From a virus (lineage: Duplodnaviria > Caudoviricetes): a DNA stretch of 62,221 nt. The DNA is taken from positions 1 through 62,221 of the IMG/VR virus record IMGVR_UViG_3300008120_000047; one strand, written 5' to 3'. Made by a program: the position numbers and the translations under genes. The notes below the pieces were generated by a model. It had not been told where the DNA came from, did no database searches, and saw only the letters and a program-made list of their open reading frames with translations. Positions 1-62,221 of this stretch are shown here, piece after piece; the stretch's first letter is position 1, and each line of letters starts with the position of its first letter.

Positions 1-114
1 GAAAGGAATCCAAGGATTCGAACTCCCGCCTGAGACGGGGTACATGGTCAGCTACAAGCTGACTGAAGACCGAGATTTCTTGGTCATCGAAATCGATGAC
101 GACCAAAACATGAC
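1..114. repeat. Terminal direct repeat, copy 1 (circular assembly overlap)
   Basis: 1-114 is identical to 62108-62221 and lies inside an ORF that reads through the junction. Confidence 0.97.
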
Positions 115-415
115 CAGAACTTGGGCAGGGAACCTGTTCGACGTGCTGTGGCATCACGCAGATTACAGGCTCATTGACGTGATGTTAGACCAGGAGTTCA
201 TTGACGGGTACTACAACCTGTTCAGCGACAACGAAGCGGAGTCCCGTAAGATTGCCATGGATGTAGAATACATCGGGGCTTGGGTTGAGGACGGAAACTT
301 AATCGGAGATTACAGCAAGCACTTCGACACGTTAGGTGATGCGATTGCATTCGGGAAAGCGAACGAGCAAGCGGCCATCTACGACCTCGCAAACAAGACC
401 TCCATCTATCTCTAA
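1..415 (+). CDS. 3' part of junction-spanning conserved phage protein
   Basis: GGATL/GYMVS/YIGAW/EQAAIYDL motif pattern recalled from a widespread uncharacterised phage family. Confidence 0.8.
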   Translation, partial: KGIQGFELPPETGYMVSYKLTEDRDFLVIEIDDDQNMTRTWAGNLFDVLWHHADYRLIDVMLDQEFIDGYYNLFSDNEAESRKIAMDVEYIGAWVEDGNLIGDYSKHFDTLGDAIAFGKANEQAAIYDLANKTSIYL

Positions 416-436
416 CCTAAAGGTTAAAAAAATAAA

Positions 437-469
437 TTTGGAAATGTCGAACTCATCGCCGTATCTTTG
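437..469 (+). promoter_or_regulatory. Early Bacteroidota primary-sigma promoter
   Basis: TTTG (437-440), 21 nt, TATCTTTG (462-469); A-tract upstream. Confidence 0.85.
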
Positions 470-491
470 CGGTGTCAATCAATCGAAACAC

Positions 492-788
492 ATGGACAAC
501 ATCACAACACCCCGCTACCCCCGTCAATGCTCCGTCACAGGACGTGGCATGTACGACGGATACTGCATCGACAACGGCATGTACTATGCTTCCGATGTCA
601 GCTCCTTAGCCATCATCCTCCGTGACAAGTACGGGTTCCGCGAAATCACAGACGCAGACCTCACGTTACCCATGACGGACAGCCTTCAGGCTATCCTCGA
701 CGACACCTACGAGGACGAGCTGTGGTACTACACCGAGTGGTCGGACGACGACGAGCCAAACTACGACGAAATTGAACTTGAATTCTGA
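492..788 (+). CDS. Acidic early hypothetical protein
   Basis: Start moved to ATG 492, downstream of the promoter; D/E-rich C-terminus. Confidence 0.75.
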   Translation: MDNITTPRYPRQCSVTGRGMYDGYCIDNGMYYASDVSSLAIILRDKYGFREITDADLTLPMTDSLQAILDDTYEDELWYYTEWSDDDEPNYDEIELEF

Positions 789-801
789 ATCACATCACGT
801 C

Positions 802-1059
802 ATGAGCAACGACATCGAACAGACCTACCTGCGCCTTAGAGAGACGGAGGAGTACTACTACAACAGGTACGAAGAGTGCTTGGCAAAAATCGACTATTAC
901 ACATCCAAAGGATGGCCTAACAAGCACGTTCGAGAGGACTTATACGACTGGCTTAAGTTCTATTCGGGAGCGGCCATCAGCAGAGCTGAAGACATCGCCG
1001 ACATGGAAGCAGAGAACCCTGAATTAGCAAATATCAAAATCAATCACATCACGTTATGA
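802..1059 (+). CDS. Hypothetical protein
   Basis: ATG 802 is preceded by CACATCACGTC; stop overlaps next start. Confidence 0.7.
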   Translation: MSNDIEQTYLRLRETEEYYYNRYEECLAKIDYYTSKGWPNKHVREDLYDWLKFYSGAAISRAEDIADMEAENPELANIKINHITL

Positions 1060-1271
1060 CACGACACGAACTTGAAACCGCAATTTGCGGAGCAATCATG
1101 CGAGGCGAAGCGGCCTACATGTACATGACCCACGAAGAGACACGTTCCTACGGAACAGCGGTCACACTCCCCTCACCTCAGACGTCAGGCACATACACAC
1201 AACAGCGTACCTACGCCATGCTTGAGGCACGGAAGTTGGCCGATGAACTTCAGAAAGTGAACTGGTTATGA
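1056..1271 (+). CDS. Hypothetical protein
   Basis: ATGA overlaps at both ends. Confidence 0.7.
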   Translation: MTRHELETAICGAIMRGEAAYMYMTHEETRSYGTAVTLPSPQTSGTYTQQRTYAMLEARKLADELQKVNWL

Positions 1272-1399
1272 GAAAGTTAACGTACATCAACCCCGTATCT
1301 GAGCGAATCATGCGCTCACTTGAGGAGCGCATCGACTTCCACAACGATGAGTTGCGCCGACTGAATCGAGAGCTAACGAAGTTAATCGAAGAACTATGA
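1268..1399 (+). CDS. Small coiled-coil protein (43 aa, absent from ORF track)
   Basis: MRKLTYINPVSERIMRSLEERIDFHNDELRRLNRELTKLIEEL; ATGA overlaps at both ends. Confidence 0.7.
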   Translation: MRKLTYINPVSERIMRSLEERIDFHNDELRRLNRELTKLIEEL

Positions 1400-1596
1400 G
1401 ATACACCTTTGACCCCTACGTCCTGAACGTCAGGTACGACACGACCTGTGACGAGACAGGAAAGATCATCCGCAAGGGTGATGAAGCAGTCCGATTCCCC
1501 AATACAGGGCACATCTTCTGCCTCGAAAGCAACACCTACCGTGACTACCTGTCACGACTCCACGATATGCGTCTCGAAGACGCAATGTTCAACTGA
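1396..1596 (+). CDS. Hypothetical protein
   Basis: Coupled ORF; CDETG...FC may bind metal. Confidence 0.7.
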   Translation: MRYTFDPYVLNVRYDTTCDETGKIIRKGDEAVRFPNTGHIFCLESNTYRDYLSRLHDMRLEDAMFN

Positions 1597-1634
1597 TTCC
1601 CTCTCAAAACACAAACCCTTTTAATTCATTTACA

Positions 1635-1988
1635 ATGAAAAACTTTTTTGTTCTCCCCCTGTTCGTCGCTTTCAGCGTAGCTGTTTCTGCTCAAACCTTC
1701 ACCGCAAAGACCTCTTCGGGTGGTGGATTCGATGTCACCTCAGGTGTCGAAACGAAAGACGTCTTCGAGCTTGATGGCAAGACCTTCCCTGTACGTCAGA
1801 CGAACAACGGGTCACGCTATGTGACTGCCACCAGCAAGTCAGGCAATCCGTATGCCGTTTGGTTGGGCCAACCGACTGAAAACGAGTTCGAAGGCCGCAC
1901 GGTTTACGTCACGAAGAACGGGTCGTTCTGTGTCTACATCATCGGAAGCAACGGCTTCCCGTATGCAAAGTGGTTGGACAAGAACTGA
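1635..1988 (+). CDS. Secreted/periplasmic protein with Sec signal peptide
   Basis: MKNFFVLPLFVAFSVAVSA|Q; signal peptidase I site followed by Gln, typical of Bacteroidota. Confidence 0.8.
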   Translation: MKNFFVLPLFVAFSVAVSAQTFTAKTSSGGGFDVTSGVETKDVFELDGKTFPVRQTNNGSRYVTATSKSGNPYAVWLGQPTENEFEGRTVYVTKNGSFCVYIIGSNGFPYAKWLDKN

Positions 1989-2016
1989 CCTAACTCATTG
2001 GTGAACAGCCACCAAA

Positions 2017-2089
2017 GCCGCATTAGCTCAGAGGCCAGAGCAGCTGATTTGTACTCAGCGGGTCGGGGGTTCGAATCCCTCATGCGGCT
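2017..2089 (+). tRNA. tRNA-Thr(UGU)
   Basis: Acceptor GCCGCAT/ATGCGGC; anticodon arm GCTGA-TTTGTAC-TCAGC; T-loop TTCGAAT; no encoded CCA. Confidence 0.93.
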
Positions 2090-2095
2090 CACATC

Positions 2096-2173
2096 ATGAA
2101 ACAAGCAGTTGACTTTTTAATTGCTATTGCAATAATCCTAATTTTTGTTTATCTAATCACAAAAAAACCATGA
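2096..2173 (+). CDS. 25-aa single-TM peptide
   Basis: MKQAVDFLIAIAIILIFVYLITKKP; stop overlaps the next ATG. Confidence 0.55.
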   Translation: MKQAVDFLIAIAIILIFVYLITKKP

Positions 2174-2472
2174 AAATCACATCACACCTCGAGCACGGCC
2201 ACGACCATGAAGAGGTCGAAGTCATCTCAATCAAGTACGTCGACGTAGTTTTCGAGCGAGACGAAGAAACAGCATACCAAACTGTTTTGTCCAATTGGGT
2301 TGTGGAAACCATATACAGGCATGGCAATTTCTACGAAGAAACCGTGACGCTAATTCGGGCAAGCGTAATTCACCGTGACTCAAGAGAGAAGCTGTGCAAA
2401 GCCGAACTCTCCGAAGAGGAAGAGGAAAAAATCAAAGATTACATCTCGAACATAGAAATCATGTACCCATGA
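2170..2472 (+). CDS. Acidic hypothetical protein
   Basis: Coupled ORF in early operon. Confidence 0.7.
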   Translation: MKITSHLEHGHDHEEVEVISIKYVDVVFERDEETAYQTVLSNWVVETIYRHGNFYEETVTLIRASVIHRDSREKLCKAELSEEEEEKIKDYISNIEIMYP

Positions 2473-2882
2473 GCAACATCAAGCTACGATTCCACCTCGC
2501 CCAAGGGCCGAACTTCAAGCATTGGCAGTTGAAAGTAGACGAGGCCGTTTCTTACTACAACCCCGACAACACATCATTCACGATGCAAGACGTGACGCTC
2601 GTCAATAACAAGTCCACGGCACGCAAGATCCACGAAGGCGCGAACAAGACGGTGTGCGCATGGCTTCGACCGAAGCAGGTTCAGGTTAATAGCCTGAATC
2701 TCAATGACCTAAACCAAGCCTTCGATTCCATGCTGGACATGAGGAAAGAGGGCACGTTAGTTCAGGTCATGTACAACCCACGTGAGTTCCCACACTGGGT
2801 AGACAACAGCGGGAACAACTTGGATGGACGCACCCTCCGCAAGGCCATGACCATCGGGAAGCTCATCTACGCTATCATTTAA
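2469..2882 (+). CDS. Conserved phage protein (DVxL...KTVCAW...YNP family)
   Basis: Likely start ATG 2469 (ATGA overlap). Motif pattern recalled from a widespread small phage family; similar segment in the 3249-aa protein. Confidence 0.75.
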   Translation: MSNIKLRFHLAQGPNFKHWQLKVDEAVSYYNPDNTSFTMQDVTLVNNKSTARKIHEGANKTVCAWLRPKQVQVNSLNLNDLNQAFDSMLDMRKEGTLVQVMYNPREFPHWVDNSGNNLDGRTLRKAMTIGKLIYAII

Positions 2883-2920
2883 TCAGTCCTACGAAGTAGG
2901 GAAAAATAGTTGCTTGAAAC

Positions 2921-2952
2921 CTTGGAAATGTGGAAACAACGGCATATCTTTG
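2921..2952 (+). promoter_or_regulatory. Early promoter upstream of tRNA-Ile
   Basis: CTTG, 20 nt, TATCTTTG (2945-2952); shares TTGGAAATGT with the promoter at 437. Confidence 0.8.
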
Positions 2953-3011
2953 CCGAAGTTCGTTGAAAGACAGAGTCCTGCACCTCTACGTTATGAAAGG
3001 TGCACCAACAT

Positions 3012-3085
3012 GGGGGCGTAGCTCAGTTGGTTAGAGCAGGATTCTTATACAATCAAGGCCGTAGGTTCAAGTCCTACCGCCCCTA
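3012..3085 (+). tRNA. tRNA-Ile(UAU)
   Basis: Acceptor GGGGGCG/CGCCCCT plus A73; anticodon arm GGATT-CTTATAC-AATCA; T-arm GTAGG-TTCAAGT-CCTAC. Confidence 0.88.
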
Positions 3086-3106
3086 CAAGGACGGTCTTTC
3101 AACGCC

Positions 3107-3189
3107 CCTCACCCCCTGCCCTGCGTGAATGTCGATCCCGTATCGTTGAGTGGTGTCACTCTTAGCGTATGGGTGGGGGGCTTACGAGG
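3107..3189 (+). ncRNA. Candidate three-way-junction RNA downstream of tRNA-Ile
   Basis: 3112-3121 pairs with 3171-3180 and 3122-3126 with 3165-3169; inner hairpins CGAT/ATCG and GAGTG/CACTC. Confidence 0.45.
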
Positions 3190-3211
3190 TCAAACAAAAA
3201 AATTAAATAGA

Positions 3212-3439
3212 ATGAACAGGTATAAAGAGATGTATTATGAGCAGAACAAGTCACGTGATGCTAACGGAATGATGCAAGAAGAGCTTGATTTCCTGTTCGA
3301 CTTGATTCACCCGTATCAACACTGGATCAAAGCGCATGACACCACAGCAAGCGTGAAGAGATACTTCCGAAATCGATACAGCAACGACATCAACAATTAC
3401 GTAAAGCCTCAGATAGCGGACATAACCCCTGAGTTTTGA
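3212..3439 (+). CDS. Hypothetical protein
   Basis: Likely start ATG 3212 after an A-rich leader. Confidence 0.7.
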   Translation: MNRYKEMYYEQNKSRDANGMMQEELDFLFDLIHPYQHWIKAHDTTASVKRYFRNRYSNDINNYVKPQIADITPEF

Positions 3440-3453
3440 ACCTTTAATCAGCC

Positions 3454-3735
3454 ATGAACAACATCGGAAAAAACAACTTTGAGTTCACTGGAATTCAAGC
3501 AGGAACTAAAGTACTTGTTAGTCGAGATGAGGAGGAATGGCAAGAACGCATCTTCCTGACATCCATCCAAGGTGCATGGTATCCTTATATCTGTGTGGCT
3601 ATAGACTATGAAGATGACTACCTACATGGAAAACCATTTGAAGTAAACACTTGGTTTGACCTAAAGGAAATCCAAGGTGAAAAGACCATTGTGCTACCCC
3701 CGTTACACTTTTCAGGACATTCAAATGCGGTTTGA
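3454..3735 (+). CDS. Hypothetical protein
   Basis: KVLVSRDEEEWQERIF resembles a common small phage family. Confidence 0.7.
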   Translation: MNNIGKNNFEFTGIQAGTKVLVSRDEEEWQERIFLTSIQGAWYPYICVAIDYEDDYLHGKPFEVNTWFDLKEIQGEKTIVLPPLHFSGHSNAV

Positions 3736-3767
3736 CATCACTTTTCAGGACTTAAAACAAAGACAAG

Positions 3768-4001
3768 ATGGCTAGGAAAATTGAGTATAGGGTTGTTCAA
3801 GAGGCAACCCGCCCTCCGTACTACTCGCTTGAGTACTTATGCTTTGATGATAAGGGCGAATTTATTGTGAAGGGCGAACCCCTTCTCTTAGGAAGGAGTC
3901 TTAAGGAATTACGAGATACATTAGTAAAGATGATAGAAGCAATAGACGCGGTAGTCATGGATGAAATTAAGACAGGTCAAATTGCACCCGATAGGTTGTA
4001 A
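3768..4001 (+). CDS. Hypothetical protein
   Basis: ORF in co-oriented cluster. Confidence 0.7.
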   Translation: MARKIEYRVVQEATRPPYYSLEYLCFDDKGEFIVKGEPLLLGRSLKELRDTLVKMIEAIDAVVMDEIKTGQIAPDRL

Positions 4002-4031
4002 AAACACCCTATTATTTACAACGAATACCCG

Positions 4032-4292
4032 ATGAGGTATAAGCCTAAACACCCAGCAAAAACAAGTCAAATGAAACCAGAACTCATGTCCGCAAGCTTC
4101 ACCTTTGGACAAGAAGGTAACACCGAAGGAACGACGAGTGAGTACGAAGAGATTACCATCGAATATCAGAATCCGTTTGATCTTCATCATGGGTTCTTCG
4201 TATTACGAACCACTGGCTGGTCTATTGACAACGCAGCAGAACTTGCAGAACTCTTGGATAGGATTATAAAAGTAGACACCAAAGAGAAATAA
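4032..4292 (+). CDS. Hypothetical protein ending TKEK
   Basis: ORF track; start may be ATG 4071. Confidence 0.7.
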   Translation: MRYKPKHPAKTSQMKPELMSASFTFGQEGNTEGTTSEYEEITIEYQNPFDLHHGFFVLRTTGWSIDNAAELAELLDRIIKVDTKEK

Positions 4293-4294
4293 CA

Positions 4295-4468
4295 ATGAAC
4301 GAACAGCAACTGATTTCGCTTGCCGAGACAGGCAACGACGAGAAAGCCAACGAAGCTATGGCTATCCTACGCAAGGATTACGACCCTACCTATGTGTGGT
4401 GCGCTGACTGCGATTACCTTGTGGTGAAAGAGAAAGATTGCTGTAACAACAAAACCAAAGAGAAATGA
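4295..4468 (+). CDS. 57-aa Cys-rich protein ending TKEK (absent from ORF track)
   Basis: MNEQQLISLAETG...WCADCD...DCC...KTKEK; ATGA overlap with next gene. Confidence 0.7.
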   Translation: MNEQQLISLAETGNDEKANEAMAILRKDYDPTYVWCADCDYLVVKEKDCCNNKTKEK

Positions 4469-4665
4469 AAATAACTCTTGAGGATTACCACCACACTTGC
4501 GCAGATGGGTGCTGTCATACCTACGGTTATGACCTTTTTGTTGACGGCAACAAAATCGGCAGCTTCGAAGACGAAGACGTACACCGATTGATTGAACTGC
4601 TAAACGTATGGTTTAATCGTTTGCCCAAAGAAGCTGGGATGACAAAACCTGACTGGTGCTGGTGA
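4465..4665 (+). CDS. Hypothetical protein (CxDGCC motif)
   Basis: YHHTCADGCCHTYG. Confidence 0.7.
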   Translation: MKITLEDYHHTCADGCCHTYGYDLFVDGNKIGSFEDEDVHRLIELLNVWFNRLPKEAGMTKPDWCW

Positions 4666-4688
4666 CTATTAACTCTAGCTGGTGACTA

Positions 4689-4722
4689 TTCCACAGAGGG
4701 AAATGCGTTTCCTTCTGTGGAA
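4689..4722. other. 15-bp intergenic hairpin
   Basis: TTCCACAGAGGGAAA-TGCG-TTTCCTTCTGTGGAA; one G-T pair, no U-tract on +. Confidence 0.7.
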
Positions 4723-4753
4723 ATAACTAACTAATTAACAAGCAGATAAAAAC

Positions 4754-4987
4754 ATGAAAGTAACAATGGAATTTGAACTCCCTGAACAGGAACCTGAGTT
4801 CAATCGTGCGGTGAACGGAGCTAAGATGGCACTGATGATTCACGACTTGATAGAAGGCCTACGAGTACGATACAAGCACAAGGATGATATGTCTGATGAC
4901 GCACGAGAAGAATGTCTATACACCCGCGAAAAAATTGGACAGATGTTAGATGATTACGGGCTGTCGTTTTTGTACAACAACGAATGA
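4754..4987 (+). CDS. Hypothetical protein
   Basis: MKxTxEFxLPE...A.NG pattern of a common phage family. Confidence 0.75.
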   Translation: MKVTMEFELPEQEPEFNRAVNGAKMALMIHDLIEGLRVRYKHKDDMSDDAREECLYTREKIGQMLDDYGLSFLYNNE

Positions 4988-5106
4988 TACACCCCTTCTA
5001 CGAGTCATCCCTATGGATCATCACCATCCTTGGATGGGCCATCACAATCACAAACAACATCGAATTGCGAGAGCAACTAATTGAATTTAAGAAAAATGAA
5101 GATTAA
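4984..5106 (+). CDS. 40-aa single-TM peptide
   Basis: MIHPFYESSLWIITILGWAITITNNIELREQLIEFKKNED. Confidence 0.55.
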   Translation: MIHPFYESSLWIITILGWAITITNNIELREQLIEFKKNED

Positions 5107-5710
5107 CGAAGTAACCAAAAACGCAGAAGTTCGTAAGCAACTTCGCCGCAACCTGAAGCATTGGTATTCACAGGCCACTGTTGAGGATAAGTACGAGGGC
5201 CAACGGTGGTACACCGAGGCAAGTCAGTTCGCCTCGTTTCTCTCAGAGAAATACGGGGTGACCAAAGAGATTGCGGCTGGCGTAGTGAGTGCGCTTTCAC
5301 CTAACAACAAGTGGAAGCGAAACAAGATTGACGCAGAACTCGTTCTCTCAGCTTGCGCTGCTGGTATGTCTCCTGATGCAGTCAGCGTATGCACTTTCAA
5401 CGCAAACAAAAAGCGAGCGTTTCAGATTGCCGTAGGCAACTTCAGGATTCTGAAGTCATCCCCAAAGACGTATGCCTTTGCAAGGAACGTAGGAGAAGAT
5501 GACCCATCACACGTCACCATAGATCGGTGGCACATCCGAGCATGTCAGACCACGAGCAAATCACCTATTCAAGTGCAGGAGTCAATCACCTCCAAGCAAT
5601 ACAGCGTAATCGAACAAGAGACCATCAAGGTAGCTAACGAGTTTGGCATCAAGCCACACGAATTTCAAGCCACCATATGGGTATGCATTAAGAATCACTG
5701 GAACCGATAG
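5096..5710 (+). CDS. HhH DNA-glycosylase-like phage protein (DUF7178-like)
   Basis: WY...AAGVVSALSP...W.RN...PKT.AF..N...VTIDRW...FQATIW; the Asp in VTID matches the HhH-GPD catalytic position by inference. Confidence 0.7.
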   Translation: MKINEVTKNAEVRKQLRRNLKHWYSQATVEDKYEGQRWYTEASQFASFLSEKYGVTKEIAAGVVSALSPNNKWKRNKIDAELVLSACAAGMSPDAVSVCTFNANKKRAFQIAVGNFRILKSSPKTYAFARNVGEDDPSHVTIDRWHIRACQTTSKSPIQVQESITSKQYSVIEQETIKVANEFGIKPHEFQATIWVCIKNHWNR

Positions 5711-5812
5711 GCTCCAAAAAACTATCAATCAAATGATTATCTCGCTTTACATAAAGCTTTTTCTAACTTCAATCGGATTTCATCCAAACTTCACACAATA
5801 CCTTTAATCGTT

Positions 5813-6679
5813 ATGGAAAATCAATTTCAATCCCTCGACTGGACTGTCGAGAAGCGCCCTCTTCAACTCGCAGATGGAACCGAGACTCCGTTCTATGCGG
5901 TGGTTCGCAGCGACAACGACGATGTGTTCGCCTCTGTCAAGAAGGGCTACACCCTGTTTCAGAACAGCCAAATGATTAATCTCGTGAACGCCGTGTCAAG
6001 CCATGCTAATGCACCCGTACACAGGGCTGGCGTACTGGATGGTGGCCGCAAGGTGTTTGTTCAACTAAAGTCACCCATGCAGATCAACGGCATCGGAGAG
6101 AACAACGACCGAGTGGACTTCTACACCACATGTATCAACTCACATGACGGGACAACCGCCTTGTCATGGGGCAACTCAAGCCTTACGATTAGCTGCTCAA
6201 ACACATTCTTTCAGACAGTCAAACGTCTCAAAGACCAAGGCCGTGCGAAGCACACTCAGCGGTCCATCGAGGAGGTGCTTGGCATGATCGACAGCAGCAA
6301 GAAGATGCTTGAGGCGGTTAACCTGAGCGCTGAGATGACTGCCGACAAGATGGTCGCTATGTCGAAGAAATCGGTAAGCCAAGATCAAATCAACAAGTTC
6401 ATCGCCGCTATGGTTGACGTTGACTTCGCTCGACCAACTCAAGACATCAACGCCAAGAAGTTCAACCGAGCTAACGCCCTGCGTGATGCGGTATGGGCCG
6501 AGATGAATGAGAAGGGCCGTAGCGCTTGGGGTATGTTCAACGGCGTAACCAAGTTCACCACTCACCTCAGTGGCAACAATGCCGCTCGGCGAGAATCAAG
6601 CAAGATGGTCGGCAGCCACACTATGCTCGACAACAAAGCGTTCGAGCTTGCGTTTAACCTGTCGGGAGCAAAACTTTAA
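5813..6679 (+). CDS. DUF932-family protein
   Basis: LDWTVEKRP, Y..FQN, G.LDGGRKVF, NSHDGT, CSNT, AWG.FN.VT motifs. Confidence 0.88.
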   Translation: MENQFQSLDWTVEKRPLQLADGTETPFYAVVRSDNDDVFASVKKGYTLFQNSQMINLVNAVSSHANAPVHRAGVLDGGRKVFVQLKSPMQINGIGENNDRVDFYTTCINSHDGTTALSWGNSSLTISCSNTFFQTVKRLKDQGRAKHTQRSIEEVLGMIDSSKKMLEAVNLSAEMTADKMVAMSKKSVSQDQINKFIAAMVDVDFARPTQDINAKKFNRANALRDAVWAEMNEKGRSAWGMFNGVTKFTTHLSGNNAARRESSKMVGSHTMLDNKAFELAFNLSGAKL

Positions 6680-6684
6680 TCGCC

Positions 6685-6891
6685 GTGGCGAAAGGAGTTT
6701 ATGACGGAGGTGACGTGCGTTTTGGCACGGCCTCTGTCGCTCTTCAGCATATCCATGACATCATGGATCGATACTCATCGATTGACGTTCTTGCGTATTA
6801 CGAGAACGAAACCCAAGCGATGGAAGAACTGATTATTAACATAGCCGCCACCTTAGCAGTATGCTTAGACGAGGGCTTAATCGAGGAATGA
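6685..6891 (+). CDS. Hypothetical protein
   Basis: GTG-start ORF filling the gap. Confidence 0.55.
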   Translation: MAKGVYDGGDVRFGTASVALQHIHDIMDRYSSIDVLAYYENETQAMEELIINIAATLAVCLDEGLIEE

Positions 6892-6892
6892 A

Positions 6893-7099
6893 ATGAATAT
6901 CACACAAGAGATGACCCACATTCAAAAACAAAACGAACTTAAAGACAAGGCCATGATGCTTGACAAGTTCATGGCTTGCTGCGAGTCATTCATAGACAAG
7001 CTTCGTAACGACGAGGAAACACCTGTTCATGAAATGCATGCTGACTTTGTGAAGGATGTCCTGATGATCAGGAAGGATGCCAAGAACTATGGATTCTGA
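6893..7099 (+). CDS. Hypothetical protein
   Basis: Co-oriented ORF. Confidence 0.65.
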   Translation: MNITQEMTHIQKQNELKDKAMMLDKFMACCESFIDKLRNDEETPVHEMHADFVKDVLMIRKDAKNYGF

Positions 7100-7301
7100 T
7101 ATGCTATACGTAATCACAGCAACCAAGAATAACCGACACGAGATATTCACCTTCCCTGTGGGGGTATACAACAAGAAGGACGCAGCCATCGAAGCGGCGA
7201 AGAACCACAAGGAAGAGTTCGGGAAACACTACGACTACTATGTATACGAATTTAAAGTCAACGTACAAGACACAAGTTCACCACCAATCTTTATGGTATG
7301 A
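7077..7301 (+). CDS. Hypothetical protein
   Basis: GVY..K..A..AA small beta-alpha-beta pattern. Confidence 0.65.
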   Translation: MPRTMDSDMLYVITATKNNRHEIFTFPVGVYNKKDAAIEAAKNHKEEFGKHYDYYVYEFKVNVQDTSSPPIFMV

Positions 7302-7627
7302 CATCACATATGCAGATTCAAAAAATCTACAATCAGTACTACTCGGTGCTGATGGCAGAGAAAGACAACGGATACGAGGTTGAAAAGCTACACCGAGCAA
7401 GGACGATTGATTACGTCCAGCCACGTGCGGCGATCTTAGTAGCGCTCAGTAACAAGTACAGGCCCTTTCACATAGGCAACGCCCTCAAGATGCATCACAC
7501 TACGATCCTGTATCATCGGGATAGGCACGAAGGAAACGTGATGTCGTGGAATGGATATGACCCCCTGTACAAGTTAGCCGAAGAAGTGATGGAAAAATCC
7601 TTCATTGATGGGCAGTTCGCCCTTTAA
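7298..7627 (+). CDS. DnaA domain IV/TrpR-like HTH DNA-binding protein
   Basis: R...YVQPR...IGNALKMHHTTILYH resembles the DnaA C-terminal signature (IG..F.RDHTTV.H). Confidence 0.7.
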   Translation: MTSHMQIQKIYNQYYSVLMAEKDNGYEVEKLHRARTIDYVQPRAAILVALSNKYRPFHIGNALKMHHTTILYHRDRHEGNVMSWNGYDPLYKLAEEVMEKSFIDGQFAL

Positions 7628-7857
7628 TGATGGGAAAAGCCTACAAATACACCATGAACAAAATGATCCCCATCGTGGCAGTGACCATGATCTCATGCTC
7701 CTCACAAGAGCCAACAGCGCAGCCATGCTGCGAGAAGAACTTTACCGAACAAAACCAAGATGTTCACCATCTGCTTCGATCGCTGGGCGCAGCCCCAGCC
7801 ACGAAACAAGAAACCTGCGAGCACGAGGATGGAGACAATTTCTCACCAAATCCTTGA
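7627..7857 (+). CDS. Possible small lipoprotein
   Basis: MNKMIPIVAVTMIS|CSSQE lipobox-like; start may be 7654. Confidence 0.45.
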   Translation: MMGKAYKYTMNKMIPIVAVTMISCSSQEPTAQPCCEKNFTEQNQDVHHLLRSLGAAPATKQETCEHEDGDNFSPNP

Positions 7858-7996
7858 CTCGTACTTGTTTTCTGACGTAGATTTGCAGCATCACAAAACC
7901 CCAAACACATGTCACATTCACCTGAAACAGAGCGTCAATCATCAGATTATTCAGGTTGGGAAGAGACGTACTCGTATGAGTTAGACGGCGTAACTT

Positions 7997-8440
7997 ATGT
8001 CACTCCAAGTGCAAGCTTCGCTTTTAGCCGAGGAGGAAACGTCAAACTTGTTCGATCAGTATACATCAACGATGGTAACAGAATCTGAGGTTATAGCTAT
8101 GATCATGGATGACGAGTCAATATCTCGCCCATCTAAGTCGATCATCATCGGAGACATAGTAGACCAAGGCATTAACGATTGGTCTGCCATAGACGTAGCC
8201 TCAACACTCAGAGAATACTCTGACGGATTCAAGGGATACACGGAAAGCCTTGTGAAAGCAAAAAAGATTCTTGGTATGCACGTCACTCCAGATCTTGAAA
8301 TCGATACCGTAGCAGGCAACATGTCGGGGTCAACTGACTTCGACAAGCTGTATCTCAAGTCAACACATAACATGCTCAACTTCGTCTGCTCCTACGTAAA
8401 GGTGCACTCGATCGTAAAAGATCTTTGGTCAGAACGCTGA
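7997..8440 (+). CDS. Acidic hypothetical protein
   Basis: 147-aa ORF on the arm's coding strand. Confidence 0.75.
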   Translation: MSLQVQASLLAEEETSNLFDQYTSTMVTESEVIAMIMDDESISRPSKSIIIGDIVDQGINDWSAIDVASTLREYSDGFKGYTESLVKAKKILGMHVTPDLEIDTVAGNMSGSTDFDKLYLKSTHNMLNFVCSYVKVHSIVKDLWSER

Positions 8441-8447
8441 CCTACCT

Positions 8448-8524
8448 GAGATGCTGCTCATGGTGTGCGGGGAGATCCCGTAACAGGCTGCTGTGTAAAA
8501 GCCCGATGAAACAAGCCGCATCTC
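8448..8524 (+). ncRNA. Candidate structured RNA upstream of ERF gene
   Basis: GAGATGC/GCATCTC closing stem; inner hairpins TGCGGG/CCCGTA and GGCT/AGCC. Confidence 0.45.
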
Positions 8525-8558
8525 TTTCTCTAAACACAAACCCTTTTAATTTATTTCA

Positions 8559-9179
8559 ATGTCTATTCACAAGAAACTCTCCGCTATTCAAGCGGAGTTA
8601 AAAGCCCCCAAGGGTCAGTTCAACAGCTTCGGGAAGTACAACTACCGCTCATGCGAGGACATCCTGGAAGCAGTGAAGCCGCTGCTCGCCAAGCACGAAC
8701 TCGGCATGACGATTAGCGACTACATCGTATCTCACGAAGGCCGCGTGTATGTCCGTGCTGAAGTTGTCGTCTTTGACTTCGAAGGTAACGTAATCAATGT
8801 GCAGGCACAGGCCCGTGAGGAAGACTCAAAAAAGGGCATGGACGCTTCTCAGGTTACTGGGGCCACGTCATCATATGCTCGTAAGTATGCCCTCAACGGC
8901 ATGTTCCTGATCGACGACACCAAAGACAGCGACTCTACCAATACCCACGGGAAAGAAACTGCCACAGCCCCAAGCCGTGTACCAGTAGGCGGAGCAGCAG
9001 CTCGTGAGGTTATCGCAGAAGAAGAGTCGGCACTCGCTGAGCCTAGCATCATGGACAAAGCAATCTCATACGTGAAGAGCGCCACCAACAAGAAGCAGGC
9101 ATACGAAAGCGTGATGTCTAAGTATGGCAACGAGCTGTCTGATCGGCAGAAAGAAGCCATCAAGAAGTTCGTTCGATGA
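8559..9179 (+). CDS. erf: ERF-family single-strand annealing protein
   Basis: APKGQFNSFGKYNYRSCEDILEAVKP; Q.TGATSSYARKYALNGMFLIDD.KDSD. Confidence 0.93.
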   Translation: MSIHKKLSAIQAELKAPKGQFNSFGKYNYRSCEDILEAVKPLLAKHELGMTISDYIVSHEGRVYVRAEVVVFDFEGNVINVQAQAREEDSKKGMDASQVTGATSSYARKYALNGMFLIDDTKDSDSTNTHGKETATAPSRVPVGGAAAREVIAEEESALAEPSIMDKAISYVKSATNKKQAYESVMSKYGNELSDRQKEAIKKFVR

Positions 9180-9958
9180 GGATACCAGAGATGCTGATGC
9201 AGAGGTACAACAAGGAACACTTGTCGTACTCCTCTTTAAAGAAGGCGCTAACTGACATCGCTCTCTTTGATCTCCACATGAAGGGCAAGGTGGAATACAA
9301 ATCTGACGCTCTGGAATTTGGAAGTATGTATGACGCTATATTGTTTGACTTGGACAGGGCTAAGGCTACCTACAAGGTTCTCAGTAACCAAGAAATCCTC
9401 GGTATGTGCAGCGGAAAAACCGCAAGCTCTAAAAGACCAGAGGCGACTGCTGAGTTCAAAGAGATAAAAGAAAAGATGCGGATCGACCTGTTTGATAGTG
9501 GCGTGCTAGTGTGCTCCCAAGAGGACTGGGATCAGGCGATAGCCATGGTAGACCGCCTCCGAGTGTGTGGCATCTTAGACACCTACCTGAAGGGTGATTA
9601 CCAAAAAGAAGTATATGGAGAGATCAATGGCGTTATTATCAAGGGTTATCTTGATTGCCTTGGCAGTGGCTTTATTTCAGACAGCAAGTCTACACGTAGC
9701 GTCGATGGCTTTAGGTATGACGTCAACAAGCTGTGCTACGACATACAAGCTTATCTCTACTGCAAGCTTACAGGGATCGACGACTTCTATTGGGTTGTGC
9801 AAGAGAAGACATACCCATATCTACCAGCGGTCGTCAAGTGCTCACAAGAAAGCCTCTTCCGAGGAGAGATGAAGTTCTTCAACGCAATAACTAAGATCTC
9901 AGCTTGGCTGAATGATGACTCAGCAGGCGAGACAGACTACATGACATTCGAAGTATGA
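9176..9958 (+). CDS. PD-(D/E)XK exonuclease (RecE C-terminal/DUF3799-like)
   Basis: LSYSSLK, KGYLD, DSKS, YDIQAYLY; adjacent to ERF. Confidence 0.85.
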   Translation: MRIPEMLMQRYNKEHLSYSSLKKALTDIALFDLHMKGKVEYKSDALEFGSMYDAILFDLDRAKATYKVLSNQEILGMCSGKTASSKRPEATAEFKEIKEKMRIDLFDSGVLVCSQEDWDQAIAMVDRLRVCGILDTYLKGDYQKEVYGEINGVIIKGYLDCLGSGFISDSKSTRSVDGFRYDVNKLCYDIQAYLYCKLTGIDDFYWVVQEKTYPYLPAVVKCSQESLFRGEMKFFNAITKISAWLNDDSAGETDYMTFEV

Positions 9959-10041
9959 GCCGATTCAACAACACAATCACCTCAGCACTTGCTGTCATAG
10001 TGTACTTCGTAATAATGATTATCGCAATAAACCTTTTTTAA
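9955..10041 (+). CDS. 28-aa single-TM peptide
   Basis: MSRFNNTITSALAVIVYFVIMIIAINLF; ATGA overlap. Confidence 0.5.
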   Translation: MSRFNNTITSALAVIVYFVIMIIAINLF

Positions 10042-10051
10042 TTTTTTTCAA

Positions 10052-10372
10052 ATGAGCGAAAACTCAACCAAGTATGATTCCGTATTCATCGGATATGCTG
10101 AAGACCCGAAACTTGATCCTAACGGCAAGTATGTATCACAACGCCTTCGACTGAAGGTTCCTGAACTTAAGGACCTCATGGAGCGGTATGCCACCGCTGT
10201 AAAACCTGACGGTACTGGCGGAAACGTGTTCATCACTGTAGGGGTAAGCAAGAATGGCAAGTCATTTGCCACCGTGTGGGACCCCAACAGCGAGAAGGCA
10301 AAGGAGAACCAGCAGTCAAAGTCTTCTTACTCTAAGAAGCCGAGTGCAGCAGACGAGGACCTCCCCTTCTAA
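10052..10372 (+). CDS. Putative single-stranded DNA-binding protein
   Basis: Acidic tail DEDLPF; located next to ERF and exonuclease. Confidence 0.75.
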   Translation: MSENSTKYDSVFIGYAEDPKLDPNGKYVSQRLRLKVPELKDLMERYATAVKPDGTGGNVFITVGVSKNGKSFATVWDPNSEKAKENQQSKSSYSKKPSAADEDLPF

Positions 10373-10397
10373 GTTCTTTGGCTTGTATGCCGCTATT

Positions 10398-10442
10398 GAA
10401 TGGGGGTTGAAGAGTGTAAATTTCTTCAGCCCTCATTCTTTT
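10398..10442 (+). terminator. Intrinsic terminator after SSB
   Basis: GAATGGGGGTTGAAGA...TCTTCAGCCCTCATTC then TTTT. Confidence 0.65.
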
Positions 10443-10487
10443 AGTGGGGTCAACAACAACGGAGGCAGTACTTCTTTCTTCTGCGTG

Positions 10488-10676
10488 ATGTCCGATCATA
10501 AGGACTACGAGGTGCATATCCCTGCGAATGAAGATGATTACGTGATCTTATGCATCACGAACAAAAACGGGGACAACTGCGTGCTGATGAAGTCAACCGA
10601 TTGTTCAGGGATGACACTGTCTATGCAAGACATGGTCCCTTTGATCAAGCGAAAGTTTAGGATAGAGATCTCATGA
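10488..10676 (+). CDS. Hypothetical protein
   Basis: 3' part of ORF 10254..10676; start uncertain. Confidence 0.45.
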   Translation: MSDHKDYEVHIPANEDDYVILCITNKNGDNCVLMKSTDCSGMTLSMQDMVPLIKRKFRIEIS

Positions 10677-10915
10677 AGAAAGACATATACTACCAGACCT
10701 TAAAGGTGGGGTTTAAGAAAGACAAGACCATCTACACACGAGAGGTGTACTGCCTGTCTCACTCTGAAGATGTCGGATTGATTGCAGCAGACAACTACAG
10801 CATGGCCATCATAGCCAAGCAATGTTACCCTAAAACATACAAGGGTGACGTCAAGATAATAATTAAAGAAATAATTGAATCAAAACTGTTATGGAAAAGT
10901 CCTACGAATACGTGA
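10673..10915 (+). CDS. Hypothetical protein
   Basis: Coupled ORF. Confidence 0.7.
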   Translation: MKKDIYYQTLKVGFKKDKTIYTREVYCLSHSEDVGLIAADNYSMAIIAKQCYPKTYKGDVKIIIKEIIESKLLWKSPTNT

Positions 10916-11124
10916 ACCATCCCAATCACTACAACGAGTTCTCCAAAGAAACATGGGAGATGATGATTGATGTGTGGGGTCTCGACAACTTCCTCATCTT
11001 TTGTGAGATGAACGCTTTCAAGTACAAGATGCGAGCAGGGTCAAAGCTGGGGGAGACCGCAGACAAAGACGTCATGAAGGCTAACTGGTACTTGAACAAA
11101 GCAGCAGAGCTGAAATGCAAGTAA
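10891..11124 (+). CDS. DUF3310 / T7 gp1.7-like nucleotide kinase domain protein
   Basis: VNHPNHY...FC..NAFKY..RAG.K...D..KA.WYL. Confidence 0.88.
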   Translation: MEKSYEYVNHPNHYNEFSKETWEMMIDVWGLDNFLIFCEMNAFKYKMRAGSKLGETADKDVMKANWYLNKAAELKCK

Positions 11125-12908
11125 CTATATTCGAGAGCATATACCACACTAAGTCCCCTAGGTATATCTCTCTGGGCCTGGCGCTTCGCAGGATTCAAGA
11201 CGGATCAAGCGAGAAGACCATAGAGCTTGTCCGCAGCGGTGACAAGGAGTCAAAGAAGAAACTGCCTATCGTCCTGTTCAGCGGTCAGTTCTCTGATCGT
11301 ACTGATGACGGGCTGTTTGACCACAGCGGATTCATCGTGCTTGACTTCGATCACGTTGGGTCAACACCAGAAGAGGTGACGCTTACAAAGTCAACTATTG
11401 GTACTGACCAATACGTTTACTCTGCATGGATGTCGCCATCAGGTGACGGCATCAAGGTGCTCGTAAGGATTACAAATCCTGAGCGACACAGAGACCACTT
11501 TAGGGCGCTCAAGGTTTACTTCAACAAGCAATACGGGATTACCCCTGACGACTCTGGAATCAACGAATCTAGGGCGTGCTTTGAGTCTCACGACCCAGAC
11601 ATAATCGTCAACGAGTCTGCTTCAAAGTTCGGGGCGTTCTCTAGTGAGAGAGCAGACACTCAGGTAGCCGTGGTTCGTGACCACTACACGGACTACATGA
11701 AGCTAAACCTCGCCGCCAAAATGATACGTGTCGCAGAGGATGGCAACAAGCATACCGCACTGCTTCGTGCTGCACGACTGTGTGGCGGGTATGTCTCAGC
11801 TGGGCGTATGGAGGAGGACGAAGCAATTCGGATTCTTCACAGGGAGATATGCAAGCGTAACATAGACTCTGAGGAGCAGGCTATGATCACCATACGTGAC
11901 GGGATAGAGCTTGGGAAGAAAGACCCAATCAAAACCCTCGTCTCGAATGAGAAGAGCGCTCAGCGTGAGATGCTCTTGAGTGATGGGGACATGTCGTTCA
12001 TATCGTCTGACGATGAGGACTTCAGGTGGATTGACAGCTATGCAAATGGAGAGATACAAGTAGGGCTGGATACGGGTGACGCAAAGCTTGACGAGTACTT
12101 CAGGTACAAGAAAGAGTTCCTAATCATCAACGGACACAGCAACGTAGGTAAGACTACGATGGCGCTTTATCTCATGGTGAATGCTACTGTACGGCATGGA
12201 TGGAAGTGGGTTGTGTACTCTTCTGAGAACAGGACCTCTTCGCTTAAGATGACTCTGATGCAGTTCGGGTTCAACAGGCGCGTAAATGAGATGTCGTATG
12301 ATCAGCGCAAGGCTGCTTACAAGTGGGTTCAAGAGCACTTCACCGTGATCAACAACAACCAAGTGTATAGCTACGCAGAGATTATCCTGTTCCTTGAGAA
12401 GGTGCTGCGTCAGCAGGCTGTGGATGCGGTGTTTGTAGACCCGTACAACAGCCTAAAGCTTGACATGGGCAACTCAAACATCGGGGTGCACGACTACCAC
12501 TACGAGGCAGCGTCTGAGTTCCTGACGTTCAGCAAAGCAAACGACATCGCTGTGTGGCTGAACATGCACGCCGTAACAGAAGCTCAGCGTAGGAAGGGTG
12601 ATGATGGACTCCCTGTGGCTCCATACGCAGAGGACACTGAAGGTGGAGGCAAGTTCGTGAACCGAGCAGACTGCTTCATCACCATACACAGGAAGGTTCA
12701 AGCACCAGACGTAAGCCTACGTAAGACGACTGAGTTTCACGTTAGGAAAGTCAGGGAAACGGAGACTGGAGGCGCTCCATCGCCAATAGACAACCCCGTT
12801 ACGTTCACAATGAACACTCCGATGACTGCTTTCAGGGTGAATTCTACTGGAAAAGAACTGTTCGATCCTGTTGGTTTACAGTTCAATGTGTACCATCAGT
12901 TCAATTAA
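11115..12908 (+). CDS. Primase-helicase (BT4734/VirE-N-like primase plus DnaB-like SF4 helicase)
   Basis: LP...FSG.F..R...HSG.I.LDFD and SPSGDGIK; Walker A GHSNVGKT, Walker B VFVDPYN. Confidence 0.88.
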   Translation: MQVTIFESIYHTKSPRYISLGLALRRIQDGSSEKTIELVRSGDKESKKKLPIVLFSGQFSDRTDDGLFDHSGFIVLDFDHVGSTPEEVTLTKSTIGTDQYVYSAWMSPSGDGIKVLVRITNPERHRDHFRALKVYFNKQYGITPDDSGINESRACFESHDPDIIVNESASKFGAFSSERADTQVAVVRDHYTDYMKLNLAAKMIRVAEDGNKHTALLRAARLCGGYVSAGRMEEDEAIRILHREICKRNIDSEEQAMITIRDGIELGKKDPIKTLVSNEKSAQREMLLSDGDMSFISSDDEDFRWIDSYANGEIQVGLDTGDAKLDEYFRYKKEFLIINGHSNVGKTTMALYLMVNATVRHGWKWVVYSSENRTSSLKMTLMQFGFNRRVNEMSYDQRKAAYKWVQEHFTVINNNQVYSYAEIILFLEKVLRQQAVDAVFVDPYNSLKLDMGNSNIGVHDYHYEAASEFLTFSKANDIAVWLNMHAVTEAQRRKGDDGLPVAPYAEDTEGGGKFVNRADCFITIHRKVQAPDVSLRKTTEFHVRKVRETETGGAPSPIDNPVTFTMNTPMTAFRVNSTGKELFDPVGLQFNVYHQFN

Positions 12909-12943
12909 CGCTTAATTCTCTCTCTATTGTCGGCTTTGTGTTG

Positions 12944-12951
12944 TAACTTTG
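12944..12951 (+). promoter_or_regulatory. -7 element 4 nt before a GTG start
   Basis: TAACTTTG-CCGA-GTG. Confidence 0.6.
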
Positions 12952-12955
12952 CCGA

Positions 12956-13489
12956 GTGAAGAGAGCAAAACGGGGGACGCCACCACGGGCCAGCGCTCGC
13001 AAGAAGCAGCTGGGACGTTACAAAAGCGGACTCGAAAAGCAGTGCGCTGATTTGCTTTGTGATCACGGCCTAGACTTTGACTACGAAGAAGTGGAGTATA
13101 CACTTGTGGATCAGTTCAAGTATGAGGGCGTGTATCATAAAATGACTGCCTCCTCTAAAGAGCTGTCAGATAGAACTGGTAAAGCAGTTCTTGCGATTAA
13201 GTACACTCCAGACTTCGTAGCAAAGGATAGGTCGTGGATCATAGAGACAAAAGGTTTTACTCCATCTCATCACGACTTTCCTATGAGATGGAAGCTTTTC
13301 CTTCGTTATCTTTCGGATCTTGGCGAAACACCAAAGCTCTTTATCGTTAAGAATAGAGAGCAGATAGAAGAGGCAATAAGAATCATAAAGAATGACGGAC
13401 ATAACAAAGTTGGAGCTAGCGAGAGTGTACGCACTCGCTACAGAAAGGATACAGATGGCAGCCGTAGATCTCTACGAGGAGCTGTTTGA
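12956..13489 (+). CDS. T7 endonuclease I-like Holliday junction resolvase
   Basis: YKSGLE...FDYEE...YTPDF...IIETKG. Confidence 0.88.
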   Translation: MKRAKRGTPPRASARKKQLGRYKSGLEKQCADLLCDHGLDFDYEEVEYTLVDQFKYEGVYHKMTASSKELSDRTGKAVLAIKYTPDFVAKDRSWIIETKGFTPSHHDFPMRWKLFLRYLSDLGETPKLFIVKNREQIEEAIRIIKNDGHNKVGASESVRTRYRKDTDGSRRSLRGAV

Positions 13490-13667
13490 TAGCAACGGAG
13501 AAGCAAAGACGCACCCAGGTCAGGTGACGAATTTGGTTTCTTCATTTAGGGCCAAGGCAGGGTATGAGATGGATATGATAAGGGAGGCCGCAGTTCAGTA
13601 CGCCGAACAACATAACCATCTCAATGGTAAATCAAAACAGACGAGCCTACTCGACTACAACGGGTAA
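13392..13667 (+). CDS. Hypothetical helical protein
   Basis: Overlaps the non-conserved ends of its neighbours. Confidence 0.65.
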   Translation: MTDITKLELARVYALATERIQMAAVDLYEELFDSNGEAKTHPGQVTNLVSSFRAKAGYEMDMIREAAVQYAEQHNHLNGKSKQTSLLDYNG

Positions 13668-14124
13668 GGTAGCTGAGGCCAGATTCAAGGCGGCAGCTCA
13701 AGCACTTGGACTTACCGTAGAAAAATCTACTAGCGCAGAAGACACCAGAGAACACGTAGATTTCTGGATGGCTTATGACGGCGCTGGTAGATGGGGCGTT
13801 GACGTAAAAGGAAACAACATGCCTCACGAGATATGGTGCGAGTTCAAGAATGTCAGCGGCAACACTGGATGGATGTACGGAGGAGCTACCATCATTGCCT
13901 TTGACATGCCTGAAGAAGGAGGGTTCTGCATTGTAAATAGGGAAGATCTTGCCAGATATTGCGAAGAGAATGTAGAAGACGTATTCGTCAAACACCCTTT
14001 CGACGCATACAAAAAGAAGTATCAAAGGAAGGATAGGCTTGACGTTATAACCAAGGTTTCAATCCTTGATTTGATGTCAATTCCTTCATACAGAGTGTGG
14101 TACTACTACGCAGATTATAAGTAG
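13624..14124 (+). CDS. PD-(D/E)XK restriction-endonuclease-like protein
   Basis: G..AE...D...HVDF...VDVKG...W.E.KNV.G..GW.YG.A. Confidence 0.75.
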   Translation: MVNQNRRAYSTTTGKVAEARFKAAAQALGLTVEKSTSAEDTREHVDFWMAYDGAGRWGVDVKGNNMPHEIWCEFKNVSGNTGWMYGGATIIAFDMPEEGGFCIVNREDLARYCEENVEDVFVKHPFDAYKKKYQRKDRLDVITKVSILDLMSIPSYRVWYYYADYK

Positions 14125-14179
14125 ATTTGCCCCCCTGTAAAAGCTAAACACCAATACACCAAACAAACACTTTTAAAAA

Positions 14180-16063
14180 ATGAGTTCTTCCATTCCATGG
14201 GGGGAGGTAGGTTACCCCGTCTTCAAAAGAACCTATGCACGAGCCGTTGAAAATCGCACAGAAGAATGGCCTGAAACCGTAGAGCGAGTAATCAATGCTT
14301 GCAACGATCAGCTTGGATGTGGCTTCAACGAAGTAGACAAGCAAGAGATACGAGACATCATGCTCAACCTTAAGGGCACGGTGGCTGGACGTTTCTTGTG
14401 GCAGCTAGGCACAGAGACCGTAGACAAGCTTGGCTTGCCTTCGTTGCAGAACTGTGCGTTCGTAGTCGTTGACGAAGAGGTGCGTCCATTTACGTGGGCA
14501 TTCGAGATGCTCATGCTTGGCAGCGGAGTTGGATTCAACATTCAAAAAGAATACATAGACGGGCTGCGCCCTCCGTTTAAGGACGTAATCATTGAAAGAG
14601 TAGATCGAAATGACGCTGATTTTATTGTACCTGATAGTAGGGAGGGGTGGGTTGAGCTCCTCAAAAGAGTTCTTGAGGCATCTTTCTACACGGGTAAAGG
14701 GTTTACGTTCGCGACTCACCTGATCCGATCTAAGGGCTCGCCCATCAAGGGATTCGGCGGCGTAGCAAGCGGTCCTGAGGATTTGGTTTGGGGTATGTTC
14801 GAGATTAACAAGCTGCTCAACGGGAAGAACGGGGGATGCCTAACTTCAGTGGACTGCCTTGACATTATGAACATCGTCGGTCGCATCGTGGTAGCAGGTA
14901 ACGTGAGACGCTCTGCACAGATTGCTATCGGTGACGCTACCGATGTGGAATACTTGAACGCTAAGCGTTGGGACCTTGGCAACATTCCTAACTGGAGAGC
15001 CATGTCAAATAACAGCGTGGTATGCTCCAATACAGAACTCCTGCCAGAGGAATTCTGGGAGGGGTACAAGGGCAACGGAGAGCCATACGGATTGATCAAT
15101 CTCGTAGCGGCTCGACGCATGGGACGCACCCATGAGACTGAATACCCAGATCCAGATGTGCAGGGATTCAACCCCTGTGCTGAGCAGAGCCTTGCAAACT
15201 TCGAGACGTGCTGCTTGGCAGAAATCTACCTGCCCAACATCGAGTCATACACTGAGCTGAAGAAGGTGGCCAGATACCTGTACCGCATCAACAAGCACAG
15301 CCTTGCCATCAAGTGCGCGGTACCAGAGACGGAGCACATCGTACACAAGAACATGCGTATGGGGATTGGCGTAACGGGTTACTTGCAGGCTACAGAACAG
15401 CAGCGCTCTTGGCTTAGCGACTGTTACACTTACCTCAGGGCATACGACGAAGAGTACTCGAAGATCTCAGGCTTCAATCATAGCATTAAGCTGACCACGG
15501 TAAAGCCTTCTGGAACACTCAGCCTTCTCGCTGGGGTTACTCCAGGTGCTCACCCAGCTTATAGCCAGTACTACATCCGTCGAATCAGGATGGCCTCAGG
15601 CACTCCGCTGGTGAACGCAGCTAAAGAGGCTGGGTATCCTGTAGAGTTCGTTCGAAACTTTGACGGAACAGAGGACCATAGCACGGAGGTTGTAAGCTTC
15701 CCATGCAAGTTCCCTGAAGGAACCAAGCTCGCTAACGACATGACTGCCGTGGATCAGCTTGAGGTGATTAAGCGGTTGCAGAAAGAGTGGTCAGACAACG
15801 CCGTGTCTGTGACCATATACTACAGGAAAGAAGAACTTGATGAGATAAAGGCTTGGCTCAAGAATAACTACGCTAACGTCAAGACCGTTTCTTTCTTGCT
15901 GCACAATGACCACGGATTTGATCAGGCCCCTCTCGAAGAGATCAGCAAGGATCGATACGAAGAGATGTCGGCCATGGTAAAGCCATTGGTATCAGTTGAT
16001 GGTATCAAGTTCGAAGATCTTGACATCACGGATTGTGATTCAGGCGCATGTCCAGTGAGATGA
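14180..16063 (+). CDS. nrdJ: Class II (adenosylcobalamin-dependent) ribonucleotide reductase
   Basis: RTYAR, GRFLW, NCAF, GNVRRSA, NPCAE, TTVKPSGT, C-terminal CDSGACPVR; no beta subunit gene nearby. Confidence 0.95.
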   Translation: MSSSIPWGEVGYPVFKRTYARAVENRTEEWPETVERVINACNDQLGCGFNEVDKQEIRDIMLNLKGTVAGRFLWQLGTETVDKLGLPSLQNCAFVVVDEEVRPFTWAFEMLMLGSGVGFNIQKEYIDGLRPPFKDVIIERVDRNDADFIVPDSREGWVELLKRVLEASFYTGKGFTFATHLIRSKGSPIKGFGGVASGPEDLVWGMFEINKLLNGKNGGCLTSVDCLDIMNIVGRIVVAGNVRRSAQIAIGDATDVEYLNAKRWDLGNIPNWRAMSNNSVVCSNTELLPEEFWEGYKGNGEPYGLINLVAARRMGRTHETEYPDPDVQGFNPCAEQSLANFETCCLAEIYLPNIESYTELKKVARYLYRINKHSLAIKCAVPETEHIVHKNMRMGIGVTGYLQATEQQRSWLSDCYTYLRAYDEEYSKISGFNHSIKLTTVKPSGTLSLLAGVTPGAHPAYSQYYIRRIRMASGTPLVNAAKEAGYPVEFVRNFDGTEDHSTEVVSFPCKFPEGTKLANDMTAVDQLEVIKRLQKEWSDNAVSVTIYYRKEELDEIKAWLKNNYANVKTVSFLLHNDHGFDQAPLEEISKDRYEEMSAMVKPLVSVDGIKFEDLDITDCDSGACPVR

Positions 16064-16113
16064 AACCTATATCTCAATGCTGGATTAGTCAGCTGTACTA
16101 CTTTGAAATAATT

Positions 16114-16142
16114 GAGGGGGCGCATGGCCCCCTCTTTTTTTT
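16114..16142 (+). terminator. Intrinsic terminator where the two arms converge
   Basis: GAGGGGGC-GCATG-GCCCCCTC followed by T8. Confidence 0.9.
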
Positions 16143-16176
16143 ACATACACTGCCCTTGTGAGGCTATAAGGTTACA

Positions 16177-16521
16177 TTACTTGCGTCTAATTGCTTTGAC
16201 TTTATTTCCCATGCCTACCGCAGACTTCTCTGACTTCTTTATAGCGAGCATGGACGGGCTCATCTCTCCCTTGGTGACTGGCGTCTTTGAAGACACTCTC
16301 TTGCTGGGTCTACAGTACTCGTTAGATCCTCCAGCACCGCAAGCCTTTCCAGTCTTTGTGTCTACCCATTTCTCTGCCTCCCATCTTTTAAGGTTCGACC
16401 CAGCCTCCGTCTTTCTCACATCGCCCTTAGCCTTTCTACACTTTGCGGTAGCTTGAGCTGCACGGGCGGACCACTTCCCATAGCTCTTCATGACCTTATT
16501 GTAGCAGGCGTCTTTAGCCAT
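16177..16521 (-). CDS. Basic conserved phage protein (DUF5872-like)
   Basis: KDACY.KV...WSARAAQ...L.RW..EKWVD.KTGK.CG...YCRP. Confidence 0.8.
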   Translation of the reverse strand: MAKDACYNKVMKSYGKWSARAAQATAKCRKAKGDVRKTEAGSNLKRWEAEKWVDTKTGKACGAGGSNEYCRPSKRVSSKTPVTKGEMSPSMLAIKKSEKSAVGMGNKVKAIRRK

Positions 16522-16721
16522 TATCTAAACTTAGCCTTCTCGTTGATCTTGACTTTCGTTCCGTCAGGAAGATTTCCTTTCGCCTTGAAATGATTTCTTC
16601 TAACAGTTCCGTCTGCGTTTGTAACCAGAACGAACTTACCAGTAACAGGAACCTCTTTGTCGTCTATTCCTACAGTCCAAGTTCCTTTTTCTTTTGTTCT
16701 AGTTCTTTTTTTGGGAGTCAT
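16521..16721 (-). CDS. Small basic protein
   Basis: Coupled ORF. Confidence 0.6.
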   Translation of the reverse strand: MTPKKRTRTKEKGTWTVGIDDKEVPVTGKFVLVTNADGTVRRNHFKAKGNLPDGTKVKINEKAKFR

Positions 16722-17940
16722 TTATCTTTCTTATTATTTCGTGAATGTCTTCGGGCTTAGTCGCCAACTGCCTAGGCAAAGATAATCCAAAACAATTACA
16801 ATTTTGCCCATACACATTGAGCAGGTAGAGAACGTCATTTGACGTGACCATGTGATCCAGATCTATATCTCCTTCTGTGCAGAACTCGCAGCCCATGTTA
16901 GAAAGCATGACAAGCAAGTCGCTTGTACCTACGTGACAATCCCCGTCTAAATCCCCGAAACAAAACACCTCATCAGAAAACAAGTCAGATCTTTGATACT
17001 CAAGCATAGCATGCATACGATCTATCTGTCCGTCAGTAAACACATCTCTGCATTCTTCTGGACAGTAGTCCATATGGTTGTTGGGGTAGAACTGCACCCC
17101 TCCGTAATTCATCAATGGGCAATGATACCCTGGAACATCTGGACAGCCTTGGCTAACCTTTGTAGGAGGCGTGTCGCACACGTAGTCTCCACTGTGTTCA
17201 CAAGGGCCTAGGTATTGACCGCAGTTAGATATGGCGCTTGCGCCGTTCTTAAACACATGATGCAGTCCGCAGTAGTGACCAACCTCGTGAGTAAGGGTTT
17301 CATTCTCAAACCTGAACGTGAGGTGAGGCCCGTATGTCCCCATCACTTCTGTCTCTACCCACACCCCGTCCAACACGCTATAGGGAATATATGTAACCCA
17401 TGCAAAACCAAGGATCGATGAGCAGAAGTCTGGGGCAACGTAGATATTGCAGTACTCTGCGGTATTCCATTTAACCATGTTAGTCCACTGAGCCATCTGC
17501 GTTCCGTACTGAGGGAAGCACACCCCAGATCCTGACCTATACGAAGAGGCCCATGTGAAGCTGTTCAGATTGGTATAATCGATGTCCTCAAGAGTGAACG
17601 AGATGTCAGTTCCTTCAAAGTCCACATTCAGCTGAACCATAGCATCCTCAATAATAGACTCTTGGATTTGGCTATTGGCAAACGCTGTGTCCCAAAGCAC
17701 ATGAACTACGCACTTAATCTCTTTGTGGTTGTATGCAGTTCTATTTTTTGTATGGTTCTTTGGGAGTATGTCTTCTTGAGGCCCCATAACGAAGCACTCC
17801 TCTTGAGCTACAGCTGGGGAGGAGCATGACGAGAACGCCATAAAGAGCAATACGACCATCACGGCCAGCACCTTCAAAAACACAAACGCACTACAATCGT
17901 ATACCGTATCGTATATGCTGGCTGATTCTCCTGTTCTCAT
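16699..17940 (-). CDS. M43 (pappalysin/ulilysin-like) zinc metalloprotease with signal region and dockerin-like C-terminal repeats
   Basis: HEVGHYCGLHH; GD.VCDTPP; Met-turn NHMDY; FT.GQ..RM; GDLDGD and GDIDLD repeats. Confidence 0.92.
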   Translation of the reverse strand: MRTGESASIYDTVYDCSAFVFLKVLAVMVVLLFMAFSSCSSPAVAQEECFVMGPQEDILPKNHTKNRTAYNHKEIKCVVHVLWDTAFANSQIQESIIEDAMVQLNVDFEGTDISFTLEDIDYTNLNSFTWASSYRSGSGVCFPQYGTQMAQWTNMVKWNTAEYCNIYVAPDFCSSILGFAWVTYIPYSVLDGVWVETEVMGTYGPHLTFRFENETLTHEVGHYCGLHHVFKNGASAISNCGQYLGPCEHSGDYVCDTPPTKVSQGCPDVPGYHCPLMNYGGVQFYPNNHMDYCPEECRDVFTDGQIDRMHAMLEYQRSDLFSDEVFCFGDLDGDCHVGTSDLLVMLSNMGCEFCTEGDIDLDHMVTSNDVLYLLNVYGQNCNCFGLSLPRQLATKPEDIHEIIRKINDSQKKN

Positions 17941-18395
17941 CTTTTATTTAGTTTTACTTTTTCATAGGATCTTCCAGCAAAGTATGCTGTAAATGCGGTA
18001 GTCATCAGTATGCTGAACGTGTCTATGTACGCTGATTTTATGTTAAACAACACTTTATCAGCGCTATCCATGGCTACAAATATAGTAAAAACAAAGACCA
18101 GATAACACAGCATGATTGGCCTTATGTTCTTTGATAACCAAGAGTCAGACATCATATCCGCCTTCCATCTCTCGGTTACGTTATTCTGTGCGTTAGCCTC
18201 GTAATCAAGCAGCATCTTCTCAAACTCCATCTTTTCCTGAGCGGTCATGTTGGGGTCAAGATCAATCAGCCTTTTCACAACGCCAAGGGCGCCTTGGTCT
18301 GGAAGCAGTTCGCCTACCGTGTCGAGGACTTGCGGGGCTTTGTCTTTTAGCCAAGTTCCCAACTTGGTATCTTTTAGTTTCTTTCTGTCTCTCAT
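17937..18395 (-). CDS. Holin-like membrane protein (GTA 3TM type)
   Basis: RWKADM.SDSWLSKNIRP, two TM helices, AYF.GRS.EK. Confidence 0.8.
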   Translation of the reverse strand: MRDRKKLKDTKLGTWLKDKAPQVLDTVGELLPDQGALGVVKRLIDLDPNMTAQEKMEFEKMLLDYEANAQNNVTERWKADMMSDSWLSKNIRPIMLCYLVFVFTIFVAMDSADKVLFNIKSAYIDTFSILMTTAFTAYFAGRSYEKVKLNKR

Positions 18396-21300
18396 GGCTG
18401 GAGGCTTTGGTGTCTTTTCTCTATAAGGTCAAGCAGATAAACAGAGTGAGGCATAAACGTACCGTCTGGATAGTACTCTATCATAGAGTTATACTTTCCG
18501 TTTATTTCGTTTAGAGCATCGATCTTCTCTGCGTCAGACATGTTCTGGTATTCAGGTCTCCTCATGAACTCCTGTATGTGAACATATCTGTGTGAGTTAG
18601 ACATCTCAAGCATGTCGTTAAGTTCTTCTGCTGTAAGAGAGAACCTAAATTCCTCGCCAGTCTTACCTATAAACGAGTAGCTCTTGCCTCTATCTCTAAG
18701 CTTATCGAGAGCGACTCTAGCCTTCTTCTCCTTGAACGAAGGGACTTCAAGCTTTCTATGTACAGAGGAAGCGTAGTACGGAGTACCAACCGCCTTAGGG
18801 AGCTCTCCAGTTCTTGTGTAGATACCAAGTATCTCTATAGACACTGGGTCGCTTCCAGTTGTTGTCGTCTTGTATGGGTCAAACATGTAGTACGCGAACT
18901 GATTACCACCCTTTGGCGCCTGATCAATTCTCTCGCCCTTCCAGTTAACTTTTACAGGAAGTCCGTCGGTGTTAAAGGTTCTTTCTTTTACGTGATTGAA
19001 TATTCTGTTCATGAGACTTTCATCTCTCTTGTCTGGCAAGAACTCTCTGGTTGCCATATTAGCTCCAGAGAAGAAGTTTGGAATAGCCATTGCGGTGTAT
19101 GCCTTAGACAGGCTCTCGGCATATCTCTCCATGGCTATCTCAAGCTTTTCTGGATCAGACTCAGTGATCACCTCAAGCATTCCATTCAAGCCTTGCATGA
19201 AGCTCTGGTCCATCATGTATGAAATAAGAGATGCGTTTTCCATGCCCAAGAATCTCTTAAGCACATTTATACCCTTTGTGGGGTTATTGATGGCATCTTG
19301 AGCTGCCTCTTTAGTCATGCTCTGAGCGTAAGCGCCCATGATGGAGCCAAGCACCCCAAATGTCTGGTAGCTCTTGTATACATCACCTTCCTGAGGCGTT
19401 GGATCTTCTCCGTTCATAAGCCTTTTAAGAGCGCTTATATTGATGCTGTTGGGAGGCAGGACGTCATACATGATGTTGGTCTTCTCGTCGTCCTCCCAGT
19501 CAACAGCCCCGCTAAGTACCCCACCAGCAATCATGTAAAGAGCACCTTGAGTAAAGACCTGTCCCACCATAACCTTGGTAGCATTCTTCGACGCCTCTTC
19601 TGCATTGTTGTTTAGAATATTAGAAGCGACTCTTGCGGTTCCGAATGCGGGAGATATATAAGTCAGCGACTCCTCCATAAAGTTGGCAATGGTCGTGACA
19701 TAGGGTACGTTAGACCTGATGAAGAATCTAAAGAACCCAGGCGCATCAAACCCTTTGTTGTTTTCGAACATCTTGCCAAGACCTCTCGAGATGTTGCTTA
19801 TGATCCACATGCTACCCCTAGCAAGTCCCCCTTCTTTCTGGAAGGTCATTCTAGCCCCTTCATCTGCCGCCTTGTCCATGGCCTCTCTGTTTGGGTACTT
19901 AAGGAATCTAGCCAGCTCAGTCCCCTTAAGTCCCTTGCCAACACCTATGTGGTATAATTCTGTCGCTTCAGCGAATCTTCTAAATGGAATATCTCCGAGC
20001 GACAGGAACCTAAACATAGTTTCAGCTGGTATACCAAACGTCCCAGCCACCAAAAGCTTGGCCCTAGAGTTCAGTCTCTGACGACCGTTTTTGGTTTGAG
20101 GTATGTCGTTAGACAAAGCTGCGATCAAAGATCTTACGGGCATAAAACCTCTGTCCATCCTCCATTCAGCCACCTCCTTGGATCTGCCAGTAGCCACCTG
20201 TTCAACTGCCTCCACCCAACCAGAGCCAAACTTCTTTATTCCATGTAGATACGCAGCCATGCTAACCCTTCTGCCAGACGTCTTCATTCCCATCAACCCA
20301 AGCAACTTCTCGATTGGGTATGACGTAAGGTCAACCATGGTTCTCGGGAACATCTGGGCTATGTTGTAGGCGATGTTTTTGGCTTGAGACATAGACGTGA
20401 GCAGGTTACCCTGCATGAGCTGTATACCTATGTCTGACCAAGTCTTGTCTACGAATACATTGGTGAGCGTGTCCAGCTTTGCTTGAGCTTCCATGTGGCG
20501 CTTCATGGCCTCATTAAGCTCTACTTCTACATCTTCGCCAGCGATGGCTCTATCCAGAAGCGCTTGATACTCTCTGTATGAATCCATGAATGAATCAGCT
20601 GCCAGCTGAAGGTCATTCTTCTGGCTCTCGCTTAATACCTTTCCTTGGCTTTCTGAGAGCTTTGCAATCATCGAATAGATGCCAAAAGAAGTGGACGTCT
20701 TGAGTTCGGCAAACTGTCTAAGCAGTCTACCAACTGAAGTACCCATTTTCGCTAAGTCTTCGAGCACCCCTGGGATAGCTTCCGTTCTTCCTTCTGTTTG
20801 AAGCCTGTTGATGATCTCTATAGCGGCAAGAACTCCAAGATCATCGTTTCTGTTCATGAGAGATCCAAGCTTATCTCCTCTCATCATGGACACCAATTCT
20901 TGAATACTCTTGCCTCTCAGCTCTTCTTTTGCAGCGCCAAGGTGTTGTGTATCAAGATAATTGTTTGGGTTGTCCAGTATGTCATTTTTTATCTCATAAA
21001 AATCCTCCGAAACAGAAGCCCTTTCAGCAGTTCCTCTTAGCCTGCCCTTCTTCTTGGCAGGATTCACCATTATGGCCCTCTGGTTTTCTGGGGTTAAAGA
21101 ATCAAAAATATCAAGCAGCATGTCCTCGTCTTCGGTGTAAGCCTCAGGCATGTACTTTCTCAGGTTCTCCCTAACCGCCTCAATTATGTCTTCATTCTGA
21201 GCCTGCGTTCTTGTTGCTGCTGAGGCAGTTGTCTCGGCTGCGCTGAGACCATTCTTGTTCATAGACTCTGGGTAGTACTGTATGTTGCCTCTCGCAATCA

Positions 21301-24300
21301 TCTTACCGCCTATAAACGTCACTTCGTCTGCGCTCTTTATGAGCCTTCCATTCTCGTCAGCAAACCCGTTATTTCTCAGCGGGTCCATCTCTATCAACAC
21401 CCCAGTCATCAAATCGTCCCCTTCTTGAGGGCGTCTAAACTTTCCTGATACGTGTCTCTTTGGCCCTTCGTTATTAGTAGCTATACCAGCCATGCTAAAC
21501 GCTGAAGGACGTGGAAACTTAACGTCAGTTAGAACAGTTTCACTCGTGACGTGCATTGGTTGCCCACTAAGTGTCTTTGACACGTTAATCACAGGGAATA
21601 ACGTCTCAGACATTATCCTTGGATCCACATAAGCAAATACCCTTTGACCTTCTTTTGGCTCTGATCCTTGAGCCAGCAATGCCGAATGCAGGGGGTAGGC
21701 CGAAACGACATCTGTCAAGTTATCTTGATCCAGTAGATCACCGTTAGGGCCAATAAAAGAGTCCAGTCCATGAGTTCTTGATTCTCCTGGGACTAGGCTA
21801 TACATAGCCTGTCCTTCGTAGACCCTGTCTAGCTCAGTGCCCTCCATCAACATTACAAGTCCATCGCTAGCTCTCTCGCTTAATTCAGCGTCAAATATGC
21901 CACTCGCTCTCTCTGTTGTGGCTGCGACCATGGCGTCCCGATAGGTCTGGTATTGACTGCCAGACACCCCAGCCACAGACCTTTGATCATGGTTCAAATG
22001 AAATAACATCTGTTGCGCGGTCGCTACAGTTACGTTAGTGCCATATAGCTTAGACATTTCCTGAGCCATTCTGGTCACAACCTTCGAGTTAAAGCTTCTC
22101 TCCTCGTTGCCCCTTGGTTTGGTAGGGAGTATATCCTTTTTGTTCTTATTAAACCATTTTGATATTTCTTTTATTTGTTTATCGTTAAAACCAAGATCCA
22201 TGCCTTTGTGGTTCTCGTAGCAACTTCTGACAATCAAATCAGATATAAAGGCGATCCTTGCCTTCGGCGTTTCAAGGGCTTTATAGTTTTCTTTTCCAAG
22301 TATTTTTTCTAATTGCTTCCATGGAATACGCTTCATTTTAGAGCCCCTGAACACATTGATTACCTGTACCAGGTGCGCGTCCTGCGTCAATACATTTTCA
22401 TTGCCTATTAAATTAGATGCCCAAGCCCCAACTTTCTGGGAAAGAAATTCCATCAAGGCTGAATTTGCCCATCTAGTCTCAAGTCCTGGCTTGTTTGCGA
22501 GATCCATCAAGAAAGCGTCATAAGACCCACCTACATCATTTCCTTGTATGTTGTTTATGAACTTCTTAAGTTGTTTGCCTATTGACTTGGCTCTATGTGG
22601 ATTGACGCCTACTTTTTTGAATGCGTTTGCGTTCTCCACTTTATTCATAAGACCCCTTATTGTCTTCTTTTTAACATCTATACTTCCGTCTTGAGCCATG
22701 TTTCTGGCCAGAGACATCATCACATATTTAGCAAGGGCTATGTTGTTGAAAGAAGTATTTCCGTTTGACGTTATAGCTATTATACACTTGAAAAGATTTA
22801 TGTTGTTGTTAGCCCAGTCAAGCCCCTTTTGCCCGCCAAAGTCGGATGGGTCTGAGTCCCTCAAGAACTCAACTATAGCGGAGTTAGTCTCCTCAAAAAA
22901 AGACATGGATCTAAGAGTGCCCCCTTTAATCTTTTCGTCAAACGCGGACATAACAGAGTCCACCGCTCTCTCAGATATTATCCTGGAAGCTCTGTCGGTC
23001 ATGGTTAAAAGCGGCGTAAGTCTTCCAGCCGCATGCAATACGTTCTGGGCATATATGGAATCAACCATGGCGCCAGTCCTGTCTCCTTCAAAAGCATATC
23101 TTTTGGCGTTCTCTTCTGGAACGCCTATAGACCTCAAAAGAGCATACATATCTTTCTGGTGAAACTCTCTTTCGGATTTTGGCGACGAATCAATTCGGTC
23201 TGCCAACAAAGAAAACTTCATCCTAAAATCCGCTTGACTTCTTGCTGGGCCAACGTCCAAAGAGAACATTGCGGTTTCAGCCCCCATGCCGTCTCTCTCT
23301 TGTATGTATTCATCAAGAAGTGAGTAAGCATACTGTATATGCTCTATAGATCCTTCTAGAACTCTACCAGATGGAGTGCTTACATATCCATTAGCGTCTG
23401 CGTTCTCTAGCCCATATGAACGCAGTGCAGTTGCAGACCCTGAAGCACCATACTTAGCCGATATAAACTCTTTAATACCATTAGATACAACGATCCAATT
23501 ACTTCTTAATTGGTCTTTGTTTTTCTGATCTTTGAATCTACGATCTAGTTCTTTAGCTTCATATGATATAGGTCTGTTATATTTTTCTCTGCCGAGAATC
23601 TCTCCAGTTTGTTTGTTCACCTCAGGGGCTGGGGGTCTGAGTTCTTTTTTATTGCCCTGATCATCGATATAATAGAACTCGCTCACCATCTTATCTCTCC
23701 CGTTATTGGTCATGTAGTTATACCAATTCCTGAAGTGAGCGTAGTCATTAAATGTTTTTTTGTGGTTTTTTACTTTAGTTGTTACTCCCTGCTTATTTTC
23801 AAACGTCTCTTGGTACTCAACGGTCTTGTTGTACAGGAATGACTTTTCACCTCTAAAAGAGAACAGTGCCTCATCTGGTGACTGGGTCTCTGCATTTTCC
23901 TCTTGCGAATCCTCTATGTCTAGTTTCTCCTGTATCTGATTTACTGAAAGTCCTTTATTTGCGACCAAGGAATCAGAAAACATTTTGATCAGCCTGTACT
24001 TAGAAACCTCTGAAAACTCCTCAGTCTTCACTCCAAACACAGACAATGCCTTTTTTATAGCCTCAAAGATTGGCTCCATTAGTTCTGCCAATTTCTCTTT
24101 TGGGCCTCCAGGTAGTTTTACATTTTTGCTCAGCACCATAGAAAGAGCCTCGGCCAGCTGCTCTTCCTCCACAGGTAACCCCCTAATTCCAACCCTTTCA
24201 TAAACATCTTTCTTGTCTTGCATAAGTCTCGCAAGAACTTCGTCTTTTGCTAGTATAGCATGGCAAGCCCTAATCAACCTAGCCTTGGCCCCAGTTCCTA

Positions 24301-27300
24301 AGGACGCAAAGTGTGCATGCAACACCTCTTCAATCACATCCTTAAAGGAGGCGTTTTTACTTAAATAAACAGTCTTGTTGAAGTAAGCGCCTTTTGGCAT
24401 GGCCCCGTCCAATAGCTTGCCCAAGGCACTTTTCTCCCCAGCTTCTATCAGCGACCTAGAGAGCGAGTATTCATCATCAGCCAAGACAATCCGTACATTC
24501 AGTTTATCAGACAGATTCTGAAGCATGCTCACCGCCCTCGCTCCAAAAATGTCTGTCATTGAGCCAGAAACAGAGTCAGTGACATCAACTGATGGCGTTG
24601 CTTCTGCAAGCCTTGTGTCCAAGTCAACATCACCAGATCTAAGTGGTGAAGCCATGGCTTCGTCAATTCCGCTCTTGTTCTTGTTGTAAAACAACTCTTG
24701 AGCAGGTGTAAGGTTTTCCTTTCTTCTGAGACTCTCTATAACGCTGCTCTCTAGGAAGCTGTCTATAGCGGACTTTGATGCCCCATTTTGCCGCATTGAT
24801 ACAACCTCTGCTTGCAAAGCGGCATCCCTGTTTCTCAGTCCAACGGGTAATTCTCTGTTAATCTTAACTCTGCCTCTTGGGTCGTACACCATGAAAGCAT
24901 CACCGTTTTCGTCATAACTCACAACTCTGTAACCAAGTGACTTGGTTTCCTCCAGATTTGACACTTCAACACGACCGCCCACACCCAAAGGACCGACTCG
25001 ACGTGGTCTTCCTGACTGGTTTAATTCAGACTTTCTAGCCGCAAGCTCTTGTTGCTTAGCGCTAAGTCTCTCTATCTCCCTGTTAGCTTCCTCAAATCTA
25101 GCGGCGTTGCTGGGGTCATTGAGACCCCCGAAAGCGTTCTCGGCTCTCCTTCTTCTGTCTTTTGCTCTATTTATGAGTCTTTCATTTGCGGCAATAGCGG
25201 TATCTATGCCGCCCTCACCCAGTGTTAACTGGTGCGGAAGCCTATACTTAGATTGTATGTTTTCAAGCGAAGTGTGAGCGGCCTCTAACTCTTCTATAAT
25301 TTCTTTACTAGTAGACCCCGCTCGAACTCTCTGCTCAAGAATAGCTATCTGGTTTTGTATCTTATTTATCTCTCCTAGATCTCTATGGTTAACAGCACCT
25401 ATATAGTCAAGCAGGTCTTGACTAGCGGACAACACCGCCATATTTCCCCTAAGCTTTTCAAAAAACTGATCAATCGCATCATTTCGCTCCCTGCTGCCCT
25501 CTTGTGTCTTCTCAAGAATTAAATTCAATTCTCTTGAGGCGTCTACCGAAAGCATTCTATAATCTGGAGAACCTTTTGCTACTGAGATACCAGCAACGGT
25601 TCCGCCAAAAATCCCAGAAGAAATAGCTGTTTTTTGTGTCTCATCTAAAACTGCATTGGTGTTATAGAAAAATGAGTAATCTCCAGTGGTGTATGCTGTT
25701 GTAAGCTGTTGGTGAAACATTGTAGCTATCTCAGTAGCCACCTCTGGAGCCACATATCCAAGCCCTATACGAGAGGCAATTCTAGCCCCGAACTCCGTAC
25801 GGGATTCCATTATCATCCTTCTAAGGCCACCCTTTACGAAGCTATCCATTAAGGCTAAATCACCAAAGTAGCGCTCAAGTGTACCCGCTACAACACCCAC
25901 TGAAGCGGTTGCTAAAAACCTTTCTGGTCTAGATAATGATGCAAATTCTGGATTATTTCTTTGTGACTCATTGTAGCTAGCAGCCTCCAACACTGACATC
26001 ACTGCAAAACCAGCATTTGGTCCGCCAACGTAAGATGCCAACCCTGCGGCTCCAAACTGAGGAATAGATTTTGCGGCGTTAATCGCTCCCTCAGCAAAGC
26101 CATCTTCTTTATACGTGGCAAACAAACCAGCAACTTGATCTGTAAAGCTTTCATCTGTGGCTCGCTGCGCGTACTCCTCTACGGTTGCGCCTCCAGAAAA
26201 TGTATCGGATACATAATTTCCTAGCGTTGGTATAAGGTCAGCAAAACCAGCCCCTGCCGTGGCATAAAGTCTAGCGATGAAGTTTAATGTAGCCTCAGAC
26301 GCATCCACAACACCCACCAACGCTTCAGGCAAAGCAACATCGTTGAAAGATGGAAATGTTATAAAGTTTGTGCCAGTAGTACTATCCGTTCCTGGGGTGA
26401 GGTTTATGTAAACCCCCAAAGTTTTCAACTTATTTTCTATGTTGTTTAACTGATCTACAGTTATTCTAGGCTTCCCCCCTATTGTCTCTGGACCACTCAA
26501 AACCTCGACAACCCTTAGTGCTATTTCTTCTCTATTTTTTGTTAGCTCACCCTGCAACCATGAGTTGTACGCTCCTATGTACTCTACTCCCTCTGGGTTT
26601 TTGTCTGACAACCCTTGATACTCTTCGCTTTGCCTGAAATAGTAGCTCGCTGGATCTCCAGACTTCATTGCCTCTGCAAGATTCCCAGACTTTTCTGCAA
26701 GAAAAATAGGGACTATAGAGTTATATGTGTTTAGCGCACTTATAGCAAGTCCGTTTTCTGGATTGCTATTAAATGACGCCATTTTTTCTTTATACACTTG
26801 ATGAAGGGCAAGCCTCTGCTTTGCCTCTTCAAATTCCTGTTTTGCTTTATCCTCTCGAGTTAAAACACTGCCTTCGTCACCTAACCCCATATAAACTATC
26901 TCCCCGTCTGGACCCACAACTGAAGGGGCAGACGAATAAAGCTCTTCAACATTGGCTTGGGCCTGTTCGTACCTTACTTCACTCTCTTTAGTAATCCTTC
27001 TAAGATTGATCTCAATTTCTTCTGAAGGCAAAGGGACCGAAGGAAGAAGAGAGGCTATTTCTACCCTTTCAGTAAGCCGTGGAACTAGGGTCAAGCTGAA
27101 TTTTCTAGCAGATTCCTGTATGTCCTCGGCCCTGACCTCTTGACCATATGCTTCACTAAGTCTAGCGGACAACGCCTGTGCTTGGGTTGGGTCAATAGCC
27201 CCGTAAGCCATGGTTATTTCATTTCCTATCTCGGTCTCAAGAACAGCAGATCTGAGTTGTCTATGTATATCTTGAGCTGATCTTCTTGATATTCCTTTTA

Positions 27301-28141
27301 TTTCAAGAACTTTATCCGCTACTTTTATGGCGTCTTCAAATCTTCCTTCGGTGGCCATCCCGCTTATTTCACTCTCTATGGCCTCTACCGCGTTACTTAG
27401 TCGGTTCTGTTCGAGAGTCGTCCTAGCGGCCCTTTCTTTTTCAACCAACCCAGCCCCAACCATCTCTGTTAATTGTAGCTCGATGTCGTTTGGGTACTTA
27501 TTCCTTATGTTAGAAGATCTTTCATATATATCTCTAAGCGACTCAGCTTCATAATCATCAACACCCTGAGCTATCTCTTCAAATTCTTTTTGGCTCCTAG
27601 CAAATGCTGCCGCCTCACGCCTTTTTCTTTTCGCCTTCTCTTGATTTATTTTTTTATCTTTTATAAGTCCAGTTATGGCGGCTTCTGTTTCCTGCCCTAA
27701 AGCAAATCCGAATTTAGACTCAAGCTCTCTTAACGCGGATCTAGCCCCTTCTTCAGAATCAGCACTAGACACTATGCCGTTCAAAGAAGAGTTTATTACA
27801 TCGTCACTAATTACTAATCTCTTGGATTCTGGATCTATACCTCCGAGGCCTCCAACCACCATTGATGGAAGCGGCTCAGGACTTTGAGAAGAAGAGCCCA
27901 AACCTGGTTTTCCCCCATCTAATCCAATAGGCTTTTCCGTCTGGACCTGATTCGGATCCGACAATTCTTTTTTTTTATTAGCCTCTACGTCTATCCCGTC
28001 TATCTCTGTAGCCAAGCTCTCAATGCCTTCGTCGTCATTGATTCCGAGGTCTGGAGCTATAACTCTGGCTATTTCTTTGTTGCTTGCTTCTGGGAGTTGA
28101 CTCTTAATATCGAGTATAAGTCGGATGGCCTTGTCTTGCAT
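18392..28141 (-). CDS. Giant (3249 aa) polyvalent internal virion/ejection protein
   Basis: Follows the nozzle and cargo genes; degenerate zincin, HhH-glycosylase-like and YNP-like segments; helical C-terminus. Confidence 0.8.
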   Translation of the reverse strand: MQDKAIRLILDIKSQLPEASNKEIARVIAPDLGINDDEGIESLATEIDGIDVEANKKKELSDPNQVQTEKPIGLDGGKPGLGSSSQSPEPLPSMVVGGLGGIDPESKRLVISDDVINSSLNGIVSSADSEEGARSALRELESKFGFALGQETEAAITGLIKDKKINQEKAKRKRREAAAFARSQKEFEEIAQGVDDYEAESLRDIYERSSNIRNKYPNDIELQLTEMVGAGLVEKERAARTTLEQNRLSNAVEAIESEISGMATEGRFEDAIKVADKVLEIKGISRRSAQDIHRQLRSAVLETEIGNEITMAYGAIDPTQAQALSARLSEAYGQEVRAEDIQESARKFSLTLVPRLTERVEIASLLPSVPLPSEEIEINLRRITKESEVRYEQAQANVEELYSSAPSVVGPDGEIVYMGLGDEGSVLTREDKAKQEFEEAKQRLALHQVYKEKMASFNSNPENGLAISALNTYNSIVPIFLAEKSGNLAEAMKSGDPASYYFRQSEEYQGLSDKNPEGVEYIGAYNSWLQGELTKNREEIALRVVEVLSGPETIGGKPRITVDQLNNIENKLKTLGVYINLTPGTDSTTGTNFITFPSFNDVALPEALVGVVDASEATLNFIARLYATAGAGFADLIPTLGNYVSDTFSGGATVEEYAQRATDESFTDQVAGLFATYKEDGFAEGAINAAKSIPQFGAAGLASYVGGPNAGFAVMSVLEAASYNESQRNNPEFASLSRPERFLATASVGVVAGTLERYFGDLALMDSFVKGGLRRMIMESRTEFGARIASRIGLGYVAPEVATEIATMFHQQLTTAYTTGDYSFFYNTNAVLDETQKTAISSGIFGGTVAGISVAKGSPDYRMLSVDASRELNLILEKTQEGSRERNDAIDQFFEKLRGNMAVLSASQDLLDYIGAVNHRDLGEINKIQNQIAILEQRVRAGSTSKEIIEELEAAHTSLENIQSKYRLPHQLTLGEGGIDTAIAANERLINRAKDRRRRAENAFGGLNDPSNAARFEEANREIERLSAKQQELAARKSELNQSGRPRRVGPLGVGGRVEVSNLEETKSLGYRVVSYDENGDAFMVYDPRGRVKINRELPVGLRNRDAALQAEVVSMRQNGASKSAIDSFLESSVIESLRRKENLTPAQELFYNKNKSGIDEAMASPLRSGDVDLDTRLAEATPSVDVTDSVSGSMTDIFGARAVSMLQNLSDKLNVRIVLADDEYSLSRSLIEAGEKSALGKLLDGAMPKGAYFNKTVYLSKNASFKDVIEEVLHAHFASLGTGAKARLIRACHAILAKDEVLARLMQDKKDVYERVGIRGLPVEEEQLAEALSMVLSKNVKLPGGPKEKLAELMEPIFEAIKKALSVFGVKTEEFSEVSKYRLIKMFSDSLVANKGLSVNQIQEKLDIEDSQEENAETQSPDEALFSFRGEKSFLYNKTVEYQETFENKQGVTTKVKNHKKTFNDYAHFRNWYNYMTNNGRDKMVSEFYYIDDQGNKKELRPPAPEVNKQTGEILGREKYNRPISYEAKELDRRFKDQKNKDQLRSNWIVVSNGIKEFISAKYGASGSATALRSYGLENADANGYVSTPSGRVLEGSIEHIQYAYSLLDEYIQERDGMGAETAMFSLDVGPARSQADFRMKFSLLADRIDSSPKSEREFHQKDMYALLRSIGVPEENAKRYAFEGDRTGAMVDSIYAQNVLHAAGRLTPLLTMTDRASRIISERAVDSVMSAFDEKIKGGTLRSMSFFEETNSAIVEFLRDSDPSDFGGQKGLDWANNNINLFKCIIAITSNGNTSFNNIALAKYVMMSLARNMAQDGSIDVKKKTIRGLMNKVENANAFKKVGVNPHRAKSIGKQLKKFINNIQGNDVGGSYDAFLMDLANKPGLETRWANSALMEFLSQKVGAWASNLIGNENVLTQDAHLVQVINVFRGSKMKRIPWKQLEKILGKENYKALETPKARIAFISDLIVRSCYENHKGMDLGFNDKQIKEISKWFNKNKKDILPTKPRGNEERSFNSKVVTRMAQEMSKLYGTNVTVATAQQMLFHLNHDQRSVAGVSGSQYQTYRDAMVAATTERASGIFDAELSERASDGLVMLMEGTELDRVYEGQAMYSLVPGESRTHGLDSFIGPNGDLLDQDNLTDVVSAYPLHSALLAQGSEPKEGQRVFAYVDPRIMSETLFPVINVSKTLSGQPMHVTSETVLTDVKFPRPSAFSMAGIATNNEGPKRHVSGKFRRPQEGDDLMTGVLIEMDPLRNNGFADENGRLIKSADEVTFIGGKMIARGNIQYYPESMNKNGLSAAETTASAATRTQAQNEDIIEAVRENLRKYMPEAYTEDEDMLLDIFDSLTPENQRAIMVNPAKKKGRLRGTAERASVSEDFYEIKNDILDNPNNYLDTQHLGAAKEELRGKSIQELVSMMRGDKLGSLMNRNDDLGVLAAIEIINRLQTEGRTEAIPGVLEDLAKMGTSVGRLLRQFAELKTSTSFGIYSMIAKLSESQGKVLSESQKNDLQLAADSFMDSYREYQALLDRAIAGEDVEVELNEAMKRHMEAQAKLDTLTNVFVDKTWSDIGIQLMQGNLLTSMSQAKNIAYNIAQMFPRTMVDLTSYPIEKLLGLMGMKTSGRRVSMAAYLHGIKKFGSGWVEAVEQVATGRSKEVAEWRMDRGFMPVRSLIAALSNDIPQTKNGRQRLNSRAKLLVAGTFGIPAETMFRFLSLGDIPFRRFAEATELYHIGVGKGLKGTELARFLKYPNREAMDKAADEGARMTFQKEGGLARGSMWIISNISRGLGKMFENNKGFDAPGFFRFFIRSNVPYVTTIANFMEESLTYISPAFGTARVASNILNNNAEEASKNATKVMVGQVFTQGALYMIAGGVLSGAVDWEDDEKTNIMYDVLPPNSINISALKRLMNGEDPTPQEGDVYKSYQTFGVLGSIMGAYAQSMTKEAAQDAINNPTKGINVLKRFLGMENASLISYMMDQSFMQGLNGMLEVITESDPEKLEIAMERYAESLSKAYTAMAIPNFFSGANMATREFLPDKRDESLMNRIFNHVKERTFNTDGLPVKVNWKGERIDQAPKGGNQFAYYMFDPYKTTTTGSDPVSIEILGIYTRTGELPKAVGTPYYASSVHRKLEVPSFKEKKARVALDKLRDRGKSYSFIGKTGEEFRFSLTAEELNDMLEMSNSHRYVHIQEFMRRPEYQNMSDAEKIDALNEINGKYNSMIEYYPDGTFMPHSVYLLDLIEKRHQSLQP

Positions 28142-28157
28142 CTATGCTGAGTTTCAG

Positions 28158-28165
28158 CAAAGATA
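28158..28165 (-). promoter_or_regulatory. -7 element upstream of giant gene
   Basis: TATCTTTG on - strand, 16 nt before ATG. Confidence 0.65.
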
Positions 28166-28216
28166 ATCCATAGTGGGGATTTTGGTAACTATCAGGCTTT
28201 TTTGAACTACTAAGTG

Positions 28217-29083
28217 TTATTTAGGTTTTGACTGATAGAGACCCCTTAATTGTTTCTCAAGTGCTTTTGATTGATCCAAAAGCAAGGTTGAATAGTCCTG
28301 TGAATTATCCAATTCTTCTTGCCCTATATCCTTGCTTCCTTTAAGGATTCTCATCGGATCCTTAGTAACATATCGCTGAATAATATCTGGTATGTTTTCT
28401 CCATTCTTGCTGTTGATTGCGTGAAAGTTTTCCGCAAGTATTTGCTCAGCGGTTATGGGGGGAAGAGCTTGTAGATTAGGCGCAAAAGGATTTGATTCTC
28501 TAGACCTTTCTTGCATATAAAAATCCAACGATTGATTGTCTCCAATAAGAAACTGACCTTCATTCATGGTTATTATTGGTGCGCTTTTACTGTCTTCAAG
28601 CTTTCCAAGCATTTCCTCGTAATGTTCTCTTTCATAAGAGTCTTGAAGTCCGTTAGACTCATACGGGTTTTCCGCTCCAGGAGCCGTTCTAACCATAGCG
28701 TCTTCATAAGACTTGTATGTCTGTCTGTATAGATCAGTTGCGTTGTCTACATAGGCGTTAAGCTGAGATATAGCCATGGCAAACTGGTCTGGATTGTCAG
28801 CAAAGTTTTCCAGGTTCTGGAGTATCTGGTCTCTCATTTTAGACACCACGGCAGCATCTCTACCCCACATGGTAGCAGGAGAGCCCTTGGCGTATATGTC
28901 TCGTATGTCCTTAGCTCTCTGTTCTGCACGCTTTCTCTCAGCATCCTCTGCCTTTGCAGCGGCCTCTTGAGCTGCCTTTTCGTATTGGCCACTTGCCTTT
29001 TGAGCCTCTACAGAAGCCTGCTCTCTTTCTTTTGCTCGTTCTCTAAGGCGGTCGAGATAGTATGAGCTTGGCTGAAACTCCAT
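28217..29083 (-). CDS. Putative internal virion (cargo) protein
   Basis: Helical and Ala/Gln/Glu-rich; lies between nozzle and giant protein. Confidence 0.6.
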   Translation of the reverse strand: MEFQPSSYYLDRLRERAKEREQASVEAQKASGQYEKAAQEAAAKAEDAERKRAEQRAKDIRDIYAKGSPATMWGRDAAVVSKMRDQILQNLENFADNPDQFAMAISQLNAYVDNATDLYRQTYKSYEDAMVRTAPGAENPYESNGLQDSYEREHYEEMLGKLEDSKSAPIITMNEGQFLIGDNQSLDFYMQERSRESNPFAPNLQALPPITAEQILAENFHAINSKNGENIPDIIQRYVTKDPMRILKGSKDIGQEELDNSQDYSTLLLDQSKALEKQLRGLYQSKPK

Positions 29084-29084
29084 A

Positions 29085-29915
29085 TTACTTGCTGTTGAAT
29101 TTTGTAAACAGAGTCTTTACGTAACGCTGAAGAGCTTCTTTCTTTTGAGAAGAAGCAAGCGACTGCATCTTAGCAGCCTGAGCTGGATTCAGTATGTACT
29201 CACCACCAGTCATCTCTCCAATCTTTGACCCCTTAGCCACGATGTCTATAGGGTTGGTTTTATGGCTGAAAGAACCTGGGGTTTTCTTAACCTGTCCTCC
29301 TTGATAAAAAGTGTTTACCTCGCCATACTTAAGCGCATTATCGCCTTCAATGCCACCGCCGCCAATCCAGTCATTTGCACCAGCAAAGTTCATCCCAGCG
29401 TTAAACAGCTCTTCCCCTCCTTGGAACATGGCCTGCCTAGCCATGTCCTTGGCGTTCTTTTTATAAAACTCTGCCTGGCTTATGGCGTCAAGCTTTGCCT
29501 GCTGCTGGCCAACATTGGCATCCATTACAGACTGCTGAGCCTGTCCATAGTTAAGCATAGCAGATTGCAGGTTCTTTTGAGACTCCCCAGCTATTTTAGC
29601 TTGATCGGCGAATGCCTGTTGCTGCACAGCACCCAGCCCTCCAAGTATAGATTTAGCGCCTCCAGACTTCAAGGCTCCTACTGAAGTGGCCTGATTCTTA
29701 GCGGCCTGCTCACGCATAAAGTCACCAACAGGGTCCTGCTTAGCCATAGCCAGATACTTGTTGTAAGTATCGGCCATCTGATAAGTAGGCGTCTTCTCAG
29801 CTTGCTTAATAAGAAAATCCCCAAACTTCTGGTCCTTCTTCTTCTGTATCTGAGCGCCAACCATATCCATTATAGCTGGCACTGCCTGTAGCGCTAATGC
29901 TCCTACTCCTACCAT
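29085..29915 (-). CDS. Putative internal virion/pilot protein
   Basis: Gly/Ala hydrophobic N-terminus, Gln-rich coil, TPG.FSH..NPI and TGGEY motifs. Confidence 0.7.
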   Translation of the reverse strand: MVGVGALALQAVPAIMDMVGAQIQKKKDQKFGDFLIKQAEKTPTYQMADTYNKYLAMAKQDPVGDFMREQAAKNQATSVGALKSGGAKSILGGLGAVQQQAFADQAKIAGESQKNLQSAMLNYGQAQQSVMDANVGQQQAKLDAISQAEFYKKNAKDMARQAMFQGGEELFNAGMNFAGANDWIGGGGIEGDNALKYGEVNTFYQGGQVKKTPGSFSHKTNPIDIVAKGSKIGEMTGGEYILNPAQAAKMQSLASSQKKEALQRYVKTLFTKFNSK

Positions 29916-29942
29916 GATGTGTATTTTTTGCTAAGTTACTTA

Positions 29943-32900
29943 TTATTCCTGTGATTGAACGTGATGGTCTTTGGAATCAGACACATTTACGTTGATGCAG
30001 TACATCTCAGATGCAGACGCTTGTGGCCCTTTTCCGTAAAGTTCTATGACTGCGTAGTGGCCCCTTGGATCTTCTCCTTTGATGCCATAGCCTTGTTGAT
30101 CTATTAAACAATAGATTCCACCATTGTTTGTCTGTATTGTTTCAGATGCGGAAAACGTAAGCGATCCATCGGCGTTTATAGAATTCAGCTGATTGGCTGG
30201 TAGCTGGATCAACTCGTTTCCATTCTGGGTAGCCGCATACAGCCTATCCCCAATCCTTAACGGTAAGTCAGAAACTCTGTTGTCAAAAAATACAGTAGTA
30301 TAATACACTCCATTCGTGACAACAGATGTAGGAGTCAGTGTTTGATTTCTTCTACCAAGCCAGACTATATTAGAAGTGGTATTGTATGTGCTTTCTAATT
30401 GGTTTTCAATGCTTATCACAGGGGAAAGCGCGTCTATGTTTCCAGATCTTCTGCTTTTAGACAGGTTATAAAACCATGTTCCTTCTCTATATACAGGCGC
30501 AGAAAGAACTTCTACAGAGTGATTTAGATCAGTTGTAAGCGTCTGAGTCAAGTAGTAAGTGGAATTGTTTGTTGCACTGCCCTCAATGGTCTCCGCTGGC
30601 CTCAGTCTGTTCTTCCCTTCTATAGATATAGAATTAAACACCTTCACGTTAGACGGAGCTGCGGCAGAGGCGGTCTTTATAGAGAAGTAATTGTTGTTGT
30701 TTGCGTAATTGTTACCAGAAGCAACGTTCTGCCCGTAAAACACACATCTACTTGTGTCCGTTTCTCCGTTATGCTTCCAGGCCATGTAGTACGGCACTCC
30801 AGTAACCTTAAAGGTAATCATGTTGCTCCCTATAGTCTCGTATCTGTCTGGAACAAAAGAGTATCTGCTTATCCAGTTTGACTTAGCAAGAGAGTAACCA
30901 ACTGTCTCCTGATCATTTATCGTCAAGTAGTAGATGTCCTCTTGAGGATCATATCCAGACTTACAAGAGCTTATGGTTTTAGGGTCAAAATAGCTCATCA
31001 TTCCGTTGTCAGAGATGACGTAAGCTTGATCGGCAGAGAACCTAATGACCTTTCTCTTGTCTGGATCCGTATAGAAGAACTGATTGTTCAGCTTAAGAAC
31101 TCCAGCGTGAAGATTACCACAGCCGAAGTCTCCAGACAAGTATCTGAATGGACCTATAACATCGCCAGATACAGCAACCGACTCCTGTCCGTCAGAGTAA
31201 GAAACTATGTTTCTGTTTACTCCAGCCATACTGGTCTTGTTCTCTTGTATCGCTACAAGGTTCTCACCCAAGGACCCTATGTAGTTCAAAGCACCATAAG
31301 CCCTGTCTGCGTATGAGAAGTTGGCAAGGCTTGGGTTGAACGAAGACAATGAGTTTTTGAGTACATCCTGCTCGTAAGCGTCACTGTATATAATACCGTT
31401 TCTTTCTGACTTGGTTCTTGACTTGTCGTACTTTACATGAGCACGACCCCTAGACCAGTCAGGCATATTTTTAATGTCAGATATACTGTTTGACTCAAGC
31501 GGAACATTAACGTACTTCCAGAGATCTGGAGACCCAACTGTTTGCCACCCATTAGTTGCGTCGTAAAAGGCAGTCTTGCATGGTGTTGTTCTTATATGAA
31601 CATCGCCCTGATTAGTGGAATTTGATCCGTGTAGCACGTATGGGTCTCTGTATGTGAACTCACACGAATTGCCAATTTCGTAGTATATTTTTTCTGAAGT
31701 ACTTTTTTTAGGAGTAAGTATTTCTACTACGCTTTTTTTTCCCCAGCGACTTGTTTCAGTCGTTGTATCGCCCCCCTCATATGCAAGTCCAGTTATGTGA
31801 TACCAATCCCACCCAATATATTTTTTCTTTGGCGGGCTGGTCATCGTCTCTGGGGCTTCCAGAACGACGAAGTCACCATGATATTTTTCGTTATTAGATT
31901 GTCCAGAAGGGGCTATAGGATTGTTTGTGGACGACAACACTTCAAACCCGACCACATTGAACTCCATTGGATAATTAGAGTTAGTATATGATCCACTGAC
32001 TTGTCTTTCTTGGGCAACTGGATACTCTGTGGCTAGAGTTGTTGTGCCGCTGTCATAGCTTATCACCCTGAGTTTGTCCCCAGGCGTGAATGAGTAATTG
32101 CGTATAGAAGACTTTTCTGATGCGTACTTCTCAAGCGTTTTTAACGAGACATATATTTTCTTGTTATTCGCATCAACCTCGTTATTCAAAAGTTTTGGAT
32201 AAGCCCCCCCAGTAGTGTAAGAGACAAACGAATCATATGTGGACGGACCAGCGTATACTATCTGGTATCTAGAAGCCCATGATGGTGGCTGTACGGTGGT
32301 TGCTGATGGACCAGAACCAAAATTAACTGATACAGATGTAGATCCATTTTTTCCGCTTCTGCCTGGGTGTCCAAATGGAAAAGAGTAAAAAGAGCCTATA
32401 ACATTCACATTGCCGCTCCTATTGTACTTGTCATAATAAACCACCCCTATCTCGTGTGTGCATCCAGCCTTGAAAGACTGTGATGTCTCAAGGCCGACTG
32501 AAGAAAACGTGTTTGGATTCACATCAACCAATGTAGTTTCATTGGAAGGAACTTGATAAAACACATTAGCCTGCTTTGTTAACTCCTTAAAGCCCTGACC
32601 CGTAATTATCGCTTCAAATTCAACTCCTGAACTAGTGTAAAAGAACTTTCTAGTGTTTTGAGAGCTTCCAGTTTTTTTTGACACCACGTTGGATATATAC
32701 GGTTTGGAAGTGAAGGCAGTGCCAGATATATTTATAAAATCATCAAAGCTCCATTCAACTTCGTAGTAGTCGTTGTCCTCTGTAAGATTTGCTAAAAACT
32801 CAACAGCTTGCGTATCAGTCCTGTAAAAATGGTAGGGCACACTGGCAAGAACCTCGGAATTTATTATAATTTTTGTGGACGACAATTCATCCTGTATCCT

Positions 32901-34415
32901 TTCTCTAAGCTGGCTAACGGTAAGGTCACTATCGGCATATATGGATATGTTTACGTATTGATCTAGATCAGACGACCTCTTAGAAAATACCTGAGTTGTT
33001 TGAGGCATTATCACCTTATAGTTTACAAGACCCAGCGTTGTCTCATAATAATGAAAAGGATCTGTCTGCCACTCGTAATTGGTTACCGTACATTTTGGAT
33101 TGAACTTAAATGAAAGTGTTGTAATGCTACCAGATGGTATTATCACACTGGAGCTGCCAAACCCATTGGTCGCCAAAAGATCTACTCTTATCTGATTCTG
33201 TCCATTTATCTTAGTTGTTACAGAAGACGTAGTGTTAGGCACGTTTATGTTCCCAGTACTTTGAGAGGAGGAATACGAAACAAGTATCTGAGCTTTAGAT
33301 ACGTCTATATTTTCCCTCCCCTCTGTATAGTTGCTATACATTAGTCTATTTCCAGCTACGCACTGTCCTATGGCCGTAAACGGTACGTTATCATACAATT
33401 TATTTACGTCGTCTTGAGAGACAGGAGAATAAAGCCCTTCATTGTAAAATTTATACTGCCTCAAAACGGGGTCATAGACATTAATACTTGTATTAAATAT
33501 ATGCCTGACAAGAGCCTTGTTAGGATCAAATTCGTCTATTACAAAAAATGCACCATCATTTCCATTCCTCCCCAGCAGTCTTACTTTTGACACACTTGCT
33601 ATGTCTGATATTGCTGACTGAGTGGCAGGAATAGACGAATAGTTTTTTCTAGCTATGTCTATTTTGCATACATTGTCTCTATAAAATTCTGAACCAGAGT
33701 TTTCTAAAGTTTCTATAGCTGTGTAGTTAGTGTATGCTATTCTTGAATATCCAGATATTGCAGACTCTTCTCCATCCCTATACAGATACTGAATCGCAAA
33801 CTGAAAGGCGTTTCCGTGCAGGTTGTTCGACAAAATGTTAGTGTCTGTATCAAAGAAGAAATGGGGGACTGTTACTGGAGCAGCCTTACAAACAGAAAGC
33901 TCAAAGTTTAAGTCCGTACTTCCATATGTACTGTACTCACCAGCTATTGCTCTGTCTACGTTTATTCTCCTTGGCTCATTAACTCCGTCTGTGAAATACA
34001 ACATAGGCGTCACTGTACCGTCTTGCCTGAAGTCTGCGTTCACTACATCGGCCTTCACGAACGAGACGTTCTGAAAGTTCAATACAGAACTAACAAGCAC
34101 AGACAACACCGTGTTTGTGCTGTTGTTGTACATGTAGATACCGCTATTTGCAGGGTTGTTGGTCTTGACAAAGAAGTACACCCTGTCTCTAGACACGTCA
34201 GCTACAGAGCCTATAATGGTTCTGTTGCCGTTAGGATTTGCCCCAGCTATATACGTAGCATAGTTGTTTCCTTTTACTGGCTTTAGAGTCCCTTCTGTGG
34301 AGCCTCCGTAGTCAGCTAGAGAAGCGTTAAACGCATCTATATAATCACCTTTCTCGAACAAGAGTGGGCTCTTGTCCTTATCCATTCTCTCGAAAAAAAG
34401 CTTATCTACAGCCAT
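29943..34415 (-). CDS. Tail nozzle/muzzle (crAss-like stabilization protein)
   Basis: MDKD...G.Y.DA.N, LYFTDG.NEPRRIN, YRDGEES, GNRLMYSNY, GYDP, W.S.YSF.P. Confidence 0.85.
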   Translation of the reverse strand: MAVDKLFFERMDKDKSPLLFEKGDYIDAFNASLADYGGSTEGTLKPVKGNNYATYIAGANPNGNRTIIGSVADVSRDRVYFFVKTNNPANSGIYMYNNSTNTVLSVLVSSVLNFQNVSFVKADVVNADFRQDGTVTPMLYFTDGVNEPRRINVDRAIAGEYSTYGSTDLNFELSVCKAAPVTVPHFFFDTDTNILSNNLHGNAFQFAIQYLYRDGEESAISGYSRIAYTNYTAIETLENSGSEFYRDNVCKIDIARKNYSSIPATQSAISDIASVSKVRLLGRNGNDGAFFVIDEFDPNKALVRHIFNTSINVYDPVLRQYKFYNEGLYSPVSQDDVNKLYDNVPFTAIGQCVAGNRLMYSNYTEGRENIDVSKAQILVSYSSSQSTGNINVPNTTSSVTTKINGQNQIRVDLLATNGFGSSSVIIPSGSITTLSFKFNPKCTVTNYEWQTDPFHYYETTLGLVNYKVIMPQTTQVFSKRSSDLDQYVNISIYADSDLTVSQLRERIQDELSSTKIIINSEVLASVPYHFYRTDTQAVEFLANLTEDNDYYEVEWSFDDFINISGTAFTSKPYISNVVSKKTGSSQNTRKFFYTSSGVEFEAIITGQGFKELTKQANVFYQVPSNETTLVDVNPNTFSSVGLETSQSFKAGCTHEIGVVYYDKYNRSGNVNVIGSFYSFPFGHPGRSGKNGSTSVSVNFGSGPSATTVQPPSWASRYQIVYAGPSTYDSFVSYTTGGAYPKLLNNEVDANNKKIYVSLKTLEKYASEKSSIRNYSFTPGDKLRVISYDSGTTTLATEYPVAQERQVSGSYTNSNYPMEFNVVGFEVLSSTNNPIAPSGQSNNEKYHGDFVVLEAPETMTSPPKKKYIGWDWYHITGLAYEGGDTTTETSRWGKKSVVEILTPKKSTSEKIYYEIGNSCEFTYRDPYVLHGSNSTNQGDVHIRTTPCKTAFYDATNGWQTVGSPDLWKYVNVPLESNSISDIKNMPDWSRGRAHVKYDKSRTKSERNGIIYSDAYEQDVLKNSLSSFNPSLANFSYADRAYGALNYIGSLGENLVAIQENKTSMAGVNRNIVSYSDGQESVAVSGDVIGPFRYLSGDFGCGNLHAGVLKLNNQFFYTDPDKRKVIRFSADQAYVISDNGMMSYFDPKTISSCKSGYDPQEDIYYLTINDQETVGYSLAKSNWISRYSFVPDRYETIGSNMITFKVTGVPYYMAWKHNGETDTSRCVFYGQNVASGNNYANNNNYFSIKTASAAAPSNVKVFNSISIEGKNRLRPAETIEGSATNNSTYYLTQTLTTDLNHSVEVLSAPVYREGTWFYNLSKSRRSGNIDALSPVISIENQLESTYNTTSNIVWLGRRNQTLTPTSVVTNGVYYTTVFFDNRVSDLPLRIGDRLYAATQNGNELIQLPANQLNSINADGSLTFSASETIQTNNGGIYCLIDQQGYGIKGEDPRGHYAVIELYGKGPQASASEMYCINVNVSDSKDHHVQSQE

Positions 34416-35239
34416 CAGAATTTAGGTGATTGCTTGAAGTTCTTTCTAATTGTTCTAAGTATCTCGTCTTTAGTGATAGAGTTCATTCTAGCGTTAGCCT
34501 TTCTGTACTCGTTGTAGTATTCAGACCTTGCTCTAGCCTTCTCGTTGGCAGGAACAGACGACTTCCTCTCAACCGCCTTGTAGTACACATAAGCCATGAG
34601 AGCTTGCTCAGCGTACACATGTACAGATGGATTTGCGCTTCTGGCCTCATCCCTCACGTACTCTATAACCACCTCCGTGATTCCGCTATTCGTAGAAAGC
34701 TCTATCCTGTTCTGGTCTAGGTTTACCCTGAAGTCTCCGTACATGTGTCCTCCGCCAACGCCATACAGCGCACCGTACGAACCATCAAGAGCGTAGTTTC
34801 TAAAGATGTACGAATCAAATGCTCCGTCTATAAGCTCTACGGATGGGGATCCAGAGGCAGTTGCTGACTTGCTGTCTACTCTATCATATACGCCGTCATT
34901 GTCTGAGTCCACGTTGTTACCGAATGCGTCAGTCAAGTACGTCTGAGAGTAGTTCAGGTTCTTGTTCTCACCAAGAGCATATACTATTCCGTTCTCTCCA
35001 ACCACTCCGATCTTAACCCAATCTACGTAGTCATCTGGAAGGTCCACTGTAGAGTTAGATGCTACAGGAAGCTTAATAGATGATACGGTTTTAAGTATGT
35101 CAAACCCCATTTCCCTTATGCCTCTGAGGGCTAGGGTTCTTATGGTGTTGTCGGATATATGACCTACGTAGTCGTCTATGTCTACGCTAAGCGCAAAGTC
35201 GTTGACTATCTGATCTATTGGTATAAAGTTTCTTGCCAT
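34415..35239 (-). CDS. Tail ring/tubular protein
   Basis: LPDDYVDWVKI motif; position before nozzle. Confidence 0.75.
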   Translation of the reverse strand: MARNFIPIDQIVNDFALSVDIDDYVGHISDNTIRTLALRGIREMGFDILKTVSSIKLPVASNSTVDLPDDYVDWVKIGVVGENGIVYALGENKNLNYSQTYLTDAFGNNVDSDNDGVYDRVDSKSATASGSPSVELIDGAFDSYIFRNYALDGSYGALYGVGGGHMYGDFRVNLDQNRIELSTNSGITEVVIEYVRDEARSANPSVHVYAEQALMAYVYYKAVERKSSVPANEKARARSEYYNEYRKANARMNSITKDEILRTIRKNFKQSPKF

Positions 35240-35245
35240 TTCTTA

Positions 35246-35992
35246 TCAGGATATTTTTTCCGACTTAGCTCTTTCTGAAGACTGAGCGCCATACGTAGCC
35301 GCAGAATCATCTCTAAGGTTCACTCCAGCCATGTTGCATATCTCGTACACTACTTCTTCTAGATAATGGTCTGGGAGGTCGAAATGTCTAGACGTGCTAG
35401 AATCAAATGCCTCTATAGAACTAGATGCAGAGTACAAAGGGACACCTACAGTCCTGACGTTGCTTGAGTTTCGGCTGGATGGGGTGCTATAGAATCTAAC
35501 CTTGATTCTGTTTATAGACGTAGGGTATACTTCTATCTTGTTCGACACAAGAGCTACTGGGGTGTTATCTGTTGGTCTGCTTATATTGCTTCTCAGCATT
35601 CTCTCGATCTTCTCTTCGTCGTAGCACACCTCTATGTTCTGCCTCGTAGACATATCCATAAGCACAGATCCATCTGTGGTGATGCTGATAATCTTGGATA
35701 TGTTGTTTGGCTTCAAGAACTGGCCAGAAGAAGCCTCCTTACTTATAGTAGCGGATGTAGCATAATAAGACATGTCTTCCAAGAACCGCTTCTCCAAAGA
35801 CTTATCTCTAGACGGGTTCAACCCAGCCCTCATCAGTCTCTTAGCGTCTTTAGATCCGTTGAATATCCTGTTGTAGATATTCATCTGAGCAAGCACAGCG
35901 AAACTATTGAATGTGGCCAGGTTAATAAATCCGTTATTCTCTTTATTTATAACGTCCTTTACTGTGTTGTATACCTGTTGTATATTAACCAT
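35246..35992 (-). CDS. Tail ring/adaptor protein
   Basis: Start moved to ATG 35992 (VYNTV...NKENNG...FN...AQ); the upstream extension is a terminator. Confidence 0.75.
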   Translation of the reverse strand: MVNIQQVYNTVKDVINKENNGFINLATFNSFAVLAQMNIYNRIFNGSKDAKRLMRAGLNPSRDKSLEKRFLEDMSYYATSATISKEASSGQFLKPNNISKIISITTDGSVLMDMSTRQNIEVCYDEEKIERMLRSNISRPTDNTPVALVSNKIEVYPTSINRIKVRFYSTPSSRNSSNVRTVGVPLYSASSSIEAFDSSTSRHFDLPDHYLEEVVYEICNMAGVNLRDDSAATYGAQSSERAKSEKIS

Positions 35993-35996
35993 AAAG

Positions 35997-36004
35997 CAAA
36001 TATA
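35997..36004 (-). promoter_or_regulatory. -7 element 4 nt before ATG
   Basis: TATATTTG-CTTT-ATG on - strand. Confidence 0.7.
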
Positions 36005-36008
36005 CGGA

Positions 36009-36041
36009 CAAAAAAAAAGGGCCGCTTTTGCGACCCTCTTT
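36009..36041 (-). terminator. Intrinsic terminator of capsid operon
   Basis: AGGGTCGC-AAAA-GCGGCCCT followed by a long T-run on - strand. Confidence 0.88.
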
Positions 36042-36054
36042 CTGTAAATCATAA

Positions 36055-36840
36055 TCAAGCCATCTGTCTATCTATCTCAGAGACTAGTGATGCCGCCGCT
36101 TCTGTGAGGCAGTAGCGAACCATTATGTCTACTGGATCTTGACCTGGAGGCACAGATATAATCACTTTGTTCGTGTCAAACCATCTGATAGCGTCTTGAT
36201 CTGCTTTGATAAGCTGAAGCGACACGGCTTGCTTAATCTTAGCTTTCATTGCCACTATTGGGTTATCGAACGAATCGATAAACACCTTAGGGTTAGACTT
36301 GGCTTTCTGAAGCAAGTCGTGCTTTATCTCAGACACAGGTCGGTCGATGTCCATACCAAAAGCAAGGGCTACGGCAAGCAAATCGTCAAGCTCTTTTGTT
36401 CTTATCAACGAAATGGCATCCACAGTCAAAAACTCGTCTTGCATCTTGGCCTGCGCCTTTTCTTCTTTGTTAACCTCTTCAAACAAAGAGCCTCCATTAG
36501 ATTTGTTACCTGGATGAACCTCAAGGAATCTTCTAAGGTTAGGCTGTTCTTTTGGAACAAACAGCCTGCCCATTCTAAAGACAACTGGAGACTTTACTGA
36601 TGCTTCAGATTGTTCGTCTTTGAAAATAGAGTTCTCGTTTTCACAGTAACGTATCTCTCTCACCCTATCTGAATCTTTGTCATAGACAGTTATCCCAGAC
36701 TGCATGAGCATAAACACAGACCCTGAGTTTATTGCGATAAACTCTTTAACAGTCAAAGATTCTTCATTTCTTTTGATCTGAGTCTTCTTTGGCTGTTGAG
36801 TGGCTGGTCTGCCAACACTTCTTTTTGTTTCGTTTTCCAT
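36055..36840 (-). CDS. Conserved capsid-associated protein
   Basis: REIRY..N..SIF.DEQ...F..G.L.V...L..FL..HP pattern recalled from crAss-like genes downstream of MCP. Confidence 0.7.
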   Translation of the reverse strand: MENETKRSVGRPATQQPKKTQIKRNEESLTVKEFIAINSGSVFMLMQSGITVYDKDSDRVREIRYCENENSIFKDEQSEASVKSPVVFRMGRLFVPKEQPNLRRFLEVHPGNKSNGGSLFEEVNKEEKAQAKMQDEFLTVDAISLIRTKELDDLLAVALAFGMDIDRPVSEIKHDLLQKAKSNPKVFIDSFDNPIVAMKAKIKQAVSLQLIKADQDAIRWFDTNKVIISVPPGQDPVDIMVRYCLTEAAASLVSEIDRQMA

Positions 36841-36863
36841 TGAATTAAATTATTTTTTTTTCT

Positions 36864-37574
36864 TTATGCCACTCTAAATACGTTATACGTATTAGCAGAG
36901 CTTCTAACGACTCTAAACGTGGCTCTTCCTCCGTTTATGGGTATTGCGCCAAAGTCCCCAATAGCAGTGGTGTTAGTATTTCCAGATAAAGTCACAGTAG
37001 CTCCAGCTGTGGTTGATGTGTTTATTACAACAAAATCCCATGAAGCACTCGCCACTTTCCAATCCGCTGGAAGGCCTGTTTCTATGTTTGTTCCAGTCGG
37101 AAGGGTTATGGTGATTGCCGCTACAGGATTCGAATTTATTATGCATCCAGGCAGTATTGATGCAGGATTAGCCATGGCAACAGTTGTGGATATTGCCGTA
37201 ATTTGCGTGGTTCCATATACAGACGGGTAATACGAAAATCCAGAAGAATCTCCAAGCTGAACCACAGACCACTTAGTCCCATTCCATACGCAAAGAGCAT
37301 TTTTCCCTGCATGAAGGACAAGAGGATCTGATATATGAGACTCTCCATATGACGCAAGGTCTACAGAAATCCAATACCCACCTCCACTATCGTTTGAAAT
37401 CACGACTTGCTGTCCGTTAAAGCTCGCAGATGGGACAGTCACCGTGATGTTAGCGGAAGCAACTACAGAGATATATGACGACTTCATTTGAGTCGCCGTT
37501 AGCGTTACGTTTGTGGCAGGGTTTACGGTTATTTCAGTTTGATCAGAAATAAGTGGAAAAATTCTATTTGACAT
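36864..37574 (-). CDS. Putative capsid decoration protein
   Basis: Two beta-rich Thr-rich repeats (ITVTVPSA / ITITLPTG) right after MCP. Confidence 0.6.
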   Translation of the reverse strand: MSNRIFPLISDQTEITVNPATNVTLTATQMKSSYISVVASANITVTVPSASFNGQQVVISNDSGGGYWISVDLASYGESHISDPLVLHAGKNALCVWNGTKWSVVQLGDSSGFSYYPSVYGTTQITAISTTVAMANPASILPGCIINSNPVAAITITLPTGTNIETGLPADWKVASASWDFVVINTSTTAGATVTLSGNTNTTAIGDFGAIPINGGRATFRVVRSSANTYNVFRVA

Positions 37575-37595
37575 CTTTGTAAGTTTTGCAGCTTA

Positions 37596-37626
37596 GAGGA
37601 GGAGGAATTTATTCCTCCCCCTCCTC
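37596..37626 (-). terminator. Hairpin after MCP stop (attenuator or mRNA stabiliser)
   Basis: GAGGAGG...GAGGAAT-AA-ATTCCTCCTCCTC; weak U-tract. Confidence 0.5.
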
Positions 37627-37639
37627 GCTATTGTTTTTA

Positions 37640-39025
37640 TTACTTGATGATAACGTGCTGGTTTGCAGCTCTAGTAACCAAGTTGCACTCAGAACGGTAG
37701 TTGAATCTAGCAACGTCATCGCCATCGGTGGCATACCCCAGGATAGAGCCAGTAACGAAATGCTCAATGTCTCTGCTGTAGTTGTTGGAAGCTTTGTAGT
37801 TCATTTCCAAAGCAGGAGCCTTTTGCCCAGTTCTTGCATCAGCCACAGTGGTCAAAGGAACCAATGCACCTTTGTATCCGCCAGACAAAGCCCCAAGAGT
37901 GGGGTCGTTCAACAGCTTCCAGTCATGCTTATGGAAGGTGTAGCCACCTCTAGTAAATGATTTAAAACCAAGCTGAACGGCCATGTTAGCATCGTTATTA
38001 AATGCCCCAAACTGACCAGGAAGACCTGCGGTAACCTGAGTGGCAATACCAGTGGCAATCATGTCGTCGATGTCCAAAGAAACCTTTCTGTTTACGTAAA
38101 AAGCGTATTCAGAAGGAGCTCCTTCTTTGTCGAGTTCAAGTATGATGCTGTCCATATCAGACATAGAAGCAAACGTGCCTTGAGCACCACCAGAAACCGT
38201 AGACACAATACCTCTTCTTTCTACAGCCTGGAAATAACCCTCAGTGCCCGCTACGGCTCCAGTTTCAAGAGCGACGTCGAGGGAGCTGTCATAAGTTCCG
38301 CCGTTTGTGTCTTCTTTTGTTTGACCAAACAACATCATCATCTCTCTCTGGTTCATGAATCGCTTACGAGCGTCCATCTCATTCTTCAAGTACCATCTGT
38401 AATCACCGTTTACATTGATCCAGCCAATGTTGGTTGCTTGAGATCCGTTTACAGTGTATACCTCTTTGGTAATAAAGAATGGGTTAATGAACTTCTTTAG
38501 GTCAGTTTGGTAAAACTTTGTAGGCTGAGGAGTTCCCTGTGCGTATATATTGCCTATTACAGACACTCGTGTGCCAGCCGAAAGCGTAGACACAGTGCCT
38601 CCATTGAGAGCTTTTACGTTGTTGGCAGAGTTGTTTGTTTCTGACATTACAACAAGCCTTTGACCAGCTGGAGTCAAAAGCACGTCATTCAGTCTTAAAG
38701 CATTAGAAGAAGGGGTGGTTACATTAAGTGTTCCAGCAGTAGTCATAGTAACCGTAAAAACTTGATGCAGCCTGCCCTCTTCCCACCACTGAACCTCGTC
38801 GGAAGTAGCCGTGCTTTTCTTGGCTCCAGTCAATTCAAGAAAGCCAGTAATGCCCTGATCTCCGTAGGTTTGAACGAGAATATCTCTATTGTCTGGTTTA
38901 GTGGGGTCCAAAAGGCCTCCGAGAGACACATAAGCATCTGGTCCAGCTTTACGAACTGGAAGTCTTCCACCGCCGCTGCCGAGTGCGGTTCTGTCAGTGG
39001 AGTTTGTTTGGTTTGTAGTTGCCAT
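37640..39025 (-). CDS. Major capsid protein
   Basis: 461 aa after scaffold-like gene; W.E.GRLH, V.GS.A.NIGW, YRWYLK, LGFKSF.RGGYTF.K.DWK.LND. Confidence 0.88.
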   Translation of the reverse strand: MATTNQTNSTDRTALGSGGGRLPVRKAGPDAYVSLGGLLDPTKPDNRDILVQTYGDQGITGFLELTGAKKSTATSDEVQWWEEGRLHQVFTVTMTTAGTLNVTTPSSNALRLNDVLLTPAGQRLVVMSETNNSANNVKALNGGTVSTLSAGTRVSVIGNIYAQGTPQPTKFYQTDLKKFINPFFITKEVYTVNGSQATNIGWINVNGDYRWYLKNEMDARKRFMNQREMMMLFGQTKEDTNGGTYDSSLDVALETGAVAGTEGYFQAVERRGIVSTVSGGAQGTFASMSDMDSIILELDKEGAPSEYAFYVNRKVSLDIDDMIATGIATQVTAGLPGQFGAFNNDANMAVQLGFKSFTRGGYTFHKHDWKLLNDPTLGALSGGYKGALVPLTTVADARTGQKAPALEMNYKASNNYSRDIEHFVTGSILGYATDGDDVARFNYRSECNLVTRAANQHVIIK

Positions 39026-39053
39026 TTTTGTTTAGTTTTTTTTTGTTTGTTAG

Positions 39054-40073
39054 TTAGAGGAATTTTATGCCTCCACCCCCAAACCCTAAAGCTTCTTTTA
39101 GTTGTTCAGTGAGGGGATCTTGGCCGTTATTTACGCCTCCTTGATTTGGTGTCCTGGTGCTTACGTTGGCCGCTTTATTCACGATGTTCTTTTGACCATC
39201 ACTCATTCCCTGTCTGTATGCAGACGTAAGGATTTCGTTGATGTTGTCAATAACTGTTCTATGCATATTCAGCATGTCGTAATCCCAAGATCCATCCTCG
39301 CGTACGTAAGGATCGAAGAACTCGTCAAGGCGAGTGTTTTTGTCATATAGCTGAGCCTTGTATCTCTCGTCAACGCCATAAGTGAACTTCTTTCCGTTAA
39401 GATCAAACTCGATCCCTTCGAAATCGTTCAGGTTCTCGCGCATCTGATTTACCCAAGACTCGTCTACTATGGAGTTGTAATCGCTGGCGCTAGCCTGAGG
39501 CAGTTGGTAACTGTTTCTGACGTCCTCTATGGAACGTCTTGCTGAGGCGGCATCGATTCTCAGTTGGATAGAAGAAAGCTTAACCTCGTCCTCTCCGTAG
39601 ACGTCTGGGTTAAGTTTGTACTTGCTGTTGACGAAAAGATCAATCTCTTCTTGAGAAAGGTTGGGGTACTCTGCCGATGTGTTCAGTCGGATGACTGACA
39701 GGTCGTCCATTTCGGACGGATCGATCGACTGATAAACAAACCAATCTCTGGGGTCGCGGCCAGTCTTCTCGACAAACTCCGCGATGACTGCTATCCTTTC
39801 GTCAATAGCTCTTTCTCTATCTCTATATTCGATCAAGTCGTCAAGAGAGCTGACGCTCTTACCCAGCCTTTCGCTTAGGTAATTGAACACAGCACTGTCT
39901 ACGTCTTGATCAGTATAGCTTTCTGTTTGTTGTGAGCCGTCATTAAAAGACGACTCTTGAATTTCATCCTGTGGCTGATCCTCTATGAATTGCTCTTCTT
40001 GTTCAAAAGCGCCATTCACTTCTTCTTCATCCACAAAACGAAACGTAGTTTCTTCATTGTTTTCAAAGGACAT
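39054..40073 (-). CDS. Putative scaffolding/assembly protein
   Basis: Very acidic and helical; directly upstream of MCP. Confidence 0.65.
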   Translation of the reverse strand: MSFENNEETTFRFVDEEEVNGAFEQEEQFIEDQPQDEIQESSFNDGSQQTESYTDQDVDSAVFNYLSERLGKSVSSLDDLIEYRDRERAIDERIAVIAEFVEKTGRDPRDWFVYQSIDPSEMDDLSVIRLNTSAEYPNLSQEEIDLFVNSKYKLNPDVYGEDEVKLSSIQLRIDAASARRSIEDVRNSYQLPQASASDYNSIVDESWVNQMRENLNDFEGIEFDLNGKKFTYGVDERYKAQLYDKNTRLDEFFDPYVREDGSWDYDMLNMHRTVIDNINEILTSAYRQGMSDGQKNIVNKAANVSTRTPNQGGVNNGQDPLTEQLKEALGFGGGGIKFL

Positions 40074-40097
40074 GTCAATTAAATTTATTGATTTGAA

Positions 40098-40364
40098 TTA
40101 TTTCAAGTATGCAACAACCGTGGTTGAAGCATCTGTTTGTATTTTGGTGAACGGGCCCTCTACGGTTTGCCCAGCGGCTAGAGTAAACGTAGTACCAGCA
40201 GCCTGATTGACCCAAGCACTTGTAACCCACGTTCTGACCGCAGGCCCAAATACCGTAACGGTTGTACCTCCTGTTACGGTAAACTTTTCAACTACCCTTC
40301 CGTTGTCTATCGCAGCGGCATCAAGCGTTGTGGATGCGGGCATGTAGTAAATTCCTGATGCCAT
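40098..40364 (-). CDS. Small beta-rich structural protein
   Basis: AAGQTVEGPFTKI...VVAY pattern. Confidence 0.65.
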   Translation of the reverse strand: MASGIYYMPASTTLDAAAIDNGRVVEKFTVTGGTTVTVFGPAVRTWVTSAWVNQAAGTTFTLAAGQTVEGPFTKIQTDASTTVVAYLK

Positions 40365-40365
40365 T

Positions 40366-40575
40366 TTATTCGTCTATTTGTTTTCTCGCCAAAAGTATTT
40401 TTATTTCCTGTACATCTTTTATCAGCTTGTCTATGCTGCTTTGAAGTACGCTAGTCTGCTTTTCATGTATGTCGAGCCTAAGCGCAAGCTTGCTGATTTC
40501 TATGTTAAGCTTTACGTATACGCCCACTAGCCCAGCAGCCAGGACTATTATCTGATAGATGTTGATGTCAATCAT
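40366..40575 (-). CDS. TM plus coiled-coil protein (holin/hemolysin-like)
   Basis: One N-terminal TM helix then heptads; TATATTTG at 40583-40590. Confidence 0.6.
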   Translation of the reverse strand: MIDINIYQIIVLAAGLVGVYVKLNIEISKLALRLDIHEKQTSVLQSSIDKLIKDVQEIKILLARKQIDE

Positions 40576-40597
40576 TTGGCTGCAAATATAATAATGT

Positions 40598-40885
40598 TTA
40601 CCACTTCACCTTATTTGCCCAGTAAGCAGCGCTCATCTTGCCTTTAGCTATGTTCTTAGCGTGGCGAGCCTGGAAGGACTGCCTGCGGTTCTTATACGAC
40701 TCTGACTCCCCTTCTTTCTTTGGAGATCCAGAAACACCCTGTTGACCAAAGCGAATAACCTTCACTTTGTCCCCCTCTTTAGCCACAACTACGTGCGACT
40801 TCTTAGGGTGAGAAGGGGTAGCTTTAGGCTTGTTGACTCCAGAAAGGCCGTTAGCCTTCAGTAGATTCTTTATTCTGTCGCTCAT
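40598..40885 (-). CDS. Basic conserved phage protein (DUF6321-like)
   Basis: NKPK.TP.HPKKSHVV.AK.GDK...IRFGQQG...SF.ARH...SAAYWA.K.KW. Confidence 0.8.
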   Translation of the reverse strand: MSDRIKNLLKANGLSGVNKPKATPSHPKKSHVVVAKEGDKVKVIRFGQQGVSGSPKKEGESESYKNRRQSFQARHAKNIAKGKMSAAYWANKVKW

Positions 40886-41009
40886 CTTCTTCAAGTTTTT
40901 CTAATAATTGTAAAGCCTGAACGCCGTTAGCTACCTCTGCATATGGTCTTTGCATCAGATAGCCCAGTATTCCATTCAAAACGTCTGCGCTTATTATATA
41001 CTTGTCCAT
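40851..41009 (-). CDS. 52-aa protein with PYxEV motif (absent from ORF track)
   Basis: MDKYIISADVLNGILGYLMQRPYAEVANGVQALQLLEKLEEDERQNKESTEG. Confidence 0.7.
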   Translation of the reverse strand: MDKYIISADVLNGILGYLMQRPYAEVANGVQALQLLEKLEEDERQNKESTEG

Positions 41010-41013
41010 AGTT

Positions 41014-41184
41014 TTATTCAATAGAATTTATGTCATCAATATCTTTTTGAGTGTACACCCCGTTGTTTCCAATAGACAACAACGTGGCCACGCGAACTCT
41101 ATCGACGTAATCGCCTTTCATGTGTTTTATAACATCATCTTCCCCGCAAACGTCTATTATAGCTCTTATTATCTGATTATCCAT
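41014..41184 (-). CDS. 56-aa hypothetical protein (absent from ORF track)
   Basis: MDNQIIRAIIDVCGEDDVIK...DIDDINSIE; overlaps upstream stop. Confidence 0.6.
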   Translation of the reverse strand: MDNQIIRAIIDVCGEDDVIKHMKGDYVDRVRVATLLSIGNNGVYTQKDIDDINSIE

Positions 41185-42001
41185 AATTATTTACTCCGTT
41201 TACAAATGTAAACAATCCTTGATCTACTTGTTCTCCAGAAAAAGCACCCGTGCTGCTGGTCAGTACTCTAAACGAAGTTGTTTGAAAGTTTGACCAGTTT
41301 ATCCTCATCGATTTTATCGTGGGCGGAGTTGGATAGGTTCCAGATTGAAACTGTATTTGCCACCAGTTCAAGGCAGCGTTACTTACCCCCAAAGACCACC
41401 AATTTGTGTATGTAAGCCCATCAGATGCCTTCCACGGCAAATATGTCGCAGATTGAGAGTACCCAGCGCTCACAACTATGCCAGTCTCGCTTGTGTCGCT
41501 GGTTAAATTGGTTGTTGGGTAAGCGGTTCCCGTCTGCCCCTGTCCAGTATAAAATTTTATTTCTGTTATACCGATATACGATGTAGTGTTTGCCCCAGCG
41601 GTGGTTTGAGCAATCAGCCTTATATATGCGGCGTTCAAAAATGTCACATCATATGTGGCTGTTGCAACGGCGGATTGCTTATAATCACCAAATTCCTGTG
41701 CTTTTACATATATCGTCCTTGTTCCAACCGTAGTATTAGTATCTTTAAGCAGTAATATGTTACCAAGCTTGTCCGAGTTTGCAGATAATGTGTGCTGAAC
41801 AGCGGCGTCAGCTACGGTTACTGTAGCCCCAACCTTGGCTTCTGCAGTGAAGTTTGGGTTTGTGTAGCTAGCATAGTTTGATATAGTAGCCGTTATTGTA
41901 CCAAAAGCCGCTTGCCCTATAGACAAAGTGGGTGTAGTCGAAGCAGGTGTTGATGCGGCGGCGGCGGCAATCGGAGTAGCAAACTTTCCTATTGGACTCA
42001 T
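41177..42001 (-). CDS. Fibre-associated protein with discoidin/F5-8-like carbohydrate-binding domain
   Basis: EIKFY...SAG...PWKASDG...WWS...WWQIQF. Confidence 0.65.
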   Translation of the reverse strand: MSPIGKFATPIAAAAASTPASTTPTLSIGQAAFGTITATISNYASYTNPNFTAEAKVGATVTVADAAVQHTLSANSDKLGNILLLKDTNTTVGTRTIYVKAQEFGDYKQSAVATATYDVTFLNAAYIRLIAQTTAGANTTSYIGITEIKFYTGQGQTGTAYPTTNLTSDTSETGIVVSAGYSQSATYLPWKASDGLTYTNWWSLGVSNAALNWWQIQFQSGTYPTPPTIKSMRINWSNFQTTSFRVLTSSTGAFSGEQVDQGLFTFVNGVNNYG

Positions 42002-43422
42002 GAACTTGGGTGTATATTAAGAGTTACAGTTATCGACGCCGTTGGTAGGTTCGTTGCATATATCTTGACAGCTCCAGCAGAGCTGTCGGTTTGTGGCAAC
42101 ATTTCAGCTGCTTTTACTACAGATATGCTGGCATTAGATGGTATGACATCTACTATGCTTGTAGACAAAATGTTTCCATCGCTTATTGAGGCTTCGTACA
42201 ACCCACTCACTAAGGACCACGCCCCAGTAGCCACGGTTTTTCCAGTAATCTGTTTATGCAGTCCCGTGTTAGTTATCTGTAGTGTTTTTCCTACGTTATC
42301 GGTTATAAAGCTTATTCCGCCTCCAGCTATAAACTCAAGCGTTCCAGTTTTAGAGGCAGAAGCTATCGTTGTTTGCCCAGATACAGCAAAGTTGCTAAAT
42401 GCGTTTTGATTCACCTCAGCGCCAGAGGCAACACCATCAAGTTTAGTCTTGTCAGAGGACGACATAGATCCAGCCGCAGAAGTTGTGGCCGCTGTTATGC
42501 TTATGGCTGGCGTAGTTCCACCAGACGATACTATCGGGGCAGTTCCAGTTACAGAAGAAACTATCGTTGGTTTGTTTAATATCTGAGCATCACCACTCAC
42601 AGCATTCCAGTCTGCGTTTACGTTGGCTTCAGCAGTAGTTCCGACTATAATTGCATCAACCGCTGGATCTCCGCCGCTAGCGCTAGCAAGCGTAAGCGGG
42701 GCCGCGAAAAGAATCTGAAAAGTATCAGTAGTGTTGTCTGCGGCGAGCGAAAGGTTAACAGCGGTCGTACCATCAGCTTGAAAACCTAAAGCATTGATGT
42801 TTGAAAAAGCGTTTTGATTTACGTCTGCCGCAGTAGCTATTCCGTTCAACTTTACTTTGTCGGCTGCTGACATAGATCCAGCTACTGAAGTTGTTGCTTC
42901 TGATATAGAAACAGTCCTCGTCGAAGTTCCGCTAACAGATATTGGTGAGGTTCCTACGACGCTTGTGACACCACCAGTAGCTGCCTCCCAAGTAGCCAAT
43001 CCAGTTGCAGAGTCCCAAGTAAGAACTTGATTGTTTGTAGCAGCAACGTCAGATACGTCAGATATAGAGGCAAGGTTGATTCCGCTTACGCTCACGGAAG
43101 ACTCCATGTAAGACAGGTTAACCACAAGGCCAGCCTGAGAAGTCACTACTTGTATCTTGTCTCCGTTCTGAAGGTTTATAGATCCATCTGGGCTAAGAAC
43201 ATTCCAAGCGGTTCTCGCTCCAACTGACTGATAGTTTACCTCATAGCTAGTAGTGCTTGCGGCCTTGTATATCTTTACAGTAATTGCGTATGCAGTTGTT
43301 GGGCTAGAGTTGTACACAACCAAGCTCTTAACTACTGAAGCTACTACGCCGCATGTGTAGACGTCTTCGTTGCTTCCGCTTCCAGTAGTGCTGTATGCTA
43401 CAGATTTATATGAATTAGGCAT
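41998..43422 (-). CDS. Tail fibre protein with internal repeats
   Basis: Two copies of ATTS.AGSMS..DK.KL.G...VNQNAFSN; ADWNA.SGDAQILNKP. Confidence 0.8.
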   Translation of the reverse strand: MPNSYKSVAYSTTGSGSNEDVYTCGVVASVVKSLVVYNSSPTTAYAITVKIYKAASTTSYEVNYQSVGARTAWNVLSPDGSINLQNGDKIQVVTSQAGLVVNLSYMESSVSVSGINLASISDVSDVAATNNQVLTWDSATGLATWEAATGGVTSVVGTSPISVSGTSTRTVSISEATTSVAGSMSAADKVKLNGIATAADVNQNAFSNINALGFQADGTTAVNLSLAADNTTDTFQILFAAPLTLASASGGDPAVDAIIVGTTAEANVNADWNAVSGDAQILNKPTIVSSVTGTAPIVSSGGTTPAISITAATTSAAGSMSSSDKTKLDGVASGAEVNQNAFSNFAVSGQTTIASASKTGTLEFIAGGGISFITDNVGKTLQITNTGLHKQITGKTVATGAWSLVSGLYEASISDGNILSTSIVDVIPSNASISVVKAAEMLPQTDSSAGAVKIYATNLPTASITVTLNIHPSS

Positions 43423-43424
43423 GC

Positions 43425-44912
43425 TTACGAAATAAAGTACGAAAATAGTTCAATTTCTTCTGTGCCCCCAACAGTTATATTGTCGACAGTATTCTTAAGC
43501 TCTGATATATCGACTCCATCTACAGTGCCAGTGACTATTATGTTGCCAGTTACCCTTGTGTTTCCCGTGATGTCGAGCGGATAAGATGGTGACGTGTTGT
43601 GGACGCCCACAAGGGCGCCACCTATTCTGCCCTCTCCATATATGATCGTTCTCTGGGTTGGCGTTACAGAGTCATCAAGCAGCTTTATCTCTATGGTTCC
43701 AGGGCTAGCCTGAGAAAAGAAATATCCAGTGCTGCCTTTAAAGAATGAACCAGTTGTCTCTGACGTTTCTAACGCAGCTGATGTCTGGCTAAATCCAAAT
43801 CTAGACTTAGTCTGATTTTTTGATATAGGGGCTATAGCTGCCTGAATAGCGGCTATGTCTTGCGAGTTAGTCGATATGTTGTTTTCAGCGGCAACAAGCC
43901 CAGCATTTATCGTCTGAACGTTTGATGCAGATCTAGAGATAGACGTCCCATACAAGGTGACAGCACCGCTTATCGGGGTTACCGAGTTTATAGACTTTAC
44001 TACTACGCTGTCATTTGCTACGGTTACTGTCCCTCCTGAACTGTACAATCCATTTATCTCTATATCCCTCCATTGCCCATCTCTATATACAGATGTTACT
44101 ATATGATTTGTGGTTGACGGAATAGTGCCTGGAACACAAAACATATCCTTTGATATACAGGACCACTCTACGTCTGTTTGATTTGAGTTTACCCTAAGTA
44201 CCTTGTTGTTATTTCCAGAATAAGCTGGAAGAAGATTAGATCTAGCCACTCCTACGCTTGTAGCTCCAGTGCCCCCGTTGGCTATAGCTACCGTTCCAGT
44301 TACGTTGGCTGCGTTTCCAGATATGTTGCCAGTCACTTTTGTTCCAGCAACACTAGTTATATAGTCGTTTGAAATAGACCCAGCATTCCACGTGCCGCTT
44401 GTTATGGTCCCAAGAGTGGTTATGGATGCTTGACCTATATAGTTGCTCGCTATGTCTACAGCATCAGCACTTACCGTTATCCTGTCTGTTGTGCCCCCTA
44501 CATTGAAGTCATTGGTGCCTAACGTCAAACCATTTCCAGCTGTATACGTGGTATTCGTATCGGTAGCCGACAGAATTCCACTTCCATCTATTGATAAGTT
44601 AGTCCCAACTTTTATACCACCAAGAGCGTTTGCTGTTGCTATAGGCAGCGTGTATGCTGTGCTAGACCCTATTTCAACCCAGTTTCCAACAGTTGCCCAC
44701 GCGGTATCACCTAAATCAGTGCTGTTGTATATATAAAGCTTGTCTACATCCTGAAGCACAGCCAAAAAACCATTTACCCTCATGTTGGCATTAAGTGAAT
44801 TTCTGGCTGTGGCACTAGCAAACACGCCAAGGCCTTTGACTTGGTTTTCAGTCAAATTGACTATAAAGTCACTGGGGTTGTTGTGTTGTACTGGGCCAGG
44901 AAACTTGGGCAT
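43425..44912 (-). CDS. Tail fibre protein
   Basis: YTLP.AT...LGGIKVG, ITTLGTITSGTW, GTVAIANGGTGAT, VDGVDIS. Confidence 0.8.
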   Translation of the reverse strand: MPKFPGPVQHNNPSDFIVNLTENQVKGLGVFASATARNSLNANMRVNGFLAVLQDVDKLYIYNSTDLGDTAWATVGNWVEIGSSTAYTLPIATANALGGIKVGTNLSIDGSGILSATDTNTTYTAGNGLTLGTNDFNVGGTTDRITVSADAVDIASNYIGQASITTLGTITSGTWNAGSISNDYITSVAGTKVTGNISGNAANVTGTVAIANGGTGATSVGVARSNLLPAYSGNNNKVLRVNSNQTDVEWSCISKDMFCVPGTIPSTTNHIVTSVYRDGQWRDIEINGLYSSGGTVTVANDSVVVKSINSVTPISGAVTLYGTSISRSASNVQTINAGLVAAENNISTNSQDIAAIQAAIAPISKNQTKSRFGFSQTSAALETSETTGSFFKGSTGYFFSQASPGTIEIKLLDDSVTPTQRTIIYGEGRIGGALVGVHNTSPSYPLDITGNTRVTGNIIVTGTVDGVDISELKNTVDNITVGGTEEIELFSYFIS

Positions 44913-44915
44913 TTT

Positions 44916-47282
44916 TTAGTATGATGTTAATGTATTTGTAGATGAAAATGCTCCTTTTGAATTAGACTTGTATATTCTATATTCTATAGACACACTAAAT
45001 TGATTTGTTATATTGAACGCTACTGGTGAGCCAAAATCGCTTATTACAGATGTTGACCCATCCATGTTTATTACACTTAACGCACCACCAAGTGAAGTTG
45101 GATAAAGTATATAAGAAAAATTACTTGTGTTGTTTGTGTCAGAAGATCCGTTAAACGTCATTGGGGCACCTAAACTTATCGTGTTATCTCTCAATACACT
45201 ATTGGCAAAAGGAGTGGTGTCATAAATAGCGTCAGCAGCGGTTGGTGTTCCTGGCAGAGCGTTTGGAGAAGCCAAGAACTTAACAGCGAATTTTGATAAG
45301 GTTACAGTTGTTTCGTTTCCACTAGCACCAGTTGGATTTGATGGATAGCTTGTGGTTGGGACTACTCTATAAAGTATAGACGAAAGACTCGAAGAATTAT
45401 TTGTGTAGTTGTCTGTATAGGTTTTGCTTCCAATGTAAGGAGAAGGAAATGCATGTATGCCTGTGTAGCTAGTGCCTCCATCTATAGATCTTTGAAGAAC
45501 TAAAGAGTTGATGGGCACGTTTGCGGAGTTTATCGTCACGTTGAACGTCACAGTACTTGATGTGTTTCCCTTTTCTCTAATAGCATTTATTTCACCACTA
45601 GAATTAGATGTAGAAATTCTTGCCGCCGTTAAAGATCCTATGCTAGGAACCAAATAGGCTTCTGGACTTCTTGTAAGTACTTGTTCAGCAAAATAACTAT
45701 TATCACCAACGTCTTCTACCCTAAACTTATACGTAAACCCAGCTGTTGCATAAGCGCTAAGAGTGTATGAGTTAGGAAATGACTGACTTCCAGTTGCAGC
45801 CGATGAAAAGCTAGCCGATGTATGTATCAAAGCGTAAGTGGAATCTGACGCCCCCTCATTTTTTCTATACACAAGAACCCGTATAGACCTTCCTAGGTTT
45901 GAGTTTAAGTTATTTGCGTTATAACTAACTGTAACTGAAGAAGGATCCGTTGTGTTAAACGGTATAGTGCTTACGCTCCAAGAAGAAAAGCTTGGATTTT
46001 GAACTAACTGAACCGCGTCTATAATTAAGTCAAGCGCAGATTTATAACTAGATATAGTTATGGTGTCATTCGTTATATATTTACCAAACGATCTGCCGTT
46101 AGGTATACTGACTGGTATGCTGGTATTTCTAGCAAGGCTTATGTTTTCAAAAGAATCCTCATCCCAGAACGATCCCTGTCCAGCCTGTGCACCAGCTAAC
46201 GGGGTTATGCTTGATTGATTAACAGAGAATGTTCCGCTAACCGTAGTAGAATCACTTAATGTGGTGGTAACGGTATTGTTTGTTACAGAAACACCCGTGA
46301 CAGATTTACCAGCGGCCCCTGCGGGACCAGTAGCACCAGTAGCTCCAGTAGGACCTTGAAGTCCTTGAGGACCAGTGGCCCCAGTAGCACCCTGAGGCCC
46401 AGTCGGACCAACTAAAGACACCCCTGTACCCCAGTTAGTTCCTACCTTTGGACCGAATATATTCTTTGAAGAAGTGTTTATGTAGAAATCCCCTGCCACT
46501 CCAGTGCCACTAGATGGATCTGAAGTGCCATTAAGAACTGTTTTTCCATCAACCCCATTTGCACCAGCTGCACCCGTAGCGCCCGTCGCGCCAGCTGGAC
46601 CCTGGAGCCCTTGGGGGCCTGTAGCGCCCGTAGCCCCAGTTGCACCCGCAATACCTTGAGGGCCTTGAGCTCCTGTCGCCCCAGCTGCTCCTTGAGGTCC
46701 AACCAAAGAAACACCACTGCCCCATCCTCCAGCTGTTTTTGGGCCAAAAATTAAGTTTGAAGACGTGTTTATATAGAAATCTCCAATAACCCCCAGATTA
46801 GCCGCTGGACTGGTTGTTCCGTTTAATACCGTTTTTCCATCTATTCCGTTCGTTCCAGCAGGTCCAGTAGCCCCAGTAGGACCAGCAGGTCCAGTAGCGC
46901 CAGTAGGACCAGCAGGTCCAGTAGCGCCCGTTGCCCCCTGAATGCCTTGTGGTCCAGCGGCTCCAGTAGCGCCAGTATCACCTTTTAATCCTTGAATCCC
47001 TTGAGGTCCTTGAGGGCCTTGTTGACCAAGCTGAACCCAGTTAGAAGCATTCTGCCATTCCGTATTACCTAGATCAGTTGAAGTGTATACGTAAAAAACA
47101 TCTAAATCTTTTACCAGCGCTATATACCCTTCGCATCTCACGGAAGGACTCAATGAGTTTCTGTTCGGGGCGACTCCAGATATGGTAGCGAAAACGCCAA
47201 GGCCCTTGACCTGATTTCCAGTCACGTCAATTATGGCTTCGTTGGGGTTGTTGTGCGTTACTAGACCTGGAAATATAGGCAT
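44916..47282 (-). CDS. Collagen-repeat fibre protein
   Basis: Three Gly-X-Y tracts separated by two DGKTVLNGT...GDFYINTSS...FGPK modules. Confidence 0.85.
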   Translation of the reverse strand: MPIFPGLVTHNNPNEAIIDVTGNQVKGLGVFATISGVAPNRNSLSPSVRCEGYIALVKDLDVFYVYTSTDLGNTEWQNASNWVQLGQQGPQGPQGIQGLKGDTGATGAAGPQGIQGATGATGPAGPTGATGPAGPTGATGPAGTNGIDGKTVLNGTTSPAANLGVIGDFYINTSSNLIFGPKTAGGWGSGVSLVGPQGAAGATGAQGPQGIAGATGATGATGPQGLQGPAGATGATGAAGANGVDGKTVLNGTSDPSSGTGVAGDFYINTSSKNIFGPKVGTNWGTGVSLVGPTGPQGATGATGPQGLQGPTGATGATGPAGAAGKSVTGVSVTNNTVTTTLSDSTTVSGTFSVNQSSITPLAGAQAGQGSFWDEDSFENISLARNTSIPVSIPNGRSFGKYITNDTITISSYKSALDLIIDAVQLVQNPSFSSWSVSTIPFNTTDPSSVTVSYNANNLNSNLGRSIRVLVYRKNEGASDSTYALIHTSASFSSAATGSQSFPNSYTLSAYATAGFTYKFRVEDVGDNSYFAEQVLTRSPEAYLVPSIGSLTAARISTSNSSGEINAIREKGNTSSTVTFNVTINSANVPINSLVLQRSIDGGTSYTGIHAFPSPYIGSKTYTDNYTNNSSSLSSILYRVVPTTSYPSNPTGASGNETTVTLSKFAVKFLASPNALPGTPTAADAIYDTTPFANSVLRDNTISLGAPMTFNGSSDTNNTSNFSYILYPTSLGGALSVINMDGSTSVISDFGSPVAFNITNQFSVSIEYRIYKSNSKGAFSSTNTLTSY

Positions 47283-47288
47283 GGCTTG

Positions 47289-49772
47289 TTATCCATTTTT
47301 TATAGTTATACCGACACCGCTTGCAAATGCGCCTGGTGATTTAGTCTTATATATCCTATAAGGATTTGAAATGCCAAACTTGTTTTCGATGTTAAGGGTA
47401 CTTACTGGCTGTTCGAAATCAGATAAAACCTCAGTCGCCCCTTGAAGAACGGACGTTAAAGCAGACTGATTAGTCGGGTACATTATATATGTAAAGTTTG
47501 AGGTGGAATTAGTTTGAGTTGTTCCAGCCACTGCCCACCCACTTGGGTGTGGGAATGTTTCTGTAGTGGTTCTTAAAAGGCTTGTTGTTGAAGTTGTTCC
47601 TTGTAAGTTGTCAAAAATTGTTTTAGCTTGGGCGGCGGTTGTTGGCAGCCCATTTGGATGTGCACCAAATTTGTGTGCGTACCTATTCATCACAACAGCT
47701 GTAAAATCCCTTGTAGTAAATACGGTAGCACCTTGATACGAATCGTATATTTTAAGCCTATAAATTATAGATGCGGCGCTTGATGGGGCAGCGCTATCAA
47801 TATATCCAGAAACAGTATATGAAGTAGAGTTTGCTGGTATATCCGTTGTAGTCGTCCATGATCTTAACGAGGTTTCTACACCTAAAACAACTCTAAACAA
47901 ATCAACCCTTTGTATATATATGTTTGTGTTTGCCGCTGAAGACACTGTAAATGAAACATTGCTTGTCACATTCCCTACCTCTCTGCTGGCATCCGTCTCA
48001 CCAGCTAAAGAATCCGTGAATAGCCTTCTCGTTGCCGAAGGAGAGGACAAGGTAGGCGCAGCAAAATTACTAGTAGTTCTTGTTACTTCCGTAGGAGACG
48101 ATATAATGGATGGATTTTCTGTTACCGATGCCGTTATTCTATAGGTAAAGCTGTCAGTAGAGTACTGAGTGACTGGCCCCCATGCGTACGAGTTGCTAAA
48201 GCTGTTACTTGCTGACGTGTAAGAAACGGTCTGCAAAACAGAGTATGACCCACTGCCCTGTTTTCTTTCTATAGTAACAGTAACCCCTTTCCCCATAAGC
48301 GTGTTTGGGTTTCCAACCGTAAAAGATAAAGTTGTATTCCCAGATAGCGTATTAAAAGCCACTGGATTCGGAGACAAACTAACTGATGTTATCGTTGGTG
48401 TTTGTATGTCCTGAACCGCATCCCTTATTATCTCAAGCATGGACCTTGCGTTGCCTATATGTATAGTGCTTCCGTGCCCATACTTCCCAAAAGACTTACC
48501 AGAAGGAAGGCTAACGGTTATGGCCTCTGAGTTTGGGTTTACAAATTCTTTAGCGACGAATGTTTCCCCATCCCAGTAGAAGCCAGACCCCGCAGCAGTC
48601 CCTGAGGGGGCGTCTATACTAGTTTGGGTTACAGCAAAACTTCCGTTTACTGTGGAATTATTGCTAAGGGTTGTTGTAACAGACCTATTTGAAACAGATA
48701 CTCCAGTAACCGACTTCCCGTCTGCTCCAGCAGGGCCTGTGGATCCAGTTGGTCCTGTTGCACCAGTTGGTCCAGCGGGTCCAGTAAGACCCGTGGGACC
48801 AGTATCGCCTGTATCCCCCTTTGGACCCTGTGCTCCAGTCGTGCCAGCTGCGCCAGCAGGCCCAGCAACACCTTGCGGTCCTTGAGGGCCTTGGGCTCCA
48901 GTAGCACCAGCAAGTCCTTGAGGCCCCTGAGCACCTTGAGCGCCAGTAGCCCCAGCGGGCCCAGTAGCGCCAGTAGCGCCAGCGGGCCCCTGTGGTCCAG
49001 TAGGCCCAGCAGGTCCTTGCGGTCCAGCAACAGCACTAGCTATTAAATGTGCTGTGATTATTACGGACGGTATTCTTGGCCTAAGGGGTAACGGATGGTC
49101 CGAAAAAGCTGGATCCTCATAGTAAAGCCGCACGGCTGAATCTTGTGAGGCCCAGTGTATCTGAACATAGTCATCATTTTCTGCCCTTACTAAGTAATTC
49201 CAGGCAGCGACCATTTTGGCGTTATTCTTATCGAGCTCAATTCTAGTGTTAGAGTCCTTTACGTCTGTTCCGTTTTGAGAAAACCAAACGTCAGCATGAT
49301 CAACACCAGAATCTGTTTTATCGAACTGGGCAGAGAACTGTACGTTATAAACACCGTACGTAAGAAACTTAAGCTTGTTTCCATCTACAACAGTAATTCC
49401 ACTGGCTATGTCTGCTGTAGGGAATGACATAGTGTTCTTTACGTTAGCGCCCAAAGATGGCTGCATTGACGTAGAGTAGAATACCCCGTATTTAGCGTCC
49501 GTTCCTTGAACAACCTCTACTACAGGTATTTGATTGTATGGGTATATAGATAAAGAATTTTGTCTTTCAAGACTCGTCTTTACTACAGACTGTGTGGGTG
49601 GGTAGAAAGAAAGACTATTACTCGCTGGCGTAGTAATATCCAGCGATACTTGATTATCAGAAGTTATAGATATGGTGGCGAACTCAGAGGTTACAGTCTT
49701 TATGGACTGAGACTCTGGTACGTTTATAGATATTGAATTTCCTGGAGGTAAGGTGAATCCAACATTCATCAC
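47289..49772 (-). CDS. Collagen-repeat fibre protein
   Basis: C1q/BclA-like domain ([10 protein letters not shown]...AWNY), about 100 aa of Gly-X-Y, C-terminus paralogous to 44916..47282. Confidence 0.85.
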
Positions 49773-50200
49773 ACAGATATGTCTTCGTTTATTTTGAAGG
49801 TCCCATATAACCAGGTCTGAGACTCCTCGCTGTTTGCAGTAGATATAGCTTCTATATCATAGACATAGAGACCAGCAGCAACAGACTTCATTTTAGTATT
49901 TGGCACATTAAAGATTACCTTCCCTAAGGATGTAGTGTACGCTATTTTCTTATTACCGTTGGCATCGTCTTTGGTTGAAAGTATTATTTCAGCGCTTGTG
50001 TCACCAGCCCCAGAATTAGGGGAGTCATAGTCTGTATTAGCATAGTCGTAGGCTCTAACTTCCATGTTGAAGTTATATGCACCCTGAGCTACCTGAGTCC
50101 CATCAGCCGCTTTAAGATCTATCTCAAGCTTAAACGTATCACCCTTCCTGCATATGATGTCTACTCTTTTGGCGACATCAAGATTTACTACGTTGCTCAT
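49769..50200 (-). CDS. Fibre attachment/BppU-like Ig-fold protein
   Basis: DI.CRKGDTF...YVYDIE...TWLYGTF. Confidence 0.65.
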
Positions 50201-52686
50201 CTTCCTAGTATTCTTGAAATGATTCCAGTTGAAATTTCCTGCGCTGCTTCAGCCGCCTGCTCTCTTATCTCCTCTAGCTCGCCTCTCTTCCCATCTCTTT
50301 GAGAAATCAGTTTGCTTTGTTCAACAGCCTGCTTCTTAACTCTCTCATCTTTCCTGTCCTCCTTCATGTTCTCTACCTCTTTTTTGAAGGAGTTTTCTGC
50401 ATCCTTTGAGTAGGCGTATGCTTCTGCTTTTATCTGTTCTATCTCTTTTCTTAGCTCATGCAGAGCTTGCTCAACCTGAACCTTCAGCTGAGCCTCCAAC
50501 TGCATCTCCTGAGCCTTTATCTGAGACTGAGCCTGCAACTCCTGCATTCTAATCTCTGCGGACTGTGCAGCCGACTGCTGCTGCATCTGTGCCTGCATCT
50601 GGGAGTTCTGCATAGCCATCTGCTGCTGAGAAGCCATACGCTTCTTTCTTCTCAAGATCAACAGCTTCTCTGCTTGATTGATGTCCTTGAGCTGACGTAT
50701 CGCTATAGCGTCCTCTATGTCAAGTTCTTTCTGCGAAAGGGAGATCTGTATGTTGTTTTCGAGATACTGCTTCTCAATCTCCTCCATGTCTTTTACTACG
50801 GTAATACCGAAGTTGAACATGTACAAGTCAGAGAAAGAAGAGATCACCTTCATATTGTGAGCGCCGATTGCGTTCTCATACACTCTGAATATGACAGAGT
50901 CGTTCGGGATGATCTGTATGCTCTTTATAACATCAGCGCAAACCTTCTTGTACAGTATCAGCGAAGAGTTCGTTATATCATATATAGCGTTGTTTCCAGC
51001 GCTAATAGCCTGCTGTCTAACCCCAACAAGCTGATCTCCCTTCGGAGACGAACCATCCATGGCCTCGTTGATGCCAGTGGTGTCCCGTATCATCCTGAGG
51101 TAGTGGTTATATATGCCTATAAGCTCGTTGATATTCCTTATAGTGTTCCCTATCTCTCTGATCGGGGGGTTCTGGAATCCGCCTTCTGGGTTCTTACTTC
51201 TGTAGTAGAAGACACCAGTTTGCTCATATATATCATGCAACTCAAGCGGTTGGAGATCACCTCCTTTGCCAAGCTGCACATTCTCCAATCCTTCGATGTC
51301 GATGATGATGCCGTCTGGTTTCGCCTTAGCTATAGACTGCTGGAGCTTGAGGTGAGATAGTTGTATCTGGTCAGCAAACCCTATGCAGCTGTCCACCATA
51401 GACTTAGGGATCATATCTCTAATATTCACCGCTACGGCAGAGTATGAGAGGCATGCCCTAGTTATGTCGTGCATATTCTTTGGTATGTTGGTCTTCTTGC
51501 CGTAATTAAAGATCTTATTGCAGCAAATCACCATACACCCACCATAGACGACCATGTTGTCCAGCTTCACTGGGCGTCTTTCGAACACGGAGTTCTGAGG
51601 GGCTTTATATGCTTCTCCTTTGTAGTGGAACCCTACGTTTCCATGTCTGTTCTCTTTCTCTTCGAAGTAAATGACGTCATTGCACAAGAACTCAAAGTCA
51701 AGCACATCTATCATATACTCGTCATACCCATATCTAACGCTTCCAGTCCCGCTGTCGTACTGCCTTCTGCTGAGACCGTTTACGTCGAGGCTGTACATCT
51801 TCTGAGCTGCTTTCGCTATCTCTTCGTATTCCTCTTCTGTAAACTGATCCCCAGCAATCCTCTTGAGCTCCTGTATAGACATATGTTTCACATGACCAGC
51901 ATACGTCATGTCAGAGAGGTTGGGATCTTCGGTGTAGCTATGTATGAAGTTCGAAGGATCTACGTACTCCGTAACTATCCCGTAGTTAGGATCGTTATTT
52001 CTCTTGACCGCAGCCATACCCACAGTGGCTATGTCATTTACACAACGTCTGAAGATATTGTCGTTGAAGTCGCTCCACTCAAGAGTCAGGTTCGTGGCTA
52101 TCTGAGCGGCTACTTCTGCGGTAGTCTTTATGTTCTGACCGAAAAAGATCTCTGCCTCTTCAAGCGTATCTGGCAACTCATCTGGATCTACTCCGATGGT
52201 CATCCCAGTCTTTTGCTTTATATCGCTAAGAGCCTGCTTAGAGTTTATAAGCATCTCCATCTTTCTCTTCTCTTTGTCTTTTGCAGAAGAAGACAAAGGA
52301 TCGATAGCCTCTACGTTCGGATATGGCGCCTGAGACAGAATCTTATTTACTACAATTCTTACAAACTTCGGAAGTATAGGAACTGGCGTGAAGTCTATGT
52401 TCATCATGCTTCCGTCTCCGTTGTTTGGATCGGAAGAAGTAAGCAACTGCCTATATATTACAGTGTCCTGCGTACCGTTCGCATAATCTCTATTTCTCTC
52501 GAACGTCTTGTATCTCTTTCTATACAAAGAAGAGTCCTCGTCGAACTTCCCCCACTGCTTGTATATTGCCTTCGCATACGCCAACCCATACTCAGATGTA
52601 GCCTTCTCTTCTGAAGACGCCAACGGGTTCGGGAAATTCCCAGAAGAAAGCTGAACACCTCTATTTTTATTTCCGCTTTTGTACAT
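50197..52686 (-). CDS. Portal protein (crAss-like)
   Basis: Start ATG 52686; R.YA.G.Q, PVPILPKFV, YVDP.N..HSY, IRD.TGINEA.DGS; Gln-rich tail; follows TerL. Confidence 0.9.
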   Translation of the reverse strand: MYKSGNKNRGVQLSSGNFPNPLASSEEKATSEYGLAYAKAIYKQWGKFDEDSSLYRKRYKTFERNRDYANGTQDTVIYRQLLTSSDPNNGDGSMMNIDFTPVPILPKFVRIVVNKILSQAPYPNVEAIDPLSSSAKDKEKRKMEMLINSKQALSDIKQKTGMTIGVDPDELPDTLEEAEIFFGQNIKTTAEVAAQIATNLTLEWSDFNDNIFRRCVNDIATVGMAAVKRNNDPNYGIVTEYVDPSNFIHSYTEDPNLSDMTYAGHVKHMSIQELKRIAGDQFTEEEYEEIAKAAQKMYSLDVNGLSRRQYDSGTGSVRYGYDEYMIDVLDFEFLCNDVIYFEEKENRHGNVGFHYKGEAYKAPQNSVFERRPVKLDNMVVYGGCMVICCNKIFNYGKKTNIPKNMHDITRACLSYSAVAVNIRDMIPKSMVDSCIGFADQIQLSHLKLQQSIAKAKPDGIIIDIEGLENVQLGKGGDLQPLELHDIYEQTGVFYYRSKNPEGGFQNPPIREIGNTIRNINELIGIYNHYLRMIRDTTGINEAMDGSSPKGDQLVGVRQQAISAGNNAIYDITNSSLILYKKVCADVIKSIQIIPNDSVIFRVYENAIGAHNMKVISSFSDLYMFNFGITVVKDMEEIEKQYLENNIQISLSQKELDIEDAIAIRQLKDINQAEKLLILRRKKRMASQQQMAMQNSQMQAQMQQQSAAQSAEIRMQELQAQSQIKAQEMQLEAQLKVQVEQALHELRKEIEQIKAEAYAYSKDAENSFKKEVENMKEDRKDERVKKQAVEQSKLISQRDGKRGELEEIREQAAEAAQEISTGIISRILGR

Positions 52687-52712
52687 TAAAAGGCGTATTT
52701 GCGATATTTCCG

Positions 52713-52720
52713 CAAATATA
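52713..52720 (-). promoter_or_regulatory. -7 element upstream of portal
   Basis: TATATTTG on - strand. Confidence 0.6.
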
Positions 52721-52726
52721 ATCAAA

Positions 52727-54853
52727 CTACCTATGCCACTCTTTTATCTGATATGTTCTGAAAAAAGTCTTGTCTACAAACGAAGAAGGCTTCTTTTCTT
52801 CTTTAGCTTTCTGGGCGGCAAGCAACGCATATCCAGAGCTGATCGTTAAGTCGAACTTGGTTCTGTTATTTATATCGAATCCTATCCAGTCTTCAAGGGT
52901 CCTATTGAAATACATATTCCCCATCTCGAATGTCTCGTTATTCATACCAACGTGATTGTGTATGAAACTCTCAATAGCCTGAGCGTGAGCATGAACAACG
53001 TCAGCAGAGCTGGATGGTATCCCCCTCGTCTTTACGTTTGCGTGAGAGTTTGCGGATCTCAAAAAGTCTGGCCTCTCCATCAAGTATTCTTCGTATCCCC
53101 TTGACTCGAAGTACCTGAATATCCCATACTTGTTGTTCTCTACTAGCAGCGGATACCCATAGAAGAAAGCGCACATAAGCACATCTTCGTAAAAGATACT
53201 AGCTAGGTCTGGTCTAGAGTTGTATTCCACTACAAACATGTTAGATGGGACCTCCATGTTAAACTTATTGTATAAGTGCATGGCGCCTTTAGATCCTCTT
53301 CCGTCTACCGTGGCATCGATGTCATATGTGTCAACTCCGCCACATCCTATGTGACCGTTAGGCGGTACTAACTTTCCTCTCTCCTCCCTGATTACATTCC
53401 TCTTCTCTTGAGGCGGCATCCAGGATACCTTAAATCTACCCTGCGGAGTAGGGGAGAACATCACCTCTTTATCCTTGTCCTTCCACATGAAGTTCCCTGT
53501 AACTACAGGGTTCGGGAATAGGTCGTTGTTGGCGTCTATCTGCTGGTATATCTTACCGATGTTGAAGATGCTTCCCTCGATGCTGTCTCTAAACGCCTCG
53601 TCCTCCGTAAAAGAGAACTGCCTGATAACTTCGTTTAGCTCCCTTGGATCGTGTTTTAGCGCTTCACGCTCGTTCCTCAAGAATGTCTTAGCCCCTATAG
53701 CAATCTTTTCTCCGTCGATCCCCTCCACTTCCTTTTCTGGGTTTTCTATGACTGCGTTCCCATATATGTCAAAGAAACCCTCTAGTGCCTCATAAGCTGG
53801 TATATATATAGAGTACAGTCCGCTCACCGTCCTTCCGTTCTGGTTTCTTTTCCCAGGGTCTGAATCATTCCATAGCTTCTTGTACTCGCGTCCACCCTTG
53901 TCCATAGGGTTCACGGTACTTCCTACCAGCGCCTTTCCTATTATTTTCTTACCTACGATCAAACAGGTTCTCTCGATTCTCCATGCCTCTTTTATATCTG
54001 ACGGCTTCTCCCACTTCCCAGCTTCGTCAAGATAAAGCATGTGCAGCTTCTCACCGTCATATGCGTTATTCGTGGTGTTCTTCCAGTTGACGATCGTATT
54101 CAAAGCGTCCCCCATCCTAGACGTCTTGTTAGACTTCGTTATTCTCTTCGATGGTTCTCTGAACGCCAGCTCCATCCTAGGGTTAGTTGTACCGTCTTGA
54201 ATCGGCTTGAAGAAGAATGGATAGTTCTTGAATACGTTCACCACCTTCTTCATGAAGATGTTTTCCTGAGCGTCTTTACCAGTCTTCGACTGTATGCCAA
54301 GAAGTTTATCTTTAACCTGTGTAGCCTCATCCACAAGTACAGCGGAACATATATTGGTATAGCCAGAACGACGGCACTTAGTATAAAGCTGACCAAGGCA
54401 ACGGTCATCAACCTCGCAAGCAGCCAGATGAAGAAATATCTCACGCTGAAAATTTAGAAAGTTAGGATAGCCTATGTCCATCTTCGTCCACTGCAAGAAC
54501 ATATAGTTCCTTCCAGTTATATATATAGGGACTCCGTTGTTGTAGAACCACACCCCGTCTCTTCTCCTTTTAAATTCCTTCTCGATGAAAGGGGAATATC
54601 TATTTCTAAATTCCTGCGGCCTTTCCATCCACTCATCCATCGTTTTTATCCTGGAAAGCTCAGCGGGAACCTCTACCCTTCTCCAGAACTGCTTGTTCTT
54701 TGGAAGCTCATGGAACAGTATGTCCTTCTTCTGAGGCTGCTTAGGCAATACAACAAGAAGCCCATGAAGCTCGATTGCGTCTCCATGGGTTCCGTTAGGA
54801 TCGATGGCGATCCCTTTCTCTTGGTATCCTTTTACGTCTACAAGACAACTCAT
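52727..54853 (-). CDS. terL: Terminase large subunit
   Basis: YITG..Y..LQW, KCRRSGYT, LYLDEAGKW, GSTVN; nuclease GVDTYD, LVENNK, FD.TISSG. Confidence 0.93.
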   Translation of the reverse strand: MSCLVDVKGYQEKGIAIDPNGTHGDAIELHGLLVVLPKQPQKKDILFHELPKNKQFWRRVEVPAELSRIKTMDEWMERPQEFRNRYSPFIEKEFKRRRDGVWFYNNGVPIYITGRNYMFLQWTKMDIGYPNFLNFQREIFLHLAACEVDDRCLGQLYTKCRRSGYTNICSAVLVDEATQVKDKLLGIQSKTGKDAQENIFMKKVVNVFKNYPFFFKPIQDGTTNPRMELAFREPSKRITKSNKTSRMGDALNTIVNWKNTTNNAYDGEKLHMLYLDEAGKWEKPSDIKEAWRIERTCLIVGKKIIGKALVGSTVNPMDKGGREYKKLWNDSDPGKRNQNGRTVSGLYSIYIPAYEALEGFFDIYGNAVIENPEKEVEGIDGEKIAIGAKTFLRNEREALKHDPRELNEVIRQFSFTEDEAFRDSIEGSIFNIGKIYQQIDANNDLFPNPVVTGNFMWKDKDKEVMFSPTPQGRFKVSWMPPQEKRNVIREERGKLVPPNGHIGCGGVDTYDIDATVDGRGSKGAMHLYNKFNMEVPSNMFVVEYNSRPDLASIFYEDVLMCAFFYGYPLLVENNKYGIFRYFESRGYEEYLMERPDFLRSANSHANVKTRGIPSSSADVVHAHAQAIESFIHNHVGMNNETFEMGNMYFNRTLEDWIGFDINNRTKFDLTISSGYALLAAQKAKEEKKPSSFVDKTFFRTYQIKEWHR

Positions 54854-55480
54854 TTAGTTAAATTTAAGCGCCCTCCCTATTGAAGGAAGCTGCTCTGCAA
54901 AGATAGCTTTTATAATTTTGGCTATCATCTGTATCTCTAACTGAGCGTGGGTGTCGTCACGGATGTCTAAAAAGTGTATCCAAGAACGTACACTTCCACT
55001 CATATGGATCTTTGTCTTGGTAGTCATAGGTAGGATCATTCGAGCCGTCTCCCTAGATACCCCACACTCAATAAGGTTGTTGTATAGCTGCTCACATGCA
55101 GCAAGTACCATCTTCACTTTACCATCAAGCACAGAGCTTTCTACTGGCTCTGTAGATGACTGCCTGTTATTCGCAGCCTGATAACGCAACTCTACAGGCT
55201 CGAACATCTCACCAAGCTGGTTCACGTCTTGGTATCTCTGGCTAAACTCCTGAAACGTAAAGCTCCTGTGGCGAAGAAGCTGGATGGCGATAGCCTTGCT
55301 GGTTTCTATTTCGAACGTCATAAAAGAGTGTTCGAATGGAGACCAGTGCTTGTTTACGATGAGGTACTTTACGAGCGATTCGTAATTCTCCTTCTTATTC
55401 TCGCGAGAGCTAGAAACACGCGCAACTTCGACGATATGCCTTTCAGCATCAGGGGTGATGTTAAGTAGTTTAACCTTCAT
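54854..55480 (-). CDS. thyX: Flavin-dependent thymidylate synthase
   Basis: ARVS, HWSPFEH, RHRSFTFQEFSQRY; start moved to 55480 because the longer ORF overlaps the tRNA. Confidence 0.95.
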   Translation of the reverse strand: MKVKLLNITPDAERHIVEVARVSSSRENKKENYESLVKYLIVNKHWSPFEHSFMTFEIETSKAIAIQLLRHRSFTFQEFSQRYQDVNQLGEMFEPVELRYQAANNRQSSTEPVESSVLDGKVKMVLAACEQLYNNLIECGVSRETARMILPMTTKTKIHMSGSVRSWIHFLDIRDDTHAQLEIQMIAKIIKAIFAEQLPSIGRALKFN

Positions 55481-55493
55481 TTGAATTAAATTG

Positions 55494-55567
55494 TACACCC
55501 GACAGGACTCGAACCTGTGGCCGACTGCTTAGAAGGCAGTTGCTCTATCCTACTGAGCTACGGGTGC
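55494..55567 (-). tRNA. tRNA-Arg(UCU)
   Basis: GCACCCG acceptor; ACTGC-CTTCTAA-GCAGT; ACAGG-TTCGAGT-CCTGT. Confidence 0.93.
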
Positions 55568-55572
55568 GATTG

Positions 55573-55644
55573 CGGTCAGGGAGGGATTCGAACCCACAGC
55601 CGATCGGTAAAAACCAACCACTCTCCCAGTTGAGCTACCTGACC
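55573..55644 (-). tRNA. tRNA-like RNA with 6-nt anticodon loop (possible Lys-UUU derivative or pseudo-tRNA)
   Basis: GGTCAGG/CCTGACC acceptor; D and T arms present; GTTGG-TTTTTA-CCGAT. Confidence 0.6.
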
Positions 55645-55652
55645 AAAAAGGC

Positions 55653-55931
55653 TTACGCCTTTCTTCTATCTGGAACGATAGTGTTCAAGATAGAATCAAC
55701 AAGTCCGAAGACTTTGTTGTCTTTTTCTGTCGGCGTCAAGTTGATGACAACTTTAGCCAACACCATCAAGGCCACAAGGATCTCCATGAGATTTCCAAGC
55801 GCGACCCAGCTGGTTCCAGCACCCGCTTCGTTCGGTGCTTCTACAGCAACCATTGCAGTATCTGCAACAGCTGCGATGGTGTCCACTGCCGCTGGCAGCG
55901 AATCAACCACAGTTACAAGGGTGTCTAACAT
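55653..55931 (-). CDS. Small membrane protein (holin-like)
   Basis: TM helix followed by LTPTEKDN. Confidence 0.65.
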   Translation of the reverse strand: MLDTLVTVVDSLPAAVDTIAAVADTAMVAVEAPNEAGAGTSWVALGNLMEILVALMVLAKVVINLTPTEKDNKVFGLVDSILNTIVPDRRKA

Positions 55932-55949
55932 ATTATTTAGGGTTTCCGT

Positions 55950-56282
55950 TTACTTGTCCTTTATGAATACTCCGTTCTCTGTCTTCCCTTTTCTGTTCTT
56001 GATGACATCGTATGCCACACCAAGAGCATAGTCTGGGTCAATGCTCATCTGCTTGGAAAGGATGATAAGAGTCACAAAGCTATCACCAATAGCGTCGATC
56101 AGGTCGTCTCTATTTCCTTTAGCTAAAGCTCCTGCCACCTCTCCAACTTCTTCCATAACCTTAAGCATTTGGCGAGTCGCATTAGCCTCAGATACAAGAC
56201 CTTTGTGAATAGCCCAACTGCCAACGAGGTCAACAAGATCATCGAATGAGCGATGTTTTACTACGTTTACGCTGGCCTCCAT
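55950..56282 (-). CDS. MazG-like NTP pyrophosphohydrolase
   Basis: WA..KG...Q.LK.MEEVGEVA...DAIGD...AY..IK.RKG...NG.F.K; likely start ATG 56282. Confidence 0.9.
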   Translation of the reverse strand: MEASVNVVKHRSFDDLVDLVGSWAIHKGLVSEANATRQMLKVMEEVGEVAGALAKGNRDDLIDAIGDSFVTLIILSKQMSIDPDYALGVAYDVIKNRKGKTENGVFIKDK

Positions 56283-56295
56283 ACCGTAGAAAGCC

Positions 56296-56466
56296 TCACT
56301 TTGAAAACTTTTCTGCAAATCCTCCTGCATAATCTTTACTTGATTCAATTTCAGATCCCGAATTTAGTTCACGTATCAGTTCCTCCAACCTCTGTCTCTC
56401 AACAATTAGCTCCTTGCAGTCTATAGCAGAAGATCTATAAGACGTATTCTCAGGTAATCTTTTCCG
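56296..56466 (-). pseudogene. Start-less 3' fragment, probably of the small terminase
   Basis: Open frame ...SAIDCKELIVERQRLEELIREL...DYAGGFAEKFSK* with no ATG after the upstream in-frame TGA. Confidence 0.5.
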
Positions 56467-57017
56467 TCAATCTTAAACTTGTATCCAAATTTTGGGTTAA
56501 ACGCGACCACATTTCCGATGTTAATTCCTATTTCATCGAAATAGTCTGCGTAAAAGACTACCTTACCCTTATTTATGGTTTCTTCCTTGAACTCTATTAC
56601 TTCTATAATCTCTGATAGCTTCTCTTTCTCTTCAACTACTGGCTCTAACACCACCCATCCGCCAAGAGGAGTCACTTCATCGGTTCCTTTCTTCCTATAA
56701 GCTATCGCTTGGTTATTTAGTGCTGTTTCTGAGTAGTTCACGATATAAGAGTCTTTCTCCCCTGTAAGCGGTTGCCCATCATTTACTACCACGTGATGAT
56801 GGAAGTACAGCGTATCCCCTGGTGAAACACCCGTTTCAAACTTATAAGGCACAGCTACCACTTCTGCTTCGTTGACCCTGTGCTTAAACTCATCGTACTT
56901 AGGGTCAACGTACAGCTCAATGCCACCAGCGATTGTGATGGTGTCATTCATCTTCTTTTCCATCGTTACGATGAACGCTTCTAGAGGCTTCATTTTAAAA
57001 GTCGAGGTCGTATTCAA
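56421..57017 (-). CDS. GroES-like co-chaperonin (two GroES-like halves)
   Basis: IAGGIELY, GDTLYFHH, PLGGWVVLEP, G.V...G..V.F...Y.FKIDGK. Confidence 0.75.
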   Translation of the reverse strand: MNTTSTFKMKPLEAFIVTMEKKMNDTITIAGGIELYVDPKYDEFKHRVNEAEVVAVPYKFETGVSPGDTLYFHHHVVVNDGQPLTGEKDSYIVNYSETALNNQAIAYRKKGTDEVTPLGGWVVLEPVVEEKEKLSEIIEVIEFKEETINKGKVVFYADYFDEIGINIGNVVAFNPKFGYKFKIDGKDYLRIRLIDLLL

Positions 57018-57234
57018 TTATACAAGGCATATTTTCTATAGTCTTCCAGGCCACCTGGCTTTCGGGCTCTTGCACGTATATGACGTACTTAGTCACCCCA
57101 TACATATCGAAAGAGTCTTGATCGAATACTATCGAGCATATGTTCCCTCTTCCGACGCTCATCCCTACGTAGTAGGCCATCCCGTCTTTCTTAGGATCGC
57201 GGCCAGCTACTATCTTCCTGATAAGGCCGTTCAT
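56995..57234 (-). CDS. Conserved hypothetical protein
   Basis: LIRKI..G.D.K...M.Y.VG...WK....MP...EY.L.F. Confidence 0.75.
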   Translation of the reverse strand: MNGLIRKIVAGRDPKKDGMAYYVGMSVGRGNICSIVFDQDSFDMYGVTKYVIYVQEPESQVAWKTIENMPCIIEYDLDF

Positions 57235-57533
57235 TAGTTCAGGCTTATGTCGTCCCCAAACAAGCTTCTCATCTTGCTATCCCCCGTCATAGCTGAGAAC
57301 GCCTTATGCATCATAGTTGTTACGCTATACAGCTCTACATCGTCTTCGATGGCAAAGTGATATGTAGCAAGCACATCTATGTTTTCGTCGTCTTCTTCAG
57401 CATCATCTATGATCCCATACATGGCTGCACATACAAGCCTGTCCTCGAGGTCGTACTTGGCTGCAAGAGATTCTATTTTGGAGACGATCTTCTTCATTTC
57501 GTCAAAAAACTCCCTGTATTCCTTTTTCATCAC
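57234..57533 (-). CDS. Acidic hypothetical protein
   Basis: First gene after TATCTTTG at 57545-57552. Confidence 0.7.
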   Translation of the reverse strand: MMKKEYREFFDEMKKIVSKIESLAAKYDLEDRLVCAAMYGIIDDAEEDDENIDVLATYHFAIEDDVELYSVTTMMHKAFSAMTGDSKMRSLFGDDISLN

Positions 57534-57559
57534 TTAAATTTGTACAAAGATAGAGTTAT

Positions 57560-57988
57560 ATGCCTAAGTCCAGGGTCCCAAAGGTGAGGATGTTCAGGGA
57601 GTTTTCCTACATGAAACCCTACTTTGTGGGGAAAAATCACCTCAAACGCATGAAGCAGAACAGGACTAAGTTCTTGGATTCTTCTGAGGTATCTCAAAGC
57701 GAGCTAGAGTTCTTGTTGTGGGCTTACGACCTAGAGTTCTTTACCATCAAGTTCGCTAGTGAAGACTATGAAATGAATGCTGGGAACCTTTCTAGCAGGA
57801 TCCTCTATCCGCTTATGAATAGTGGGTATATATACAAGCATTTCGACAAGCTTACTTCTTCAGATATGTACGAAGACCATCTGTTTAGGGGTGAGACCAA
57901 GTTTAACTACAGAGTTCGCTATGCGCTTACTCAGAAGGCTAGGCTGTGCGTGCAGAGGTTCTACAACCTCTTCGATCACCTCCCCTGA
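57560..57988 (+). CDS. Putative winged-helix regulator on the opposite strand of the late arm
   Basis: SELEFLLW.YD...FT...L..SGYI...YALTQKAR (MarR-like pattern). Confidence 0.65.
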   Translation: MPKSRVPKVRMFREFSYMKPYFVGKNHLKRMKQNRTKFLDSSEVSQSELEFLLWAYDLEFFTIKFASEDYEMNAGNLSSRILYPLMNSGYIYKHFDKLTSSDMYEDHLFRGETKFNYRVRYALTQKARLCVQRFYNLFDHLP

Positions 57989-58119
57989 CCCGCGTACGGC
58001 TTCTCGTAGGTAGAGCTGCTCTTGTTTTTAGACCTGCTCTTGGCGTGTCTTCCGTGGTTCTTCTTGGGGTTCAGCACGAGCTTCTCTGAAGCCCTTCCGC
58101 TAGATTTTGCTTTAGCCAT
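57976..58119 (-). CDS. 47-aa basic protein (absent from ORF track)
   Basis: MAKAKSSGR...GRHAKS...YEKPYAGQGR. Confidence 0.7.
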   Translation of the reverse strand: MAKAKSSGRASEKLVLNPKKNHGRHAKSRSKNKSSSTYEKPYAGQGR

Positions 58120-58577
58120 CAGTACAGCTTGTATATGGTTGCTTTTCCGTCGCGCATAGCACGCAGCACGCGCTTCTTATTGTTCCCTTTGTGGTATGAC
58201 ACGTGTACCCATTCTGGATTCTCGTCGTTACCGAACTCCCAAATCAGTTGATTGAACTCTAGGTTCTTCTTGATAAATTCAAAAACCTCTTTGTTTGTGA
58301 CGCCTCCATGAGTATCTGCGTCAAGATCGAGCGCACGCCCAACCATATGCTCCGACGTTTTCGACCCTCCGACTGCTTTATTGAGTTCTTTGCAGCGGAA
58401 TCCTGATGATACTGCGATAGGTACATCGAAGTGGTCTCGTAAGGGCTGAAAAACATGAGTAGCTATATCTATAAGATTTGCAATGTCCTCTTTATCTGGG
58501 GCATTATTTATCCCCAGGCGCTCTGCCGTTATAGACTTTGTCACCTCCCTTAGGCTGAGGTTTTTGCTTAGTTGCAT
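58119..58577 (-). CDS. Peptidase M15A endolysin
   Basis: SSGFRC..LNKAVGGS..SEH..GRALD...WVHVSY. Confidence 0.9.
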   Translation of the reverse strand: MQLSKNLSLREVTKSITAERLGINNAPDKEDIANLIDIATHVFQPLRDHFDVPIAVSSGFRCKELNKAVGGSKTSEHMVGRALDLDADTHGGVTNKEVFEFIKKNLEFNQLIWEFGNDENPEWVHVSYHKGNNKKRVLRAMRDGKATIYKLY

Positions 58578-58649
58578 TTTTAATTGAATTGTTATATGCT
58601 ACTACGGACGGGTTGACTCTCTTTATAGACGGGTTGAAGTACCCTCTGC

Positions 58650-59150
58650 TCACCGATTGAGGCCATTGCGAGCGTTGAGCATCTGAAGCAGCTGCTGCAT
58701 CCCGCCTTGGCCTCCTTCTTCGTCTTCTTCTTCCTCCTCGTATCCACCAGCCTTCTTCTTCATCATGCGCTCTGACTCGTTGTATCTCGTGCCAGTGGCT
58801 TCGTATTGTGCTACGTCGAGCTCGAACTCCCCGTTTTCGTTCTTTCTGACAGGGAAGTCTTCGTCGGCGATGAGGTCATTCCCCTCTTCGTCTCTAGCTA
58901 CAGCGTACTCGTTCCACACCCCATACACTTTTACAGGTGCTTGGCCAGGGACCCCCGTGTCGTACATGACGTACTCTCTATCCCCATCCATCATAACGGG
59001 TGAAGCGAACTGACCAGTGAGCATAAACTCGGGGCTTTTGGGCTTCTTGGGGTCGCCACCACCTTGCATAGCTCTCATCATGGCTTCCATTCCACCACCT
59101 TCATTGAATTTCATAAAGGAATTACTTACTCCTGTGTAGTTGCTGGGCAT
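58650..59150 (-). CDS. Hypothetical protein with FxxGG motif
   Basis: MKFNEGGG; acidic tail. Confidence 0.7.
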   Translation of the reverse strand: MPSNYTGVSNSFMKFNEGGGMEAMMRAMQGGGDPKKPKSPEFMLTGQFASPVMMDGDREYVMYDTGVPGQAPVKVYGVWNEYAVARDEEGNDLIADEDFPVRKNENGEFELDVAQYEATGTRYNESERMMKKKAGGYEEEEEDEEGGQGGMQQLLQMLNARNGLNR

Positions 59151-59151
59151 A

Positions 59152-59295
59152 TTATTTTTTATTTCTGCTAAGATACTTGAAATACTCTACTTGTCTAAGG
59201 CGGTCCTTTGCCCCTTTAAGGGTAGGTGATTCACCTAGGTTTCTCCCTTTAGAAGAAACTACTCGGTAACCGCCAGAAGACTTTTTTACTATCAT
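59152..59295 (-). CDS. 47-aa basic protein (absent from ORF track)
   Basis: MIVKKSSGGYRVVSSKGRNLGESPTLKGAKDRLRQVEYFKYLSRNKK. Confidence 0.75.
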   Translation of the reverse strand: MIVKKSSGGYRVVSSKGRNLGESPTLKGAKDRLRQVEYFKYLSRNKK

Positions 59296-59459
59296 GCCTT
59301 TTTAGACTTCATCAGGGCCTTCTGAGATCTAGCCATTATTCTAGATGCTCTCTTCATGTTGCCCTTCCCAGAGTCAGCGACTCTTTCGGACTTGTCTTCA
59401 AGGCGCATGGCCTTGTCTGAAAGGCGCATCCCTTTTTTCTGTGATTTGGGGTAGTTCAT
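59292..59459 (-). CDS. 55-aa basic protein
   Basis: Likely start ATG 59459 (MNYPKSQKK). Confidence 0.6.
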   Translation of the reverse strand: MNYPKSQKKGMRLSDKAMRLEDKSERVADSGKGNMKRASRIMARSQKALMKSKKA

Positions 59460-59460
59460 A

Positions 59461-59670
59461 TTACTTAATACGTCTAAATGTGTTAGGTTCTCCTTTGTAA
59501 AGCCACGAAGATTCTCCCTTTGGCTTGGGTCCTTCCAAGTCTTCAAGGCCAGCAAGGAGGCCAGAGACACGGCCCTGGTACTTACCAAGACGCTCAAGAA
59601 GCTTTTTAACGTCCTTCTTAGGCGGCTTCGGAGCCTTACCTCCGTCGCTGTACTTCTTCATGCACTTCAT
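59461..59670 (-). CDS. Basic protein starting MKCMKKYSDGG
   Basis: TATATTTG (59675-59682) lies 4 nt before ATG. Confidence 0.7.
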   Translation of the reverse strand: MKCMKKYSDGGKAPKPPKKDVKKLLERLGKYQGRVSGLLAGLEDLEGPKPKGESSWLYKGEPNTFRRIK

Positions 59671-59702
59671 GATGCAAATATAATTAAGAAACTAATCAGC
59701 CC

Positions 59703-60089
59703 TTATTGGAAGTCAACTGTAGTACCAAGATTTCTTGGATTAGACTGAGGCTTTCCAGATCTCTTAACGGCCCTCATCCTTCTTTTCTGCTCTTTCTCCT
59801 TCTGCCTGGCCATCTCCTTCACAGAAATAACTCTATTGCTATCAAGGCGCTTTTTAGAGCTAAGTGTACCAGCCTTTTGACCAGCGTCACTGCTGCTTCT
59901 CACAACGGCATTTACAGTTATGCCAGATCCACCCGCAGCAGCCGTGTTTGAAGGCGCGTCGGGATTGCAAGATCTAGGGGTTTTACCGCTAGTTTCATTG
60001 AAATTCACTGGAGCAGCAGCAGAACTGCCTTTTCCACGTCTTTTTGGGCGATCTACACCACCGCCATTACTGTATTTCATGCACTTCAT
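59703..60089 (-). CDS. Basic protein starting MKCMKYSNGG
   Basis: Start moved to 60089; TATATTTG (60094-60101) lies 4 nt before ATG. Confidence 0.7.
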   Translation of the reverse strand: MKCMKYSNGGGVDRPKRRGKGSSAAAPVNFNETSGKTPRSCNPDAPSNTAAAGGSGITVNAVVRSSSDAGQKAGTLSSKKRLDSNRVISVKEMARQKEKEQKRRMRAVKRSGKPQSNPRNLGTTVDFQ

Positions 60090-60101
60090 AGCGCAAATAT
60101 A

Positions 60102-60636
60102 CAAAAGACACAAAGCACCGCTTCCACAACTACTTTGCATTCTAGCAAGCGGGGCTCTCGCAAGCCCCCGCAGCTGCCTTAGCTAAAGAAGCGTAGCAAA
60201 GTTACAACTTTTTCGGGTAAAAGTCAAGTAGGTCTCACCGCCTGTGGATAAAATTTTTGAGTTATACGTGATCTTGGGGTTGCGCCCCTACATACGTGTC
60301 GTCACGCGTAAACCGAAACCGAATCCTAAGACCCCGTAGGGGTTCTTAGAGACAGATTTCACCTAACTTTTCAGCTTTTTAAGCTGATTGTCAAGCAGAA
60401 AGGCAGCTTTGGTTGAAGCAGAACTGCAATTGAGCTTTGTGAATCGTTGATTCACAGCAAGAAGCAAACCCTCCTCGTCTCACACCTAACCTCAGCTCAC
60501 CTCAGGGGGGCCTTACTCCCCTAAAGGGGAGTAAGAAATATATCAAGGGGGGTCAGATTTGCAATTTCGGAATTTGCCGTAGTATCTTTGGGGCCATCGG
60601 TTTCGCTGTTGAAGCCGTCTCAAAACACTCTCAGCT
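60102..60636. other. Non-coding region between divergent arms, rich in inverted repeats
   Basis: CCCC-GTA-GGGG, TGTGAATC-GTT-GATTCACA, CTTACTCCCCT-AA-AGGGGAGTAAG; - strand TAACTTTG at 60197-60204. Confidence 0.7.
60558..60590 (+). promoter_or_regulatory. First early promoter
   Basis: TTTG, 21 nt, TATCTTTG (60583-60590). Confidence 0.85.
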
Positions 60637-61275
60637 ATGCTGAATCAAACCTCCCTCCTCTCTGACCTTCGGTCAACTGTCAATGCCCTGTCCTGCCGTC
60701 CCACCGCAGAGCGCAAGGCTCATGCCACGAAGCTCCTTCAGGAGCTGTTGGCTTTCGTCGATGGGGTTCAGGTCGGCTCCTCTCCTGCACCTCAGGTCAA
60801 GCACAAGACACCGAAGGTGTCGAAGGTTGCCAAGGTCACCAAGGCATCTCCTACGGAGATGGTAGCTGACCAACAGGAGCTTCGTGCAGCAACCCCAAAG
60901 GGGTTTGCTGTGACCAAAGCCGACAAGGTCAAGGCCGCTGAACGTGTTGCAAAGCAACAAGCCGAGGCTGTGGCTCGTCAGCCCAAGCCCGTGACGCCAG
61001 CCGCGAAAGCACCGAAGGTGCAAGCCGCTGTTGCCGCTCCGTCTTCAGAACTCTTGAGTTCTGTGACTGCGATGCAGGACGCCATGAAGCTCCTCTCTGA
61101 GCTTAGCTCAGCTACTGCGGTGGCTACGACGGAAGTCCGTAAGGACTTGACTTCACTCGAGGCTCGTGTCGCTGCTCTCGAGGCTAAGCCGAAGGCTTCT
61201 GCCAAGCGTTCACCGAAGCAGTCAGCTTTAGCTGACATGCTGCTCGACTCTGACTTCGACGGCATGCCTTGGTGA
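60637..61275 (+). CDS. First early protein, Ala/Lys-rich with coiled coil and DFDGMPW tail
   Basis: 212-aa ORF directly after the first early promoter. Confidence 0.75.
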   Translation: MLNQTSLLSDLRSTVNALSCRPTAERKAHATKLLQELLAFVDGVQVGSSPAPQVKHKTPKVSKVAKVTKASPTEMVADQQELRAATPKGFAVTKADKVKAAERVAKQQAEAVARQPKPVTPAAKAPKVQAAVAAPSSELLSSVTAMQDAMKLLSELSSATAVATTEVRKDLTSLEARVAALEAKPKASAKRSPKQSALADMLLDSDFDGMPW

Positions 61276-61397
61276 GCCGAAGGCTCCGCTGGCGTCAGGT
61301 GAGGCGTGAGGGGTGTGTGTGATGCACACTCGCTCATGCCCACACTGGGCCGCTCACAAGTGGAGTCACCATCTAACCTTTAGGTTAAAAAAATAAA

Positions 61398-61430
61398 TTT
61401 GGATTTGTGGAATCTTTGTCCGTATCTTTG
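61398..61430 (+). promoter_or_regulatory. Early promoter (paralogue of 437-469)
   Basis: TTTG, 21 nt, TATCTTTG; shares AGGTTAAAAAAATAAATTTGGA and TCAATCAATC. Confidence 0.85.
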
Positions 61431-61457
61431 GGCCATCAATCAATCAAACCCCCTGTC

Positions 61458-61616
61458 ATGGGACACACACTCACCTCACCCCTCATGGAAGCTAAGCTTC
61501 AGCAGTTGTTTCAAGGTCTTACTCAGGACCAAGCTCACGCCACGTCATGTTACGCTCAGCTCTCTTGCAGAGAGCAGCAGTTTGCAGACATGCTCTTCGA
61601 GCAAGGCGACCTTTGA
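61458..61616 (+). CDS. Small hypothetical protein
   Basis: ATG 61458 (or 61485) downstream of the promoter. Confidence 0.5.
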   Translation: MGHTLTSPLMEAKLQQLFQGLTQDQAHATSCYAQLSCREQQFADMLFEQGDL

Positions 61617-61645
61617 TTTTCATCTCACTACACACACATCACGTC

Positions 61646-61990
61646 ATGTCACAAGCACAAGTAGCGACTAAAGTCGCAAAGTCCATCAAGGCTAATCTCT
61701 CAGCACCCTTTTGGGTGCAGGTCATGTCAGATGACGCCGCACTCACCAGTGTAAACGGCACTACGTGCCATGTTTGGAAGTGGAACCTGCTCCTCCTTCG
61801 GAGGGATGTGAACCTCTACTCGAAGGGCATCCTGCCCCATAGGGGCTGGAAGGTCACGACGGTCAAGCGTTACCTTGGGGTGACGGGATCGGCTGACGTG
61901 TTGCGAGAGAAAGTCCATGCCATCTACGATGGCCTCGTCTCAGCAGACCGAGAGCGTTTCGAGCCGACCAAATCAGCCCATGTCGCCTAA
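61646..61990 (+). CDS. Hypothetical protein
   Basis: Start moved to ATG 61646, preceded by CACATCACGTC. Confidence 0.7.
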   Translation: MSQAQVATKVAKSIKANLSAPFWVQVMSDDAALTSVNGTTCHVWKWNLLLLRRDVNLYSKGILPHRGWKVTTVKRYLGVTGSADVLREKVHAIYDGLVSADRERFEPTKSAHVA

Positions 61991-62021
61991 TCATTCACCT
62001 CACCTCACATTACCTCACGTC

Positions 62022-62221
62022 ATGATGACCTTCAACGAATCCCGAAAGTACTTTGCAGAGCAAGTCCTTCAAACAGGTGGAGCTACGCTCCGAGCAGTAC
62101 GAAACGAGAAAGGAATCCAAGGATTCGAACTCCCGCCTGAGACGGGGTACATGGTCAGCTACAAGCTGACTGAAGACCGAGATTTCTTGGTCATCGAAAT
62201 CGATGACGACCAAAACATGAC
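62022..62221 (+). CDS. 5' part of junction-spanning early protein (continues to 415; about 166 aa)
   Basis: ATG at 62022 reads MMTFNESRKYFAEQVLQTGGATL...PETGYMVSYK, in frame with the ORF at 44..415. Confidence 0.85.
   Translation, partial: MMTFNESRKYFAEQVLQTGGATLRAVRNEKGIQGFELPPETGYMVSYKLTEDRDFLVIEIDDDQNM
62108..62221. repeat. Terminal direct repeat, copy 2
   Basis: Exact copy of 1-114. Confidence 0.97.

Follow-up and report, generated by a model that had tools for sequence, protein, structure and literature searches.

An uncharacterised phage domain very probably occurs twice in one genome, inside a giant virion-block protein and as a stand-alone early protein

Passages of Iyer et al. (2017, PMC5512222) describe phage polyvalent proteins as encoded near late virion genes, with uncharacterised domains that are also found in solo form. 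The protein considered here, encoded by a giant ORF of a complete phage genome of 62 kb, likewise is a very large multi-domain protein; its gene lies among late/virion genes, which is one of the polyvalent criteria, and its domains are shuffled across architectures and occur on their own, as those passages report for polyvalent proteins. However, none of the polyvalent hallmarks (MuF, portal, metallopeptidase, methylase-helicase, other) was detected in it with Pfam and PHROG. Domains of the MuF, portal fusion and zincin-like peptidase types gave no match at Pfam E ≤ 1, and one homologue of the giant, P0017, displays a sub-threshold match to Tox-MPTase4 (E 0.02). The word 'glycosylase' has no occurrences in the main text of PMC5512222.

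The window, that is, the whole stretch of DNA analysed, comprises 62,221 nucleotides. The giant ORF (P0001; 18392..28141, minus strand; 3,249 aa) is located in its late/virion gene block, flanked by a holin-like ORF (17937-18395) on one side and by virion structural genes on the other, and it shares its strand with the genes for virion structural proteins, tail fibres, portal and terminase. The portal is about 30% identical, over 94-95% of the length, to those of the Flavobacteriia podophages, namely Cellulophaga phages phi38:1 and phi40:1 and the Flavobacterium 'elemo' phages, and the genome sizes of these phages are close to that of the present one. Eight full-length relatives of the giant ORF measure 3,042-3,250 aa. 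Searches with P0001 brought up neither a Pfam family above cut-off nor a PHROG (E ≤ 0.01), and its only PDB sequence match at E ≤ 1 is a de novo design. Two modules could be assigned, one DUF7178-like and one PF25735-like, and about 2,900 residues are without assignment. The C-terminal region (residues 2287-3249; 18395..21283, minus strand) follows the PF25735-like domain, and its first ~516 residues, up to residue ~2800, are the best-conserved aligned part of the giant: columns across residues 2285-2800 are on average 60% identical, whereas those of the 516 aa preceding the domain average 28%. A PDB sequence search with the C-terminal region produced no match, and a search of the phage record collection with the C-terminal 965 aa, 4 kb of the giant's DNA and the small early protein described below likewise gave none.

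By analogy with polyvalent proteins, we somewhat favour the reading of the giant as a candidate polyvalent cargo protein that would be carried in the capsid and injected along with the DNA. It seems rather improbable that the giant is instead some other kind of virion component, structural or enzymatic (such as an RNA polymerase of the N4 virion type, a tail or a needle protein), which the domain merely decorates. The size and position of the giant presumably resemble those of giant virion genes in other podophages, which we count in favour of such a component, together with the lack of an RNA polymerase among the 20 larger ORFs scanned; against it stand the above-mentioned failure of the giant to match PHROG, Pfam and PDB entries, and the fact that both of its modules are of types found in multi-domain phage proteins bearing effector-domain labels.

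The domain at giant residues ~2165-2286 (21284..21649, minus strand) is a strongly diverged PF25735 (Phage_L5_gp82; mycobacteriophage L5 gp82-like) domain, as seen from homologue mapping, hhalign, the predicted model and BFVD matches. Its landmarks are TVLTDVKF, beginning at residue 2202, and GGKMIAR at residue 2278. The segment of P0001 itself does not match the Pfam PF25735 model at E ≤ 1. The PF25735 match of the giant homologue P0020 (33.5 bits) maps onto P0001 residues 2165-2282, and all ten tested relatives of the giant-type domain match PF25735, eight of them at or above the cut-off (the scores include 41.1 bits in L008 and 42.3 bits in L030). The domain recurs in at least four architectures and in five short ORFs. 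P0001 departs from family-conserved positions by changes of Arg to Tyr2171, Asn to Asp2173, Lys to Glu2225 and Asn to Asp2253, and the conserved His column of the PF25735 family is deleted in the embedded copy. Compared with the family, the embedded copy has the GRxIKSAxE tail motif, and several conserved polar residues are gone. This copy possibly lacks the activity of the family.

The second copy is a stand-alone early gene (2469..2882, plus strand), encoding a protein of 137 aa that was assigned to the KTVCAW subfamily of the PF25735 superfamily from Pfam, its family members and its model. On the early strand, the gene is separated from the left terminal repeat by 2.5 kb, and its start and the stop of ORF 2170-2472 have 4 nt in common. 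The protein scores 19.5 bits against PF25735 (E 9.5e-4) in the Pfam search and 17.5 bits in a six-frame search; neither copy of this phage attains the curated gathering cut-off of 27 bits; relatives of each copy do. PF25735 was matched in nine of nine small-family members. P0021, P0034 and P0076 score at or above the cut-off (27.4-28.9 bits). In comparison with canonical PF25735 proteins, the small protein falls into a large separate subfamily, with 619 cluster representatives at 50% identity (E ≤ 1e-3). Of 80 loci with solo relatives of the small gene, 37 have Erf nearby and 25 a PDDEXK nuclease, and the solo PF25735 members of L5-like, Streptomyces and Bacillus phages occur in other gene contexts.

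The initial annotation had matched the giant's segment 21290-21650 to the early protein by eye, setting TVLTDVKF opposite FTMQDVTL with similar spacing, and had called the similarity low. Direct comparisons are at background level. BLASTP of the giant against the small protein leaves the domain region unaligned, its best E of 0.089 being located elsewhere; hhalign of eight rows (seven giant homologues and P0001) against nine small homologues reaches a Prob of 0.44% (E 0.14), and of the giant against a 151-sequence small profile 2% (E 0.024); an HMM of the 151 small-family sequences yields negative scores on the giants. Both shallow hhalign runs still returned exactly the C-terminal pairing proposed by eye. 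Enriched profiles of the giant-type domain (31 sequences) and of the small family (131 sequences) align with a Prob of 92.3% and E 5.4e-7 over 117 columns, P0001 residues 2167-2286 corresponding to small-protein residues 3-137; a re-run gave 93.8%, E 1.7e-7 and a score of 46.4, whereas 30 column shuffles reached at most 20.1 (median 10.7) and the reversed alignment 13.1. The enriched alignments span 114-117 columns across runs, follow the register proposed by eye, pair TVLTDVKF with FTMQDVTL and VLIEMDP... with VQVMYNP..., and place the identity between the embedded domain and the small protein at about 12%.

A bridge profile of five solo phage proteins (Acolyte gp82, DC31, Godpower, Bp8p-C and f2b1) connects to both sides. 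Against the giant region it gives a Prob of 86.4% and E 4.7e-6 over 120 columns without P0020, and 97% and 8.4e-11 with P0020; against the small family, 66% and 5.6e-5 over 113 columns; the maxima of 20 shuffles for each comparison were 19.9 and 16.4. The enriched giant-type profile matches the bridge at 98.8% and 8.8e-17. In profile-profile comparisons, both copies align full-length with accepted PF25735 members. The significance of the match hinges on the added canonical relatives, since the direct comparisons are at background level. The embedded domain and the small protein are very probably homologous, as distant members of the PF25735 superfamily, the small protein being a second, anciently separated member. 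The resemblance noticed by eye thus amounts to true homology, because the genome holds the same domain twice, and a by-eye match missed by BLAST and shallow profiles can prove real. This joins small early proteins, whose family is very large, to the uncharacterised Pfam family PF25735 and also to a module that recurs in giant proteins of the virion block.

Predicted structures are consistent with this relationship. AlphaFold models built from separate alignments have a pLDDT of 93.6 for the small protein and of 84.3 for the giant domain, the input alignment of the latter consisting mostly of canonical relatives and its residues 79-86 being of low confidence. The order of strands and helix is identical in the two models. 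The best 20 BFVD neighbours of the small-protein model are all contained in the best 21 of the giant-domain model; Bacillus phage Staley and Mycobacterium phage SWU2 contribute solo proteins to the shared set, which also has multi-domain proteins annotated as Zeta toxin, ART-PolyVal, LT_GEWL, tail lysozyme and PcfJ-like. Compared with the solo proteins of Staley, SWU2 and the Streptomyces phage Muntaha, whose BFVD entries we took to be PF25735 members from the phage groups they belong to, both models show probabilities of 0.97-1.00 and TM scores of 0.48-0.66. A structure search found no solved structures similar to either model. On the strength of the models, the embedded domain and the small protein are predicted to adopt the fold of PF25735 members. 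A chance resemblance between unrelated segments, which the background-level pairwise BLASTP and shallow-profile results would allow, is largely refuted and retains a very slight probability: the enriched profiles reach E 2-5e-7 with shuffle maxima below half of the score, Pfam PF25735 joins both sides, and the independent models have 20 of 20 best structural neighbours in common.

The embedded copy might also be a degenerate relic that has kept the PF25735 fold as a structural spacer and has left the activity to the early solo gene; we regard this as unlikely. In the P0001 clade, the copy has other residues at several polar positions conserved in the family and is not picked up by Pfam, as might be the case for such a relic. 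The distribution of the two forms points the same way, in counts that are small and uncorrected for relatedness: a solo small gene appears in none of the four genomes with a canonical embedded copy (G002-G005; in G002, G003 and G005, where its score was determined, the embedded copy reaches 47 bits), a giant-type copy appears in one of the ten complete genomes with a solo gene (G015), and the present genome and G001 combine a solo gene with a diverged embedded copy. Within its clade, however, the embedded copy is strongly conserved, MTGVLIEMDPLRNNGFADENGRLIKSADEVTFIGGKMIARG being nearly invariant and the giants being 53-73% identical there, which argues for continued selection.

In the HhH-GPD superfamily of DNA glycosylases, a conserved Asp comes after a helix-hairpin-helix, and bifunctional members have a catalytic Lys about 18 residues upstream. 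The glycosylase-like neighbour ascribed to the embedded domain by the initial annotation is present as a DUF7178-like, HhH-GPD glycosylase-like module at giant residues ~1783-1943 (22313..22795, minus strand), recognised from Atlas features and hhalign, with the motif SQKVGAWA..LTQDAH and a Lys1903...Asp1921 motif at 22370-22441 (minus strand). In the Atlas feature search, 27 of 30 matches of this module fall in the DUF7178 set. Direct hhalign against DUF7178 gives a Prob of 7% (E 0.005), and a bridge of six modules from other architectures gives 98.0% and 1.9e-13 to the giant's core and 89.1% and 2.3e-6 to DUF7178; judged from these profiles, the module appears to be tied to DUF7178 transitively, through intermediates only. 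A stand-alone early gene (5081..5710, plus strand) encodes a DUF7178 protein, HhH-GPD glycosylase-like (PF23802, E 1.5e-37, 129.9 bits), for which 148 homologues were retrieved at E ≤ 1e-3; in 46 DUF7178 sequences, K129 and D148 do not vary. Both this protein and the giant's module display a Lys...(18-19 residues)...Asp-x-His/Trp motif. The DUF7178 profile matches archaeal Ogg N-glycosylase/DNA lyase (PDB 3fhf, 3knt) weakly, with an E of only 0.3, over 70 residues that fall in the Ogg region downstream of the catalytic Lys, and the giant's copy is joined via intermediates. No papers were found under the names PF25735 or DUF7178.

The proposal that the two families act as a pair, present both fused and stand-alone, holds as regards the two forms, which coexist in this genome, in the giant and in the early region; joint action is only in part supported, and solo copies rarely adjoin. 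An obligate two-part system, fused or solo, is a doubtful reading. In its favour, besides the coexistence of both forms, a single ORF contains both the PF25735-like and the DUF7178-like module in 23 of 34 viral loci, six of them with other domain orders. One protein family, though, contributes 17 of these 23 co-occurrences, and in the other 11 loci the PF25735-like domain occurs without a glycosylase-like module in the stretch covered, five of these being short domain-only ORFs of 231-473 aa. Among the stand-alone small-gene loci, a DUF7178 gene lies within 3 kb in five of 80, this genome being additional, and is missing from that distance in 75. Solo DUF7178 was found in two of ten complete genomes having a solo small gene, and Pfam-level DUF7178 is absent from seven of the ten; the different contexts of the solo members in L5-like, Streptomyces and Bacillus phages also speak against an obligate pair.

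A related and distinctly improbable idea is that the two domains are halves of an undescribed DNA-directed early effector, with interchangeable capsid and immediate-early routes. A base-excision-type enzyme would then be combined with a DNA-binding or specificity partner of new fold, and the effector would either travel inside the capsid or be made by immediate-early expression. It might process incoming or host DNA, or blunt a DNA-modification-based defence, and the interchangeability of the two routes would account for the near mutual exclusion of canonical embedded copies and solo copies. The glycosylase-like company and the embedded-versus-solo pattern make testable hypotheses.

Taken whole, the evidence is probably best explained by PF25735 homology together with an injected polyvalent cargo protein, the domain being supplied twice. 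The giant would be packed into the capsid and enter the cell with the phage DNA; if it is injected cargo, the phage therefore has two sources of the domain when infection begins, the ready-made injected protein and early transcription from the left end. A new fold without a solved relative and a two-route supply at this stage would fit host-takeover or anti-defence effectors. More tentatively, the PF25735-like domain may possibly bind nucleic acid or else some host factor encountered by the incoming DNA, since it is basic, shares a polypeptide with an HhH-GPD glycosylase-like module and occurs in solo form in early or recombination blocks. The domain is mostly beta and about 120 residues long, and its median pI is 9.17 in the small family (n = 151), 9.63 in the bridge proteins (n = 5) and 8.44 in the giant-type domain (n = 40).

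The segment at window 21290-21650 lies in the open reading frame 18392-28141 on the minus strand, where it covers about residues 2165-2284 of a giant protein of 3,249 aa (P0001). The initial annotation held that it resembles the early protein encoded by the open reading frame 2469-2882 on the plus strand (137 aa). This resemblance is confirmed, and the giant segment adds a strongly diverged member to PF25735 (Phage_L5_gp82), a family already described but uncharacterised. Direct comparisons remained at chance level. BLASTP of the giant against the small protein gave nothing in this region beyond background; hhalign of eight rows (seven giant homologues and the window's own protein) against nine small homologues gave a background Prob of 0.44%, and against 151 small homologues a background Prob of 2% (E 0.024); and an HMM of the 151 small-family sequences scored all nine giants negatively. 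The C-terminal pairing of the initial annotation was still recovered repeatedly by these background-level comparisons.

The decisive step for homology was the Pfam link. PF25735 is matched weakly by the small protein (19.5 bits, cut-off 27), and a match to PF25735 is found in 9 of 9 aligned members of the small family. In P0020, a distant giant homologue with 25% identity to P0001 in the domain region, residues 1948-2067 match PF25735 above the cut-off (33.5 bits), and full-length alignment carries this match to P0001 residues 2165-2282, coinciding exactly with the segment. A tblastn search with the P0020 domain reached solo proteins of 119-126 aa in four phage groups: Mycobacterium phage Acolyte (gene 82), Limnohabitans phage DC31, Streptomyces Lika-like phages and Bacillus SPO1-like phages. 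A bridging profile of five solo proteins matched the giant region with Prob 86.4% (E 4.7e-6) without P0020 and 97% with it, and the small family with 66% (E 5.6e-5); its scores of 39.7 and 30.6, respectively, compare with maxima of 19.9 and 16.4 in twenty column shuffles per target. Scanning viral contigs yielded 34 further loci carrying the giant-type domain, and the resulting enriched alignments supersede the pairwise and shallow-profile comparisons. The giant-type domain (31 sequences) aligns with the small family (131 sequences) over 117 columns with Prob 92.3% and E 5.4e-7, in the register drawn by the initial annotation; a repeat of the comparison scored 46.4, whereas thirty shuffles scored at most 20.1, with 10.7 as their median. 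PF25735 was also matched by 10 of 10 tested relatives of the giant-type domain, eight of them at or above the cut-off.

AlphaFold models built from two separate alignments (small protein, pLDDT 93.6 and pTM 0.85; giant domain, pLDDT 84.3 and pTM 0.81, with one poor loop) agree in the order of their eight or nine strands, which surround one helix; the small protein has an additional helix inserted at 78-93. The best 20 BFVD matches of the small model (probability 0.97-1.00) all fall within the best 21 of the giant model. These shared neighbours comprise solo proteins of ~100-135 aa from Bacillus, Streptomyces and Mycobacterium phages, as well as large multi-domain proteins from uncultured phages that carry the label Zeta toxin, ART-PolyVal, LT_GEWL, tail lysozyme or PcfJ-like. 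Foldseek found no PDB match to the small model at E<=0.001, and PDB sequence searches with the giant, the small protein and flanking-region profiles returned nothing meaningful. An Atlas search with the small protein returned nothing but retrotransposon-gag-like clusters, whose shared-feature counts were low and which we take as chance.

The 'glycosylase-like' module upstream of the domain is DUF7178-like (PF23802). In a language-model feature search with giant residues 1650-2165, 27 of 30 matches were clusters sharing PF23802, which only 14-33% of their members carry. The early open reading frame 5081-5710 is a clear DUF7178 member (E 1.5e-37). Compared directly by hhalign, DUF7178 (46 sequences) and the upstream region of the giant match only weakly (Prob 7%, E 0.005), with SPKTYAFA...VTIDRWH of DUF7178 paired with SQKVGAWA...LTQDAH of the giant. 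A bridge of six modules from other architectures matches the giant core with 98.0% (E 1.9e-13) and DUF7178 with 89.1% (E 2.3e-6), and the pooled alignment gives 45% (E 2.2e-4; shuffle maximum 13.1). The DUF7178 profile itself finds a weak match of 70 residues to archaeal Ogg N-glycosylase/DNA lyase (E 0.3). Lys129 and Asp148 are invariant in DUF7178, as are their giant equivalents Lys1903 and Asp1921, and their spacing is presumably the HhH-GPD signature. BLASTP and HMM comparisons across all window open reading frames detected no further significant module shared with the giant or the flanks of the domain.

The initial annotation further proposed that the two families act as a pair, both fused and stand-alone in one genome, and its interpretation as a whole is partly supported. 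In favour of a pair, the PF25735-like domain and the DUF7178-like module share one open reading frame in 23 of the 34 loci, of which 17 represent one family. The other six (L015, L018, L023, L031, L032 and L039) show other spacings or the opposite order. Against it, 11 of the 34 loci have the domain but no such module within the stretch examined, and a DUF7178 gene lies within 3 kb of the solo small gene at only 5 of 80 loci. Among ten complete genomes with the solo small gene, solo DUF7178 occurs in two, DUF7178 in a giant frame in one and neither in seven, absence being judged at the Pfam level. Complex prediction for the two solo proteins scored 0.10 (mark 0.32) and weighs neither way. The distribution is suggestive of a link that is not obligate. 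One of the genomes with a solo small-family gene, G013, contains an open frame of 3,506 aa in which DUF7178 scores above the Pfam cut-off (48.9 and 39.3 bits; G013:C1:44364-45158, a record reached via locus L102); a giant-type PF25735 copy was not detected in it.

Among complete relatives tested with PF25735, the giants of three genomes (G002, G003 and G005) carry a canonical embedded copy (47 bits), and the solo small gene is absent from 4 of 4 complete relatives (G002-G005). A giant-type copy accompanies the solo gene in one of ten solo-gene genomes (G015). Only the window and its close relative G001 combine a solo gene with a diverged embedded copy: R is replaced by Y and N twice by D, a conserved His column is lost and, in the window, K is replaced by E. 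Canonical embedded copies and solo small-family genes are nearly mutually exclusive across genomes G000-G015. This distribution, from small counts that ignore relatedness, hints that the two delivery routes may substitute for each other. The embedded, solo and co-occurrence counts as a whole come from 34 loci, 80 loci and 16 genomes.

The giant protein has eight full-length relatives of 3,042-3,250 aa; searches with it returned neither a Pfam family above cut-off nor a PHROG, and no useful match among PDB sequences. The 516 residues following the domain (2285-2800; window 19742-21289) are the best-conserved part aligned across distant relatives, with 60% mean column identity against 28% in the 516 aa upstream. 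Pfam, PHROG and PDB searches gave no match to these residues, which may represent the core function or the virion anchor of the protein. In the phage record collection, tblastn and blastn found no match for the last 965 aa of the giant (2285-3249), 4 kb of its DNA, the small protein or the protein P0009. The domain is mobile among architectures: the window's order of upstream module, domain and C-terminal core is found in 17 of the 34 loci, large open reading frames of different make-up in 12, and short open reading frames of 231-473 aa in five. The short frames (L021, L029, L030, L034 and L037) encode the giant-type variant of the domain, with a GRxIKSAxE-type tail; since their contigs span 11.5 to 202 kb, two of them exceeding 150 kb, these loci belong to phages of a type other than that of the window. 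Iyer et al. (PMC5512222) describe polyvalent proteins of phages, with uncharacterised LPD domains, as lying near virion genes and displaying shuffled modules and solo forms. The giant is alike in its virion-gene position, shuffled modules and solo occurrences, and by this analogy it is probably a polyvalent cargo protein, with packaging predicted.

No literature on the function of any PF25735 or DUF7178 member was found under either family name, and L5 gp82 is not a subject of the listed gp82 mycobacteriophage literature as represented by titles and abstract openings. The domains are basic, with median pI of 9.17 in the small family, 9.63 in the bridging proteins and 8.44 in the giant-type domain. 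Solo genes belong to early blocks, often with Erf (37 of 80) and a PDDEXK nuclease (25 of 80) at a distance of 1-2 kb; the solo gene of Streptomyces phage Godpower is three genes away from an Ocr-like gene. In P0021 (843 aa), a GNAT acetyltransferase domain at 139-222 directly precedes the small-family domain, with three matched stretches. Taken together, the basic pI, early context, neighbours and GNAT fusion favour an early-acting binding role; such a role, probably associated with nucleic acid or DNA entry, is predicted very tentatively. The small-family domain is also found in the longer proteins P0153 (708 aa) and P0034 (276 aa).

An exact 114-nt direct repeat at both termini (window 1-114 and 62108-62221) and the class of the virus record (direct terminal repeats, 100% complete) indicate that the window, at 62,221 bp, is a whole phage genome. 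The plus strand, from 1 to about 16 kb, encodes among others Erf, an exonuclease VIII-like protein, primase/helicase and ribonucleotide reductase; the minus strand, from 16.5 to about 55.5 kb, encodes products that include a holin-like frame, virion structural proteins, tail fibres, portal and large terminase. The portal shares ~30% identity with its counterparts in Cellulophaga phages phi38:1 and phi40:1 and in Flavobacterium 'elemo' podophages. A PHROGs scan of 20 larger window open reading frames recognised no DNA or RNA polymerase among them. An 84-nt element occurs near the genome ends in two copies with 77% identity (window 411-494 and 61372-61455), with a further site at 60558-60590. 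Within the element are an inverted repeat (TCTAACCT..AGGTTA) and, resembling Bacteroidota promoters, a TTTG...TATCTTTG pattern. Three matches to this promoter pattern, all on the plus strand, do not exceed chance, as at least three were reached by 26 of 100 shuffles. A 102-nt unit recurs in eighteen overlapping copies, shifted in register by 9 nt, at window 46287-46979 and 48750-49040, within two tail-fibre-like open reading frames (44916-47282 and 47289-49772) that match collagen-like tail-fibre PHROGs.
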